IMG/VR virus record: IMGVR_UViG_3300047550_002572
Span: 1 to 56,110 of that record
From: a virus
Taxonomy: Duplodnaviria; Caudoviricetes
Length of the DNA: 56,110 bases
Strand: one strand, 5' to 3'
Translations under genes and position numbers: made by a program
In this document: positions 1 to 56,110 of the stretch, one piece after another
Layout of the letters: each line of letters opens with the position of its first letter
How positions within the stretch are numbered: the first letter of the stretch is position 1
Notes under the pieces: generated by a model
What the model saw: the letters and a program-made list of their open reading frames with translations, nothing else
Told to the model about the DNA's origin: nothing
Databases searched by the model: none

Positions 1-117
1 GGTCGAGCACCGTCGAGCGGGTCTGGACGCTTGAGCCCGTCGACCAGCAGCTGCTTTCGAACCTGAAAAGGGGTTCCGAAGGGGGGCAGAGGGGGATGCA
101 GGGGGCGCGCCTGGCCG

Positions 118-255
118 CGTTGCGGCGCGAGGTGGACTGCATCGGGCCCACGCAACGGGCCGTTGCGGCGCACGGTGGACTGCATCGGGCCCATCGACCT
201 GGTGAACGCTCACCCCTGCCCCCTGTCGAAACAGCGCATTCGAGACTGCATCGGG
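118..255. repeat. Imperfect 33-bp direct repeat (118-150, 161-193) plus a third 12-bp core (244-255) near the left end
   Basis: CGTTGCGGCGC-nn-GGTGGACTGCATCGGGCCCA occurs twice with 2 mismatches; core GACTGCATCGGG occurs three times. Confidence 0.85.
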
Positions 256-339
256 GGCACGGGGGCGATGCGGCAGCGCGTTGTCAGCTCGCGCAGAATG
301 GTGCGGCTATGCGGTTTTAAACAAATATGGCATTAGGTG

Positions 340-368
340 TTGACAAAAGAGCAACACGGGTATATATT
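340..368 (+). promoter_or_regulatory. Sigma70-type early promoter
   Basis: TTGACA (340-345), 17 nt, TATATT (363-368); strong SD GGAAGGAGG before ATG 418. Confidence 0.85.
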
Positions 369-417
369 GGGGGTGTAAATACACATCGCCTCACGTCGAG
401 GCGGGAAGGAGGCCGAG

Positions 418-624
418 ATGACCACACACCGCGCAGAGTGCAAGTGCATCGTCTGCGCCAGACCCACGCGGGGGCGCACCTGCGTGAAGGTGTGCCTGTC
501 AATTCCCGCAGACCTTTGGGCGGCATTCGGCGACGAGTGTCTGCTTGCGGGCAGAGACAAGTCTCCCACGGTCGCGGGGCTGATTGCCCTGTGGCTGAAG
601 CATCGGAAGGAGAAGAAAGCATGA
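418..624 (+). CDS. Small ribbon-helix-helix-like regulator with N-terminal Cys/His cluster
   Basis: Good SD; H..ECKCIVC, then beta strand VKVCLSI followed by two helices (RHH pattern). Confidence 0.6.
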   Translation: MTTHRAECKCIVCARPTRGRTCVKVCLSIPADLWAAFGDECLLAGRDKSPTVAGLIALWLKHRKEKKA

Positions 625-857
625 TGACTGGCAAGTTCGAGTGGACGAACAACGCGGGCTTCGCGGCCAACTTTAATGAGGAGTGCAACCTCGAGGAGGC
701 TCGCCAGCTGGTGCTCCAGGCGTTCCCCGAAGCAGTCGAGTACGACGCCAACGATGCAATCTGGTTCTACCGCAACGAAGACGCCTACGACCGCGACCAG
801 GACAACGCCGACCACAACCGTGGCGTGGTGGCGACATGGGAAGGAGATAACCAGTGA
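621..857 (+). CDS. Small acidic hypothetical early protein
   Basis: ATGA overlap with the previous gene and SD GGAG; the ORF-track extension to 327 is not supported. Confidence 0.75.
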   Translation: MMTGKFEWTNNAGFAANFNEECNLEEARQLVLQAFPEAVEYDANDAIWFYRNEDAYDRDQDNADHNRGVVATWEGDNQ

Positions 858-1207
858 TTATCACCAACGCATTCTCGCTTAACATGTTGCCGCTTGACAT
901 GGGCATGGCGGCGATCAACATCATCGACGTTTCGGAGGGCGGCGTGCGCGAGCTCCTGCTCAATCACCCGAAGGGAATTGAGTCGGCGGTCGGCCACGCC
1001 GACACCGCCGCGCTGTTCAGCGACATCCTGTCGCTGAACATCCCGTGCGAGCGCCGCACCATCACGCTCAGCGCGAACGACACCATTCTCGTGGGCCAGT
1101 ACAACGGCCCACGTCTGCCTGAGGGCGCCACCACCCTGCCCGAGGGCGCCAGCATTCGCTGGCTGCACGTCACCGTCACCAACACGCTGTCGCCCGAGTG
1201 CGAGTAA
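854..1207 (+). CDS. acrIII-1: DUF1874 / STIV B116-like viral ring nuclease (AcrIII-1 family anti-CRISPR)
   Basis: Family motifs NAFSLNML, SAVGHADTA (catalytic GH), R-x-I-x-L and RLPEG; 117 aa; SD AAGGAG. Confidence 0.85.
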   Translation: MIITNAFSLNMLPLDMGMAAINIIDVSEGGVRELLLNHPKGIESAVGHADTAALFSDILSLNIPCERRTITLSANDTILVGQYNGPRLPEGATTLPEGASIRWLHVTVTNTLSPECE

Positions 1208-1221
1208 AAGGAGGGATACGA

Positions 1222-1536
1222 ATGATCATCATTAACGTCAACGAAACCCCTGCCCCCGACTGGAGCAGCCGCCCGTGGGGGCGTCCCACGGTTCACGCCG
1301 CGCAGTCCGATCTGAATCCCAAGCTGGTCGGCATGTGCGAGTTCCGCTACCACGGCATGCGCATCCGCGGCGTGCGAATCTTCCGAAACGACGACGGCAC
1401 GTTGTACGTCAACATGCCGCAGAAGCGTTTCGGCGAGTCCATCGAGAGCGTCGTCTACTTCCACGACCCCATCGAGCGCGAGCAGTTCAATCACGATGTG
1501 GCGTGGCTGTGGACGGCGATCTTCAGCACGCGTTAA
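1222..1536 (+). CDS. SpoVG-family nucleic-acid-binding protein
   Basis: GMRIRGVRIF...GTLYVNMPQK matches the SpoVG pattern; SD AAGGAGG. Confidence 0.7.
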   Translation: MIIINVNETPAPDWSSRPWGRPTVHAAQSDLNPKLVGMCEFRYHGMRIRGVRIFRNDDGTLYVNMPQKRFGESIESVVYFHDPIEREQFNHDVAWLWTAIFSTR

Positions 1537-1548
1537 GGAGCTTAAAAT

Positions 1549-1797
1549 ATGACAGATCTGTGTCACTTGATCTACTGGGAAAAGTCACCGGCTGACAGCC
1601 GACGCGAGCACGCTTCCTCTGTCAATACTATTATGGTGCCGAAAAAACACGCTATGACGGTAGCGCGAAAGCTGGCAAACAATGCAGACCTGTGTGGGTA
1701 TATTCCGCGCACCCCTCGAGGCGAAGGATGGCAGCCTGCGGGAGGCGACGTGGTTATCGTTTACCCCGGCGGTAGGCATCGAACGGTTTGGCCGTGA
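1549..1797 (+). CDS. Hypothetical early protein
   Basis: SD AAGGAG; operon spacing. Confidence 0.65.
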   Translation: MTDLCHLIYWEKSPADSRREHASSVNTIMVPKKHAMTVARKLANNADLCGYIPRTPRGEGWQPAGGDVVIVYPGGRHRTVWP

Positions 1798-2015
1798 GGA
1801 ACGGCTTCGACAGCACGAGGGCCACGGTTACCTTGCGCCCGCACGAGGCGCTCGCGCTGCGCTTGCTTTCCCAAGCGCAGCGCGTCACTGAGCCCGAGAT
1901 CCTGCGAATCGGTCTGCGGCTTCTTTGGAGGTTACATCAACGAGGCCGATTCAAAACAGCGTCACGGCTGTTCACGCAAAGCAAACCACACACAACAAAA
2001 AGGAGGAAGCCATGA
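1794..2015 (+). CDS. Basic RHH-like DNA-binding protein
   Basis: GTGA overlap; strand RATVTL followed by helices ending ILRIGL. Confidence 0.5.
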   Translation: MRNGFDSTRATVTLRPHEALALRLLSQAQRVTEPEILRIGLRLLWRLHQRGRFKTASRLFTQSKPHTTKRRKP

Positions 2016-2016
2016 C

Positions 2017-2352
2017 ATGCAGCAAGAGCAGAAAGAGAATGGTCCCGCTCTTTGGGTCATGAACGTAAAGCCAGGCGAGAAGTTCACGGTGCGCCGTTAC
2101 GGCGAGCGGGATATCAATGTGCGAGCCTCAGTCGGAAACGAGGGGGGCGACATGTTTCTCTGCTGGAGGGACGGCGACTTCTACCCGTACCGAGAAAAGG
2201 ATCGAGTAGAGCTGCAAGTAGAGTACCTGTCTTTCCCGCCTCGAGTTCGCGTGAAATGGACCGATAACAAAACGAATACCATGTATGTGAGGCCCGTAAA
2301 GGTAACCATAGCGCAGCCAATCGATATTGGGGGCGGGGTGATTATAGGATGA
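2017..2352 (+). CDS. Hypothetical protein
   Basis: SD AGGAGG; protein-like composition. Confidence 0.7.
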   Translation: MQQEQKENGPALWVMNVKPGEKFTVRRYGERDINVRASVGNEGGDMFLCWRDGDFYPYREKDRVELQVEYLSFPPRVRVKWTDNKTNTMYVRPVKVTIAQPIDIGGGVIIG

Positions 2353-2492
2353 GCACTGTTCCCTGCTTGGTTTGTGGTTCGGAATCATTGGGCTTGACAG
2401 ACTTCTGTCGCGGTCATCGACTGTGGAAGGTCTGCAGGCAGTGCGACGAGCCCATCGGACCCGACGAAAACCATGACTGCACGAGCGCCTAG
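2349..2492 (+). CDS. 47-aa Cys/His-rich (Zn-binding) protein, not in the ORF track
   Basis: ATGA overlap; MSTVPCLVCG...FCRGH...VCRQC...HDC. Confidence 0.55.
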   Translation: MSTVPCLVCGSESLGLTDFCRGHRLWKVCRQCDEPIGPDENHDCTSA

Positions 2493-2530
2493 AAGGCGCT
2501 GAAGGGCGGTCGATGGTACGAAACCACCAT

Positions 2531-2570
2531 GACCCCCCGTCGAACGCCTCACAGGCAAAGACGGGGGGTC
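2531..2570 (+). terminator. GC-rich stem-loop at the end of the early operon
   Basis: GACCCCCCGTC / GACGGGGGGTC perfect 11-bp stem; weak U tract. Confidence 0.5.
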
Positions 2571-2594
2571 TAAAATTTGAAGGCAGCAAGCAGC

Positions 2595-4172
2595 ATGAAG
2601 ATTCGATGGAACCCCACGGCCAAGGCATGGGAGGTCACGGCAGATCGCGAAGAGACTTTCAAGCTTCCTCGAGGGGTCATGACGTGGGATAACGGGCGAA
2701 AGGTTTGGTGGGCTCCTGAGCTGGCTTGGCGACTTCTCGAGCGGGCAGCAGGCAAAGAGCATGGGCCGCTCTTCACCCGATATCACCTGAAGGGCGAGCC
2801 GATGGAGATAACACCAGCGACCACCCATCGACCGTTGCTACCCCATCAAATCACGGCAGTGTCACACCTGGTCGAATGCAAGCGGGCGGGGCTTTTCGAC
2901 GATATGGGCGCGGGAAAGACCGCCAGTGTCCTCGCCGCATACGAAACCATACGGCAGCGACAGCCCGACGTTCGGCTGCTTGTCATGTGCCCGAAACGAG
3001 TCATGGGCGAATGGGCGAATGAAGTTAGGCTTACATTGGGGCGGGACATCGACATCGAACGGGAATGGGTCATCAATTACGATAAGGTGTGGCGAGCTGA
3101 GCACAACCTCGGGTTGAACGCTTACGTCGCACGAGGGCCGGTTATCCTCGTACTAGACGAATGCCATGTTGCTGCAGGTATTGACAGCAAGAGATTTGTC
3201 GCCATAGACGAGCTGGCTCGAAAGGTTCCTTACCTGTGGGCCCTGTCGGGCACTCCTGTTCGAAACAAGCCCGACAGCTTCTTTCCCGTGTATCGACTCA
3301 TCAGCGGGGCCGCCGTCACGTTTCCCCAGTTCATGGCGTTGTATTGCAACACGTTTCGACAGAGAATCACGGGCTACAAACGGCTTGAAGACCTTGAGGC
3401 AGTCACGCGGCAGTACTGCTTGAGGAGAGAGGTTCACGAGATTCTGACTTTGCCGCCATTGACCGAGCAGACCGTCCCCGTGAAGATTGAAGGGCGACAG
3501 CGGGCGATTTACAACCAGCTCGCCACAGGGTTGCGGACGAACGTAGGCCACATGGATTCGGTTGAATACGAGCAGAAGATCAACGACGTGCGGGTTCAGA
3601 TAAACAGCCTTCTCATGGCGGCAGCGCACCCCGCCCTCATCGACCCCGAAGCCACAGACGAGGGCTGCGCCAAGCTTGCTGCGCTAGACGAACTACTCGA
3701 AGAGGCGGGCGACCAGAAGGTGCTGATCTGGAGCCGGTACCCGAGGGTGCTCGAAAGAATAGCAGCGCGATGCAGAGAGCATGGACGCCACGCAGTCACA
3801 CTGCACGGGGCGAACAGCGACAAAGACAACCACGACAACAAACACGCTTTCTTGACCGACCCCGATGTGAAGGTCTGCTGCCTCTCCATCGGCGCATTCG
3901 CAGAAGGAATCAACCTGCAGGTCGCGACCATCGCAATCTATCACGACCTTTACTGGATGTTCGACAAGTTCCACCAAAGCCAGCGGCGGCTGTGGCGCAC
4001 CGGCCAGACAAAGCCCGTTCACGTCTATTACCTCATCGGCGCACCCATTGAAGAGTACGTCCTCGACTCTCTCGCCAAGAAAGAGCAGTACCAACAAGTC
4101 ATCACCGGCCGAGCTCGTGACTTCGATGTCTCACAGAGCGCACTGTTGCGATTGTTGAAAAAACTTGCATGA
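2595..4172 (+). CDS. SNF2-family helicase/ATPase
   Basis: DDMGAGKT Walker A, LDECH, LSGTP, EGINLQ, QSQRRLWRTGQ. Confidence 0.92.
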   Translation: MKIRWNPTAKAWEVTADREETFKLPRGVMTWDNGRKVWWAPELAWRLLERAAGKEHGPLFTRYHLKGEPMEITPATTHRPLLPHQITAVSHLVECKRAGLFDDMGAGKTASVLAAYETIRQRQPDVRLLVMCPKRVMGEWANEVRLTLGRDIDIEREWVINYDKVWRAEHNLGLNAYVARGPVILVLDECHVAAGIDSKRFVAIDELARKVPYLWALSGTPVRNKPDSFFPVYRLISGAAVTFPQFMALYCNTFRQRITGYKRLEDLEAVTRQYCLRREVHEILTLPPLTEQTVPVKIEGRQRAIYNQLATGLRTNVGHMDSVEYEQKINDVRVQINSLLMAAAHPALIDPEATDEGCAKLAALDELLEEAGDQKVLIWSRYPRVLERIAARCREHGRHAVTLHGANSDKDNHDNKHAFLTDPDVKVCCLSIGAFAEGINLQVATIAIYHDLYWMFDKFHQSQRRLWRTGQTKPVHVYYLIGAPIEEYVLDSLAKKEQYQQVITGRARDFDVSQSALLRLLKKLA

Positions 4173-4199
4173 GAGACGGCAAAAGAAATTATAGGGTGG

Positions 4200-4330
4200 C
4201 GATTAACATGGTTACATAGAACTCCATCAAAGAGTTACATTAACTATGTTACATAGAACCCGGGTTCCATGTAACTCAACCCCATGACAGGGGGTTATCC
4301 ACAGCCCGATGTGGGTATGTGAATAACTTG
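4200..4330. other. Putative replication origin: GTTACAT repeats, 28-bp palindrome and two inverted DnaA boxes
   Basis: AT-rich; GTTACAT at 4211, 4234, 4248 and inverted at 4269; TTATCCACA 4295-4303; TGTGAATAA 4318-4326. Confidence 0.6.
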
Positions 4331-4366
4331 AATTCTCTTGACAGAATTCAAGCATGGGTGTACGAT
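4327..4366 (+). promoter_or_regulatory. Sigma70 promoter with an inverted repeat over the -35
   Basis: TTGACA 4338-4343, 17 nt, TACGAT 4361-4366; CTTGAATTCT (4327-4336) / AGAATTCAAG (4343-4352). Confidence 0.75.
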
Positions 4367-4436
4367 GCTCAGGCAAACCCATCCAGTAGCGGTTGACCTG
4401 GTGTGATACACTAAAGTCAGTCAGCGCACAAGGCTT

Positions 4437-4500
4437 AAAAGCCCTCTCTGATCTTCGCTGCTGGCGGGGGTTTGCAATCAGGGAGGGCTTTTTTCTTTGC
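4437..4500 (+). terminator. Long intrinsic terminator/attenuator hairpin
   Basis: AAAAGCCCTCTCTGAT...ATCAGGGAGGGCTTTT followed by a T-rich tract. Confidence 0.7.
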
Positions 4501-4790
4501 TTCAGATCACTACCAGCTGTCAAGCCCGACTGGAAGCATTCATCGGTCCAGAAGAAAGCAACGGCTGTCGGCGGTGGCTCGGCAGCTACGACCCGAAGGG
4601 GTACCCCCGCTTCGTTCCTTACCCAGGGAGCAAATTCGCAAACCTGGTTCACCGCATGATCTGGCAGATCATGTGGGAGCAGGAACCCAAGAGGGGCGAC
4701 ATCATCATCAGAACCTGTGGGAACAGGTGGTGCGTGTCGCCAGACCACATCGAGAAAAAGGAGTCACGCGCGGTATATACCGCTGCTTGA
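4497..4790 (+). CDS. Degenerate HNH (beta-beta-alpha-Me) protein
   Basis: GC..W.G..D..GY, VHR..W, RTCGNRWCVSPDH; the expected catalytic His appears replaced by Arg; start uncertain. Confidence 0.6.
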   Translation: MLQITTSCQARLEAFIGPEESNGCRRWLGSYDPKGYPRFVPYPGSKFANLVHRMIWQIMWEQEPKRGDIIIRTCGNRWCVSPDHIEKKESRAVYTAA

Positions 4791-4815
4791 CAATTATCGG
4801 GTGGAGAATTACAGT
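4787..4815 (+). promoter_or_regulatory. Sigma70 promoter
   Basis: TTGACA 4787-4792, 17 nt, TACAGT 4810-4815. Confidence 0.7.
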
Positions 4816-4977
4816 CAGGTTGTTCGGCGGGCGTTCCTGCTACTGTGCAGGAGACTCCGCAGGAACCCAAAACAGGTAACGACCGCCCTTCAGCAGGCGT
4901 GGGTCGAGCGGGTGAAGGCACTCAGCATCCCCGCCCAGCGACGACGAGCGGTCGAACTCAGAAAGAGGTACATCAGC

Positions 4978-5727
4978 ATGGCCAAGGTTACCATCGGCAA
5001 GCGCGGAAAGGCGGCGGCACCGGCACCCGAGCCCGTCGCCCCTGTGGAAGACATCGATCTCGGCGACCTCGACCTCGGGGAGGACATCGGCGAGGACCTG
5101 CTTGGGGACCTCGACCTCGGCGAGCTGGCCGAGGTGGATGACCTCGGCGTCAGCGTGGAAGACGTGGAGGCGGCAATGGCGAGCATTGCTCCCGCGTCTG
5201 TCGCAACCCCTGCTGTCGGCCCAAGCATCAGCGACGCGGCGCTTGCCGCACTTAGCGCAGACGTGGGACGCATCCTGAAAGCGGCAGAGGGGCTTAACCC
5301 CGGGCCGATGATGGAGGCGCTTGAGTTTCAGCGCCACGCAATTGAGCGGCTGCAGACCCAGATCGAGAACCTGTCGCAGCAGCTTGCGGCCACCCAGACG
5401 TTTGTGGCCGACAGCCACAAGACGTTGATCAACACGCTGTCGGTTCGTCCGGCTGCCGCGCCTGCGGGTCTGGTGGCGGCGGCGAGCATTCCCGTCACGG
5501 TCGGCCCCGTTGCTTCCGCTTCTACCTCGGCGCTCGACGCCTACATCCTCGCGCAGTTCGAGCATCTCGCGGCGGGGAAGGTGTACCCCGCCGTGAAAGT
5601 TGCAGAGGTGTTCTGCAAGCGCAACACTGGCGATGCCGTCACCGTCGATCAGATGCTGGCCGCAATGCACCGTGTGCTGTCGTCTGCGTTCGAGAAGGCG
5701 GGCCGCGACGGCTACTTCGCCCGATAG
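4978..5727 (+). CDS. Protein with basic N-terminus, acidic DLG repeats, coiled coil and small C-terminal domain
   Basis: SD AAAGAGG; start MAKVTIGK; EDIDLGDLDLGEDIGEDLLGDLDLGE. Confidence 0.8.
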   Translation: MAKVTIGKRGKAAAPAPEPVAPVEDIDLGDLDLGEDIGEDLLGDLDLGELAEVDDLGVSVEDVEAAMASIAPASVATPAVGPSISDAALAALSADVGRILKAAEGLNPGPMMEALEFQRHAIERLQTQIENLSQQLAATQTFVADSHKTLINTLSVRPAAAPAGLVAAASIPVTVGPVASASTSALDAYILAQFEHLAAGKVYPAVKVAEVFCKRNTGDAVTVDQMLAAMHRVLSSAFEKAGRDGYFAR

Positions 5728-5789
5728 CACAGTGACCGTGTGGCCCCGAGCGGTGGTCGGGGCGCTCCTTCCCAGTGGTAATGCTATCT

Positions 5790-5816
5790 GGCCGTGCGAT
5801 GCACGGCCTTCCTTTT
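5790..5816 (+). terminator. Intrinsic terminator
   Basis: GGCCGTGC-GAT-GCACGGCC followed by TTCCTTTT. Confidence 0.7.
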
Positions 5817-5828
5817 CTCGGAGGGTGT

Positions 5829-6602
5829 ATGTATCACGTTGTTATGTACTCAGGGGGAATTGGGTCTTGGGCTGCGGCCAAAAGGGTGGCCGCGCAGCAC
5901 GGGACTGACAAATTGGTGATGCTGTTTTCAGACACCAAGACCGAAGACGAAGACCTGTATCGGTTCCTTAAAGAGTCCTGTCAAAACGTCGGGGGCCGTA
6001 TCAAGATCATTGCAGACGGCAGAGACGTGTGGGAAGTGTTCAATGACGTTCGATTTTTGGGCAACAGTCGCATAGACCCGTGTTCTAGAATTCTGAAGCG
6101 GGATCTTTGCCGAAAGTGGGTGGACAAGAACTTTTCCACTTGCCCCGACCAAGTTCGTTTGTACGTTGGAATCGACTGGACAGAGGGGCACCGCATGAAG
6201 AACATTGTACAGAATTGGGAGCCTTACCAAGTTGAAGCTCCAATGTTGTCGCCTCCTCATCTCACAAAAAAGGCGATGCTGGCGATGCTAGAAGCGGAAG
6301 GTATAACCCCTCCTCGTCTGTACGGGATGGGTTTCAGCCACAACAATTGCGGCGGCTTTTGCATCAAGTCGGGACAGGCACAGTTCGAGTTGCTTCTGAA
6401 GTCGTTCCCCGAGCGGTACGCCTATCATGAGCAGAAGGAACGAGAGATTAGAGAAAAGCTTAACAAAAACGTAAGTATATTGCGGCATCACAGCGGGCCT
6501 GACAAAGGCAAGCCTTGGACACTAGAAGACTTCCGAAAGAATCTTGAGTGCAAAGGAAGCTTTGACAAGACTGAGTGGGGCGGCTGCGGCTGCTTTATCT
6601 AG
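5829..6602 (+). CDS. PAPS-reductase-like (adenine nucleotide alpha-hydrolase) phage protein
   Basis: N-terminal MYSGGIGS PP-loop, FSDT..ED.DLYRF, CSRILK, HNNCGGFCIK, C-terminal GCGC. Confidence 0.8.
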   Translation: MYHVVMYSGGIGSWAAAKRVAAQHGTDKLVMLFSDTKTEDEDLYRFLKESCQNVGGRIKIIADGRDVWEVFNDVRFLGNSRIDPCSRILKRDLCRKWVDKNFSTCPDQVRLYVGIDWTEGHRMKNIVQNWEPYQVEAPMLSPPHLTKKAMLAMLEAEGITPPRLYGMGFSHNNCGGFCIKSGQAQFELLLKSFPERYAYHEQKEREIREKLNKNVSILRHHSGPDKGKPWTLEDFRKNLECKGSFDKTEWGGCGCFI

Positions 6603-6611
6603 GAGGCTTAC

Positions 6612-9092
6612 ATGGACTACCCCGCTAATTGCCAGGTCTGTGAGCTCTACAAGACCTGCAAGACGTACAAGCAGCCGCGCCACGCGACCCAGCGCAAGGT
6701 AGACATCCTGCTTGTGGGGGCGACGCCCGCCGACAGCCAGTTCGGCATCATGTCCGATGGCGCAGGGGATTACTTGAAGACGTGGATGCAGTGGTGGGAT
6801 GGGCCGTGGGCATACACCACGGTGGTGAAGTGCGCCCCGCCCGACCGGCGGGAGCCCAAGCAGCACGAGGTGGAAGCCTGCCGCCGATACCTGCAAGAGG
6901 ACATCGAGCAGGCCGACCCAACGGTCATCGTCGCACTAGGCGGGGCTGCGTTGAAAGCGTTGTGGCCGGACGGGCCGACGAGCATCGTCAAGGCAAAAGG
7001 TGCCCCCATCCAGCTCGGCAATCGGTGGCTCATCGTCACCTACAGCCCCACGATGCATCTCAGTGGTCGGCAAGACCTGACTCCCGAGTACACCCGCGTG
7101 TTCGAGCTTGCCACTCAGATATGCGAAGGGCGGTATCTCACCGAGCGGCCAGACATCCGAGAGGTGCGAACGCAGGACGATTACCAGGCGATGCTCACGC
7201 AGGTGCAGGCTTCGCACGAGGTTGCCCTCGACGTGGAGAACCCCACGACCAGCTTTCACGACGACCCCACCCGATACACGTTCTGGATGACTGACCCCGC
7301 CGTGATCTGTCTCGGCGTGGGCACTGAACCGAAGAAGCCTGTGTGGGTGATGCGCCGACAGTGGATCACGGCAGACCTGCTGCGGTTGATTGCGAAGAAA
7401 CACATCGTGGGCGCAAACGTCAAGCACGACCTGACCGCACTGGCGTGGGACGTGTGGCCGGGGTTCCTCGACGCCATCACCAGCATCGACGACACCATGC
7501 TGTGGCATGGCAGCCGCAATCAAGACGAGTGGGGCAACGGCCTGAAGGAGATGGCCGAGCGGTATCTTGGCGCCGCGAGCTGGGTCTGGCCGGTGCGACG
7601 AGCCCTCGACGCCGAGCGTGCTCGAGTGGTGGCCGCTCGGGGCGAGCAACGCAAACGTCAGCGCACGGCAGAGAAGCTGGGCCACCCGTTCAACGAGGAG
7701 CCCATCTCGTGGCCCACGTTTACCGACGTGGATTGGCCGACCCTCGTTGAGTACAACGGCAAGGACGTGTGGTACACGATGCGGCTGATTGCATACCTTC
7801 GCGAGAAGCTTGAACCCGCTGCGGTGTATCGGTCGCTTCTTGTCCCAGGCACACTGACGCTGGCTCGAATGGAGCTGGCGGGCGTGGGAGCCGACCCGTT
7901 GTGGCGTTCTGGTCTCGAAGTTGCGTTCACCGAGAAGGTGGAATATCTGCGACGGCGCTTGCACGAATTTCCCGAAGTGAAGCGCGTGTGCGTGAAGCAG
8001 GGCCTGACGTGCGAGCCTGACGCACCGAAGACCTGGTTTAACCCGAAAAGCCCACCCCACAAGGAGGCCCTGCTCGACGAGTGCAACGTCGAGGTGACCG
8101 AGACGACAGCGACGGGCCGTCCTAAGACCGACAAGCGGGTGGTAGCCGAACTGATCACGCAGGGATACACGGTTTGGAAGTACGTCCAGGCCCTGACGCA
8201 GACGCGAGACAGGCTGTCCAAGTTTGTGATCCCGTTGGCGCATCACATCGCACGGGACAATCGGATTCATCCCAACTTCAAAGCCATCAAGGTGCAGACC
8301 AGTTCTGACGTGGGGGCTGACTACAGCGGGGGCGCAGAGACGGGGCGCATGGCTGTGAGCGATCCTGCCATGCACAACAACGTCAAAGACGCCATCTTCC
8401 GAAGGATGTTTGTCGCCGCGCCAGGGTGCGTGCTGCTGGAGATGGACCACAGCGCAATCGAGGTGCGAGTTGTGGCCTGGTTGTCCGATTGCCGATCACT
8501 GGCGGCAATGTTCAGCACGGGCCGAGACGTGTACGTTCAAATGGCCGAGAAGATGTTCAAGAAGAAAGGGCTGACGAAAAAGAGCCCTGAGCGGGACTTG
8601 GCAAAGACGGGGACGCTGGCAAAGATTTATAGGCAGGGCGCGGCAGGGCTGGCGTCTCGAGCGGGGATCATGCTTCACGAGGCGGTGGATTTCCAGGCTC
8701 AGTTCGACCGAGACTTTCCCGAGCTCGAACAGTGGCAGCAGCATCTCATCAGCCTCGCTCGAAAGGGAGAGATGTACACGACGGTGTGGGGTCGGCAATG
8801 GACGTTCAGCCCCGACGCCAGAGACAACGAGATCGTGAATCGCCCCGTGCAGTCGAGCGCCACCGACTTGTGTTTCTGGCAGGCAATCAATGCGCCGCAC
8901 AAACCGCGGCTGCTGCTGTTCACGCACGACTCGCATCTCATTGAGGTGCGGGCCGAGGAAGCAAACGAGATGGCGAGGACACACAAAACCTGGATGGAAA
9001 ACCGAGACGTGTTACCAGTGCAGGTCACCGTGCCGCTGGTCGTCGAGGTGAAACAAGGCTTGAATCTGGGCCGCATGGAGGTGCGAGAGTGA
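6612..9092 (+). CDS. polA: Family A DNA polymerase with N-terminal UDG-like domain and 3'-5' exonuclease (SPO1-type architecture)
   Basis: UDG-4-like CxxC...VVKC...EAC; Exo I DVE, Exo II NVKHD, Exo III YNGKD; ETGR, motif A DHSAIEVR, motif B R...K...Y, motif C HDS. Confidence 0.92.
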   Translation: MDYPANCQVCELYKTCKTYKQPRHATQRKVDILLVGATPADSQFGIMSDGAGDYLKTWMQWWDGPWAYTTVVKCAPPDRREPKQHEVEACRRYLQEDIEQADPTVIVALGGAALKALWPDGPTSIVKAKGAPIQLGNRWLIVTYSPTMHLSGRQDLTPEYTRVFELATQICEGRYLTERPDIREVRTQDDYQAMLTQVQASHEVALDVENPTTSFHDDPTRYTFWMTDPAVICLGVGTEPKKPVWVMRRQWITADLLRLIAKKHIVGANVKHDLTALAWDVWPGFLDAITSIDDTMLWHGSRNQDEWGNGLKEMAERYLGAASWVWPVRRALDAERARVVAARGEQRKRQRTAEKLGHPFNEEPISWPTFTDVDWPTLVEYNGKDVWYTMRLIAYLREKLEPAAVYRSLLVPGTLTLARMELAGVGADPLWRSGLEVAFTEKVEYLRRRLHEFPEVKRVCVKQGLTCEPDAPKTWFNPKSPPHKEALLDECNVEVTETTATGRPKTDKRVVAELITQGYTVWKYVQALTQTRDRLSKFVIPLAHHIARDNRIHPNFKAIKVQTSSDVGADYSGGAETGRMAVSDPAMHNNVKDAIFRRMFVAAPGCVLLEMDHSAIEVRVVAWLSDCRSLAAMFSTGRDVYVQMAEKMFKKKGLTKKSPERDLAKTGTLAKIYRQGAAGLASRAGIMLHEAVDFQAQFDRDFPELEQWQQHLISLARKGEMYTTVWGRQWTFSPDARDNEIVNRPVQSSATDLCFWQAINAPHKPRLLLFTHDSHLIEVRAEEANEMARTHKTWMENRDVLPVQVTVPLVVEVKQGLNLGRMEVRE

Positions 9093-9415
9093 GTTACGTC
9101 AGGGAGAAACCTATCATACGTCGGTCGGACCGACATGAGTTTCGGTTCTACCCCACGACCGGCGTCATACGAATTGTCCCGTTGACCGTGCAGTACGGCG
9201 AGATCGTACCGGCCGCTCGAGGCGGGGTGACGCTGAAGCGAAAGGACCTGCAGCGCGGGGGTGTGGACGCACTGGAAGTGCTGGTCGCATTGTTGAACGA
9301 GTGGAGACCCAAGCGCGGGCAGCTCGGCACCGCAACTGATCAACAGGTGGAGGCGATGAGAAAAGATGCCGCAGCCCGACGACACATCATGCAGCAGGTC
9401 ATCGACCCGTCCTAG
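9089..9415 (+). CDS. Hypothetical protein
   Basis: GTGA overlap with pol; SD GGAGG. Confidence 0.7.
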   Translation: MSYVREKPIIRRSDRHEFRFYPTTGVIRIVPLTVQYGEIVPAARGGVTLKRKDLQRGGVDALEVLVALLNEWRPKRGQLGTATDQQVEAMRKDAAARRHIMQQVIDPS

Positions 9416-9608
9416 CATCGTCGCCCAGACGGTGGTGGACATCCTGCGGGTGAACCTGCCGCGGCTGTCTCGTCGCAGCGGGGTAGATCCCCCTAAGCTG
9501 AGTCGCAAGCAGCGAGACGCATTGTCGATGCTGTTCATTTCGGCGTATGCCGAAGCGGTCGCAGCCGATGAGCGAAGAAAGATGCTAGAGGGTATTGACA
9601 CCCTATGA
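9366..9608 (+). CDS. Hypothetical protein
   Basis: Fills the gap before the next promoter; helical C-terminus; start uncertain. Confidence 0.5.
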   Translation: MPQPDDTSCSRSSTRPSIVAQTVVDILRVNLPRLSRRSGVDPPKLSRKQRDALSMLFISAYAEAVAADERRKMLEGIDTL

Positions 9609-9623
9609 ATGTTCAAGTAGGAT
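9595..9623 (+). promoter_or_regulatory. Sigma70 promoter for the recombination operon
   Basis: TTGACA 9595-9600, 17 nt, TAGGAT 9618-9623. Confidence 0.75.
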
Positions 9624-9646
9624 ACCTTTTAGAGAGGTGAATTCAA

Positions 9647-10045
9647 ATGAGTGACGAGTTCTACAACAACCTGAGCATCGCACCTGAACAGGAGACCGAC
9701 GCGGCACGGACGGTCGCTTCGGAGTACATGGCCGAGGCTGACAAGAAGATTCGCGTCGACGCGAAACTGGTAGTCGTGCAACGTCGGCTGGACAACCGAA
9801 AGAACGATCTTTTCCTGCGATTCAAAGAGGAAAAGGAAGCGGGAAACAAAGCCCTCACTGAGGCCGCCATTCAGGCGGCAATCAGCGTGGACCAGATCGT
9901 GTCTTCGCTGCAGGAGCAGGTGGACACGCTGAAGCTGGCGTCGGTGCGCCAGTACCACCGGTTGGAGGCCGTGCGGATCAAAGCCGACAGCCTTCGTATG
10001 TTGATGTCTTCACTGACCGCCGAGCGTCGCTACGCCGGTCAGTAA
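9647..10045 (+). CDS. UvsY-like recombination mediator
   Basis: 132 aa all-helical with LTEAAIQAAISVD; lies upstream of SSB and RecA. Confidence 0.55.
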   Translation: MSDEFYNNLSIAPEQETDAARTVASEYMAEADKKIRVDAKLVVVQRRLDNRKNDLFLRFKEEKEAGNKALTEAAIQAAISVDQIVSSLQEQVDTLKLASVRQYHRLEAVRIKADSLRMLMSSLTAERRYAGQ

Positions 10046-10069
10046 CACGAGAAAGCGAGAGTAAACGCA

Positions 10070-10912
10070 ATGCCTGGTTTCAATCTGAAAGGTCTGTCGG
10101 CTAGTCTTGACGACCAGCGTATCAGCAACTTCAAGAAGACCTATGGCGGTCTCGGAAGCGGCGACTTTAAGTACAAGCCGATCTACTGGTCGGCTTTGTC
10201 CGACGGCGCGTACAAGGTGCGCCTTGCCCCGAAGCACCCTTCTAAGTGCCCGCAGGGGTTTGTCCGACTCGCCACACACCGAATCGAGCACCGTGTGGGC
10301 GAGAAGTGGGCAGAAATAATCTGCACCTACAAGCCCGGCGTCGAAGGCGCCGAGTGCTATGTGTGCGACATCATGGAGGCCGTGCAGGACGAACTTTCTA
10401 CGTTCAGCAAGGACGTGCAGGCCGCGTTGATGCAGATGAACCCCCGCCAGCTCTTTCTTTTTCCTTCCCTTATCACCGCCAAGCCCGACCCGAAGTTCGT
10501 GCCGACCGATGCCCGCAAATACGCGCCGTGGGTGCCCGACGATCAGGCGCGGCAGGGCGCCATCCTGCAGCTCGAAGGCAAGCGGGTCTTGGCGGCACTC
10601 TTTGACGTGTTGAAGGAGTACCCTGACGCCAACGATGTCGATGAGGGGTACTGGCTTCAGATCACCAAGATGGGCAAGGAGACGCCCATTGTCCGCGCGG
10701 CGCGGGCTGCATCCGAACTGACGCCCAGCGAGGCTGAACTCATGAGCGACAAGGACTACCCCGTCCTCCACCCCATACCCAAGTTCATGTCGAAGTCGCT
10801 CCGAGAGCTCGACTACAACGGGCAGAAGTCGTTCATTGCGGGGTGCTGGTGGGCCAGCGAAGTCATTGCCGACGAGAACGAAGCCGCTGATATGGAAGAC
10901 ATCGACCTGTGA
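10070..10912 (+). CDS. gp32-like single-stranded DNA-binding protein
   Basis: Y.VRL.P, H...C...CYVC Zn motif, acidic C-terminal tail DMEDIDL; context. Confidence 0.7.
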   Translation: MPGFNLKGLSASLDDQRISNFKKTYGGLGSGDFKYKPIYWSALSDGAYKVRLAPKHPSKCPQGFVRLATHRIEHRVGEKWAEIICTYKPGVEGAECYVCDIMEAVQDELSTFSKDVQAALMQMNPRQLFLFPSLITAKPDPKFVPTDARKYAPWVPDDQARQGAILQLEGKRVLAALFDVLKEYPDANDVDEGYWLQITKMGKETPIVRAARAASELTPSEAELMSDKDYPVLHPIPKFMSKSLRELDYNGQKSFIAGCWWASEVIADENEAADMEDIDL

Positions 10913-11892
10913 GCAAGACCCTTCTCGCCAAGCTAGACAAGATCATTGGCGATGATAGCGGCCGGTTTCGGTCCATCACCTGGTGGGCCGACACTGGCTG
11001 CGATCTGCTCAACTGGGCAATCCACCCCGATGGAGCGGGGCTGCCGGGAGGGCGCATCGTCGAGGTGTACGGCAAGAACAGCTCGGGCAAATCGGCGCTC
11101 GCACTGCACGTCTGCCGTTGGGCGCAGAAGCAGGGCGGGTCGGTGTACTACATCGACACCGAGCCTGGGCTGTCGCTGGAGTGGGCAACAAAGATCGGCG
11201 TGGACACCGAGTCCATGTGGGTCGATACCCCCGCAAGTCTTGAGCAGGCGCTAGCCTGCATCGAGGCGATTGTGGACGACCGTCTCACGGCGGTCGAGCC
11301 CACCGTCATCGTCCTCGACAGCCTCGCCGCTGTCGGCACTGACGCGGCGCTGGAGCGCAACACGCTGAAGGACAGCACCCCCATCGGAGATGTTGCCCGT
11401 CTGATGTCAGGGTGGCTTCGGAACAAAGGCGTGCCTCGTAAGATTCGGGATAGCAAGATTTGCTTGCTCATCCTGAACCAGACGCGAGAGAAGGTGGGAG
11501 TGTTGTTCGGTTCTCCTGAGACCACGCCTGGTGGACAGGCCGTGCCGTTCGCGGCTTGGCTACGTCTGCGGGTGGACCGCAAGGAAGACATCAAGCCTAG
11601 CAGCGGTGAGCCTCTCGGCTATTTCTGCGAGGTGAAGATCATCAAGAGCAAAGTCAACAAGCCGCACCAGAAGGTGTCGTTCCCTGTGTACTGGGGGTTT
11701 GGGATCGACAATCCGATGGCGCTTCTGCTTTACCTCCAGAACCAGAAAGTGGTCCCCGCCGAGGGGGCCTACATAACGTGGAACGGCCAGAAGACGACGA
11801 AACGCAAGATGCGCGATCAGATGCTGGCTGACCGTGAGCTTTACGAAGAGGTCCGCGCCGCCGTGCGGGACCACATCAGAAAGGGGTGGTAA
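10909..11892 (+). CDS. recA: RecA/UvsX-like recombinase
   Basis: GLPGGRIVEVYGKNSSGKS, YIDTE, VLDSLAA, NQTREKVGVLFGSPETTPGGQAVPF. Confidence 0.95.
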   Translation: MSKTLLAKLDKIIGDDSGRFRSITWWADTGCDLLNWAIHPDGAGLPGGRIVEVYGKNSSGKSALALHVCRWAQKQGGSVYYIDTEPGLSLEWATKIGVDTESMWVDTPASLEQALACIEAIVDDRLTAVEPTVIVLDSLAAVGTDAALERNTLKDSTPIGDVARLMSGWLRNKGVPRKIRDSKICLLILNQTREKVGVLFGSPETTPGGQAVPFAAWLRLRVDRKEDIKPSSGEPLGYFCEVKIIKSKVNKPHQKVSFPVYWGFGIDNPMALLLYLQNQKVVPAEGAYITWNGQKTTKRKMRDQMLADRELYEEVRAAVRDHIRKGW

Positions 11893-11896
11893 TACC

Positions 11897-12235
11897 GTGA
11901 GACGACCGAAGTGGGGAAAGTGGTGCCGCAGTCGCCGAAAGGCAAATGGAATGACAATGCGAGAGGTAGCGGCAGCGTCGGGAATCGACCCGTCCTATCT
12001 GACGCTCATTGAGAGGGACGGTTACGTCCCCAAGCTTCCGCTGGTCACTGCGTTGGCGAACGTGCTGACAGCAAAGAAGATCGAGCAGGACGAGCTGATG
12101 TTCCTGGCGGGGTACGCTCCGGCGAACATCTCACACGCAGAGATGATGGCCGCGCTAGACTTTATCTACGAGAGCAGGGGCGATGGAAAGCGCAGAACTG
12201 GAAGAGCGGGCACTCGCGTGGTGTCTCAGGACTGA
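11897..12235 (+). CDS. XRE-family HTH regulator
   Basis: R...GMTMREVAAASGIDPSYLTLIERDG..P. Confidence 0.85.
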   Translation: MRRPKWGKWCRSRRKANGMTMREVAAASGIDPSYLTLIERDGYVPKLPLVTALANVLTAKKIEQDELMFLAGYAPANISHAEMMAALDFIYESRGDGKRRTGRAGTRVVSQD

Positions 12236-12662
12236 CGACGGCATGGCCCAGCTCGGGCCGTACCTTCGACCCGAGCACTTCGACGTAGACGCTTACAAGG
12301 CGTTGTACAAATTGGCACAGAGCGCGTGGCGAAAGCGCCGTGCGGTGCTGACCCAGCGAGAGCTCCTCTACCTCTGCGACAAGGCTTCTGCGCGTGTCGG
12401 CCCCGTGGCTGGTAGCACGTTCAAAGCTTACGTTACGAAGGTCTACGCGACCGACGTGACGGCCATCACCTACGACCATGTGGTGGAGAGCCTGACCCGC
12501 ACCGAGTTTGCGTCTCTTGCCGCCGATGCTGTTAGCCAGCCGGTGGACGAGTTTGTGGACGCAGTGCGCGGGAAGGTAGAGCTTCTCCACCCGCTACTGC
12601 AGGGCGCCACCGAGAAGGCTTTCCACAGCCTGGAAGATGCCTACCTCGGTGGACGAGCGTGA
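12183..12662 (+). CDS. DnaB-like helicase N-terminal part
   Basis: ELEERALA...LRPEHF....YKALY resembles the DnaB N-domain; adjacent to the ATPase ORF. Confidence 0.6.
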   Translation: MESAELEERALAWCLRTDDGMAQLGPYLRPEHFDVDAYKALYKLAQSAWRKRRAVLTQRELLYLCDKASARVGPVAGSTFKAYVTKVYATDVTAITYDHVVESLTRTEFASLAADAVSQPVDEFVDAVRGKVELLHPLLQGATEKAFHSLEDAYLGGRA

Positions 12663-13632
12663 GGGGCTTTCCCTCGGGTTCGACCGTATCGACCAGAAGA
12701 TTCGAGGGCGTAAGATGCTGCCAGGTGAGATGGTCGAGATCCTCGCCCTGACGAACGGCGGCAAGACTGCGTTCATGGTGGGGGCGCTCTGCTACAACCT
12801 GCTACGGCAGGGGAAGCGGGTGGCCTACTTCAGCCTTGACGTGGCAAAGGAAGAGATCGAGTCGAGGCTTTACGCTCGGATGACGGGCATGAGCCTGGAC
12901 GAACCGTTCACCAAGAAGGAGCGGGCGATGGCGGTGGCCGAGGCTCGAGCACGGTACGGGCTGAACCCGCAAGCTTGGACGGTCATCGAGGCCCCCGCAA
13001 TGAAGCACACGGTCGCTGGCTTGAAGCAGATCCTTCGGAACGTAGTGCAACGAACAGGGCCGATGGACGCCGTGTTCGTGGACTACGGGCAGCAGGTGAA
13101 GTCTACCAGCAAGTACGACAAGCAGTACGCAGCCGCAGGGGAGGTGTTCAGCGAGCTGCAGGGCTGGGCGAAAGAGGACGACTTTGTGTTGTTCACCGCT
13201 GCCCAGGTCCACCGAAAGGGCTACGACGAGGACATCATCACGTTGAAGAACATTGCAGACGGCTTCAACATGACGTGGCCCGCCCAGCTCATTCTGTCGG
13301 TGAATCAGACTCGAGACGAGCGCCGAGCAGGGGACGTGACCCCCGCTCGAATCGCCCTTCTCAAAAACACGAAGGGAAGGAGCCAGCTCGTGTACCCGTT
13401 CCGAGTTCAGTTTGCGACGATGGAATGGGAAGACGATCTGAGCCAGAACGTGGCTGAGATCGAAGGTGCCCCCAAGAAAGTGGAAGGCGGGGGCAATCGC
13501 CCCCCGAAAAGGGACGAGCAACCCGCCACCCCGATGATCCGACCCAAGCGCCCGATGTTGGGGCGTAGAGAGTATGACGACATGATCGTCGAGCAGGGAG
13601 AGAACAATGGCAGCGATGCGCCCAGTGATTGA
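12637..13632 (+). CDS. DnaB-like replicative helicase, ATPase part
   Basis: LGFDRID, ALTNGGKT Walker A, YFSLD, VFVDY, TAAQVHR, LLKNTKG. Confidence 0.85.
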   Translation: MPTSVDEREGLSLGFDRIDQKIRGRKMLPGEMVEILALTNGGKTAFMVGALCYNLLRQGKRVAYFSLDVAKEEIESRLYARMTGMSLDEPFTKKERAMAVAEARARYGLNPQAWTVIEAPAMKHTVAGLKQILRNVVQRTGPMDAVFVDYGQQVKSTSKYDKQYAAAGEVFSELQGWAKEDDFVLFTAAQVHRKGYDEDIITLKNIADGFNMTWPAQLILSVNQTRDERRAGDVTPARIALLKNTKGRSQLVYPFRVQFATMEWEDDLSQNVAEIEGAPKKVEGGGNRPPKRDEQPATPMIRPKRPMLGRREYDDMIVEQGENNGSDAPSD

Positions 13633-13822
13633 GATGGACGTGGACACGTTCGCATTGAACGCAGACTACAACTCTGACATGTACCGGTACATCCAAACGA
13701 TTCCCAAGAAGCACAAGTACTATGACGTGGATAAGCGCCGATGGGAGTTTGACAACGAGTTCGTCGATGAGGTGGTTGAGAAAATCGCACAGTTCTACGG
13801 GCAAGCGCCCGAGATTCTGTAG
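13607..13822 (+). CDS. Hypothetical protein (HARP-like I.TIP...Y.....RW pattern)
   Basis: SD GGGAG; YIQTIPKKHKYYDVDKRRWEF. Confidence 0.65.
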   Translation: MAAMRPVIEMDVDTFALNADYNSDMYRYIQTIPKKHKYYDVDKRRWEFDNEFVDEVVEKIAQFYGQAPEIL

Positions 13823-13831
13823 GAGGTTCCC

Positions 13832-13987
13832 GTGCCAGAAGAGCTGATTGAGCATCTGAACAAAGCCGCCGCCATTCTCACCGAGCTGATCGAACGAGAG
13901 ATACTGTGGTCTGGCGACGGTGATGTGCGTGAGTGGGCTATCGCCCACGAGAGAATAACAGGGAAGAAGGTGTTGCCCGATGAGTGA
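13832..13987 (+). CDS. 51-aa hypothetical protein, not in the ORF track
   Basis: SD AGGAGG then GTG; MPEELIEHLNKAAAILTELIERE... Confidence 0.6.
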   Translation: MPEELIEHLNKAAAILTELIEREILWSGDGDVREWAIAHERITGKKVLPDE

Positions 13988-14384
13988 GTTCTTCATCCAG
14001 AGTGATCTGGCGCGGGAAGAGAAAGAGATGGAGAAGGCCATCGCCGAGATGGGCGAGGCCACCATCAAGCGCGTTTACGAAGACGACGGCGACGACAAGC
14101 CGCTGGAAGGCGGTGTGGGCGAGCTCGAACGGTTGCTGCGCGTTGTCGCAAAGGACCCGAAAGGGTTCACCTACGGCAAGTACAGCGTTCTTAACCCGCA
14201 CGGCCACAAGGAGACCATCACCGACTTCGGTCGCGGTCGGATGACGTGCATGGGGTGCGGCTTCGAGACAGGCGTGATCTTCCTCCAGACGCACAGGTCC
14301 TGGGTCTACGAGTGCAACTGGCGATGCAAGAAGCTCTACTGGATTCCTCGAGACGTGGGTCTGCCCACGCTGGAACGCCAGTGA
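13980..14384 (+). CDS. Hypothetical protein with Zn-ribbon-like Cys pairs
   Basis: CMGC ... CNWRC. Confidence 0.65.
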   Translation: MSEFFIQSDLAREEKEMEKAIAEMGEATIKRVYEDDGDDKPLEGGVGELERLLRVVAKDPKGFTYGKYSVLNPHGHKETITDFGRGRMTCMGCGFETGVIFLQTHRSWVYECNWRCKKLYWIPRDVGLPTLERQ

Positions 14385-15040
14385 AGCCCGCACGTGTCGT
14401 AGTCATCGACTGTCCTTGGGAGTACCGTTCTCGGCATGACACCCGCAAGAAGTCGAAGTTCGGGTACGGGGTTGCCGCACGATATTCTAAGGGGGTGATG
14501 AATGAGCAGGCGCTTGTCGAACTGGGACCGTTGATCCGAGCAGTCTGCACGCCAGACGCCTACGTCTTCTCGTGGGCGACTCGGCCCAATCTCGACGTGG
14601 CGATTCGAGTGCTCGACGGCTGGGGGCTGAAGTTCATCACCATGCCGATGACGTGGGTGAAGCTGTACCGTGACGGGTCGCTGTTCAAAGGGCCTGGCCG
14701 GTACACGTTTTCGAACGCCGAGGATCTGCTGCTGGGGCGGTACCCCAAGTCAAAGTGCTGGCACCCCAACACCGGCTGGCGACCTGAGAGCGTGGTTCAG
14801 ACCGTACACCCGCAATGTGAGAACAAGAAGATTATTCACAGCCGCAAGCCCGAAGAGGTTCAGGACGCGCTCGACCGATGGCTTCGCCCCTACGCAGGGG
14901 ACAGCACGTTCCTGGAGATTTTCGCGACACGCCCTCGAGATGGGTGGACGTGCTTCGGATACGACGTGACAAAGCGAGACATCCGAGAAGACCTCAAAGA
15001 CATGGCCGCGCAGATTGAACTGGAGGCATTGGCAGAATGA
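14381..15040 (+). CDS. MT-A70 family N6-adenine methyltransferase
   Basis: VVIDCPW (DPPW variant), W.K, NAEDLLLG, HSRKPE, LEIFA.R...GW. Confidence 0.88.
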   Translation: MKPARVVVIDCPWEYRSRHDTRKKSKFGYGVAARYSKGVMNEQALVELGPLIRAVCTPDAYVFSWATRPNLDVAIRVLDGWGLKFITMPMTWVKLYRDGSLFKGPGRYTFSNAEDLLLGRYPKSKCWHPNTGWRPESVVQTVHPQCENKKIIHSRKPEEVQDALDRWLRPYAGDSTFLEIFATRPRDGWTCFGYDVTKRDIREDLKDMAAQIELEALAE

Positions 15041-15801
15041 AAGGCATCCATCGAGCAGGCGGGTCGGAGATGCAGACGACCTGCCCACAGTGCGGGAAAG
15101 AGAAGCTGTACGTCAGCCTTCGGAAGCGGCTGGGCTACTGCTTCTACTGCGGGAAGGGGTTCAGCCAGGACGAAGTGCGCCGACTCGGCATGGACGACGA
15201 AGTGCAGGCGTTCACAGCGGTCATCAACCGAGACAACCAGCACATCAACTTGGTATCGCCTGAAACCGACGCCGACGCTCGAGCCTACCTCGCTAAACGA
15301 AAGGTCCGCGCCAAAGACTGCTCGTCGTTCATTATGTACTCGCCTGAGCTGCGGCGGCTGTTTTTCCGCATCTGGTCGCCCAACAGCGCGGCTTACGCGC
15401 CTGCGTACCATACCCGAAGCATAGACCCAGGCAAGGGGTGGATGTGCAGCCCAGGCGTGCAGAAAGCCCACTACTGGTTCGGGCATCGAGGGGGAGAAGT
15501 GATCACCGTGGTTGAGGGGATCTTCGACGCCATCTCCCTGCACCATCGAGGCGTGGTCGCCGTCGCCCTGCTGGGCACCCAGATGTCCGAAACTCAGCTT
15601 GCAGGGCTGCTGGAGTGGAACCCTCTGCAGCAGGTGGTAGTGTGGATGGACGACGACGAAGCAGGACGTAAAGCTTCAGACCGTATCTGCGCCCAGCTCG
15701 AACCCGTCGTTCGTTCGGTGGTGCAGGTGACCGAGCATCCTGAGCCTTCAGAGAGTTCCGACGTTCCGGAGGAATGTTATGCGATTCATTGCCACCGGTG
15801 A
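15037..15801 (+). CDS. DNA primase (Zn finger plus TOPRIM)
   Basis: CPQC...CFYC; VVEGIFDAI, ALLG, WMDDDEAG. Confidence 0.88.
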   Translation: MKGIHRAGGSEMQTTCPQCGKEKLYVSLRKRLGYCFYCGKGFSQDEVRRLGMDDEVQAFTAVINRDNQHINLVSPETDADARAYLAKRKVRAKDCSSFIMYSPELRRLFFRIWSPNSAAYAPAYHTRSIDPGKGWMCSPGVQKAHYWFGHRGGEVITVVEGIFDAISLHHRGVVAVALLGTQMSETQLAGLLEWNPLQQVVVWMDDDEAGRKASDRICAQLEPVVRSVVQVTEHPEPSESSDVPEECYAIHCHR

Positions 15802-16819
15802 TGTTCACATTTCCGACCGATTGGTGAATGGCCGATCTCGGCTGGAGGTGGGCGAGCGCCTGCTGATGGACATTGGCGCCCTCGCCGCCCATCACAAGGT
15901 CGGCCACGTCTTCATCAACGGCGACCTGTGGGACAAGAAACAAGGAACTCCTCGAGGCGTGTTGCGGGTGATCTACCGATGCCTGCGCCACATGAAGTTT
16001 AAACTGGGGCTGAAGGTTCACTGGCTGCGCGGCAATCACGAAACGCCTGACAACAGCGACCCCACCGATACCATGATGTCGCTGTTCAGCGAGGTGGCCC
16101 ACGTTGTGGTTCGACCTGCTGTGTTCGACCTGCCAGACTGCAGGTTTTTTCTCCTTCCATGGTACCCCGCACCAGCCTTCATCAAACATGCCCAAGACCT
16201 CGCAACGAAGGCTCGAGGCAAGCGGGACAAGCGGCAGATTCTGTTCGCGCATGTCGGGCTCAGGGAAGGAAGGATTTCCCCCTCTAATATCCAACTTCCC
16301 CAGAGGGTGTCGGTGACTCACTTGTACCCCGACTTCTACGATGCCGTGCTTCTGGGCGACTATCACAGCCACCAGATGCTGACCGACAACGTGATGTACA
16401 TGGGAGCCCCCATTCCTCATCTGTTCGGGGACGAAGGGTTCTCGGAGGGGCCTTGGCTGGTGGACACCGACACCATGAACATGGAAACGCTGGGGCTCCC
16501 ACACGGCTACCCCAAGTTCAGGAAGTGGACGCTGACCAGCGCGGAAGCGGTGACGATTCCAGGCTACGACGTGGCCGACTACAACCGGATCTACGCTCCG
16601 GTGACATCGCACCAAGTGCTACGGGCGATGTACGCAGGAGCGGACCTGCGCCCGCTATCGGTCGAGCCGGTGCTCGACATGAGCCAGAGCCGAATTAGCG
16701 CGGAGGACGTGCAGTCTCCCGAGAAGCTGGTAGATCGGTTCCTGGCCCTTCGAGGGAAGGGCGGGGACGAGGGGAAAGCCCTGCGGGAAACCGCACTCGA
16801 ACTGATACGAGAGGTATAG
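15779..16819 (+). CDS. SbcD/Mre11 (gp47-like) metallophosphoesterase nuclease
   Basis: GDVH, NGDLWD, GNHE, AH, LGDYH motifs. Confidence 0.9.
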   Translation: MRFIATGDVHISDRLVNGRSRLEVGERLLMDIGALAAHHKVGHVFINGDLWDKKQGTPRGVLRVIYRCLRHMKFKLGLKVHWLRGNHETPDNSDPTDTMMSLFSEVAHVVVRPAVFDLPDCRFFLLPWYPAPAFIKHAQDLATKARGKRDKRQILFAHVGLREGRISPSNIQLPQRVSVTHLYPDFYDAVLLGDYHSHQMLTDNVMYMGAPIPHLFGDEGFSEGPWLVDTDTMNMETLGLPHGYPKFRKWTLTSAEAVTIPGYDVADYNRIYAPVTSHQVLRAMYAGADLRPLSVEPVLDMSQSRISAEDVQSPEKLVDRFLALRGKGGDEGKALRETALELIREV

Positions 16820-16822
16820 ACT

Positions 16823-18046
16823 TTGTGGATCCTTCCTCCTTCACTGTCATGTCGCTTTGTGCCGGAATCGGAGGGCTCGACCTCGGACTCCGACTCGCTG
16901 TTCCCTCTGCTCGAACAGTATGTGTGGTGGAGAGGGAAGCCTTCGCCATCGCGCACCTGGTCCAAAAGATGGAAAACGGTCACTTGGACCCAGCACCTAT
17001 CTGGACGGACCTTACTCGGTTCGACGGCAAAGCGTGGCGTGGCGTCGTGGATTGCATCATTGGTGGCTACCCGTGCCAGCCATTCTCGGTTGCGGGAAGA
17101 CGAGCTGGAACCGACGATCCAAGACATCTGTTCCCACACATTGCCCGCATCATTGCAGAGGTGCAACCTGCCGTGGTGTTCTTCGAGAACGTCGATGCCC
17201 ACCTTACCCTTGGATTTGAAGAAGTCGGAGAGCGACTTCAAGAACTGGGTTACATCGTTACGGCAGGCGTATTCTCAGCGTCAGAAGTGGGCGCTCCGCA
17301 TCGTCGAAAACGGTTGTTCATCCTGGCCCATCGCTACGGCAATGGATTCGGTAGGGAGTCGATCACAAGAATACCCAACTATCAGCGGACGACACAAAGG
17401 AACGACGCTGACCGACGCGATCCAGCAATGGCGTACTCCGAGCGCATCAGACGGCGAGGGTGGAGTGATGGAGATGCGCGCGGGGGCGGACGGCAAGTAC
17501 AAGCTACGCGACCACGCGGTGAACGAGACGAGGAAATGGTTGACGCCATCGTGCAGGGATTGGCGGGACGGTCGGGCTTCGGAGGAGACAATGAGTCACA
17601 ACAGCAGACCTCTGAACGAGGTGGCAGTTCATTCGGTTCGCACACAACCTTTGGCGGGGGAGACGCTTTCCGACATCGCGGTGGTGAAGATGGACGAGTG
17701 GCAAACCCCGGCGTCCTTTCAGGGCAGGACCAGGCGGCAGGGGGCGACGAGGGAGCAGCGCCAGGCCAGCCAGGTGGAGGCCATGCTCCCGCTGCAAGCG
17801 GAGAAGATCGCGCTTTCTCTTTGTTCCCCCCAGCACCAGACGACATCGACCGATGGCAAGAAACCGACAAAGAGCTCTGGCCTGCAACTCAATCCGATGT
17901 TCGTGGAGTGGTTGATGGGAATGCCTCACGGGTGGACCGACTGCGAGCACTTGGAAACGGAGTCGTTCCGCTTGTGGCAGCAGTCGCATTCCGAACTCTT
18001 GCAAAGGACCTTAGATTGCTATGAATCTAACGCATCTCGCCCTTAG
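16823..18046 (+). CDS. Overlapping-frame partner of the C5 methyltransferase (TRD repeats plus motif IX; beta-like)
   Basis: Open for 407 codons over the same DNA; four W.(T)P-type repeats and LNPMFVEWLMGMPHGWT. Confidence 0.65.
   Translation: MWILPPSLSCRFVPESEGSTSDSDSLFPLLEQYVWWRGKPSPSRTWSKRWKTVTWTQHLSGRTLLGSTAKRGVASWIASLVATRASHSRLREDELEPTIQDICSHTLPASLQRCNLPWCSSRTSMPTLPLDLKKSESDFKNWVTSLRQAYSQRQKWALRIVENGCSSWPIATAMDSVGSRSQEYPTISGRHKGTTLTDAIQQWRTPSASDGEGGVMEMRAGADGKYKLRDHAVNETRKWLTPSCRDWRDGRASEETMSHNSRPLNEVAVHSVRTQPLAGETLSDIAVVKMDEWQTPASFQGRTRRQGATREQRQASQVEAMLPLQAEKIALSLCSPQHQTTSTDGKKPTKSSGLQLNPMFVEWLMGMPHGWTDCEHLETESFRLWQQSHSELLQRTLDCYESNASRP
16825..18024 (+). CDS. DNA cytosine-5 methyltransferase, catalytic (alpha-like) frame
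   Basis: Motif I SLCAGIGG, IV GYPCQPFS, VI FENV, VIII PHRRKRLF, X RLRALGNGV. Confidence 0.9.
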   Translation: MDPSSFTVMSLCAGIGGLDLGLRLAVPSARTVCVVEREAFAIAHLVQKMENGHLDPAPIWTDLTRFDGKAWRGVVDCIIGGYPCQPFSVAGRRAGTDDPRHLFPHIARIIAEVQPAVVFFENVDAHLTLGFEEVGERLQELGYIVTAGVFSASEVGAPHRRKRLFILAHRYGNGFGRESITRIPNYQRTTQRNDADRRDPAMAYSERIRRRGWSDGDARGGGRQVQATRPRGERDEEMVDAIVQGLAGRSGFGGDNESQQQTSERGGSSFGSHTTFGGGDAFRHRGGEDGRVANPGVLSGQDQAAGGDEGAAPGQPGGGHAPAASGEDRAFSLFPPAPDDIDRWQETDKELWPATQSDVRGVVDGNASRVDRLRALGNGVVPLVAAVAFRTLAKDLRLL

Positions 18047-19757
18047 CGGGTTCAGGTCGTTCAAGCACAAGCACGAAGTTGCTTTTGACAAGGGCGCCGT
18101 GTTCGTGCTGGGACGAAACCATGACGACCCTGCGTTCGACTCCAACGGGGGCGGCAAGACCACCCTCTGCGCGGCCATCCCGTGGGCGTTGTACGGCCAG
18201 CTCTCCACCGCCGCGCAGAAGGACCAGATCATTCATCGCGAAGTGGACAAAGCCTCTGTCGAGCTGCGGTTCGGAGAAGAACTGATGGTGCGTCGGTCCA
18301 AAGAGCGCGGCCATCCCGAGGTGTTGTCGTTCTGGTACGAAGGAAGGTGGCACGAAGGAGACCTCGCGGCTACCCAAGAGAAACTCGTGCGCGTCATCGG
18401 CGTGTCTAGCTCGCTATTCTTCAACAGCCTTTGGATCGACGCGCAGAGCAAGGCGGTTCAGTTTTTGTGGGCAACACCAGGCAAGCGGTTGGAGATCCTT
18501 GAAGAGCTGATGTCGGACGGGATCTACACTGTTGCCCGTTCGAAGGCCGAAGAAAAGCGCAAAGCTCTAGAGCACAAGAAGGCGATGGCAAAGGGAAAGA
18601 TCGAGGCGTTCGTCGCTGCCGAGGAGCGAGAGCGCCAAGCCATCAACCGAGCGAAGGCTGAGATGGCCCAAGCGGTTACCGCTCGAACCACCCGCGTCGC
18701 CAAGCAGAATCAACGCCAAGTAGACCTTCGCGTGGAGATTGGGCGCTTGCAGGCCGAAGTCGATAGTTTGGAAGTGCAGGATACCCCCGACGCTATCACC
18801 GCCCAAATTCAACGATTCGAGTATGAGCTGAGTCAGATCGAGCAGCAGGGCAACGCAATACCTCTGCCGCCTACACTGCCCGAGGCCGGTACGACTTGTC
18901 CAACCTGCCTGCAGGGCATCCCCGCAGAGCACGTTCACGCCATTCATCGGAAAGCCGAGGACGGCATCAAGAAACGTAAAGAGCTGCGCGAGGCGGCAGA
19001 CCGCGCTCGAGAGCAACGGGACAAAGCCAAGCAACGGCTACGCGAGTTTGCGTCTACGTCGGCCCAGCGCAACAGCGTGGAACGCCTGTTGCGAGATCGG
19101 CAGCGGGAGCTGTCAGACTTGGCGCAGACACCCACGAACGACCCCTACATAGATTCGCTGCAGCAGACCATCGAGGCGGCGAAAGACGCCCTCGACGGGC
19201 TGCAGCGCAACATCCAGCAGCACGAGCAGATCATGCACGAGTGCGCCCAGAAGATCCCGCTCTACAAGTTCTGGGAGACGGGGTTTGGCGCTCGAGGGAT
19301 TCGCTCGCTCCTGCTCGACGACGTGCGGGCCATTCTGGCGTACCACACCGAGGTGTACGCAGCCGCACTGGCAGGTGAACAGATCCGCATCGAGTTTCCT
19401 GCGGGGGACAAAGGGTTCGAGATCCTGCTGCACACCCCCGCAGGCACCGCCGAGCTCAACACGTTCAGCCGCGGGGAATCTTGGCGGGCCAATCTTGGAG
19501 TGCTTTTGGCGTTGCGGAAGACGGTGGCACATCTGAGCGCGACACGGCTGTCGTTGCTTGTGCTCGACGACCCCTGCGGGGACCTCGACGACAGCGGAGT
19601 TCGCGCAGTCGTGAACACTGTACAGGCGCTTGCGTCTGAGTTCGGGACAGTGCTGGTGACGTTGCCGCGGCACGTTGACAACGTGAGTGACGATGATATT
19701 ATTCGAGTAGAAAAACGACAGGGCGTAAGCACCCTCGTCGTGACAGAGGAGGTCTGA
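18021..19757 (+). CDS. SbcC/Rad50 (gp46-like) SMC ATPase
   Basis: GFRSF, G.N....SNGGGKT, coiled coil with CPTC Zn hook, FSRGE signature, LLVLDDP. Confidence 0.92.
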   Translation: MNLTHLALSGFRSFKHKHEVAFDKGAVFVLGRNHDDPAFDSNGGGKTTLCAAIPWALYGQLSTAAQKDQIIHREVDKASVELRFGEELMVRRSKERGHPEVLSFWYEGRWHEGDLAATQEKLVRVIGVSSSLFFNSLWIDAQSKAVQFLWATPGKRLEILEELMSDGIYTVARSKAEEKRKALEHKKAMAKGKIEAFVAAEERERQAINRAKAEMAQAVTARTTRVAKQNQRQVDLRVEIGRLQAEVDSLEVQDTPDAITAQIQRFEYELSQIEQQGNAIPLPPTLPEAGTTCPTCLQGIPAEHVHAIHRKAEDGIKKRKELREAADRAREQRDKAKQRLREFASTSAQRNSVERLLRDRQRELSDLAQTPTNDPYIDSLQQTIEAAKDALDGLQRNIQQHEQIMHECAQKIPLYKFWETGFGARGIRSLLLDDVRAILAYHTEVYAAALAGEQIRIEFPAGDKGFEILLHTPAGTAELNTFSRGESWRANLGVLLALRKTVAHLSATRLSLLVLDDPCGDLDDSGVRAVVNTVQALASEFGTVLVTLPRHVDNVSDDDIIRVEKRQGVSTLVVTEEV

Positions 19758-19758
19758 A

Positions 19759-20832
19759 ATGCCGGTATATACCAGCTTGGATATCTTGCTTGCAAAAGCG
19801 GCATACCCTATAGCCGCAGGGACGGCAATCAGCCGCTTCAACAACATGGAAGTACAGGTCCCCGACGCCAATATGTCGTTGGGAGGGACCAACAGCAAGA
19901 ACAGGCTCATCCCAGACCAGTATTTGCCTATCTTCCAGGACAGCCCCAGCGACTTGGTGCCTGGGCCAAACGCAGGGACCACTGCAGGTGGGAACGGGGT
20001 GGCTGCGTATCGTTTGTTCCGAGACATCTCTGCAACTGAAGCGGCGGCTGGAGTTACAATCTACCGTGGGATTTTTCTGCAAGTCAACACGACAGACCAG
20101 AGCAGCGTTACGCTCGACGTGTACTCCAACGGCCCCAGCGTCGGAACAATTCAGCTTGGAACAGAAGCTCTCAGCACTGGAGTTTTGGGGGACAAATACG
20201 TTCAGCGAATTGCGACTGAATCGACGGCTCCAAGTACCGTTGTGTTTGGTAGTTACACGTCCAGCGCCAGCACATTGTCGCTTGGCACCGTCGCAAGCGG
20301 GGGGTATGCGTTTTTGTGGTTGAAGCTGACGCTTGGCGCAGGGGCTTCGGCAAAAGCCTACGACAACTTCTCTTTGGTGTTTCGCACAAGCGGTTCTTCT
20401 TTTTCCAACCCTGTCTTCTTTCACACTGTAGGCGCAGGAATCACCAGCGCATCGGTGAGCGGGCTTCTTGATGGAATGATTGTGCAGCACCCGTTCGGCG
20501 AAACGTATACCATCTCGACGACGAACAGCAGCGGAACCGCAACAGACCCGCCAAGCAACCTAGTCATGGTATACACTGCAAGCAGTTTCAGCAGCCCAAT
20601 GTACCAGGATCGCACGTTGCCTCAGATCGACAGCATCGCCAATGCAGATTCGGCAAAGGTGGCAGGGCTGCTGAACCCTTCTGCCAGTGTTGTCGGACAG
20701 GCGATCAAGACCGCGACAGGAGTCTACCAGTACAGGTTCAAGCCCCCCGTCCCTGGGTACTACTATTTGACCTTCGACTGTGGAGGGGAAGTGCAGACTA
20801 CTCGAGGCGTCGAGGTCACGCCCGTCGCATGA
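19759..20832 (+). CDS. Ser/Thr/Gly-rich beta-strand protein, probably virion-associated
   Basis: SLGG...LFRDISATEAAAG..IYR; Ig-like C-terminus GVYQYRFKP..PGYY. Confidence 0.7.
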   Translation: MPVYTSLDILLAKAAYPIAAGTAISRFNNMEVQVPDANMSLGGTNSKNRLIPDQYLPIFQDSPSDLVPGPNAGTTAGGNGVAAYRLFRDISATEAAAGVTIYRGIFLQVNTTDQSSVTLDVYSNGPSVGTIQLGTEALSTGVLGDKYVQRIATESTAPSTVVFGSYTSSASTLSLGTVASGGYAFLWLKLTLGAGASAKAYDNFSLVFRTSGSSFSNPVFFHTVGAGITSASVSGLLDGMIVQHPFGETYTISTTNSSGTATDPPSNLVMVYTASSFSSPMYQDRTLPQIDSIANADSAKVAGLLNPSASVVGQAIKTATGVYQYRFKPPVPGYYYLTFDCGGEVQTTRGVEVTPVA

Positions 20833-21275
20833 GATTTATGATCTTCGTACCAGGCCGACCCAAAGGCAAACAACGAGCTCGCGCTGCGGTAGGCAAGAAC
20901 GGCAAGGCGTTCATGTACACGCCTAAAGATACCATCAACACTGAAGCCACCATTCGAGCACAAGCCATGACGTGGATGGCCCAGAACGGTATTCCGACTC
21001 CGCACGAAGGGCCAGTTCGTATTCTGGTGCGGAATCTATACGCTCGCCCCAAAGAGTTTTGGGACGGGAAAGAGCCTATGGGCGGGCATGGGGACGTAGA
21101 CAACTTGATGAAGGTCGCCATGGACGCGCTGAACAAGGTGCTGTTCAAAGACGACGCTCAAATCATAAAAGGGGTCGCCGACAAAGCCTACCATGACAGA
21201 CCTGGTATGTTGATTATCGCAGAGCTTCTCCCCCTCGTCGAGAAACCCAAGAGAAAGAAGAAAAAAGATGGCTAA
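20829..21275 (+). CDS. rusA: RusA-family Holliday junction resolvase
   Basis: VPGRPKGKQRAR, YTP, DVDNLMK..MDALN...FKDDAQI. Confidence 0.9.
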   Translation: MRFMIFVPGRPKGKQRARAAVGKNGKAFMYTPKDTINTEATIRAQAMTWMAQNGIPTPHEGPVRILVRNLYARPKEFWDGKEPMGGHGDVDNLMKVAMDALNKVLFKDDAQIIKGVADKAYHDRPGMLIIAELLPLVEKPKRKKKKDG

Positions 21276-21444
21276 GGCCGGACGACCCAGTGTGTACAAA
21301 GACCGCGCTAAAAGCGTAAACCTGTACCTCACCGAGAGCAACTTGGAGTATCTCGAGCGCAAAGCAAAAGAGAAGGGCCTAGCTTCCGCATCGGCCCTTC
21401 TCAATCAGATTCTGCTCGCACTCCGCAAGCGAGAAGCGAGCTGA
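21268..21444 (+). CDS. 58-aa RHH-like DNA-binding protein, not in the ORF track
   Basis: MAKAGRPSVYKDRAKSVNLYLTESNLEYLERKAKEKGLASASALLNQIL. Confidence 0.7.
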   Translation: MAKAGRPSVYKDRAKSVNLYLTESNLEYLERKAKEKGLASASALLNQILLALRKREAS

Positions 21445-21445
21445 C

Positions 21446-21748
21446 CTAATCGCCTACAGTCTTCCCGTTCATCCAACGCCGAATCGCTTCTCTGGTCTCT
21501 GACAGCAGTTGCGTATGGTTCAGAAACGTCGATAGCGTCTCGTGGTGCCGATGTTCGGCTCGGTCTATAGACTCTTTTACGGCTTTCTCGACAGACAGAA
21601 GGGCAGACACTTGCTCTTTGCTGTTGCATTGCAACGTATCGATCAGCCGATTGATCAAGCGGAACCCCAGCCCAATGCCGACAAGCAGCACCAGAATGAA
21701 GCCGCCTAACACTCCATGGTCAAGGTAGGGAGCTGGGTTTAGAAACAT
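21446..21748 (-). CDS. Holin-like membrane protein (one TM plus coiled coil)
   Basis: GVLGGFILVLLVGIGLGF; last gene of the late arm. Confidence 0.55.
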   Translation of the reverse strand: MFLNPAPYLDHGVLGGFILVLLVGIGLGFRLINRLIDTLQCNSKEQVSALLSVEKAVKESIDRAEHRHHETLSTFLNHTQLLSETREAIRRWMNGKTVGD

Positions 21749-21932
21749 CTTTAGTTGCGGGTCTTGCGTCCGCAGCAAAGTGAAGTCCTGTTCCCCCCGC
21801 CAGCGCCGCCACCAATGTGGCAACATGCACAGAATTCCAATCACGCCAGACGGGAACAGGGGGGAGTGACGCCACCACTCCCGCCAGCGTGAACAGAATG
21901 CCTGCAAACGTAGTTTTACGGTCGTTCATCAC
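21720..21932 (-). CDS. Small holin-like protein (two TM)
   Basis: KTTFAGIL...GTGLHFAADA. Confidence 0.6.
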   Translation of the reverse strand: MMNDRKTTFAGILFTLAGVVASLPPVPVWRDWNSVHVATLVAALAGGTGLHFAADARPATKDVSKPSSLP

Positions 21933-22291
21933 AGGATGCGAAACGACGTTCCGTCGTAAACGAGAACGTACACCGTTCCGTTGACGAACTCACCGCCCGC
22001 TAGAGCTGCATTGGCATTGGTAACAATAGCTTTCGCTCCAATACCGTTGATGTCTAGAGTGCTGGCTGCGTCATTGGTGGTCGCTCCGCTTTTGAACACC
22101 AGAAACGTGCCTTTGGTAAGAGAGCCCATGGGGCTGGTCGTGGTTCCGGTATAGGCGTTCTTTGCGCCCGCGCCTTCAACGTACACCGTGTTGGCGAGGT
22201 TAGCCGCAGAAGCGGCACCTAGATCGGTACCATAGGTGTTGGTAGTCGCCTTGCTTGTGCGCCCAGGCTGGGCGAAGCGCGTGACGCCCAT
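21929..22291 (-). CDS. Tail fibre-associated structural protein
   Basis: TN..ASTL.ING.GAKAI...L..GE....Y.LVYDGT.F fibre module. Confidence 0.7.
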   Translation of the reverse strand: MGVTRFAQPGRTSKATTNTYGTDLGAASAANLANTVYVEGAGAKNAYTGTTTSPMGSLTKGTFLVFKSGATTNDAASTLDINGIGAKAIVTNANAALAGGEFVNGTVYVLVYDGTSFRIL

Positions 22292-22674
22292 CAGCGTTCG
22301 ACCTCGTAGTTCACGTCGATGCTGACGCGGTTGTCCACCGACGCGAGAGCGGCGAGGATCTGCCCGTTCGTCAGGAACATGTCCTTCAGGTCGAGGATCA
22401 CGGTCTCGTTAGCGGCGAGAGCCAGTGCGGTGAACAGGTTGTTCACGGCGCTGTTGCCCAAAGTCGTCGCATACTTGCGGAGCGTCACCGTGGTGGCGTT
22501 GCCGCTGCGCTCGCACAGCACGATGTTGAGGATCTTGTACCGGCCTCCCGAAGGGGCAGTCAAGATCGCCGTCTCGGCGTTGGTGACAGACGTGGGAGCC
22601 GACAGGCTCTTTCCGGTCCAGTTGGGGAGCTGACGGGTGTTGCTACCCGCAGCAGACTGACCACTTGTAGGCAT
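22291..22674 (-). CDS. Small virion structural protein
   Basis: Beta-rich; LAANETVI....L..G..L.A pattern. Confidence 0.65.
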   Translation of the reverse strand: MPTSGQSAAGSNTRQLPNWTGKSLSAPTSVTNAETAILTAPSGGRYKILNIVLCERSGNATTVTLRKYATTLGNSAVNNLFTALALAANETVILDLKDMFLTNGQILAALASVDNRVSIDVNYEVER

Positions 22675-22701
22675 GGGTACTTTCCTCCTCTGTTTTTGGG
22701 G

Positions 22702-23334
22702 TTAGGCCGTTCTGACCAACCAGATGTAATGAATGATTGCATAGTAGCCTGTGCTACCGGCGTTCTTTGTTGCCATCTTCAGGTTCAAGACCTTCTTGCC
22801 GGAAGAAGCAACAACGATTCCTGTATATGCGTCGGTGTTGCCCGTCGTGTTCGAAGGACTGGAATAACAATCCGTAGTGCCCAGTGTGGTTCCGTCCAAA
22901 CTGGTCGTGATGATACCGGCGTTGCCGAACTTGCTGTACAGCAACCGAACGTCCCAGGTTCCTGCCCCAAGAACGACATTGAAAGACACCTCGTCGTTCT
23001 GCGCCCCGCTGTTGAACAGCCCTGCGTTGAGGGGGAACCGGCCACCTGTGCCAGATGCCGCACCCATGGCCTGCGGGGCCGTGGCGTCGTTGCTCATGTA
23101 AATGTCGTGGAAGTTGACGTCTGAGAACGACGCATACATCGGGTTGATCTCTACGATCCACGGGTAAACGATTGCCGAGTCGATATAGCCCTTCGTAGCG
23201 GCGTCTGTGCTGGCAGAAGGAGTGGCAAGATTTGTAAGCTTGTGCGACCCCATCGAGAGATCGGTCGTTGCTGGGAAAGACGTACCGCCCCCACCCCCGC
23301 CGTCTCGGGTAGCGCCGTCTGTAACGATAGCCAT
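22702..23334 (-). CDS. Tail fibre/spike protein with carbohydrate-binding-like C-domain
   Basis: L.MGSHKLTNLATP...TDAATKGYID fibre neck motif. Confidence 0.75.
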   Translation of the reverse strand: MAIVTDGATRDGGGGGGTSFPATTDLSMGSHKLTNLATPSASTDAATKGYIDSAIVYPWIVEINPMYASFSDVNFHDIYMSNDATAPQAMGAASGTGGRFPLNAGLFNSGAQNDEVSFNVVLGAGTWDVRLLYSKFGNAGIITTSLDGTTLGTTDCYSSPSNTTGNTDAYTGIVVASSGKKVLNLKMATKNAGSTGYYAIIHYIWLVRTA

Positions 23335-23753
23335 TACATGCTCCTCAGATACACGGCAGCGTTCAGTGCCGTAGTGTCTGCGCCCGACGCATTGTTAATC
23401 GTCACTCGAGCGTATTGGCCGATGATTTCAACGCTGAAGGCCCCACCAGCACCTGCTACGGCAGAAGCGGGGATAGCCACCGACGTGCTGTAGTCGAGCG
23501 TGGTGGTGTTGTCCCCCTGATATACCTTCAGCGTGAGCGCAGCGTCGGAGCGAGCGTGCCCCGTGATACGGCTGAACCCGTTTGTGGAAAAGTTGCCACT
23601 GGCGTCGGTCTTTGCGGAGTCCACGACATTGACTGTCGTCGCGTTGGCGATGTTCGCCGTTCTTGTCGCAATCAAGACCTGAGCAGGCACTACAGCGCGG
23701 ATGAACTGGTCCTGCCACGCGCCGTTGCGCTTCAAAAAGCCAAAGTTCGCCAT
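23334..23753 (-). CDS. Virion structural protein
   Basis: SD GGAGG; Ala/Thr/Asn beta-rich. Confidence 0.65.
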   Translation of the reverse strand: MANFGFLKRNGAWQDQFIRAVVPAQVLIATRTANIANATTVNVVDSAKTDASGNFSTNGFSRITGHARSDAALTLKVYQGDNTTTLDYSTSVAIPASAVAGAGGAFSVEIIGQYARVTINNASGADTTALNAAVYLRSM

Positions 23754-23787
23754 CGTCTATCCTCCTTCTGGCCTGTACCAGTATATA

Positions 23788-26700
23788 CTATCTTTGCCGC
23801 CGCTTCAACAACGAAGGGCTGTTCCTCACAGGGTTGGTGGGGGTTACTGGGTTTATTGGTAGTGGTTCAGCTTGCTGCATCCCTTTTGACCGTAGTCGTT
23901 CGTTGCCGTAATGAATCGGGACCATCCGAACATGTGCAGGGATGTAGTTAGTAGGCATATAGTTTGATTGGTTTCGACGTAGCCGTTCCTGAATGATGTC
24001 TGCTTCTGTCACATCGGATTCGTGCTGCTCGAGGTAATCTTTGGCTTGTTCGTTCAGGTGCTCTTCTATCATCTCGTGGAGCATCGGGCGCAACCGAGCG
24101 TCAAGACGGCTGTACGCCGCTTTCGTCGGGTTTATGGCGTTGTCTATCGCTGTCATTACAGAGTCCATATCTGTCAGGACATAATTACCTTCTGGGTTGT
24201 AGGCCTTCCAATACTCTCGCATCTTTCGAGAGCCTGGGGGCACCCCTTCCTTGGTTGCGAAGACGATGATCTCTTCTAGTTTCTGCTTGAACTCAGGAGA
24301 CCCATACGGCAGTCGCATTGCGAGCTCTACGCGAGACTGAATGTTCCGCGTGAGCTGGGACTTGGCCCAAGCGTTTTCCTTCTCGATCTCTTGCATCGCT
24401 TCGGTTTCAAAAGGCTTGGGCTTGGTGGGCGTCATTCCAAGCCAGACCATCGCTGCTTCTTCTCCTGTCATCGGAGAGCCTAGCATATGGCGCAAACCTT
24501 GGAACCACCCTTCGCCCGGCTCCACTGGAGTGCTTGGGCCTTCCCGAACCGCAAGAATATCTCCAACGTTAAGCACTTTGTGCAGTGCAAAGTTGAATGC
24601 AGCCTGCATTGCTTCAGGAGTCGCGGCATCGGGAGGCCACAAAGGTTGGCCGGATTTGTCTTTCCCTGTTCCCAGTTCAACTACGGCATTGAAAAACGGG
24701 TGGAGCTGCCCCAGGAACGAGTTTACTGCACGCTGGAACCCACCTTCATACACCGTACTTTCTACGGTTTTCTGAAGAGGCTTGAACATCATGAACATTG
24801 GAAGAGAAGCGAAAGTTCCGTCAGCCCATTCTACGTCGAACTTGTGGCCTGGCGGGTTGTCAAACGTGGGTCTGCCGTTGATGGCAATGTTCAGCATGTT
24901 GTTGAACGCCACGTTCGCAACCATCGTCCCCACGAGATAGTTACCGAGCTGTTTCTTGCGCTGCATCTCGACGGCGGGGGAGATCTTGAAGGCGTGGCGA
25001 GAACGATATCCTGCCGCCTTAAACACGCTGTCCAAAGAATCAACCAACGTATCCCATTTCGACCCTGCATATTGCGGAGCCAGCGTAAGTATCTGCAAGC
25101 CAGTGCGTACCGCAGGGCTCTGCATATGGTGCTGCACAACGCCCGCAAGCCGGTTCACATGATCTGCTGACATTCGCTCGGCAATCGCCAGTGCCGCTGC
25201 GTAGTCGCCACCGGTCTGCTCCATCAGCTTCGTCCCGTTGGCCCGCATCGTCTGACCCGTGTAATAGGCCCACGCCCCAAGCTGGGCGTCACTGAGAGCG
25301 CGGAATAGCCCCACGCTGTTAAGGAACGCATCGGCCCCGTCTAGGAAGCGAAGAGGCATCAAAAGCGTAGAATCAAGGATACCGCCAGTCTTTGCCATCA
25401 GTTTGGCGAACGGGGTGTTCAACCCGAATCGCTCGGTCGCCATCTGCTGTATTAGAGGGTTCTGCTTGGCGGCAGAAACCATGTCGGTGTGCAGCGACGT
25501 GGCGTTGCGGAGCAGAGAAGCGGGCTGAAGCCCTGCGTTCAGTGCTCGGATCATCATAATCCCGCCCTGATCTTCTGCGAGATGCTGCCCTATGGGGATC
25601 AATCCAAACGCCTTTGAGAAGTTGTAACCGAGCAAAGTTGTGTAGTTGCTCATCACCGAGGTCATGTAGTTGAGCGGAGGACCGACCAGCGAAAGGCTGC
25701 GCCAGCCAGTGTACGCCTTTGCTACCTGCCCCATCCCTCCCGTCGTCTGGGGAGAAGTCAGGTAGTCATTGATCAGGTTTGCCGCTTGGGGGTGAATCTT
25801 CCAGCTCCCAATCGCCTTCCCGCCGCTGTATCCCGCAAACGCAGGAACGTCGGATAGGCTCAGGTACTTGCCTTCCTGCATCTGCGACATCCCGCTCTTG
25901 CGGTAGTCGGCTCTGACGTTGGCTTCTGCGAAGCTTTCAAATCGCTTGTTCTTGATGCTGAACAGCAACGGAAGACCTTCGGGGCCTTCCATAATCTTCA
26001 GCTGGTTCATGAACCGTCGAGCGCCGTCTGCGCGGAACGTCGCGTGGACAATCGTGTGAAGGATGTCGCCAACGTCGGTCACAGCGTCGCCCAGAAGCAC
26101 GTTGTGCAGAAGGTCGGAAGCTATGTTCTCATTTACCCCAAGCGCCGCAGCTCTCTGCTGCATCGCCGTCATCCCTTTGCCGCCGTGAAACCCGAACGCA
26201 TATTCTTCCCAGCTCGTGATCGGTTTGCCTTGAGCCGTGGAATAATCTGTGATCTCTTTCATGGCGTCGTTCGCCATGGTTTCGGCTTTCTCGATGGTCT
26301 CAATCTTTCGGGCCTTCTCCCATCCTGCGTGAGGAGACATACGAGCCACGTCATTGCCGCCTCGCTGGATGTACGTCAGGAACCGAGGATGGGTGTGCAT
26401 GAAGTAGTTGGCACGGAACACCGCCGCCAGCTCGGGAGATTGCTGCTTAAACCGCTCAACTGCAGTCATCACGTCGAAGTAGGTTCGAAGCGGCGCGGCG
26501 AGCTGAGACCCGTTCACCTTGACGGTATTGCCTCTTGGGGTCTTAACATCGTAAGACCCTTTCAGGAAGTCGATGAGGGTGTCTTTTCCCCCTTCAATGG
26601 CCGCGACGAGTTTTCGCGTGAACTGCGGGTCAGCTTTTTCTCCCCGCCGAAGCTTAAATATCTCCCCGAATTGCTTGTTGAAGTCTTTCGCTACGTCGTC

Positions 26701-29700
26701 TGCAACGCGAAGTGCCGCTTTTTCGTAAGCCATCATGTGATTGGCGAAGTATGCGCTTCCCCCAAACACTTGGTCTACCGTTTCAAAAGGCTTCATCTGC
26801 CGCGCCAGTGTGCTGAACGCTCGTGTGCCGCTGGAGAACAGGTCTCGGACCCGCTCGATGTAATTGTACGGCTGCGGGGTGTTGGCGTTAGGGACTTTAC
26901 CCGCCGCAATGCCCTCAAGTACGCTACGCGCTGCAGACATTGCGGGAGTTGCGTCTTCCGACATCAACACTGCACCCATCTGCGACAGGGCACTGTCTGT
27001 CGTGTGGATCAGGGCGGGGTCGAGGGCGGCTTCTGCCAGTTTTTCTGCGCTACCGGCCAATGCCCCAATCGGAATGCCGTTCGGGAATGCGTCGCTCTTC
27101 AGGTCCAAGAGACGAGCGAGGAAGTCTGACGCGGTAGGATTTGCAGAGGACATGAGCTCTCGCAATGACGCAGGGATGAATTCAATAGCCCCAGGGATGC
27201 TCATCTCTTCTGTTTTGACGACTTTTGTTTTAACTTTGCCGCCAGGCCCCAAAACAGGAGCCCCATCTTTTGTAACAACTTCCTTGGTCTTTACGGTTTT
27301 GGTAGCCCCACCCAGACGGTCTGCGAAGTCGTCGATGTACCGTATAGCCGCTTTCAATGCGCTGGCTTTCTTGCCGCTTGTGCGAGCCATGGATTCTCGC
27401 ATCGCAGTAGACGCTTGCCGAAGCATAGCGACCTGATTCTCTGCCGCAAGTCGGGTAGGAGCCGACGCTAGAATAGAAGCGTCTACCTGAAGCTGCAGTT
27501 CGCGTTGAAGAAGGGGAACTCGGTTCGCTCCCTCTTTTGGTTGCCCTGTCGCAGGGTCAAGAGGCTGAGAAGCCAGTTGCGCTCTTTCTGTCAGCCGCTG
27601 AACCGTCAATTCATGTTCTGCTTTTTCTGCTGCACTCAACCCATAATTCCCGGAAGTCAAGTGCATTGTAAGAGCGTTTTGATAGTTAGGAATTCGCCCC
27701 TCTAGAAGAGCCGCTTTAGCCTCGGCCTGCACGGTATTCAAAGCTGCTCGGTTCGCAGACAATTTGTTTCGCAGGTCCACGAAAGCCGAATCGTTTACAA
27801 TGAACGGGTTGCTTTCTGCTGCGGCAAGGCGAAGACGGGGGTTTTTAATTGGGTCTGGCAGACTAAGAGACGTGCGAAGACCTGAGTAATGCAGTACCTC
27901 AGGGTCTGACAACAAAGCAGAAACCTCTGCGCTTTTTGTTTTCAGTTCTGCTTCGAGTGTTTTAGCGTAAGCGGTCGGCTTACCGTCAGAACCTGTATGC
28001 GGGATTGGGCTCCCTCCTCTAGGGTTCGGGGAAGACCCAGCCAGAATTTCCGCATTGATCTGGTCTACGCGGTCGGCCAGCGTCCTGTAGCGAAGCACTT
28101 GCGGGTTAGCTTCCATCGCTGTCATCTTGCTAGTAACTGCGTCTAGCGTTTTTTGAGCTGCGTCTCGCTCAGCGTGCGCTTGCCTAGAGCCAATGGAGAT
28201 ACCGCGGATATCTCGGTCGAATCGAGACAGTGCCGCTTCGTTTGTCTCAATCACATCGAGGTGTGCCGTGTGGTTTCTTGCAGCGTGGTCCATGTACGCG
28301 ATCCCTCGCGTGCTGTCGCGCACGAGGTTTGCAAACCACCCTCGAGTGTTGTCGTCCATCAGCTTGGCGTTGGATTCTGCAAAAGAGATAAGACGGTCTT
28401 TCAGGGCTTGCGGAAAGTTGGGAGAGTCCCACATATTGTCTGCAAGACTAGCCGCCTTTTTCCCGTACTCCCCAAAGATCCCAGTGCCTTCGCGCATCTT
28501 CCCGAGCATGTACATTGCCATGTCGGGGCCCTTTTTGAACATACCTCGAACAGTCGCAGCCAACGCTCCTCCGAACGCAGGAAAAACCGCAGTGATTGCA
28601 GCCCCGACCATAGCGTTGTTTCGCCCTGCGACATAGGCGGGCCACATCGCCTGTTCAAGAGTTTTTCCTTGCTGGAACTGGTTTTGGAGCTCTTTGTTCA
28701 TGCCTTCAATACCGAAGACAGTGCCCCAAGTGATGATGTGCCCAAGCTGGCCTTTCTGAGCCAGATAGCCCAATGCCGGTTCAATTTGATGGGTGGCAGA
28801 CCACTCACCGGCCTTCACCAGTGCGGGAGGAAGTTTTTCCGCAAGCAGGCTGAGTCCACCCGACATCGCTGTACGCCCTGCATTGGCAGTAGCACTTCCC
28901 GCCGATGTGAGAAGATTCTTGACGGCAGACGGGATGAACTTTGCCGCCATAATGCCTTCGGCCATGTAGTTAAGAATGGGAAGGTTTGAAGCAAAGTCGT
29001 TGAACCCCATCGCCATTACTGCGCCATTGCCCCAGTTGGCGGGGTTGAAGATCCCAAGGGTGCGTCCTTCGTACTGCTCACGCCACTTCGCGTAGTCTTC
29101 AGGAACCCGCATCTCTGCAGAAAACACTCCAGGTATATAAAGCAGAGAATGGTTGATCGAATGCTTCATCGTCGCGACGGTCCATGCCGAATCGTCCACT
29201 GTGCCATCTGATCGAACCCCATTCCGGAGCATGACCTGAGGCAAGAGGGACTGAGAGATGCGCTGCTCTGGGTCTTGCGCGGTTACGAACGAAGACAGCG
29301 GGCTGTTCTTGTACGGGGGGGCGATCTCGCTCATCGGCTTTGTGAAGAAGTGGAACGGATCGGCAAACGACACAGCGGCAGATAGCATCGTTTTTGCGTT
29401 ACGAGCCATCTGCTCTTGCTCTTGAGGCATCGGGATCGGGCCCCAGCCTGTAGTGTCGGTAACGGTGTCTTTTCGAGTGATGCCCGTATTGCCTATCGTG
29501 GAAGGCTGGCTGTAATCGCCCAGCTCCTGCCGTCCTTTTCGCGCCACTACACCAGGCGCTGACTGGAAGTTCGGATTGTTTACCGCAGCGTCGACATCTT
29601 TTGTGTCAATGCCAAGAATGTTGGCGACATAGTTCTTCGTCTCTTTGTAATCGACCGACCCGTTCTTTATAAATCGAAGAAGACCGGTGTGCTCTTTTGC

Positions 29701-30588
29701 GTCGCCAATCCCTGCGTTGTATGCCGCAAGAGCTCGAGCAGGATTGTTGTTAACCTCGGGACGCTGCATCAAGTCTTTGAAATGATCGACAGCCACCATC
29801 ATCTGCAGGTTCTCGTTGTTAAGGTAATCGTCCCACGTCTTACCTCGCGCCTTCAGGTATTGTGCCGCCGTGCCGGGCATCATCTGCCCCAAGCCGACAG
29901 CTCCTGCCGAAGACTTTGCATCTGGGCGCCAAGCCGATTCCGCACGAAACAGGTTGGAAATAAGGTCTGGGTCAACGCCCTGCTTCGCTGCGTAGGTGCG
30001 GGCAAAGTCTTCCATGTTGGAGCCCGTCCGCACCCTGCCGCTCACCTGCTGCACTGGAGTTTTTCCTTTTGGCAGCGTCTGTGGAAGGCTTAGGTGGAAA
30101 TGCGCGTTTGGATCGCTGTCGCCAGTCCACTCATCAAGCAAGCGCAGGTTGTATTTGTCAGCCAGCGCCTGGAGCTTTGCTAGGCTCTCTGGAGTCTTTT
30201 TGAAGTTCCAGTCGGGAATTACATCAGCCGCTTGCCCAGAGTAGTGCAACGAACCCGTAGTGTGCCCTTTTCCGTCAAGACGAGCGCCGTTGCTGATCTG
30301 ATACTGCGGCCAGATCGTCTGCGCTTCCTTGGAGAACTGCGCGAACCGCTGGGCGAACAAAGGGTGCATGTCGTTGATCTGTTCAAGACCGACAGGGCTT
30401 TGTCTCGGCAGGGAGCTCAGGTAGTGGTAAGGGTTGTTTGGGGGGGCGTTGGGGTCGGAGGAGCCTGTGCTACTAATGCGAGACATAACCCCGTCCCACA
30501 CAGAAGGGGGAGCAGGGGTTGCAGAAGCTGACAAAGGGTCGGTAAGGTTGTTTGGGGAGATCTTTAGGTTGTCCCAAGGGCTTCCCAT
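23788..30588 (-). CDS. Giant internal virion (ejection) protein with N-terminal M15/LAS-like peptidase and lytic transglycosylase domains
   Basis: 2266 aa; SLHYSGQAAD...HFH; ESAW...S.AGAVGLGQMMPGTA...AAYNAG...ETKNYV. Confidence 0.85.
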   Translation of the reverse strand: MGSPWDNLKISPNNLTDPLSASATPAPPSVWDGVMSRISSTGSSDPNAPPNNPYHYLSSLPRQSPVGLEQINDMHPLFAQRFAQFSKEAQTIWPQYQISNGARLDGKGHTTGSLHYSGQAADVIPDWNFKKTPESLAKLQALADKYNLRLLDEWTGDSDPNAHFHLSLPQTLPKGKTPVQQVSGRVRTGSNMEDFARTYAAKQGVDPDLISNLFRAESAWRPDAKSSAGAVGLGQMMPGTAAQYLKARGKTWDDYLNNENLQMMVAVDHFKDLMQRPEVNNNPARALAAYNAGIGDAKEHTGLLRFIKNGSVDYKETKNYVANILGIDTKDVDAAVNNPNFQSAPGVVARKGRQELGDYSQPSTIGNTGITRKDTVTDTTGWGPIPMPQEQEQMARNAKTMLSAAVSFADPFHFFTKPMSEIAPPYKNSPLSSFVTAQDPEQRISQSLLPQVMLRNGVRSDGTVDDSAWTVATMKHSINHSLLYIPGVFSAEMRVPEDYAKWREQYEGRTLGIFNPANWGNGAVMAMGFNDFASNLPILNYMAEGIMAAKFIPSAVKNLLTSAGSATANAGRTAMSGGLSLLAEKLPPALVKAGEWSATHQIEPALGYLAQKGQLGHIITWGTVFGIEGMNKELQNQFQQGKTLEQAMWPAYVAGRNNAMVGAAITAVFPAFGGALAATVRGMFKKGPDMAMYMLGKMREGTGIFGEYGKKAASLADNMWDSPNFPQALKDRLISFAESNAKLMDDNTRGWFANLVRDSTRGIAYMDHAARNHTAHLDVIETNEAALSRFDRDIRGISIGSRQAHAERDAAQKTLDAVTSKMTAMEANPQVLRYRTLADRVDQINAEILAGSSPNPRGGSPIPHTGSDGKPTAYAKTLEAELKTKSAEVSALLSDPEVLHYSGLRTSLSLPDPIKNPRLRLAAAESNPFIVNDSAFVDLRNKLSANRAALNTVQAEAKAALLEGRIPNYQNALTMHLTSGNYGLSAAEKAEHELTVQRLTERAQLASQPLDPATGQPKEGANRVPLLQRELQLQVDASILASAPTRLAAENQVAMLRQASTAMRESMARTSGKKASALKAAIRYIDDFADRLGGATKTVKTKEVVTKDGAPVLGPGGKVKTKVVKTEEMSIPGAIEFIPASLRELMSSANPTASDFLARLLDLKSDAFPNGIPIGALAGSAEKLAEAALDPALIHTTDSALSQMGAVLMSEDATPAMSAARSVLEGIAAGKVPNANTPQPYNYIERVRDLFSSGTRAFSTLARQMKPFETVDQVFGGSAYFANHMMAYEKAALRVADDVAKDFNKQFGEIFKLRRGEKADPQFTRKLVAAIEGGKDTLIDFLKGSYDVKTPRGNTVKVNGSQLAAPLRTYFDVMTAVERFKQQSPELAAVFRANYFMHTHPRFLTYIQRGGNDVARMSPHAGWEKARKIETIEKAETMANDAMKEITDYSTAQGKPITSWEEYAFGFHGGKGMTAMQQRAAALGVNENIASDLLHNVLLGDAVTDVGDILHTIVHATFRADGARRFMNQLKIMEGPEGLPLLFSIKNKRFESFAEANVRADYRKSGMSQMQEGKYLSLSDVPAFAGYSGGKAIGSWKIHPQAANLINDYLTSPQTTGGMGQVAKAYTGWRSLSLVGPPLNYMTSVMSNYTTLLGYNFSKAFGLIPIGQHLAEDQGGIMMIRALNAGLQPASLLRNATSLHTDMVSAAKQNPLIQQMATERFGLNTPFAKLMAKTGGILDSTLLMPLRFLDGADAFLNSVGLFRALSDAQLGAWAYYTGQTMRANGTKLMEQTGGDYAAALAIAERMSADHVNRLAGVVQHHMQSPAVRTGLQILTLAPQYAGSKWDTLVDSLDSVFKAAGYRSRHAFKISPAVEMQRKKQLGNYLVGTMVANVAFNNMLNIAINGRPTFDNPPGHKFDVEWADGTFASLPMFMMFKPLQKTVESTVYEGGFQRAVNSFLGQLHPFFNAVVELGTGKDKSGQPLWPPDAATPEAMQAAFNFALHKVLNVGDILAVREGPSTPVEPGEGWFQGLRHMLGSPMTGEEAAMVWLGMTPTKPKPFETEAMQEIEKENAWAKSQLTRNIQSRVELAMRLPYGSPEFKQKLEEIIVFATKEGVPPGSRKMREYWKAYNPEGNYVLTDMDSVMTAIDNAINPTKAAYSRLDARLRPMLHEMIEEHLNEQAKDYLEQHESDVTEADIIQERLRRNQSNYMPTNYIPAHVRMVPIHYGNERLRSKGMQQAEPLPINPVTPTNPVRNSPSLLKRRQR

Positions 30589-32511
30589 TTACTTCTTGTC
30601 CTTTTGATTGGGCTTAGGAGGAGGGGCAGTGATGAAAGGAATCACGGGAACGTTGATATTGTGGTCTTTTGCGTATTGTTCCATAGTCAACCCGTGGTTG
30701 TACGCAATTCCGTATTTCTCCAGCAACCAATCCGTTTGGCGAATGTAGTTCATCAGTGCGACGTAGTGGCGATATTGGCCCGGAAGCATTCCTGGGCGGC
30801 TAACCCACTGCTGATACGACATAATATGTCCCAAACGCAATTCAGCCATGATCTGGGGGTCATACAGAACGCCGTTGTATAGGTCGGACACTTGTTGCCC
30901 GCTCAACATATCCTTGCCATCGACGGATTTGTCGGGAACGAAAGCCATCTCATCCGCATCCCACTTCTGCGGACGAGCCGGAAAGAAGAGATAGTGCTGA
31001 TAGGTGTTTGGGTGCTCGGATACGGTCTTTGCGACAGAGACAAAGTCGAAGTTCTGGGTCTTTGACGCAATCGCCAACCAGTTTGTGATTCCAAGTGTTT
31101 TGCTTTGTGCGCTCTGCGAGAAGTTTTGTCGGTAATCAGTTGCTTCACTTTGTACTTGCTCGGCAAGCTGATCGTAGATCTTTTTTGCTGTAATTACTTG
31201 ATTCTGGGCGTCAATAAATTCTGGTGTAGGTACTTTCGTGAGCCCCGGATTGGTTGCTTTTTCTTGTGCATTAGGAGGTCGAAACCAAGTTGAAGTGCCT
31301 TGCATCGAACCCACTTTGGTTTGAGCAGCGACGTACTGATTCCACGCTTGTTCGGCAGCGACTTGGGCAGCGTTGACTCGCCCTGCTGCTATCCTCTCGT
31401 TTTGCGCCAAACCTTCCAACGAGAGTCGAACGCCTGTGGCGTCCCTTTCTGCATTAAGGTGCTGGGCCTGTGCGATAGCAAGCTGGATCTTTGCCTTTTC
31501 GGCCATTGGAGCCAAGCCAAGAACAGCGCGACGCTCTTCGGCCTGAGCCATTAAAGCCTCGGTCTGCGCTCGCTGCAAACGAATGCCTTGCAGCCCCGTT
31601 TCTCTTTCTACCTCTTCGTAAGACCGCTCTTTGAGTTTCTGAGCACGCGCTGCCGTTTCTGCATTCAGCTTGCTTGCTTCTGCTTGCGTTCTGTTTGTAA
31701 GGAAGTTTCCAATCTCTTTGTTGTCCAAAAACGCAGTGGCCGAATTCATAAGGGTCAATCGAGCTCGAGCAGGCATGGCGTCCAGCTTCTTGACGAAGTC
31801 GGTGGTCAGGTAGGCTTTTCGGTCGGCAGACCCCGAAGGCCACGAGCCAGTCAGTCGCTCATGCCGAACGCCGTTGATCAGATCAGAAGCGTCGAGTAGG
31901 TTTTGCGTCGTCAGATGCTCCATTGCCAGATGGTCGGTCCCGCCGTTTTTCCCTGCAACGGCTTGAAGCGCGTCTTCTATCATGTCGAACGACTGGCCCA
32001 GCATATACGAATAAGGGTTCTGTGCAAAAAAGGCAGTTAACCCCCCGCCAACTCCTTGCGCGGCTTGGTAGAAGTTTGATACCAACGCTTCTTGAAACGC
32101 AGAAACGGCTGCTCGCGCTGCCGGAGTTTTCCAGCTGTTGATGTATTGTTGTGGCGGGGCAGGACGGCCCAAGATTGCGTCCAGTGACTGATCATAAGAA
32201 AGGTTGGGAGGGGACGGCAAACCCAGCTCTTCTCGAGAAGGGACTCGAAGCATTCTATAGGTCTGCGGAGCCGGCTGCTGGGTAGAGGGGGACGCCAAGT
32301 TATATACAGCAGAAAAGTCTGGAGGCGTCTGCGCGGGAGGGAGCATCGCCGGAGCAGCGGTGGCAGGTGCCGAAGGCGGCGCAACAGGCACTGCCTTTGG
32401 CGCTCTGCTAGGCGGTGCTTGGGCCATCGGGGTCAGATCTACGGGAGGGGCAGAATCCTGAGTACCCCCAGAAGCCGGATCGGAAAACGGGACCCCGTTG
32501 TAGTCAATCAC
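30589..32511 (-). CDS. Internal virion protein
   Basis: Position; Pro-rich N-terminus, Gln/Ala coiled coil. Confidence 0.7.
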   Translation of the reverse strand: MIDYNGVPFSDPASGGTQDSAPPVDLTPMAQAPPSRAPKAVPVAPPSAPATAAPAMLPPAQTPPDFSAVYNLASPSTQQPAPQTYRMLRVPSREELGLPSPPNLSYDQSLDAILGRPAPPQQYINSWKTPAARAAVSAFQEALVSNFYQAAQGVGGGLTAFFAQNPYSYMLGQSFDMIEDALQAVAGKNGGTDHLAMEHLTTQNLLDASDLINGVRHERLTGSWPSGSADRKAYLTTDFVKKLDAMPARARLTLMNSATAFLDNKEIGNFLTNRTQAEASKLNAETAARAQKLKERSYEEVERETGLQGIRLQRAQTEALMAQAEERRAVLGLAPMAEKAKIQLAIAQAQHLNAERDATGVRLSLEGLAQNERIAAGRVNAAQVAAEQAWNQYVAAQTKVGSMQGTSTWFRPPNAQEKATNPGLTKVPTPEFIDAQNQVITAKKIYDQLAEQVQSEATDYRQNFSQSAQSKTLGITNWLAIASKTQNFDFVSVAKTVSEHPNTYQHYLFFPARPQKWDADEMAFVPDKSVDGKDMLSGQQVSDLYNGVLYDPQIMAELRLGHIMSYQQWVSRPGMLPGQYRHYVALMNYIRQTDWLLEKYGIAYNHGLTMEQYAKDHNINVPVIPFITAPPPKPNQKDKK

Positions 32512-33065
32512 CCGTTAACACCTCCAAACATATTTGAATCCATGAGCTGAGTCAGAAAGTTTACCTGATCTGTAGCAGGGCTGTAGTAGCTGGTCGGACC
32601 GTTCGGCTTTGCCACTGGCCCATTATAGACAGGGGGGACCGTCAGGGCATCCCATGTGCTCGGCACACTCGATGCGGGCACAGGCGCTTGGTTTGTGCCC
32701 CCGTAAGGTTCTGGCATTTGCATACTCTGTTGGTACTTTTGCCCGCGCCGAACGTTGCTTTCGTACTCCAACGTTGGCAGATGGTTTTGAATATCTGTGT
32801 ACTGTTGAATCATTGCTTCGGGGGCACCGCTAGCCCGAAGAAACGGAACGCCATATGGTTTTGGCATAGTCAGCGCAACCTTCATGGCTTCCCCGATCTT
32901 GCTCTGCGATTCCGCTTGATTAGCTTTTCCTACGTTGTATGCGTGATAGCCCTTCATAGCTTCCCCACCCATCTGAGCGAGCGCGAGAAGCCGAGCCAGG
33001 AACATATCAAACTTCGGCTGGCGTTGGATGATTTGCGGCTGGGCAATGTTCGACTGTACAATCAC
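32508..33065 (-). CDS. Probable internal virion protein
   Basis: Overlapping start/stop within the ejection cluster. Confidence 0.65.
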   Translation of the reverse strand: MIVQSNIAQPQIIQRQPKFDMFLARLLALAQMGGEAMKGYHAYNVGKANQAESQSKIGEAMKVALTMPKPYGVPFLRASGAPEAMIQQYTDIQNHLPTLEYESNVRRGQKYQQSMQMPEPYGGTNQAPVPASSVPSTWDALTVPPVYNGPVAKPNGPTSYYSPATDQVNFLTQLMDSNMFGGVNG

Positions 33066-33412
33066 GCCGAGAACCCTCCAAACATCCCAGGATCAAAAGG
33101 GTTGTCCACTCCAAAAGTACCAGGCATAGCAGGCATTCCCGTGTAGGCGTTTTGATGTAGCATATCTAGGAACGGGTTGCCCATACCGGGAGAGCCCATT
33201 CCCTGCTGCTGTCCTACGCCGAGCAACCCGAGAAGTGACTTCGGACCAGGCCGACCCGTGCGAAGGAAGTCATACGCCGCCGAAGCCATACCAACTTCAG
33301 GAAAGAACATCCCCGCCATCCCCACAAGCGGCTTCAACCAGCCCATCGGGTCCTGCTGGGGAGGGGCCTGTAGCATTTGAGGCTGTACTACGTTCGGTTG
33401 CACGGTATGCAT
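33062..33412 (-). CDS. Gly/Met/Pro-rich probable internal virion protein
   Basis: SD AAGGAG; N-terminus resembles that of the next gene (VQ.N..QPQ..Q). Confidence 0.65.
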   Translation of the reverse strand: MHTVQPNVVQPQMLQAPPQQDPMGWLKPLVGMAGMFFPEVGMASAAYDFLRTGRPGPKSLLGLLGVGQQQGMGSPGMGNPFLDMLHQNAYTGMPAMPGTFGVDNPFDPGMFGGFSA

Positions 33413-33424
33413 CGCGCTACTCCT

Positions 33425-33916
33425 TTAGTCGCTCTCAAGAAAGTCTAGACTATCTTGCCAGTTCTGTCCACCCAAGGCAGCAGAGATGGTGCTCTCAGAT
33501 ACACCATACCTCTTCGCCATACTCGCTGTCGATACTCCTCGAAGCTTCAGCCGACGAAGCTCGACCACATCCTCTGCCGTCAGGATGGCGTTGTTCTTGT
33601 GTCTGCCGCGGTCCACCATGTCCTGCATGTTCTCGGTGTGGGTCCCAATCTCCAAGTGACCCGGGTTGCAGCACGGAGGGTTGTCGCACTTGTGCCGCAC
33701 CACCAGACCCGACTCCACAGGGCCATGGTACAACATGAACGTCACCCGATGCGTTCGCTCGATCTCGTCCCCGACGCGGATCTTGCCATACCCGTCTGCG
33801 TCTTTGGCCCCCTGAAACTCCCAACAGGGGGTGTCCAGCCCTCGAGGCTCCTTCTTCAAGCGACGGGTCAGTCGGTCTTTCAGCACTACCGCTCTGTCCT
33901 CGGCTATTGCGATCAT
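33425..33916 (-). CDS. Free-standing HNH homing endonuclease with C-terminal HTH
   Basis: CWEFQG..D.DGYG, THRV, VRHKCDNPPCCNPGHLEIGTHTENMQD, LT..DV..LR, MAKRYGVS. Confidence 0.92.
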   Translation of the reverse strand: MIAIAEDRAVVLKDRLTRRLKKEPRGLDTPCWEFQGAKDADGYGKIRVGDEIERTHRVTFMLYHGPVESGLVVRHKCDNPPCCNPGHLEIGTHTENMQDMVDRGRHKNNAILTAEDVVELRRLKLRGVSTASMAKRYGVSESTISAALGGQNWQDSLDFLESD

Positions 33917-36681
33917 CAGAACCCTCCAGGAAGCAGACGACGGTCTGCATTCGGCGGGGTGTACCCACGAAGACGGGCAACGTACTGTCGAATCGCTTCT
34001 TCCTGCTCAGGCGTGAGGCGGCGGGTGGGCCGCACCTCCTGCACTGCGTCTCCGCGACCCTGCATCAGCGCACGAGTCAGATCGCCTGGCTGAACCCCAC
34101 TGGGTCGCTGGGGTTTCTGCGCCATCGCCCGAGGAAGCTGGATAGGCGGCTGCTGGGGCATCACCGCTCTGTGCTGCTGACGAAACTGACGCCGAGTCTG
34201 CGCGGCTTCTTCCTGCGGGTAGGCTCCTGTTGCCGCTTTCATCAACGGCTGCACGACAGGACGAGCGAACGGTTCGGCCATCTTCCCCATACCGTACCCC
34301 ATCGTAGCGGCACGGGTGACTGGATTGAACATAGACGCCACACCCGCCAAACCTCCTACAGTCGGAAGCCACGACGAGGAAGAAGGCGCTTGCCCTGTCG
34401 CCGCCGTGATTGCATCTCGAGTGGCGTCGGCGCCAATCAAACCACCCATAGCAGGCTCGACCAGCTTCGGTGCAGCAGCGTATGCTGCCGAAAACAATGC
34501 ACCCATCAGTCCGGCGTGAGCGGCAGCCTTTACCGCCTGCTCGTGGGTAGCCCCGTTCTGTATTGCGTCGGCGTAGGCCGATGCCGCAGGGAAGCCGAGC
34601 CCTGCCGTTGTTCCCGCCACCAAGCCAGACGATGCTGCCCCTCTTCGCCATCCGTTTCGCCCTTTTGGTTCGCTGTACGGAAGAGGTTCGAATGACTCAG
34701 TAACGGGATTCCACGACCCTACAATTGGGCTAGGGCGATGTCCCCCTTTGTTACCGAACGACACTGAAGGTGGCGATATTGGCTCCGTATTCTTTTTGAT
34801 CTGAAACGCAACACCTTCAGGAGGAGTGTCAGTTACATATTCCGGAGGGACGACAAATTGATGCTCTCCTCCTGTTTTTCTGTATCTAGCCGTAGGGTCA
34901 GGCATTGGTTCTTCTACAGGGTGATAAAGAGTCCAATCTCCTGGCTCTTGAGACAGATTTGCAACGTGCTCGGCCTCCCAGTGTTCTAGGTCGGCATTTT
35001 CTTTTATTTTTTTGAAAAGAGGAGCAGCGTGTTCTCCTTCGTATATTTTTCTATAAGTTTTTGGATTTGTTAAATCTACCGAATTGTCCCAGAATTCTGA
35101 AAATATTTTACCTGTTTTTGAGTCTTGAATTATAGGGTCAGATTCTTTTGAAGACAAAGCTCTTGTAGTAGAAGGATGCCAATCAAAGCCTTCAGGAAAT
35201 GCTTTATTGGGGGTATCTGTATAAAAAGGGTTGTCGGGCACGGCAGAAGTCGCGTAGTCGGTAAGATAGGCGTGCAAAGAAGGGTTGGTGCCTTTCAACT
35301 CTTTTCTAGACAACCACATAGAAGGGTTTAGATATTCTTCGTTTGCTGCCGCTGGATGAAACATCTGAGTTGCCGCAGAAGTAGCGTCCATAAACGGGTA
35401 TAGCTCAGTCCACCCGTAAGTCCTACGAGGTTGAGCTCGCGCATACAGTTTTTCCGCAATCAGTTCTTCAATAGATTTTTCTGGGGGGTAATTAGCCGAG
35501 TTCTGCCCAGATGATGGCGGCATATCGCTATTTCCGTGTTCTCCTCCCGGCAAAGGCATACCGCTTCTGCCGTAAGAGGGTGTTATGTTTTCTGATTGTG
35601 CTAAAGACGGCCCGCTTGCGTTAGAACCCCGACGTTGGAACATCTCGCTGCCCGGCGCGGGCGCCACCATCTTCGGCGCGACGGTGGGCTCGGCGGGGGA
35701 GACCGGCACGTTGCCTTGAGGAGCCCATATCTCGATGCGGTCCCGCTGGGGGGCGGCGGGCTGATCCCATCCAGGCTGGGTGTAGTCCATGTACGCTTTG
35801 AGCAGATGCTTGACCGTAGGAATGTCCCACCCGTTGCCAATCATCTTCTTCTGCTCGGTCCACGGGGCGCCCGCTGCAGCCATAGTCCCTTCAGGAATGC
35901 CGTGGAGCATCTCTCCCGCTCTAGGGGTCCAACGCCAAATCTGCCCGCCGGGTTCGAGCTGCACCGTATCGTAGGGGATCCCGTGAGCGCCATACGCTCG
36001 CGTCCAAGCTCGAGCCTTGGGAAGGTCCCAGCCGCGCATCGGCTTCCACAATTTGCTCGTGTTCTTCTCGTAGCCCTGAGTGCCTTCAGTCAGGCGGTAG
36101 GTGCGGTGCTCATTAAACGGGTCGAACAAATGCCGAGCAGGGTCAATCAGCTCGCGAGGGTCTACGCCCTGCCCCTCCATCGGCTTGACGGGGAACGTAG
36201 GCCAGAAAAGACGAGGGCGGCTGACACCACCCACATGGCCTGCGTCCAACAAAACGGGGGAAATACCGAGACGGTTGCTGATGGCATCTCGGGTTTGAGG
36301 CGTCATCGACGCTACGCTCTCAAACCACCCATGCGGGTTGCCCAGCGCGTCCCACAAATCCGCAGTCGGGTAGAACAACCCTGAGCGAGCACCCGACAAC
36401 CCCTGACGATTGGGCGTGCCAATAGACACGTCTTGGCAAGGAGGGCCTGCCGTAAACAGTCCGGGTTTGCACGGGAACCTTCCCGGAGTTACACCCTCAA
36501 TAGGGCCGAGATGCTGGATGTTGGGATTCAATGCTTGGGAGGTTTTTACCGCCCATGGGTTCATTTCGGGGTGCTCTGAAGCCCAGTGCTCTCCAATAGA
36601 AATACCAAGCTGCCGAAGGGCCTCTGCACCACTGCCCCACCCGTCAAAGGCCGAGAAGTAGTCAATAGGACTCGGCGGCAT
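33916..36681 (-). CDS. Fusion: N-terminal Dnmt3-like C5 DNA methyltransferase plus ejection-protein-like C-terminal region
   Basis: FSAFDGWGSG, ASE, AGPPCQDVS, SGLF, FESVASM, SRPRLFW, EMLHGIP, IGNGW in the first ~300 aa; Gly/Ala hydrophobic helices near the C-terminus. Confidence 0.85.
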   Translation of the reverse strand: MPPSPIDYFSAFDGWGSGAEALRQLGISIGEHWASEHPEMNPWAVKTSQALNPNIQHLGPIEGVTPGRFPCKPGLFTAGPPCQDVSIGTPNRQGLSGARSGLFYPTADLWDALGNPHGWFESVASMTPQTRDAISNRLGISPVLLDAGHVGGVSRPRLFWPTFPVKPMEGQGVDPRELIDPARHLFDPFNEHRTYRLTEGTQGYEKNTSKLWKPMRGWDLPKARAWTRAYGAHGIPYDTVQLEPGGQIWRWTPRAGEMLHGIPEGTMAAAGAPWTEQKKMIGNGWDIPTVKHLLKAYMDYTQPGWDQPAAPQRDRIEIWAPQGNVPVSPAEPTVAPKMVAPAPGSEMFQRRGSNASGPSLAQSENITPSYGRSGMPLPGGEHGNSDMPPSSGQNSANYPPEKSIEELIAEKLYARAQPRRTYGWTELYPFMDATSAATQMFHPAAANEEYLNPSMWLSRKELKGTNPSLHAYLTDYATSAVPDNPFYTDTPNKAFPEGFDWHPSTTRALSSKESDPIIQDSKTGKIFSEFWDNSVDLTNPKTYRKIYEGEHAAPLFKKIKENADLEHWEAEHVANLSQEPGDWTLYHPVEEPMPDPTARYRKTGGEHQFVVPPEYVTDTPPEGVAFQIKKNTEPISPPSVSFGNKGGHRPSPIVGSWNPVTESFEPLPYSEPKGRNGWRRGAASSGLVAGTTAGLGFPAASAYADAIQNGATHEQAVKAAAHAGLMGALFSAAYAAAPKLVEPAMGGLIGADATRDAITAATGQAPSSSSWLPTVGGLAGVASMFNPVTRAATMGYGMGKMAEPFARPVVQPLMKAATGAYPQEEAAQTRRQFRQQHRAVMPQQPPIQLPRAMAQKPQRPSGVQPGDLTRALMQGRGDAVQEVRPTRRLTPEQEEAIRQYVARLRGYTPPNADRRLLPGGF

Positions 36682-37563
36682 CTACTTCTTGCCTCCCCCG
36701 CCCCCGCTCACGGTCTGGGCGCCTGGAATGATTGTAGGGGCCATAATCGGGCTACCGTTCAAATACCCAAGACCTGCCTGCAGCGGGGCGTTGTTGATGT
36801 TAGAAATCATCCCCAACATCGACGGGACGACGTTCTGAGCCTGCTCAGTTGCCTGCATCGGACTGCCAAGGATACGCTGCGCTGCCTGCGCGGCCAACCC
36901 CTGCCGATTGATTGCCAGCGACTGTGCGGTCTGCCCAAGGTTGGACGCCGCTTCCGCTCCCAGCTCTCGAGCCGAGTTGAGGTACCCGCTGTGAAACGGG
37001 GTACCCCCGAACTTGTTCCCAAGCTGGGCCATCTGGGAATTCAGCAGACGGGTCTGGCGCTCGCCCTCGGAATTGAGAAAAGCGTTCTCTGTTGCGTTGA
37101 ACCCCGGCTGGAACAACCCCTGCTGAAACGCAGCAGCCCCAGGAATCGCCTGCGCCCCGAACGAGGCGATAGTAGACGCCATGTTCTGGTTGGCTTGGTA
37201 AGGATCGGTGATTCCGCTGTTGCCGTTGAAGAAATGGCTTTGGGCGTCGGTCATCCCACCGCTACTCCCTGGGCTGCTGGGGTCTACTGCAGATGTCGGC
37301 TTTGTCGTTGGGCTGCTGGTAGTTGCACTCCCCGAAGAAGTGCTGGTCGAGCTCCCTGACGATGTGTTGTTCGAGGGGAACTTGCCGCCACCGCCTGCAG
37401 AAGGGCCAGACCCCATAGGGGGAGGCTGAATCCCATAAGGGTTGAGATTCCCTCCATACGCGCCAGGCCCTGAAGCGGTGCCCGAATGAGGGCTCTGCCA
37501 AGACGAGAAAGGAACAGGACCTACATTGTTGTTGGTCCCTTGATTAGTAGGTGAACCGCCCAT
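36682..37563 (-). CDS. Internal virion / pilot-type protein
   Basis: Gly/Ser/Gln-rich, GG.PF.SG motif, ends GGGGGKK. Confidence 0.7.
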   Translation of the reverse strand: MGGSPTNQGTNNNVGPVPFSSWQSPHSGTASGPGAYGGNLNPYGIQPPPMGSGPSAGGGGKFPSNNTSSGSSTSTSSGSATTSSPTTKPTSAVDPSSPGSSGGMTDAQSHFFNGNSGITDPYQANQNMASTIASFGAQAIPGAAAFQQGLFQPGFNATENAFLNSEGERQTRLLNSQMAQLGNKFGGTPFHSGYLNSARELGAEAASNLGQTAQSLAINRQGLAAQAAQRILGSPMQATEQAQNVVPSMLGMISNINNAPLQAGLGYLNGSPIMAPTIIPGAQTVSGGGGGKK

Positions 37564-37578
37564 CTCTGCATTTACCCC

Positions 37579-37977
37579 CTAAAAAGGCTTGGTTGGCGGG
37601 TACATCCCACCGGAATGAGTAGACCCGCCAGAAGGGGGCTGGTACTGCGTAGGAGGAGAGAACCGACCCGCAGACGACAACCCGAACGGGGTGACGCTGT
37701 TGAGACTCTGAACACCGTAGCCGTTGCCGTACATCTGGTTGTACGCATTCTGGTTGAACACGGGCATGGAAGTTCGCATATAGTTGTTCAGCGGATAGAG
37801 CTGCATGGGCGTGTGGTTGTAGTTGCCCTCGTTTGCTCGCATCATCGCCATCGTATAATCGGCCAACAGATTGTCCGTAGCACGTTGCCCCTCGGACAGC
37901 ACATTGTTGCGATCTGGCTGTATCGTCTGAGGGGGTGCCTGTTGAACCTGCTGCCCGCCTCCACCGCCTTTACCCAT
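37579..37977 (-). CDS. Small virion protein (MGKGGGG start)
   Basis: N-terminus typical of podovirus internal-protein precursors; SD GGAGG. Confidence 0.65.
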   Translation of the reverse strand: MGKGGGGGQQVQQAPPQTIQPDRNNVLSEGQRATDNLLADYTMAMMRANEGNYNHTPMQLYPLNNYMRTSMPVFNQNAYNQMYGNGYGVQSLNSVTPFGLSSAGRFSPPTQYQPPSGGSTHSGGMYPPTKPF

Positions 37978-38449
37978 CGTTCTTGCCTCCTTCCAACGGC
38001 TTGCCTATTGTGATGTATAGAGGTTTGAACCCGTATCGCTTGTCTATTGCCCGAAGCTTGAACGGGTTCTTGCTGCTCACCCGAACATTTGCCGTGACGT
38101 AATTGTGCTTCATCATGCGGCCCCACTCTTCCACTGCTGCGTTCATCAAGTCGCCTGCCGCTCGAGGAGCCTTTGGGTCGATGTAGCACACATGCACAAA
38201 CGACTGCGGAACCGGCCCCGCAAAGATGTCTGGAGCATAGATCTCATAGACAATCGACAGACCGACCAGATCCTGGTCCTCTCGAACGCAGAGAACTGCG
38301 TACCGTGGGTCTACCAGAGAAAGCTTGAAGTAGCGCCGCAACCCTTCCTTGTTCAAATCGAACCGAGACGTGAACGGGCCAAGACAGAACTTTTCGTACA
38401 GACGCTCGATCTCAGGCCAGTTCTCCAAGTCCGCTTTGAACACTTGCAT
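37970..38449 (-). CDS. GNAT-fold acetyltransferase-like protein
   Basis: LVG, YIDPK.....G.LM.AVEEWG, RYGFKP; usual position ahead of the ejection genes. Confidence 0.7.
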   Translation of the reverse strand: MQVFKADLENWPEIERLYEKFCLGPFTSRFDLNKEGLRRYFKLSLVDPRYAVLCVREDQDLVGLSIVYEIYAPDIFAGPVPQSFVHVCYIDPKAPRAAGDLMNAAVEEWGRMMKHNYVTANVRVSSKNPFKLRAIDKRYGFKPLYITIGKPLEGGKNDG

Positions 38450-38486
38450 GGCTACCCTCTACTTTACCATACCTGCAGATATAGAC

Positions 38487-38660
38487 TCAACCCGCAGGAG
38501 GCACGGCGGCAGGGTAGCACTCCTCGCAGTAATCCTTCGTGTTGTCGCCTACCGGCCACGTTGCCACGCGGCACTGCACACACAGCCGCTTGTTGCACCC
38601 GTCACAGACAGCCACGGGAATACACGTGCAACATTCACAGGTCAACGCAACGTACTGCAT
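38487..38660 (-). CDS. 57-aa Cys-rich Zn-finger protein, not in the ORF track
   Basis: SD AGGAGG; CECCTC...CDGC...LCVQC...YCEEC. Confidence 0.65.
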   Translation of the reverse strand: MQYVALTCECCTCIPVAVCDGCNKRLCVQCRVATWPVGDNTKDYCEECYPAAVPPAG

Positions 38661-38669
38661 TTCTACCTC

Positions 38670-39605
38670 CTACGTCTTGATTATGAAGTTGATGCTGGCC
38701 CACGGGTGCATATTGTTGTGCGCCCCTCCGCCGCCCGTGTTGCCAATGACAGCATTGCTAGACGCAGTGGACCCCGTGATGGTGTGGTTGTGGGCAGAGC
38801 CGGTGCCTGTATTAGACGTGGCGCTCCACGTTACACCGCCAGAACCTGAAGCCACCGTATTTCCACCGCCCGTACCTGTGATGTAGGACGCACCGCTGGC
38901 GGTAGCGTGCGTGTGTGCTGATTCATTGGCCGTTGACAAGCCTGTCGCACTGTGCGTGTGACCGCTGTCGGTGTGGTTGTGGGCCGGTATTTCACCAGTG
39001 ACGAGCTGGTGGGTTTCCGCACCGCCTGTCGCGCCAAGAGCGCGAGTAGTCAAACCTGTTCCAGCTCCTGCGCCTACAGGAGACCGTCCCCGAAGGTCTG
39101 GGACATAGAACGTAGTGCCTGACGCAGGCGCAGGATACGGCGAGACGTACAGACTGTGGGTGCCGCTCTGAGCGCCGCTCGTGTTGATAGACGAACCGCC
39201 AGCTGTTGCAGAAACCTGAAACGTGTTTGCTGCTGCGCTGACAACGTAATAAACAGTACGAACCGTCAGACCCGTGGGCAACGCACCAGTAGTCTCAAAG
39301 AAAACAGGAGTGCCGTTTGTGAGGCCGTGTGCGTTCAGCGTCACAACACCCGGACTGGCGATGCTGATCGTAGGGTTGCCTTTAGACGGGTACAACACTG
39401 CGAACAGCGACGCATAGGTAGAGCGGCTCACCGAGGAACCGTCACAGAACAACCACCCTGTCGGCTGAACCGCCCCTGCGTACATCTGCACCACGCCAAC
39501 AATCGGGATGGCGTAAGCAGCCCCAGAAGCGTCTACAAGCGAATCACCAGACTGAAGCTGCTGTATTTCGCCATTATATACTGCAAGCGGAGCCTTTGAC
39601 GCCAT
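38670..39605 (-). CDS. Tail fibre with collar domain
   Basis: P.GWLFCDGS.VSR.TY..LFAV, PDLRGR..VGAG, HxH repeats, HNN.HP...INFIIK. Confidence 0.9.
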   Translation of the reverse strand: MASKAPLAVYNGEIQQLQSGDSLVDASGAAYAIPIVGVVQMYAGAVQPTGWLFCDGSSVSRSTYASLFAVLYPSKGNPTISIASPGVVTLNAHGLTNGTPVFFETTGALPTGLTVRTVYYVVSAAANTFQVSATAGGSSINTSGAQSGTHSLYVSPYPAPASGTTFYVPDLRGRSPVGAGAGTGLTTRALGATGGAETHQLVTGEIPAHNHTDSGHTHSATGLSTANESAHTHATASGASYITGTGGGNTVASGSGGVTWSATSNTGTGSAHNHTITGSTASSNAVIGNTGGGGAHNNMHPWASINFIIKT

Positions 39606-39607
39606 GA

Positions 39608-40090
39608 CTACAACGCAATGTACGGGCGAGGCTTGACGAGCATCTCAGTGGTGGAAAGACCCATCCCTACACGAGTAACATACTGACCAGCCGCAGTAGG
39701 GGCCGTCGAAGTGAGCGCACCCGCCGTGTCCTTTGACAAGTAATACACAGTACCCGCAGTAAGACCGCCCGTCGTACCGCAGATCGCGTCCCACGTTCCT
39801 GTAGTGGTTGACAGGACACCATCAAGCACCACAGAGCCAGAAGCCGCCGCAGAGATGCTAGCGTCGTACACCAGCCCAATCGCCTGCGCTGTGCCGCTTG
39901 CATCCGCTTTCGCCTTCTTCACTGTACTAGCGGCGCTGACGTACACGGGAAGGCCAATCGTAATTGCTCCCGCTTCTCCGTTCGTAAACGCATAGATGTC
40001 TGGGGTTGTAGTGGGAGCGTCCAGCGTATCACCCGCAGGAAGCTGCTTGATGATTCCAGAGTCGATGACAAGCGGTTTACGAGAAGCCAT
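39608..40090 (-). CDS. Tail/virion structural protein
   Basis: MASRKPLV shared with the fibre gene; GL..G..YYLS....G.LT.TAP. Confidence 0.75.
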   Translation of the reverse strand: MASRKPLVIDSGIIKQLPAGDTLDAPTTTPDIYAFTNGEAGAITIGLPVYVSAASTVKKAKADASGTAQAIGLVYDASISAAASGSVVLDGVLSTTTGTWDAICGTTGGLTAGTVYYLSKDTAGALTSTAPTAAGQYVTRVGMGLSTTEMLVKPRPYIAL

Positions 40091-40099
40091 GGTTTCCTC

Positions 40100-40891
40100 C
40101 TAGAGAAGTACGGGCTGGCTGATTCTGACCTCAAGCGTGTCTGAAGCCAAAGTCACCCCTACCCGCTGAACCGTTTTTCCGAGCGTTGTGGTAGCCGTAG
40201 TCGTGATCTTGCCTGGCGTAGCAACGTCGCCGTACCAGATACCTGAAGAAAGTGTAGCCGAGCCAGTGGCGCTCGTCCAGTCCGAGAGCTTCAACGGCCC
40301 TTCAGTCTGCACCATACCAGAAGTAGCCGACGCAATGTTCTCTCGAGCAACCCCGACGATCTCTCTTGTGCCGTCCCAGCGAAGCACGCCCGTCGAACCC
40401 AAGTCCATCATCACCGCACAACCCGCAGAGATGGTCACCGAATCTACGTTCGCCAGCACCTTGATGTTGACGGTCGAAGTCAGGTCAGTTAGCCCCGAGC
40501 TCGTCGCGCTGAGATAGGTGGTCCACACAATCGGGTCAATGCCAGGAGCGCAGTACAAGACTTCGAACAGGTCGGTGTTCAACGAGAAGCGCAGCGCCCA
40601 CGCACTCTTCTGCTTGTTGGTCTGGTGCAGTTTGCCGTCTTCCCCCAAGTATGAGTTGACGGTGTAATACACCTGATTGGGCAAACCGTTGCTGTCATAG
40701 AACGGGATCACGCTGGCAGTAGTCGCACGGTCGCGAATCGTCTGCTCGACCGAACGATTGTACGCCAGCCCCATCTGCTCCATCCAAGAAGACGCCTGCT
40801 TGAAGAAGCGGTCTAAAGCGTCTCCAAGCTGAGTAGGAGGAGGCGGCTTGGGAGCGACTGCCGTGAACTTCTGGGCAGTACGACGGCTCAT
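40100..40891 (-). CDS. Tail structural protein
   Basis: Start MSRRTAQKF overlapping the upstream stop; C-domain similar to 39608-40090. Confidence 0.7.
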   Translation of the reverse strand: MSRRTAQKFTAVAPKPPPPTQLGDALDRFFKQASSWMEQMGLAYNRSVEQTIRDRATTASVIPFYDSNGLPNQVYYTVNSYLGEDGKLHQTNKQKSAWALRFSLNTDLFEVLYCAPGIDPIVWTTYLSATSSGLTDLTSTVNIKVLANVDSVTISAGCAVMMDLGSTGVLRWDGTREIVGVARENIASATSGMVQTEGPLKLSDWTSATGSATLSSGIWYGDVATPGKITTTATTTLGKTVQRVGVTLASDTLEVRISQPVLL

Positions 40892-42462
40892 ATGACCATG
40901 CCTCGAGGCTGGATGTGCATCGTCAGCCCCTCGATCTCGGCAGGAGCTGTTAGGTCTGTCTCGGTGAGAAGAATCTGGACGAATCGGTCCCCGTCTCGGA
41001 ACGTGACGTATCGGTCGCTCTTCGTGCCATTGAAATCCAACGACAGAACATCGCTTGTGCGCTGCTGGTCGAGGGACGGCCCCATCCGAAGCTGGGCTTT
41101 GCACTTGCCGCTCTTCGCCATCACCGCCAGCTTCTGCACCTGAAAGGTATCAAACTCGTGAACATTCTGAGACGAGCGGAACAATCGACCTGCGTCGAAT
41201 TGCTTGCTTGCCCACAGACAGGTGTACTTGGTACCTGCGTCAGTATATACGGTGTGATCAATGGTATATACTTTGCCGTCTCTGCCGCCGCAGTACATCG
41301 TCGCAGAGAAGGGGTTGTCGTAGATCACAGAAGAGCACATCGGCTCCAACCCCGACGCAGCAATCGTGCCCTCCCACCAGCTCTTCTCTCGGATGTTGTA
41401 GATGAACCACTTCCGAACCGTACCCCCGCTCACGTCCGGCAAGAAGAGGTGGTAAAGCTGGCGAATCGGGTCGATGAGGGCGTTCGCGTACTTCAACGAA
41501 GAAGAAGCCGTCACCGCCTGCAGGTGCGTTCGAATCGTGTCTCCAATGCCTTCTGGCGCGCTCAAACCCTCCATCATGTACACGTTGTCGTACCCCAGCC
41601 AAATCAACGTTTCTCGTAGCCTACGCAACGTGTTCTGAGCGACGCAGCCGATGTCTCGGAACAGAGGACGGAACTCGTAGAACTTGGCGTCCCCCGTGTT
41701 CACGCCCGCATACATCGACGTGGGTTTGAACACCACCAAGTTGTCCCGCAGGTCGATAGCCGCCGTGATCGGGTCGGAAGAGTCATTCCCGTAGTACAAG
41801 TCTTGGTATCCGCTGGAGCCCCCCAGCAAGCCCCCCTGCCAGACGGTAGCGTCCAAAAAGTCGGACCAAGCCACTCGAGGAGGAACAGGGTTTCCTGCGC
41901 TCGGAGCATCGTCCTGATTGAACGTGAACAGCCGAGCGTCCCACGAGATGACAATCTTTGGCTTGTCGAAAGGACGAAGCAACGGGTCGGCGTTCGTCAC
42001 CGCCGTGATGTTGCCACCTGGCGTGAACTGGTACAAACCCTGCCTGCCCGTCGTGAAGTACAGAACCCCTTTGAAGTTGGCAAACGTCGGCTGGTACGGG
42101 GCGTACTCGTAGCCGGTGAGAGCCGCAGCACCCGTTCGGTCAGTCCAAGAACCTCCTGTGCGCTCCCAGAACTTTACTGCGTTCGTCGTAAGGTCCATGG
42201 TCATCGCGACAACAGTGCGAGTGCCGTTCATTGCCACATGCTCGGCCAAGCCGTAGCACGTTACCCCACTCGCCAGCGCCGTTCCCCCATAAGCAGAACT
42301 CCAGCCTGGACGTGGGCGTAGCTTTCCTTCAAACCCGTAGAAGTTGCTACATTCCGCTGCCGCAAGATCGGGAATAGCGTGCGGCGGCAACATCGTAATC
42401 AACCCCTGCGTCGGGGTCCACAATGTTGTTGCAACGGCGGTAGAAAGGTCCTGCTTACCCAT
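40888..42462 (-). CDS. Tail nozzle / DNA stabilization protein (P22 gp10 / tubular B-like)
   Basis: L..RPG, beta-propeller pattern, RVAWSD, IGC.A; position. Confidence 0.75.
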   Translation of the reverse strand: MGKQDLSTAVATTLWTPTQGLITMLPPHAIPDLAAAECSNFYGFEGKLRPRPGWSSAYGGTALASGVTCYGLAEHVAMNGTRTVVAMTMDLTTNAVKFWERTGGSWTDRTGAAALTGYEYAPYQPTFANFKGVLYFTTGRQGLYQFTPGGNITAVTNADPLLRPFDKPKIVISWDARLFTFNQDDAPSAGNPVPPRVAWSDFLDATVWQGGLLGGSSGYQDLYYGNDSSDPITAAIDLRDNLVVFKPTSMYAGVNTGDAKFYEFRPLFRDIGCVAQNTLRRLRETLIWLGYDNVYMMEGLSAPEGIGDTIRTHLQAVTASSSLKYANALIDPIRQLYHLFLPDVSGGTVRKWFIYNIREKSWWEGTIAASGLEPMCSSVIYDNPFSATMYCGGRDGKVYTIDHTVYTDAGTKYTCLWASKQFDAGRLFRSSQNVHEFDTFQVQKLAVMAKSGKCKAQLRMGPSLDQQRTSDVLSLDFNGTKSDRYVTFRDGDRFVQILLTETDLTAPAEIEGLTMHIQPRGMVI

Positions 42463-43385
42463 TATAGAGGGCCGTAGTAGCCCTCAAACGGGTACCTTGA
42501 GCGCACACGCCCATTGTCCCGGCCAAGAGCTCGATGAGATGACTGGTACACCCGCATCTGATCGGCTTCGGACTTGTTGCGCCGACGAGAATCGGCCAAC
42601 GCTTCCCCAAGCAAACCGCCTGGCGTAACCTTTGTGGGGTCTTGATACTGCGCGTATTCTGCCCCGTACAACCGAACTGCGTGATACTGAATCTCTTGCG
42701 CTTCGTGAAAGTAATCAGCCGCAATCAACAGCCCTGCAGTGATCACCATCTCGGGGTACGTCTGCAGCATTACGTTGGTACTGTCGGCTCGGTCGAGTGG
42801 CGGTAGAGACGCAAGCTTTGCACGAACCTGATACAAGTACGCCTGATCTGGCGTAGGAGCGAAGTGCAGCACTGACGTGCCGTTGACCGTCTGAAACGTA
42901 ACGCGGTCTGGGCGGGTTTGTTTGTCCCACTTTGTAAACGTAGAGAACTCACTGTACGGCAAGGCGGGCAGATCGCGAAGGAAGCTACCCTCGGAATCAA
43001 ACTCTTTCACCGACAACAGATGGGTGATCTCGCCCCACATCCACCCTTTTGAAACGACAGCCCCCGACGTGTCAATCCCTTCTTGCGAAGGATACGCAAA
43101 AAGGTAATAAGGGGTGCTTGCTTCTGCACGAAGCCAACCTCTGTCTACCCAATTCCCTTTTTTCTCAGTAAGAGACGAGAAATCGCTGGACGCAAGAGGA
43201 AACTGGGAAACAACCCCTAGCCCGGGGTCGAGGTGAAGGAACCAGAAGTTGAAACGGCGGCACGCTCGGCTGATCCACTCATTGAGATCGCCAACCAAGC
43301 GTGCCTTGACACTTGCCTTCTGCCTGCCATACCGCTCATTGATGCGGTCGATGACGTAGGCCAGCGTGATGTTCTGTGCAGGCAA
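42462..43385 (-). CDS. Head-tail adaptor (tubular A-like)
   Basis: F.PTPD..Y, TN..L..YPE....A.L; position. Confidence 0.7.
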   Translation of the reverse strand: MPAQNITLAYVIDRINERYGRQKASVKARLVGDLNEWISRACRRFNFWFLHLDPGLGVVSQFPLASSDFSSLTEKKGNWVDRGWLRAEASTPYYLFAYPSQEGIDTSGAVVSKGWMWGEITHLLSVKEFDSEGSFLRDLPALPYSEFSTFTKWDKQTRPDRVTFQTVNGTSVLHFAPTPDQAYLYQVRAKLASLPPLDRADSTNVMLQTYPEMVITAGLLIAADYFHEAQEIQYHAVRLYGAEYAQYQDPTKVTPGGLLGEALADSRRRNKSEADQMRVYQSSHRALGRDNGRVRSRYPFEGYYGPL

Positions 43386-43408
43386 GTCACCGTCTCACTT
43401 CCTTGCGC

Positions 43409-43786
43409 CTACCGCCCAATCTTCTGCGGGGTCGTGTTGGGCTTTGGCTGGCGCTGCTTGATGCCTCGAGCCAGTTGAACCGTCTCGTGGCTGTCGTCTA
43501 CAGGCTCCCCCAACGCTTCCAGCTCGGAAAGCGATTCCAGATCCAGCGGAGGAGGAGGCGCAGAAGGACCCTGCACCGGCACCAGATGCTGAAACTTGAG
43601 CGGAACGTAAATGCGGTCCAAGATGGACGGAGGGATCTGATCCGGATAACGACGACCGTCCAACGTGAACAGGTTGCCGTACTGCTCTACTGTGTCTACC
43701 TTCGAATCAGAGCCATGGATGACGTGCTGGCGCTGATAGCACCAACCCGTGCAGTCCTCATGCTGGCAGACGCCTTCTGCGGGCAT
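43409..43786 (-). CDS. Hypothetical virion-associated protein
   Basis: EQYGNLFTLDG; SD GGGAG. Confidence 0.6.
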   Translation of the reverse strand: MPAEGVCQHEDCTGWCYQRQHVIHGSDSKVDTVEQYGNLFTLDGRRYPDQIPPSILDRIYVPLKFQHLVPVQGPSAPPPPLDLESLSELEALGEPVDDSHETVQLARGIKQRQPKPNTTPQKIGR

Positions 43787-43815
43787 ATAGATTCACTCCC
43801 CTGTATTATGAAGCC

Positions 43816-43855
43816 AAGCCCCGCCCAAGCTGCGAACAACCTGAGCGGGGCTAGA
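43816..43855 (-). terminator. Stem-loop after the capsid operon
   Basis: AGCCCCGC...GCGGGGCT inverted repeat. Confidence 0.55.
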
Positions 43856-43857
43856 CC

Positions 43858-44340
43858 CTAGTTGTTGAGCGCCGAGCTCTCGCTGCCGTAGTCCTGAGAC
43901 ACCAGGAGATAGAAGCGAGCGGTCTGATCGCCCACACCAGCGCCCTGCGTACCCACCACCAGCTCCACCTTCTGGCCTGCAGTGGCCTTCGGGTAGGTCG
44001 GTGCCGCCTTCGGGTCCGTCGTAGCCGACTGATTGAGCTCAGTCTCGACGACAGTCCACGCAGCGTGGCTTGCCACAGAAGCGACAGTGAACGCCGTGCT
44101 GGTCGCATCCACAACGTCAGCGCCAGCGATCTGCAGCTTGGCCGTGCCCGCCGTGGTCTGAGCACCACCTGCCGCAGCCATCGCCATACCGATAGCCTTG
44201 ATGCGAACCGCACCCAGACCCGCCGGAATAACGAAGATGCCCAGCGAAGACCCTGCTGCACCAGCCAGGTCCTTCGCGGAAATCGAATCGACCGGATTCA
44301 GCACTTTGAGTGACTGATACCGTTCCTTTGGAAAACCCAT
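43858..44340 (-). CDS. Capsid decoration / minor head protein
   Basis: Directly after the MCP; SD AAAGGAGG; Ala/Gly/Thr-rich. Confidence 0.65.
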   Translation of the reverse strand: MGFPKERYQSLKVLNPVDSISAKDLAGAAGSSLGIFVIPAGLGAVRIKAIGMAMAAAGGAQTTAGTAKLQIAGADVVDATSTAFTVASVASHAAWTVVETELNQSATTDPKAAPTYPKATAGQKVELVVGTQGAGVGDQTARFYLLVSQDYGSESSALNN

Positions 44341-44370
44341 GATGCGAAGCCTCCTTTCGCCTCTCGAATA

Positions 44371-45306
44371 CTAGGTGCTGGTGACGTACACAGCGCGGGC
44401 ATCGCCCTCGCTCGAGTAGTCCCAAGTGCGCTTAAAGCCGCCAACCCAGACCCAACGGATGCCGCGGTTGCGACCGTAGTCCTCGCCCAGCTTGGCCTGC
44501 AGCTCCTCGGGGTACACCGCGATCTCGATCACGGCATCCTCTCCGAAATAGACAGCCTCGCCCAGACCGCCCGCCTTGTTGCCGTTGAGCGCGTTCGTCT
44601 CTTCGGTGAAGCGGCAGCCGTAGTAGCGACCCAGCTCGCCCGTGAAGAAACGCTCGGGGTCACCGTACTTGACGGCATCGAAGTACTCGCTGTCGTCCTT
44701 CAGCCCGCGCATATGCGTGGTCGTGCAGACCGACATGAAGTTGTTGCCGTCGAACTTGGGCATCTTGTAGGTGGACTTCATCAGGTCCACGAGGTTCTTC
44801 ACGTCCCACACGCTCATGTTGCGCGTAGCGACGTTCGTCGCGCCCGTGGTCGAGAGGGTATAAGCCTTGTTCGTCTCCGTGCCCTGCGGACAGTACACGA
44901 GGTCGGTGGCCTTGAACTCAATCGAGCACGCCTTGTCGAGCACCTTCGCCATGTCGTTCTTCAGCGCCGAAATGATCGGGCTGTTGATATCGAGCTTGGC
45001 AAGGATCTCCAGCTTCCAGGTATACTCGATGGAGTTGGTGTACTCGTCTGCCGTCACCGCATCCTTGAAGATCGTGATGCTGCTGGTCGGAACCGTCTCA
45101 AGCTCCGAAACCTTGCGACCCTGCACCGCGATGTTTGAAGTCTTCGTGAACTCCAGACGGTCGCCCATGTTGCGACCAAAGTCCTCTTCGGGCCGCACGA
45201 ACTGACGGAAGCGGCACATCGGCTGTGCAGCCTCCCGAATCTTCCGGCTCAGCTCAGGCGTGGTAAGAAACCCGCCTTGGCTGTCTGTTCCCCATGTCTG
45301 TCCCAT
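44371..45306 (-). CDS. Major capsid protein (HK97 fold, N4-gp56-like)
   Basis: FRQF, G.....F, GELG...GCRF.E, FG.DA, DYGR..GI.W; SD AAAGGAGG; strong codon bias. Confidence 0.88.
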   Translation of the reverse strand: MGQTWGTDSQGGFLTTPELSRKIREAAQPMCRFRQFVRPEEDFGRNMGDRLEFTKTSNIAVQGRKVSELETVPTSSITIFKDAVTADEYTNSIEYTWKLEILAKLDINSPIISALKNDMAKVLDKACSIEFKATDLVYCPQGTETNKAYTLSTTGATNVATRNMSVWDVKNLVDLMKSTYKMPKFDGNNFMSVCTTTHMRGLKDDSEYFDAVKYGDPERFFTGELGRYYGCRFTEETNALNGNKAGGLGEAVYFGEDAVIEIAVYPEELQAKLGEDYGRNRGIRWVWVGGFKRTWDYSSEGDARAVYVTST

Positions 45307-45368
45307 ATTTTAGGGCCTCCTTTCAACTGAGAGACTGCTTGTGAAGACCGACTACCTTTTTGAAACGT

Positions 45369-46682
45369 TTATTTGTTTTGCTTGTTAAACCACTCAATTA
45401 CGTCTGAAGCGTCTTTTTGTTCTCTTGCTCTTTGAGTGGCTGTTCGATAAGCATCTCGCACATCATTTACAGCGCGACGACCCGCTTTCATTTCAGGAGT
45501 AACTCTTCTAAGTGTTGTTCCAATGTTGTTTGCGGTGTTTAGCAACTGCACTCCTGTTTTTATTGCACTTGCAGGGATCAAAGAACCTAAAGCAGTCAGC
45601 GCGGCATTAGTAAGTTCGTTGTAAGGGGTAGGACCCCACACAGGACTAACAGGCGGCTCAGACCGTGGAACAAAACGGTCGTCAAGAAGCCGAAAACTCG
45701 GTGCTTCATTTGTTGGAATGGAATTGGGGAAAGAAAAAGGAACATTGGTTGAAGTTTTAGCCGAATAAGTTGAATAAGTTGATTTTGGTGCCGTAGCCTG
45801 AACAGGCTGTGCTGGCGCAGTGGGGGGCTTCGACGCAGGCTTATTTGGCTGGCCTGCTTTGGTTGGAGCATTTGAAGCGGGGGCTGGTGCGCCGTTTTTC
45901 TTCGAAGCGTTGCCCACAACTACGTCGTATACTTTTCCCAAACGGTCTCTATACCGTTTAATAATGTTGCCTGTTTTTTGATCAGCGAAGGTTTGAATAA
46001 GTGTATCGGGTTCATTAGACACAGGGATTTCACTAGGCGCAGGCATCACTCGCCCTGTTACCGTGCGACTAGTACCGCCAGCGCGTTGATAGTCCTGTTT
46101 TGAGTCTTGAGCCTGCATCGCTTGAACGCTGGAATTCGTGTAGGTATGACTGGGGCCCGCAGAATACGAACGCTGCGCGGGAGCGGAAGGACGAGCATAC
46201 GACGTTTTCTTTGCGGCAGGGCGCGTTGCGGGCGCAGCAGGTTGCACTGGCTTGGGGTAGTAGGCAGGACGACCTTGGGCCCCAGTTCTTGCTCCTTGAA
46301 GAGCCGCGATCTGTAGCATCTGCGCCATCTTTTGCGGATTGACGCCTGCTGGGGAAGGCTGAGACATCCCCGGCGGCGTCATCCGAACTACTTCAACTGT
46401 GTTTTCCTCCCGCGGAGAAGAAGGAGCAACCAGCCCATGCGGAGTCGGAGCGGGGGGAGTGCGGTACTCCCACTGGTCAAACGACTGGTCGGGCAACACC
46501 GGCCCTGCGTAAGAGTACTGCGGGTGATGTTCGAACTCCGAAGCAAAGTGCATCGGAACCGGCATCGGCGCAACGAGCTGACTCGGATGCTGGAGCATGG
46601 GGATGAACGAATTAGCCAGCTGGGCTTGATGGTTTTCTGGGTAATAAGACCCGCCGCTCAGTTCTGGTCTATAATCGAACAT
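45369..46682 (-). CDS. Low-complexity hypothetical protein between scaffold and MCP
   Basis: 437 aa, Pro/Ala/Ser-rich; 3' half noticeably AT-rich. Confidence 0.7.
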   Translation of the reverse strand: MFDYRPELSGGSYYPENHQAQLANSFIPMLQHPSQLVAPMPVPMHFASEFEHHPQYSYAGPVLPDQSFDQWEYRTPPAPTPHGLVAPSSPREENTVEVVRMTPPGMSQPSPAGVNPQKMAQMLQIAALQGARTGAQGRPAYYPKPVQPAAPATRPAAKKTSYARPSAPAQRSYSAGPSHTYTNSSVQAMQAQDSKQDYQRAGGTSRTVTGRVMPAPSEIPVSNEPDTLIQTFADQKTGNIIKRYRDRLGKVYDVVVGNASKKNGAPAPASNAPTKAGQPNKPASKPPTAPAQPVQATAPKSTYSTYSAKTSTNVPFSFPNSIPTNEAPSFRLLDDRFVPRSEPPVSPVWGPTPYNELTNAALTALGSLIPASAIKTGVQLLNTANNIGTTLRRVTPEMKAGRRAVNDVRDAYRTATQRAREQKDASDVIEWFNKQNK

Positions 46683-46696
46683 CCCCCGCTACCCCC

Positions 46697-47494
46697 TCAG
46701 TACTGCGCCTGGCGGCGCTTCTCGAACAGATCCTTGCGCTGCTGGGTCCACCGCTGCAGCTCCTCGCGACGAAGCTCGTCGTCGATGCGACGGTACTGAA
46801 CCCCAGGCTGGCTCTGGCCCGTGCTGTTCGCACGCCACTGCCCGCCCATCGGAGACTGCGGAACCTGAGACACCGGCGCCAAACGACCCGCCTTCAGCAG
46901 GTTTCGCGTAGTGTTCACGGCAATCTCATACGCCTGCGCCTTCGGGAGATGCTGATTCGCTGCGTAGTAGGACGCCACCACATCGCTGTACGGCATCAAG
47001 TCGCTATCCTGCGTTTGAAACCGCTGCGCGAGGGCGTTGCCCACTGCCGTGTCTTGGTTGATCGCACTCAGCGTCTCGCTGATTCTACGCTGGGCGATCT
47101 GGTCGGCCATCGCCGCCGCTTCGTCCACGGTGAGCTGGCGCTGCTGCTGTGCGCTCTCTTGGCTGTCCACGTTGCTGCCTCCGTTGATGCTGTCGAGGTA
47201 TTCCCGCCACGGGTCCTCGGACTGACTGGACTGCTGCGGCTTGCTGTACGTCTGCTGGTACGCCTGGTAGGACTGCTGCGCGGCCTGCTGGCGAGCCTGC
47301 TCCTGCTGCTGCACGAGAATGGCCTGAAGCGCCTGCTGGTGGCGAGACAGCTCTATATCGCGCTCTTGGGCACGACGCTCGGCTTCCTCGAGACGGCCAC
47401 GAAGGTAATCGGGAGACTCTTCGCTCTGCTCGTCGGCCTCCTGATAGTCAGGGTCCGAGAGAATGACCATGCTAGGGTCGGACATGCCGTCCAT
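46697..47494 (-). CDS. Scaffolding protein
   Basis: Acidic N-terminus, Gln-rich coiled coil, basic C-terminus; position. Confidence 0.65.
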   Translation of the reverse strand: MDGMSDPSMVILSDPDYQEADEQSEESPDYLRGRLEEAERRAQERDIELSRHQQALQAILVQQQEQARQQAAQQSYQAYQQTYSKPQQSSQSEDPWREYLDSINGGSNVDSQESAQQQRQLTVDEAAAMADQIAQRRISETLSAINQDTAVGNALAQRFQTQDSDLMPYSDVVASYYAANQHLPKAQAYEIAVNTTRNLLKAGRLAPVSQVPQSPMGGQWRANSTGQSQPGVQYRRIDDELRREELQRWTQQRKDLFEKRRQAQY

Positions 47495-47769
47495 CAGACA
47501 ATCCCTTTCTGATTCTTCAGTTTCTGGGCGATGAAGGCGGCTTGATCCGACAAGAGCTGAAACATCCCCTGAGCGCGGAGAAGGTCCTCCGTGCTACTTG
47601 CCAATCGAATCTTGTCCTTCACTTTGGCGTCGAAGTGGGGGAGAAAGTCCTGCTGAAGGAAGGCTGAGTTATCCCGAACGCCACGAGACATCCGCAGACG
47701 GTCTAGGTCTGCATCTGTCGTCAGGCGGGGAACCCCATCTGCATCCAGCAGGACAACCCCGTCAGTCAC
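47494..47769 (-). CDS. Hypothetical head-region protein
   Basis: Probable GTG start overlapping the upstream stop; LLRAQG motif. Confidence 0.6.
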   Translation of the reverse strand: MTDGVVLLDADGVPRLTTDADLDRLRMSRGVRDNSAFLQQDFLPHFDAKVKDKIRLASSTEDLLRAQGMFQLLSDQAAFIAQKLKNQKGIV

Positions 47770-47903
47770 TTCTTCTTGGCTCGTTTCGGAAGCTTTTTGC
47801 CTTTGGTTGCTGCGTTCCACTCATCGACGTTGACCCCTTGGGCCTCCATCTTCTTGCGGTTCGCGTTGAAAAACTTCTCCTGAGCCGCAGACTTGTACGG
47901 CAT
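47766..47903 (-). CDS. Small basic protein (MPYKS.AQ..F type)
   Basis: MPYKSAAQEKFF...EW..ATKGKKLPKR. Confidence 0.7.
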   Translation of the reverse strand: MPYKSAAQEKFFNANRKKMEAQGVNVDEWNAATKGKKLPKRAKKK

Positions 47904-48058
47904 CAGTACGCCGCCTTGACCTCGGAGGGGCCACCGTCCTGCTGAACAGTAGAGGAGCTCGTGCTGCACTTGTTCTCCTTGACGTGGTGCAGCACCGTCT
48001 CGGTCTTGCCCTTCTTGCCAGGGGACGCCTTCCCCGCCTCACCATACTTGCCAGGCAT
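47903..48058 (-). CDS. 51-aa hypothetical protein, not in the ORF track
   Basis: SD GGAGG; MPGKYGEAGKASPGKKGK... Confidence 0.6.
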   Translation of the reverse strand: MPGKYGEAGKASPGKKGKTETVLHHVKENKCSTSSSTVQQDGGPSEVKAAY

Positions 48059-48072
48059 CGGTATATACCTCC

Positions 48073-48231
48073 CTACTTCTTTTTGCCGAAGGGGTTAGCC
48101 TTCGCCTTGTTGTTCTTTACCTGAACCATCTTGCCCTTGGCCTGCGTAGGGTCGTTCTTCCCCAGCTTCTTGTCAAGAGCGGCATCCTGCTTCTGCATCT
48201 TTGCCATGTTGAACTTGTTACCGCTAGGCAT
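48073..48231 (-). CDS. 52-aa Lys-rich protein, not in the ORF track
   Basis: MPSGNKFNMAKMQKQDAALDKKLGK...NPFGKKK. Confidence 0.6.
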   Translation of the reverse strand: MPSGNKFNMAKMQKQDAALDKKLGKNDPTQAKGKMVQVKNNKAKANPFGKKK

Positions 48232-48233
48232 TG

Positions 48234-48512
48234 CTACTTTCGACCTTTCGGAATGAATCGCTTGCCCACGCCCTGACCCGCATCGTCTGCGATCTTGGCG
48301 TACTGGCTCTCTCGGGTCGGACGGTCGAACTTGTCGATACCGCCAGACTTCACAATGTCTTGGGGAAGACCGCGGTACGCAGCAGTCGTATCGACGACTT
48401 CATTCCCTCCCCGAATATTGCGGGTCGGAAGGAACTTGTTGCCGTAGGTCCCAGCCTCCACAACGTAGGTGCCTGTGGAGTCGTCAGTCGATTTTACGAT
48501 TTTAGCTTCCAT
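48234..48512 (-). CDS. Hypothetical protein
   Basis: SD GAGG; start MEAKIVK. Confidence 0.65.
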   Translation of the reverse strand: MEAKIVKSTDDSTGTYVVEAGTYGNKFLPTRNIRGGNEVVDTTAAYRGLPQDIVKSGGIDKFDRPTRESQYAKIADDAGQGVGKRFIPKGRK

Positions 48513-48558
48513 AACGGCCTCGCTTCCTGAACAGATTAACACGCGGTATTGACTATCG

Positions 48559-50706
48559 TCAACGGTTACGCGGGTTACCTGGTCTTCTTGCCCCTGGGAG
48601 CAAGTTGTCTAGGCCCGGAGGAATGTTGCCTGACGAACCAAGAAGGCCCGACGATTGGTCCTCCATCTGCCCTGGTTGCGGGGGCTGCATCGGTATGGCT
48701 TCGCCCCCGTCACTTCCCCCAAACGTAGACTGCGCCGAGTTGCCCGGCTTCATCAAGTCCGACATCGGCTGGATCGGTGTGTCGCTCACAATGTCCTCGG
48801 CGTCGTACTGCAGCGCCTCGACCAGCTTCTTCAGGATGCCGCCCCACTTGATGTATTGAGCGACGAACGGCAGACGACCCGTCGTGCCGATGAAGAACGT
48901 GAGCTTCTCGATGACCGCCTGACGGTCGAACACGGCACTGAACACCTTCGTCTGAAACGAGATGTCTGAGCCCAAAAGCTGGTACCGCTCGACAGGAGAC
49001 ATCCCCATCAGCTTGTCGTACTCGCCCGACAACTCGGGGTACTTGTCCCGACGACGGTCCAGCCACTCTGCCCAGTCTTTCTGACTCATGAACTGAAGGA
49101 TGGTCTTGAACCCAAGGGTGATCAGCGGCTTGATCAAATTCTTCTCGATGTTGCGATACACATAGTCGAGAAGCACCCCCGCCTCAGCCATGCGTCGGGT
49201 AAACTCCTGGGCGCTCTGCTTGCCTCGAGTGCGCGGCGTCCCCTCGGTCGCATCCGTAAGCGCCGTGCCGTCCGAAAGCTCGTGGGAGATGAGCTGCAAG
49301 AAGGGGAACGTGCCCTGCGGCAGGTCCCCCATCGGCACCGCCGAGATCATTGGCTTGCCGTTTGAATTCTTCTTCTTCCACATCTTGCCAGGGAACGCCA
49401 CGTCGGTGTTCTGCTCGTCGGGGTCGTAGATCATGTCCATGTCGATCTCGTTCATGCCGATCATGATCTTTTGGAAGTAGTCAATCGTCAGGTTGATGAA
49501 CTCGACCCACAGCTCGAACGAATCTGCGTTCATGCTGATAAAACCTTGATGGTAGACACTGAACGGGACGTTTACCATCCCCGCAACCACCAGCGGGATC
49601 TGCCCGTGCCAGAACGGGTTGTCGGTGGGCGGCAACACGATGTACGCCTTGTTGGCGACGATGAAGTACTTGTTCTTCAGCAGGCAGTCGCCTTGCTCAG
49701 AATACAGGTCGCCCCAGAACTCCTGTATATACACCGAGTCCTTGGCAATCGTGTGGATCTGACCCTTCTTGCGGTTCTCACGAGCCTCTTTGTCGAGCAC
49801 CGTGTACTGGTGGCTCATCACCTGGTCCACATTGATGAACGTGCGAACCTCGGCTTCCTGAGCGAACTCGCCCCGCGTGTAATGCCGCTCGATGATAACT
49901 CCCCTGAAACGTCCAGTGGGGTCGAGGATCACGTTGTCTGGCGACAGAAGCTCATAGCGCAGGCGCCCGTCGAACTTCTTGATGTCGGGGCGTGTCTTCG
50001 GAGGCGGCAGGTTCAGCCCGTCGCTGAACGGGTTGGGCATCCCCGTGAGCTGGGAGAGCATCGGATCCATGCTTGGCGCAGAAGAATCGGAAGAACCAGA
50101 CATCATCGCCTGATCGTCCGTCGCGGTCGGGTGATGCCACCCGTCCACATCCCAAGTGCAAAGCACTGGCATGATCTGCGACAACATCCCAACCTCAATC
50201 GCAGTGGAGAACACACTCTCAAAGTCGGCGTGGTCTTCGCCCAAGTACCAATACATCAGGTCTTTGACGATGTTGAGGTACTTCTGCTGGCTGGGTGCGC
50301 TCGTCTCAGTCCCGAACCATTCCTGAGACATCGACAGGATTCGCGTGATGGTGGCTGACAGTCGCTTCACCGTCATCGTCACCTTCGGCAACGTGCGGCG
50401 ACTCTGCCAGTCTTCCTTCTGAGAGAAGTCCCACTTGTTGTTGAACAGCCGCCACGCATTCTCCCAGTTCGCTCGGTGCGGCGCTCGAGCGGTGTCCCAC
50501 TCGTTGAACGTCCACTGCAGCGCGTTGATCAGCTTCTGCGCGGCGAGATCCTGGTCTTGCATAGCCGAATCGGTGGGATGTGGCGAACCCGCGAGGTCGG
50601 GTGGAAGCAGCTCCAACGGCAAACCACCGTCTTGCGACGGGGCCGCGCGGAGCATGATCGTCTTCTTCGCAGGCTCTGCCGAGTTGCCGATTCGGAGCTC
50701 ACCCAT
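48559..50706 (-). CDS. Portal protein (podovirus type)
   Basis: R..W...W, DWQSR, DP, EFWG, NPFWHG..P; 715 aa downstream of TerL. Confidence 0.85.
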   Translation of the reverse strand: MGELRIGNSAEPAKKTIMLRAAPSQDGGLPLELLPPDLAGSPHPTDSAMQDQDLAAQKLINALQWTFNEWDTARAPHRANWENAWRLFNNKWDFSQKEDWQSRRTLPKVTMTVKRLSATITRILSMSQEWFGTETSAPSQQKYLNIVKDLMYWYLGEDHADFESVFSTAIEVGMLSQIMPVLCTWDVDGWHHPTATDDQAMMSGSSDSSAPSMDPMLSQLTGMPNPFSDGLNLPPPKTRPDIKKFDGRLRYELLSPDNVILDPTGRFRGVIIERHYTRGEFAQEAEVRTFINVDQVMSHQYTVLDKEARENRKKGQIHTIAKDSVYIQEFWGDLYSEQGDCLLKNKYFIVANKAYIVLPPTDNPFWHGQIPLVVAGMVNVPFSVYHQGFISMNADSFELWVEFINLTIDYFQKIMIGMNEIDMDMIYDPDEQNTDVAFPGKMWKKKNSNGKPMISAVPMGDLPQGTFPFLQLISHELSDGTALTDATEGTPRTRGKQSAQEFTRRMAEAGVLLDYVYRNIEKNLIKPLITLGFKTILQFMSQKDWAEWLDRRRDKYPELSGEYDKLMGMSPVERYQLLGSDISFQTKVFSAVFDRQAVIEKLTFFIGTTGRLPFVAQYIKWGGILKKLVEALQYDAEDIVSDTPIQPMSDLMKPGNSAQSTFGGSDGGEAIPMQPPQPGQMEDQSSGLLGSSGNIPPGLDNLLPGARRPGNPRNR

Positions 50707-50707
50707 G

Positions 50708-51226
50708 CTACATCATTCCCCCAGGAGGCATCGGAGGGCCACCCATCGGAGGACCGCCCATCGGAGGGGGAGCCCCACCACCCGACATGATCTGCGTGAT
50801 GATGCTGACCAGCGTCTGCTGCACTTCGGGGCTGACCATCATCGCTGCGGCCACCACTGGCCCGAACTGGTGGCCGATCTGTTCCATCTGATCGGCACCC
50901 CCAGCATCCGGCGGGGGACCACCACCCATCATCTCAGGAGGAACACCTGCGCCGCCCATCTCAGGGGGAGGAGCCTGGCCCGTCAGGGCTGCGGTCATCG
51001 GGTCGGGCGTCATCGCCCCAGGAGGGGGAGCGCCCTGCCCCACAAGCGCAGCCGTCATCGGATCAGGACCGGCAGGAGCCCCGCCCATGTCGGGAGGAGC
51101 GCCCATCGGGGGACCACCCGAAGGGGGACCGGCTGAAGCACTCAGCGCAGACGTGTCCAGTGGGGGCTTGGGGTTGGGCTTGTCCATGCTGGACACCTTG
51201 CCGCCGTCCTTCGGCTTCTTAGCCAT
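50708..51226 (-). CDS. Pro/Gly/Met-rich low-complexity protein
   Basis: SD GAGGAGG; repeats PDPMTAAL.GQ and GGPPM. Confidence 0.7.
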   Translation of the reverse strand: MAKKPKDGGKVSSMDKPNPKPPLDTSALSASAGPPSGGPPMGAPPDMGGAPAGPDPMTAALVGQGAPPPGAMTPDPMTAALTGQAPPPEMGGAGVPPEMMGGGPPPDAGGADQMEQIGHQFGPVVAAAMMVSPEVQQTLVSIITQIMSGGGAPPPMGGPPMGGPPMPPGGMM

Positions 51227-52862
51227 CGTCGTTCCTCCTCGGCTTTCCAAAGTTGTAGACCGGCCCGCGTCGGCCTTGGAGCTCTCGCATAATCGTCTCT
51301 GCGTAAGACCCGTCGTTTGTCAGGGTTCGGTATAGACGCTTGGCGACCTTTTTCGGCACGGTGGCGTTCGTGATCTCGCGGAACATCACCACTGCATACC
51401 GACAGCAGTCCATGCAGTGGTCGTACCGCCCGTCCTTCACAGGCTTGATCGCATCGTCCTTTGCGTCGGGGTCCTGGGTGTACCCGAACTCGAAGGCGTC
51501 GATCAGAATCCCGCAATGAACGGGATCAAAGATCATCGCCGGAACACCTCCTGGTAGTATAGAGGATAGCTCTTGGTATAGCAACTGAACGCCATACTCA
51601 ATCTTCGAGAACCGATACCGAGGACGAAGCCCCAACCCCTCGAGAACCTGAATCTCGGTTTTGTCACTCGTGGACGACCGTTTCTTCCCTGCTTGGTCGC
51701 AGATGTCGATGAAGTCTGCTGTGTTGCCTCGAGCGTCGGTGTACCACTTCTTCGAGTTGTTGATCATCTTCTTGGCGAACGGCATCAGCATCTCGTCGTT
51801 GCCCAAGTGCGCCCGAAGCCACTTGATCTGACCCGTATCCTTGTCCTCCTGGGCGAACACACACGCCGGACGCCGAAACCCAAAGTCCCAGATCCGCCAG
51901 ATCGGCCAGCGCGGGTTCCACGTCAGCGTCTTGTCGCCTGCGGGCACATGGATCTTGCGGTTGAAGTAGTTCTTGAAGATCGGCTTGCCCTTGATGCTGG
52001 GCGTGAACAACCCCAACCTGAACTTGCGGTACAGCGCCGGAGAGTCCTTGTACGCCTCTTCCAGCGAAGAGATGTACCCCTGCGGCAGGTTGCGCTCGTT
52101 GTCCTCGGTAGGATAGTGGATCGCTTTGACGTTGGGCTGGGGGTCTATTGCCCGCTCAGTGAACCACTTCTTGTATGTCCAGTGCTCTTCGCTCGGCGGG
52201 TTCTCGATGCAGCAGATCATTCGAGCGGGCGCCCGCTGCCCCGACATACGACCGACCACCGTGTCGAAGAACAGCTCCTGAATCTCGTCGCACTCCTCAA
52301 GCAGAACGATGTCGTACTCGGTGCCGCCTAGGTTGTCGGCCTTGCCTTCGCCCGCCTTGTTCGCGTTCTCGGTCGAGCGGAACACCCACGACGAACCATT
52401 CTTGAAGTACAAGCCTGGGCGGTCGCCTCCGCGAAACTCGTAATCTTCGCCTTTGTTGTAGCCGACTTTTGACAAGAACTCGACCACCGAAGGAACCAAC
52501 GAGTCTGCGAGCTGGGTGTACGTCCGGCGAGCACCCAACGCTTTCGTGCCTGGGTACTTCACGAGGATCTTCACGAACAGGGCGATAGTGCCCACCGTCT
52601 TGCCCGACCGAGTGGCCCCGTACTCCAGCACCATCAAGATGTTGTCTTGCTCGTTGTCCTTCGAGAAGTCGAAGTACAGGTCGTGAAGATAGTCCTGCCG
52701 AGGGTTGGGCGACCCCACCAACCCCCGATCAAGACTCCAGAAGTTGTTCATCACCGGCTCGACGAGCGCCTCGTTCATCGCCATCAACGACGCAATCTCG
52801 TTGAAGACAATGCCATCGGCGTCGGGGAAGAAGTTATGGGTTTGTACCGTCTTCCACGCCAT
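51219..52862 (-). CDS. terL: Terminase large subunit
   Basis: GATRSGKT, LLEECDE, ENPP, WDFGF, C-terminal DHCMDCCRY nuclease motif. Confidence 0.92.
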   Translation of the reverse strand: MAWKTVQTHNFFPDADGIVFNEIASLMAMNEALVEPVMNNFWSLDRGLVGSPNPRQDYLHDLYFDFSKDNEQDNILMVLEYGATRSGKTVGTIALFVKILVKYPGTKALGARRTYTQLADSLVPSVVEFLSKVGYNKGEDYEFRGGDRPGLYFKNGSSWVFRSTENANKAGEGKADNLGGTEYDIVLLEECDEIQELFFDTVVGRMSGQRAPARMICCIENPPSEEHWTYKKWFTERAIDPQPNVKAIHYPTEDNERNLPQGYISSLEEAYKDSPALYRKFRLGLFTPSIKGKPIFKNYFNRKIHVPAGDKTLTWNPRWPIWRIWDFGFRRPACVFAQEDKDTGQIKWLRAHLGNDEMLMPFAKKMINNSKKWYTDARGNTADFIDICDQAGKKRSSTSDKTEIQVLEGLGLRPRYRFSKIEYGVQLLYQELSSILPGGVPAMIFDPVHCGILIDAFEFGYTQDPDAKDDAIKPVKDGRYDHCMDCCRYAVVMFREITNATVPKKVAKRLYRTLTNDGSYAETIMRELQGRRGPVYNFGKPRRNDDG

Positions 52863-52864
52863 CG

Positions 52865-53494
52865 TCAGTACTTGGCAATCAACTCGATCACGTCACACGA
52901 CTTGCCGTTGACATCCAAACTGGTAAGCGGGTACGTCTTCCCGTCAATCACAACCGTGCGACCGTTGTAGTTGGCAAACACCTTCAGCACCCGCTGCACC
53001 GGCGCCACCAGCGAAGACCAGTTAACATACTTGGCCGACCCGACCGACCGGATACGGCGGTATACCCCGCCGCCGTTGTCGTCGCTGCCACCGCTGCCCT
53101 GAGCCGACGTGTTGCCTTCAATCGTGTGGATCTGGTTGCCTTCCACCTGCTCTACGATGCCGATGTGGCCCGAGTACTGCCCGTCGTTGTCCCACATCTG
53201 CAGCAGCATGAAGTCGCCCCGCTGCGGAGTCGTTTTCAGCACACCCTTGCTCCGCGCCCACGACTCAATGCTCGGGCAATACGCTCGGTTGCCCAAGTCC
53301 TCCCAAGTGCTCTTTGGCACACCCACCTCGTCGGTAACGAAGAACACGAACGCGGCACACCAAGGGTTGCCTGGCCCCAGACCGACTGCGGCCAGATACT
53401 GGTTGACCCTCGGGCCGCTGTTGCTGAATCCCACCTCAGTAACGCCCAGTTCTTTGATCGCTGCAGTGACCACAGAATCCACATACGAACTCAT
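52865..53494 (-). CDS. CHAP-domain endolysin
   Basis: G.PWCAAFV, GD, GHIGIV, TIEGNT. Confidence 0.9.
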   Translation of the reverse strand: MSSYVDSVVTAAIKELGVTEVGFSNSGPRVNQYLAAVGLGPGNPWCAAFVFFVTDEVGVPKSTWEDLGNRAYCPSIESWARSKGVLKTTPQRGDFMLLQMWDNDGQYSGHIGIVEQVEGNQIHTIEGNTSAQGSGGSDDNGGGVYRRIRSVGSAKYVNWSSLVAPVQRVLKVFANYNGRTVVIDGKTYPLTSLDVNGKSCDVIELIAKY

Positions 53495-54177
53495 ATCATA
53501 TCCTCCAATGACGGCATAGGCTGAGAAACCTGCTGACGAACTTCACGGAACTCTGCACCCAACGGGTCTACGTTATCTGCCGTGACTTCGACCCGAGGAG
53601 CGGCCAGCGCCGCTCGAGGGCCATCGCTGTTGGGTACCGACATCTTCATCGCACGCTCAATGATCTGCTGACGGGTACGCCCGTCCTCGACGAAGTGGAA
53701 CACCACATCCTGAATGAACCGCACGAGAATGCTTGTGTCGATGTTGACCTGAAGCTTCACGCCTTCCTGGATCTTCTTCATCCGCTCGGCGGCCCGCGTG
53801 ATCTTCTCCAGATGGTCTGCTAGGTCTTCGAGACCGAGACCAAGACTTGCGACGCCGAGCTCTTCTGCGATGACCGCCGTCGCAATGGACGTGAGAGTCG
53901 AAACCGTCTTCTGGAGCTTTTCCGCATCCTTCGTCTTCTCCCCGTACACCTTCATCAGCTTAGACGAGATGGCTTCCTCAATGGCGACGATCTTCTGCTG
54001 CCCTGTCGCAGTCAGCGCCTCTTCCATCCGCACATACAGCAACCGAAGAAGCGCAATCTCCTTGCGAAGGTCAAACGGCTTGCCGTCATCCAAGAACTCC
54101 TGATACAGACCCTCATACTTGTCGGGGACGCCCAGTTTCTTCGCAGAGACGTGCAAGCCGTGCTTGATTTTAGACAT
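53491..54177 (-). CDS. Probable terminase small subunit
   Basis: KHGL.S N-terminus, DL..EIALLR, helical; upstream of TerL. Confidence 0.6.
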   Translation of the reverse strand: MSKIKHGLHVSAKKLGVPDKYEGLYQEFLDDGKPFDLRKEIALLRLLYVRMEEALTATGQQKIVAIEEAISSKLMKVYGEKTKDAEKLQKTVSTLTSIATAVIAEELGVASLGLGLEDLADHLEKITRAAERMKKIQEGVKLQVNIDTSILVRFIQDVVFHFVEDGRTRQQIIERAMKMSVPNSDGPRAALAAPRVEVTADNVDPLGAEFREVRQQVSQPMPSLEDMI

Positions 54178-54183
54178 ACGCCC

Positions 54184-54212
54184 ATCATGTAAGAGAGGGT
54201 CGGTATTGTCAA
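54184..54212 (-). promoter_or_regulatory. Promoter for the packaging operon, probably giving a leaderless transcript
   Basis: TTGACA (54212-54207), 17 nt, CATGAT (54189-54184); ATG at 54177 with no SD. Confidence 0.5.
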
Positions 54213-54328
54213 GAGGTAAATACCAGCCCTTGACGCACCGACCCAACATCCCTACACTATACGGGAAGACCGAAGGTAACCATACCACCCCACCCCTGTG
54301 GCCCTGGCGAAAGCTGGGGCTGCTTTCT

Positions 54329-54715
54329 TTACTTCAAGAACTTCAGCTTGTACCGAGTGGACTGAACCAACGTCACAATCGAATCGATCTCGTTCTGGAT
54401 GTTGCTCATCTCGCAGATCGCCTGGCGGTTGTCCTCTACCCACGCCTCAAGGTCGTCTAGCATCGGAATTGCCGCCTGCGCCTTGATCGACACAGCAGGC
54501 AGCTTCAGCAGCTCCCCGCACATCCCCTGATACGCTTCTGCGAACGAATCGGCCAGCTCCCCGATCTCAGTGTAGAACGCCCCCAGCGCCATGTGCTCCG
54601 CGAACGAACCCGGCCCCTTCGCCGCCAAGTGCAGAACGTGCGCCTGCGTCCGAGCGTTGAAGCACTTCATCACCAGAAGCGCCGCCTTCCCATCATCGTG
54701 CTTGCAATCAGCCAT
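54329..54715 (-). CDS. DUF5856-like ferritin/Dps-fold protein
   Basis: QAH.LH...SFAEH.AL..FY......D.FAE.YQG, IQN.ID.I......YKL. Confidence 0.75.
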   Translation of the reverse strand: MADCKHDDGKAALLVMKCFNARTQAHVLHLAAKGPGSFAEHMALGAFYTEIGELADSFAEAYQGMCGELLKLPAVSIKAQAAIPMLDDLEAWVEDNRQAICEMSNIQNEIDSIVTLVQSTRYKLKFLK

Positions 54716-54845
54716 CCCGTCTCTCCTCCTTCTCACATACCGTACACACCATAGGGTACATCGACAGGCTGTCTCGGTCAACGGGGAACACGGGCTGGCG
54801 GTACACCCACCGATGAAACCCCACCGCACACAACATCCGCTGCAT
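54708..54845 (-). CDS. 45-aa Zn-binding protein, not in the ORF track
   Basis: LCAVGFHRW...CTVC. Confidence 0.5.
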   Translation of the reverse strand: MQRMLCAVGFHRWVYRQPVFPVDRDSLSMYPMVCTVCEKEERRDG

Positions 54846-54849
54846 CAGC

Positions 54850-55152
54850 TTACACAACGACGTATCCCTCCGCTATCTCCCGAGCCGTCTGCGCAGAGCA
54901 CTCGTGCGAGGCTGACGTTTCCAACCCCGTCCACCCGCAGAACTCACAAGCCCCATCCGCATCTGCAGGCGTCAGACCCGCAAGCGCACAAAGCACATCC
55001 AACGCTTTCTCCATGTCTTCACGCAGCTTGTCACGCTCTGCGGTCACCTGCTCCAGTTCGTCGCACAACCGTAGCACCGACGCTATCAGCGACGACACAT
55101 CCATGTTTGCGCGAGCCCGCACCTTGTCGAGCTGTATCGGCTCTCTACTCAT
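54850..55152 (-). CDS. Hypothetical protein (coiled coil plus CxxC...H.C)
   Basis: ORF track; SD GAGG. Confidence 0.65.
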   Translation of the reverse strand: MSREPIQLDKVRARANMDVSSLIASVLRLCDELEQVTAERDKLREDMEKALDVLCALAGLTPADADGACEFCGWTGLETSASHECSAQTAREIAEGYVVV

Positions 55153-55161
55153 CGCTTCGCC

Positions 55162-55281
55162 TCACCGCTCATCGCGCTTCTCCCTCCGCTTGTCGTCCTC
55201 GCGCTCCCACGCGCACAGGTCGCAGACGGCGTCGATGGCTTGCATCTGATAGTCCAAGTTGCCTTCAAAGTGCAGTTTCAT
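55162..55281 (-). CDS. 39-aa mini-protein whose N-terminus matches type III restriction Res subunits, not in the ORF track
   Basis: MKLHFEGNLDYQMQAIDAVCDL; GAGG upstream. Confidence 0.6.
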   Translation of the reverse strand: MKLHFEGNLDYQMQAIDAVCDLCAWEREDDKRREKRDER

Positions 55282-55300
55282 GGGAAGTCTCTACCTCGAT

Positions 55301-55393
55301 CATTACTAAAATCGTATCTGCGAAGACGCCTAGTAATGAGTGTTCATGCGGGTTCTGTCGCCGCAATCATTACTAGGCATTACTAACATTACT
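55301..55393. repeat. Five CATTACT boxes including a perfect 12-bp inverted repeat
   Basis: CATTACT at 55301, 55368, 55378, 55387 and inverted at 55332; GCCTAGTAATGA (55328-55339) / TCATTACTAGGC (55367-55378). Confidence 0.85.
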
Positions 55394-55461
55394 CGAGCCC
55401 TCCTGTCGCCGCTGGTCGGCGCGCTCCCACGCCCGCACCCGCGCCGAGCCCTGCAACGGTA

Positions 55462-55584
55462 TCACTTGCTGATTCTCCTCTGCAATATCTCAGCCAGCCG
55501 ATCCGCACAATCCTCGCAGAACACCAGCCGACCCAACCGCACCGGCCACGAACCCACCCGACCCTTGCACACCGAACACATCAC
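55462..55584 (-). CDS. Small Zn-finger protein
   Basis: GTGA overlap; CSVC...FCEDC. Confidence 0.55.
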   Translation of the reverse strand: MMCSVCKGRVGSWPVRLGRLVFCEDCADRLAEILQRRISK

Positions 55585-55775
55585 TCCGACGCCCCCGCCC
55601 CAAGCTCCTCGACCTCCAACCCCAATATCGCATGCTCCACCAACGCACTCATCGTACACCCCACCGCATCCGACATCTCCTCCAACCGCCGCTTTGTAGA
55701 GGGGCGAATCCTCACCATCAAACACTCCGACTTCATCTCCTTCGCCTCAACCGACCGACGCTTCCCTGACGACAT
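55581..55775 (-). CDS. RHH-like regulator
   Basis: SD GGAGG; LMVRI...K.RL..M....G.TMS.LV..AI. Confidence 0.7.
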   Translation of the reverse strand: MSSGKRRSVEAKEMKSECLMVRIRPSTKRRLEEMSDAVGCTMSALVEHAILGLEVEELGAGASE

Positions 55776-55791
55776 AACACGTTGTACCTCC

Positions 55792-55822
55792 GAATCGTAT
55801 TAACCAAGAGTTAATACGATTC
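55792..55822. promoter_or_regulatory. Perfect 13-bp inverted repeat (operator candidate) upstream of the RHH gene
   Basis: GAATCGTATTAAC-caaga-GTTAATACGATTC. Confidence 0.7.
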
Positions 55823-56110
55823 TACTCCGCGCCGAGGAAACCCTCCTGCACACACACACACAGAGAGACCCTACCCGACCTTTGCAATACATACTAGAGG
55901 GGTTAATTGCCCACGCACACCTGCACTACATACCCACAGGCCATACCACCACCCACAGCAACCAAGCAACACCCACACCAGAGCAACCAACACCCCAAGC
56001 TGAAGCAAAACCATACCACCTATACCACCCATACCATCCATACTAGGGGGGCTAATCCACTACAATACTTCAAGTCGGGGTGGACCCAGGCTTAGGGGCC
56101 CCATCAGGGC

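Follow-up and report, generated by a model that had tools for sequence, protein, structure and literature searches.

We analysed a stretch of 56,110 nucleotides (the window) from an uncultured freshwater phage (Caudoviricetes; IMG/VR record IMGVR_UViG_3300047550_002572), which is known from metagenomes only. An open reading frame that an earlier reading of the letters alone (the sequence-only reading) had proposed is borne out on the minus strand at exactly its coordinates (Table 1); the plus-strand reading of the same interval contains many stops. The 921-aa product is laid out, from the N to the C terminus, as a methyltransferase, a linker, an exchangeable cassette, and a conserved C-terminal module. 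The public gene call for this record (P0002, 882 aa) starts at M40, which would cut motif I from the methylase. We took 921 aa as the product because the upstream ATG adjoins the preceding stop (TAGATG) with a GGAGG-type site 5′ of it, and because in two relatives, P0003 and P0006, the gene call uses the equivalent upstream start.

Table 1. Features of the methylase-fusion gene and its surroundings (window coordinates).
Feature	Coordinates	Strand	Basis or remark
Methylase-fusion ORF, whole (P0001)	33916..36681	minus	921 aa, ATG start
Dnmt3-like C5 cytosine methyltransferase domain, aa 1-325	35707..36681	minus	PF00145, phrog_116, and DNMT3 matches
Pro/Ala-rich linker, aa 301-349	35635..35781	minus	composition; shared by the alleles as far as the left recombination boundary
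Exchangeable middle cassette, compositionally foreign, aa 350-687	34621..35634	minus	GC, allele replacement
Gly/Ala-rich, moderately hydrophobic helical segments, small-xxx-small spacing, aa 682-793	34303..34638	minus	hydropathy
Polar Q/R/P-rich tail with terminal helix, aa 794-921	33919..34302	minus	last 62 aa persist in P0004
HNH endonuclease with C-terminal HTH	33425..33916	minus	PF13392 HNH_3, E 2.8e-14; phrog_1872, E 7.6e-32
Upstream 293-aa G/S/T/P/Q-rich protein	36682..37563	minus	no family match; stop adjoins methylase start
Three downstream ORFs (116, 185, 640 aa), Q/P/G/M-rich or Pro/Ala-rich	30589..33412	minus	no family match
2266-aa protein, SLT lytic transglycosylase domain at aa ~190-350	23788..30588	minus	PF01464, E 1.2e-17
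Tail fibre protein, upstream end of block	38670..39605	minus	phrog_9116, phrog_8469, phrog_8763, E 3e-22 to 9e-21

The seven C5-methyltransferase motifs that had been claimed in canonical order are all present in the translation: FDGWG (aa 12-16), ASE (34-36), PPCQ (80-83), ESV (121-123), RPRLFW (155-160), EMLHGIP (257-263), and IGNGW (281-285, with GNGW at 282-285). Motifs I, II, IV, VI, VIII, IX, and X are intact in aa 1-325, where we take motif I to be FxGxG for SAM binding, IV the Pro-Cys nucleophile, VI the Glu, VIII R-x-R, and X G-N. Only ~90 residues separate motifs VIII and IX. Performing profile searches, we find that PF00145 matches aa 10-108 at 24.5 bits (E 2.2e-5), above the Pfam gathering score of 22, and that the PHROGs family phrog_116 'DNA methyltransferase' covers aa 2-324 (E 1.3e-19). 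A phmmer search of the PDB returned 31 distinct sequences at E ≤ 0.01; 29 of them are DNMT3A/3B/3C (E 2e-15 to 7e-13), the other two are entries titled 'DNA methyltransferase' (4onj, 4onq), and no M.HhaI-type bacterial chain is among the 31. Motifs I, IV, VI, and VIII align with those of DNMT3B in a single stretch, and motif X aligns in another. TIGR00675, the model for bacterial Dcm, reached 20 bits against a cut-off of 100.65. The 'Dnmt3-family flavour' perceived by the sequence-only reading thus holds, and the search scores place the domain nearer to DNMT3 than to enzymes of the bacterial Dcm/M.HhaI type. Across the alleles, including P0003 and P0006, the domain is 95 to 97% identical, with the listed motifs unchanged in all three. 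This motif-complete head is probably an active methylase.

The catalytic domains of DNMT3A/3B/3C and the short-TRD phage enzymes of phrog_116 share the motif order and key residues with this domain. DNMT3 enzymes are its best solved relatives (E 2e-15), while the phage enzymes are only ~25 to 27% identical to it. In comparison with these relatives, the present protein carries its methylase N-terminal to ~600 aa of unrelated sequence. The inspected phage methylases nearest to it (MaeS and P2559Y, two of 133 matching records) are stand-alone enzymes of 301 to 337 aa, encoded in early or DNA-metabolism regions, outside the structural modules. Because these inspected relatives are of that kind, we regard both the fusion and its placement as unusual.

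The methylase is fused in one frame to the ~600 aa of non-methylase sequence, and this is no assembly chimera. One might suspect a join from the steep fall in GC midway through the ORF, but a Logan re-assembly of the probable source sample, made by an independent assembler, gives one 23104-nt contig that covers 33400-37600 without a single difference. The gene also recurs in contigs from three other freshwater studies. Those from X4 and X8, runs of two of these studies, each hold both flanks at 95 to 97% identity in one contig, with other letters for 34619-35639; X3, a run of the third, yields a 268-nt piece of the window's own cassette with 1 difference. In addition, three full-length alleles exist, and a rough estimate from base composition gives ~1e-8 for a 338-codon open frame arising by chance in 46% GC DNA. 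A chimera or a mis-called ORF is hardly credible on these grounds. An assembly chimera was among the refuting outcomes named by the sequence-only reading, and the fusion survives this check on the second assembler and on the contigs of the three other studies.

Residues ~350 to 687 form an in-frame cassette that is exchanged between closely related phages, a feature that emerged in this analysis. Its GC content is 46.5%, against 61% in the methylase and 64% in the C-terminal module, and nowhere else in the window does GC fall as low (0.427 in 600-nt windows versus a mean of 0.576, sd 0.036; ~4 sd below). Three alleles of 921, 997, and 588 aa (the window's own, P0003, and P0006) have unrelated middles next to methylases that are 95 to 97% identical, and the cassette is likewise swapped for unrelated sequence in the X4 and X8 contigs. 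The identity in the allele alignment stops at aa 349. The left DNA joint lies at 35639 in the X4 and X8 contigs, and the loose end of the X3 piece at 35635. A fourth allele, P0004, is an 85-aa in-frame remnant with the first 23 and the last 62 aa only. Neither the cassette nor the tightly coupled HNH gene had been noticed by the sequence-only reading.

Searches of Pfam, PHROGs, PDB, phages, and Atlas gave no match for the cassette, and among 1.84 billion representative proteins the 592 non-methylase residues find their own alleles as the only relatives. In P0003, the cassette opens with a module that shares 44% identity with part of P0005, a protein of 1597 aa whose own match is to the distal C-terminal extension of phrog_21, the PHROG 'portal protein' profile (E 1e-34). 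We count this chain as a link to virion-fused proteins, in favour of a packaged cargo. An Atlas lead to ART-PolyVal for the P0003 cassette gained no confirmation: its score was 0.87, under the bar of 0.9, with no Pfam support and an unusable fold model of pLDDT 37. Three middles on one head and tail, together with the 85-aa remnant, suggest by analogy a modularity typical of delivered effector loci. The in-frame deletion allele speaks against an essential part of the ejectosome, provided that the P0004 genome is viable.

We also checked the C-terminal module. The 19-residue Kyte-Doolittle maxima are 0.92 to 1.29 at aa 682-704, 716-741, and 771-789; these segments are of moderate hydrophobic strength and hence no classical membrane helices. 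AlphaFold predicts helices in aa 682-793 with low confidence (pLDDT 40-55), in a model whose overall pLDDT of 31 makes it unusable for the fold. The region aa 682-793 is 94% identical in P0003, and P0006 keeps the first segment and the motif that follows. The statement that the protein 'ends in Gly/Ala hydrophobic helices' is roughly right: the moderate segments lie within aa 682-789, with a ~130-aa polar Q/R/P-rich tail after them. The label 'ejection-type' found no support: aa 350-921 have no sequence match to any ejection family in Pfam, PHROGs, PDB, or tblastn. For the C-terminal 592 aa, ejection-protein families were absent from searches with Pfam pieces (E ≤ 10), PHROGs (E ≤ 0.01), PDB (E ≤ 10), and tblastn against phages (E ≤ 1), as were internal-virion and polyvalent-protein families.

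The fusion gene shares its strand with the genes for terminase, portal, major head protein, and tail fibre. Helicase, DNA polymerase, UvsX-like recombinase, DnaB-like helicase, and SbcCD form a plus-strand replication arm, so the gene was correctly placed outside the DNA-metabolism arm. That arm also has another methylase-like gene. The late-strand block runs from the tail fibre through low-complexity proteins, the methylase fusion, and the HNH gene to, later, the 2266-aa SLT protein, which further matches phrog_342 'internal virion protein with endolysin domain' (E 2.7e-15), phrog_669 (E 5.6e-21), and Slt70 (E 3e-8). A 524-aa protein matches phrog_3287 'virion structural protein' (E 5e-32), its sole tblastn match being a 'phage stabilization protein', and there are sub-threshold matches to the SU10 portal and adaptor. 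In TGATG the methylase stop and the HNH start codon overlap, and the stretch 33400-34619, with the HNH gene, is also found in the X4 and X8 contigs at ~95% identity. The fusion had been described as abutting internal virion genes, which holds loosely: its immediate neighbours are the 293-aa low-complexity protein and the HNH gene, and the 2266-aa SLT protein starts 3.3 kb downstream. By its predicted content, the context fits a podovirus internal-protein block. Position alone leaves a virion role unproven, since the block also contains non-structural genes, namely the HNH gene and one with a weak acetyltransferase-like match. GC-rich palindromes are strongly avoided genome-wide (CCGG observed/expected 0.40; AGCGCT 0 vs 23.5); the phage thus does not rely on blanket methylation, which counts against a packaged methylase cargo.

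The locus can be compared with three known systems. It is like that of the podovirus ejection proteins (T7 gp14-16; P22 gp7/gp20/gp16) in its post-tail run ending in a large lytic-transglycosylase protein, its low-complexity neighbours, and its Gly/Ala-rich helices, and the gene order of the block presumably resembles that of T7 and P22. Unlike the core ejection proteins, the fusion protein has no family sequence match, and the 85-aa remnant suggests that it is dispensable. Like P1 DarB and the giants of the Bcep22/Atu_ph08 type, the fusion would be a particle-associated methylase proposed to protect incoming DNA. DarB, 2255 aa long, is an adenine methylase plus helicase, whereas the present protein is a C5 methylase of 921 aa; the N6-adenine methylase with SF2/SNF2 helicase that marks DarB is absent, and no helicase match was found in this protein. 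According to PMC6630229, DarB is loaded into the capsid in advance, and phages which that paper terms T7-like have DarB-like giants that bear cell-wall hydrolase domains at the N terminus (the Atu_ph08 protein has 4877 aa). In this phage, unlike those giants, the SLT domain sits on the separate 2266-aa protein.

Iyer et al. 2017 (PMC5512222) propose in their main text that the polyvalent proteins of phages and conjugative elements, whose genes adjoin late or virion genes, are co-injected with DNA and act at or just after its entry. The fusion is like them, as described there, in placing a DNA-modifying enzyme in a multi-module protein with late or virion gene neighbours and shuffled modules. 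The methylase treated in that text modifies N6-adenine and comes joined to a SWI2/SNF2 helicase and LPD36, and the word 'cytosine' occurs in its reference list only. The gene studied here does adjoin late/virion genes. Of the set from which polyvalent proteins draw at least two disparate domains (MPTase, ART, SNF2, N6A methylase, MuF, LPDs) it has no pair, bearing a C5 methylase only: the hallmark domains MPTase, ART, SNF2, and MuF were not detected by Pfam in this protein, and Pfam returned nothing further at E ≤ 0.1 over the full length, nor at E ≤ 10 over the cassette and the C-terminus.

We tentatively favour, at somewhat less than an even chance, a modular, dispensable accessory protein of the internal-virion block, a candidate polyvalent-type virion cargo. 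The protein would be produced late, alongside the low-complexity neighbours and the giant with the SLT domain; its own C-terminal module would carry it into the particle or the ejection assembly, and it would enter the next host along with the DNA, where the methylase and the variable cassette could act at the onset of infection. The late-made enzyme could also methylate progeny DNA ahead of packaging. From the interpretation of the sequence-only reading this keeps the Dnmt3-like C5 domain, the real fusion, and the late-operon placement near the SLT protein, and drops the ejection family, which was not found; the 85-aa allele speaks against an essential ejectosome role. A more specific version, which we consider unlikely, is a locus that swaps cargo: a fixed C5 head and a fixed Gly/Ala incorporation module would flank an exchanged effector, so that methylase and a variable second effector would be injected with the DNA, as a possible C5 counterpart of DarB joined to the logic of polymorphic effector loci. 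On that version, recombination would take place within a natural freshwater phage population, with at least three alleles plus a null.

A somewhat unlikely alternative is a late-expressed enzyme that marks progeny genomes in the cell where they are made, ahead of packaging or in its course, and is not itself packaged. Its extension would be a tether to the membrane, assembly, or packaging site or would have an unrelated second function. Several phage methylases act late on progeny DNA, and here the gene lies in the late operon, the methylase is intact, the remainder has no virion-protein family match, and the 85-aa remnant allele speaks for a protein dispensable for particle formation. Since the gene is late and DNA can be methylated before packaging, injection would be unnecessary for protecting the progeny. 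What such an enzyme leaves unexplained is the ~600-aa extension with its exchangeable cassette, where the inspected relatives are stand-alone, and the place in the low-complexity/SLT block, away from the methylase-like gene of the replication arm.

The overlap of the methylase stop with the HNH start raises the further thought of a methylase-HNH pair that, as a mobile unit, inserted into an internal-protein gene, with the methylase shielding phage DNA from the HNH enzyme in an R-M-like or homing manner and the ~600 aa being the remainder of an old virion gene. The HNH protein is of the typical free-standing homing type (HNH_3 plus HTH), its stretch travels with the fused gene in the X4 and X8 contigs, and the recombination breakpoints cluster in the fusion gene. 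However, ~600 codons lie between the 5′ methylase and the 3′ HNH gene, the cassette boundaries lie away from the HNH gene, and the foreign part is the middle only, methylase and C-terminal module being alike in GC; we consider such a pair quite unlikely. Very unlikely is a methylase fold kept as a non-catalytic DNA-binding module, for example to hold the genome end in the capsid. The Pfam match, of modest score and confined to aa 10-108, could be taken that way, but motif I, the Pro-Cys of IV, the Glu of VI, the Arg-x-Arg of VIII, and the Gly-Asn of X are all present and unchanged in three alleles, and phrog_116 spans nearly the whole domain.

Antirestriction by injected enzymes is known from adenine methylase-helicase proteins such as DarB and has been predicted for polyvalent proteins; we found no description in the literature of a C5 Dnmt3-like methylase in this role. 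The alleles co-occur across several freshwater studies. The deletion allele could be a natural knock-out for methylome comparison. Even if packaging does not occur, in-frame cassette exchange within a phage gene has a clean natural example in this locus. If it is packaged as the favoured virion cargo, co-injected DNA modification would extend to cytosine methylation, and the head, swappable cassette, and anchor would offer a compact natural modular scaffold to study how phages load and deliver enzymes.

The fusion gene is a single minus-strand ORF of 921 aa opening with ATG, and the same coordinates read on the plus strand are full of stops. The 56,110-base virus record is linear, with an estimated completeness of 89%. 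The public gene call of the fusion starts at M40 and yields 882 aa. The first ATG lies immediately after an upstream stop and is preceded by a GGAGG-type site, and the gene calls of relatives (n = 2) use the start equivalent to this ATG, not M40.

All seven C5-methylase motifs listed in the sequence-only reading occur in the translation, in canonical order. PF00145 matched at 24.5 bits, above its gathering score of 22 (Pfam, E 2.2e-5), and phrog_116 'DNA methyltransferase' spans aa 2-324 (PHROGs, E 1.3e-19). Searching the PDB with phmmer, we obtained 31 distinct sequences at E <= 0.01, 29 of which were DNMT3A, DNMT3B, or DNMT3C (2e-15 to 7e-13), with motifs I to VIII aligned in one stretch and motif X in a second; no M.HhaI-type chain was among them. 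The bacterial dcm model of NCBIfam reached 20 bits, under its cut-off of 100.65. Therefore, the proposed 'Dnmt3 flavour' is borne out by the sequence. Since the head is motif-complete and the listed motifs are identical in three alleles, the methylase is probably catalytically active. The nearest phage methylases that we inspected, from 2 of 133 matching records, are stand-alone (301 and 337 aa) and lie away from structural modules. Among non-allelic relatives of 506-1612 aa found with aa 1-330, the nearest was P0007, a 1212-aa protein on a 377-kb contig showing 31% identity over 53% of the query; by eye, it resembles a large eukaryote-type multi-domain protein with the DNMT3-like domain at its C-terminus.

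Comparison of the alleles shows that the middle of the protein is exchanged. P0003, a 997-aa allele, shows 97% identity to the fusion in aa 1-349 and 94% in aa 681-921, with no similarity between. The 588-aa allele P0006, found with the aa 1-330 query, shares 95% identity across the first 330 aa and carries a third middle, shorter than the others; in its C-terminus, which is also shorter, the first Gly/Ala segment is retained along with the motif after it and a similar terminal helix. The 85-aa remnant, P0004, consists of the first 23 aa and the last 62 aa joined in frame. Judged from the allele alignments, from the DNA joints in runs X4 and X8, and from a loose end in X3, the exchanged cassette is aa ~350-687. 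At 46.5% GC, it lies below the methylase part (61%) and the C-terminal part (64%); the cassette minimum of 0.427 (600-nt windows) is the lowest in the window (mean 0.576, sd 0.036). We found no convincing repeats flanking the cassette. GC also dips by more than 2 sd from the window mean, though less deeply, at 30501-31500, 45101-46150, 3901-4650, and 5901-6600; one of these troughs falls in the 3' portion of the 640-aa ORF and another in a 437-aa ORF beside the major head gene. These troughs may point to further exchanged segments.

At the DNA level, part of the 33400-37600 stretch is present in 24 listed runs, with 21-100% of its sampled words found per run; these runs belong to 10 studies of freshwater, aquatic, or reservoir metagenomes, and two of them, from one sample, are flagged as the possible source. 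The phage lineage is widespread. We compared the stretch at the contig level in four runs. In X1, the probable source, one 23,104-nt Logan contig covers the whole stretch with 0 differences, a match in which the assembler is independent and the data are not. X3, from another study, gave small contigs of about 99% identity, including a 268-nt piece within the cassette; a loose end lies at 35635. Two further studies supplied X4 and X8, and in each of these runs a single contig holds both flanks at 95-97% identity, with 34619-35639 replaced by other letters. The contig comparison gives 527 letters between the sides; the record coordinates imply about 1247, which agrees with the 76 extra residues of P0003. 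Stretches of X3, X4, and X8 without cover were excluded as evidence of absence. The sequence-only reading had named an assembly chimera as a danger to its claim; the fusion is reproduced by a second assembler and by contigs from other studies. The 0-difference X1 contig and the joining of both flanks in single X4 and X8 contigs led us to reject the chimera, and we hold an artefact to be extremely improbable. A megablast of 30000-40000 against phages returned no match.

We also searched for relatives of the non-methylase part. With aa 330-921, phmmer against 1.84 billion representatives recovered nothing beyond the query and the 85-aa remnant, and of 8000 candidates scored in a word-indexed search two were returned, the fusion and P0003. 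Nothing appeared at E <= 1 when the C-terminal 240 aa and the cassette were searched against phages by tblastn; the PDB gave two chance-level rows (E 2.2 and 2.6), Pfam run on pieces at E <= 10 gave nothing meaningful, and NCBIfam gave dcm alone. In the Atlas, there was no usable feature match, and the structure rows had TM <= 0.33 (model pLDDT 0.47). Viral contigs scanned with the C-terminus, the 524-aa structural protein, and the methylase domain gave no hit, nor did metagenome contigs scanned with the methylase domain or genome contigs scanned with alignment A2; an exact 30-mer was absent from viral and metagenome contigs. AlphaFold models of the full protein (4-row alignment A1, mean pLDDT 31.1) and of 259 aa from the P0003 cassette, modelled separately (pLDDT 36.7), were too poor to interpret.

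The cassette of the window itself matched nothing in Pfam, PHROGs, the PDB, phages (tblastn), or the Atlas. The first module of the P0003 cassette is 44% identical to part of P0005, a 1597-aa protein that matches positions 1019-1284 of 1362 of phrog_21 'portal protein' (E 1e-34), a far C-terminal extension found on portal-fused proteins. P0005, a large phage-type protein on a 42.6-kb contig, has a ~140-aa module in common with the P0003 cassette. By eye, it shows GHNR (ParB-like) and HExxH motifs; it has no significant Pfam match. The second module of the P0003 cassette scored 0.87 and 0.86 to ART-PolyVal clusters in the Atlas, under the 0.9 bar. PF18760 was absent from the Pfam list even at E <= 10, and folding did not bear the match out; ART-PolyVal is kept as a lead only.

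The protein was said to end in Gly/Ala hydrophobic helices. Gly/Ala-rich segments are indeed present within aa 682-789; their hydropathy is only moderate (19-residue maxima 0.92-1.29), helices are predicted at low confidence, and a Q/R/P-rich tail with a terminal helix comes last.

Features of the fusion neighbourhood and of other candidate DNA-modification genes (minus-strand late genes in transcription order)
Feature	Coordinates	Strand	Remarks
Large terminase, portal, major head protein		-	first in transcription order
524-aa virion structural protein		-	phrog_3287, E 5e-32
Tail fibre		-	upstream of acetyltransferase-like ORF
159-aa weak acetyltransferase-like ORF	37970-38449	-	phrog_1249, E 1.2e-4; between tail fibre and low-complexity genes
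132-aa and 293-aa low-complexity proteins		-	between acetyltransferase-like ORF and fusion
Fusion gene	33916-36681	-	921 aa
HNH endonuclease		-	downstream of fusion; start overlaps fusion's stop
116-aa Q/P/G-rich protein	33062-33412	-	downstream of HNH gene
185-aa Q/P/G-rich protein	32508-33065	-	downstream of HNH gene
640-aa Q/P/G-rich protein		-	downstream of HNH gene
2266-aa SLT-domain protein		-	matches 'internal virion protein with endolysin domain'
PAPS-reductase-like protein	5775-6602	+	adjoins DNA polymerase gene; phrog_424, E 3.9e-49
Second methylase-like gene	16823-18046	+	replication arm; phrog_1008 'DNA methyltransferase', E 1e-19, aa 79-375
Long ORF, another frame	16825-18024		overlaps second methylase-like gene

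As had been noticed, the fusion lies outside the DNA-metabolism arm. The replication genes (helicase, DNA polymerase, UvsX-like recombinase, DnaB-like helicase, SbcD, and SbcC) are on the plus strand, and the fusion shares the minus strand with the terminase, portal, and major head genes. Searched against phages by tblastn, the 524-aa protein matched a single entry, a 'phage stabilization protein'. Pfam matches below threshold to the SU10 podophage portal and adaptor, and the lack of sheath, tube, and tape-measure matches among the late ORFs scanned, would fit a podovirus. The gene order may resemble the ejection-gene blocks of T7 or P22. Predicted promoters (7 vs 4.2 +/- 2.2) and terminators (13 vs 9.5 +/- 2.8) in 30000-40000 do not exceed shuffles. 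By eye, the ORFs of 116 and 185 aa appear paralogous, with Q/P-rich N-termini alike at the opening and an MFGG-type motif terminating both. As a paralogue of the C-terminal module, the 116-aa ORF was rejected (BLASTP E 0.093 in a single comparison, not significant).

GC-rich palindromes are strongly avoided across the whole window: CCGG occurs 106 times against 266 expected (0.40), CGCG 236 against 362, AGCGCT 0 against 23.5, GACGTC 1 against 21.8, GCCGGC 1 against 14.3, and TGGCCA 1 against 18.4. Such avoidance suggests that restriction presses heavily on the phage, and methylation is therefore not its sole answer to restriction. The product of the second methylase-like gene has no Pfam, NCBIfam, or PDB match, and we saw neither motif I nor a Pro-Cys motif in its translation. 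The PAPS-reductase-like protein, with no Pfam match at E <= 0.01, might be part of a DNA-modification pathway.

Among known systems, polyvalent proteins are described in the main text of Iyer et al. 2017 (PMC5512222) as encoded beside late or virion genes, with injection proposed; GNAT domains are listed among their domains, and the methylase they carry modifies adenine at N6 and is linked to an SNF2 helicase and LPD36. In that main text 'cytosine' occurs in the reference list only, and the supplements may list C5-methylase architectures. P1 DarB is described as prepackaged in the capsid, and Bcep22 and Atu_ph08-type phages are said to encode DarB-like giants whose N-termini carry cell-wall hydrolase domains (PMC6630229). 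The fusion would be comparable to both as a small cargo protein, but it lacks the polyvalent domain set and the DarB architecture. In the literature searched, we found no paper that assigns an internal-virion or ejection role to a C5 methylase.

We tentatively favour the possibility that the fusion is an accessory protein of the internal-virion block, modular in build and dispensable. The C-terminal module would bring it into the particle or the ejection assembly, and the methylase and cassette would be cargo acting at the start of infection; the same enzyme, made late, could mark progeny DNA too. Of the original interpretation, the real methylase and the fusion stand; no ejection-protein family was matched, and it is the gene context that argues for packaging and co-injection. 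This cargo reading is weakened by the lack of a family link to any ejection protein, the non-structural genes within the block, the 85-aa remnant allele, and the strong palindrome avoidance.

A methylase made late need not be injected, and the fusion could instead be a late, non-packaged modification enzyme, which we consider somewhat unlikely set against its place in the internal-virion block. It is quite unlikely that a mobile methylase-HNH pair, as the overlap of the two genes might suggest, was fused into an older virion gene. The intact motifs speak for activity, and a catalytically dead DNA-binding module is very improbable. The analysis shows the domain identity, the fusion, the exchange of the cassette, and the gene context, while activity, packaging, delivery, and the target of methylation are inferred. 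The locus is unusual, well documented, and modular, and the hypothesis that it raises is testable.
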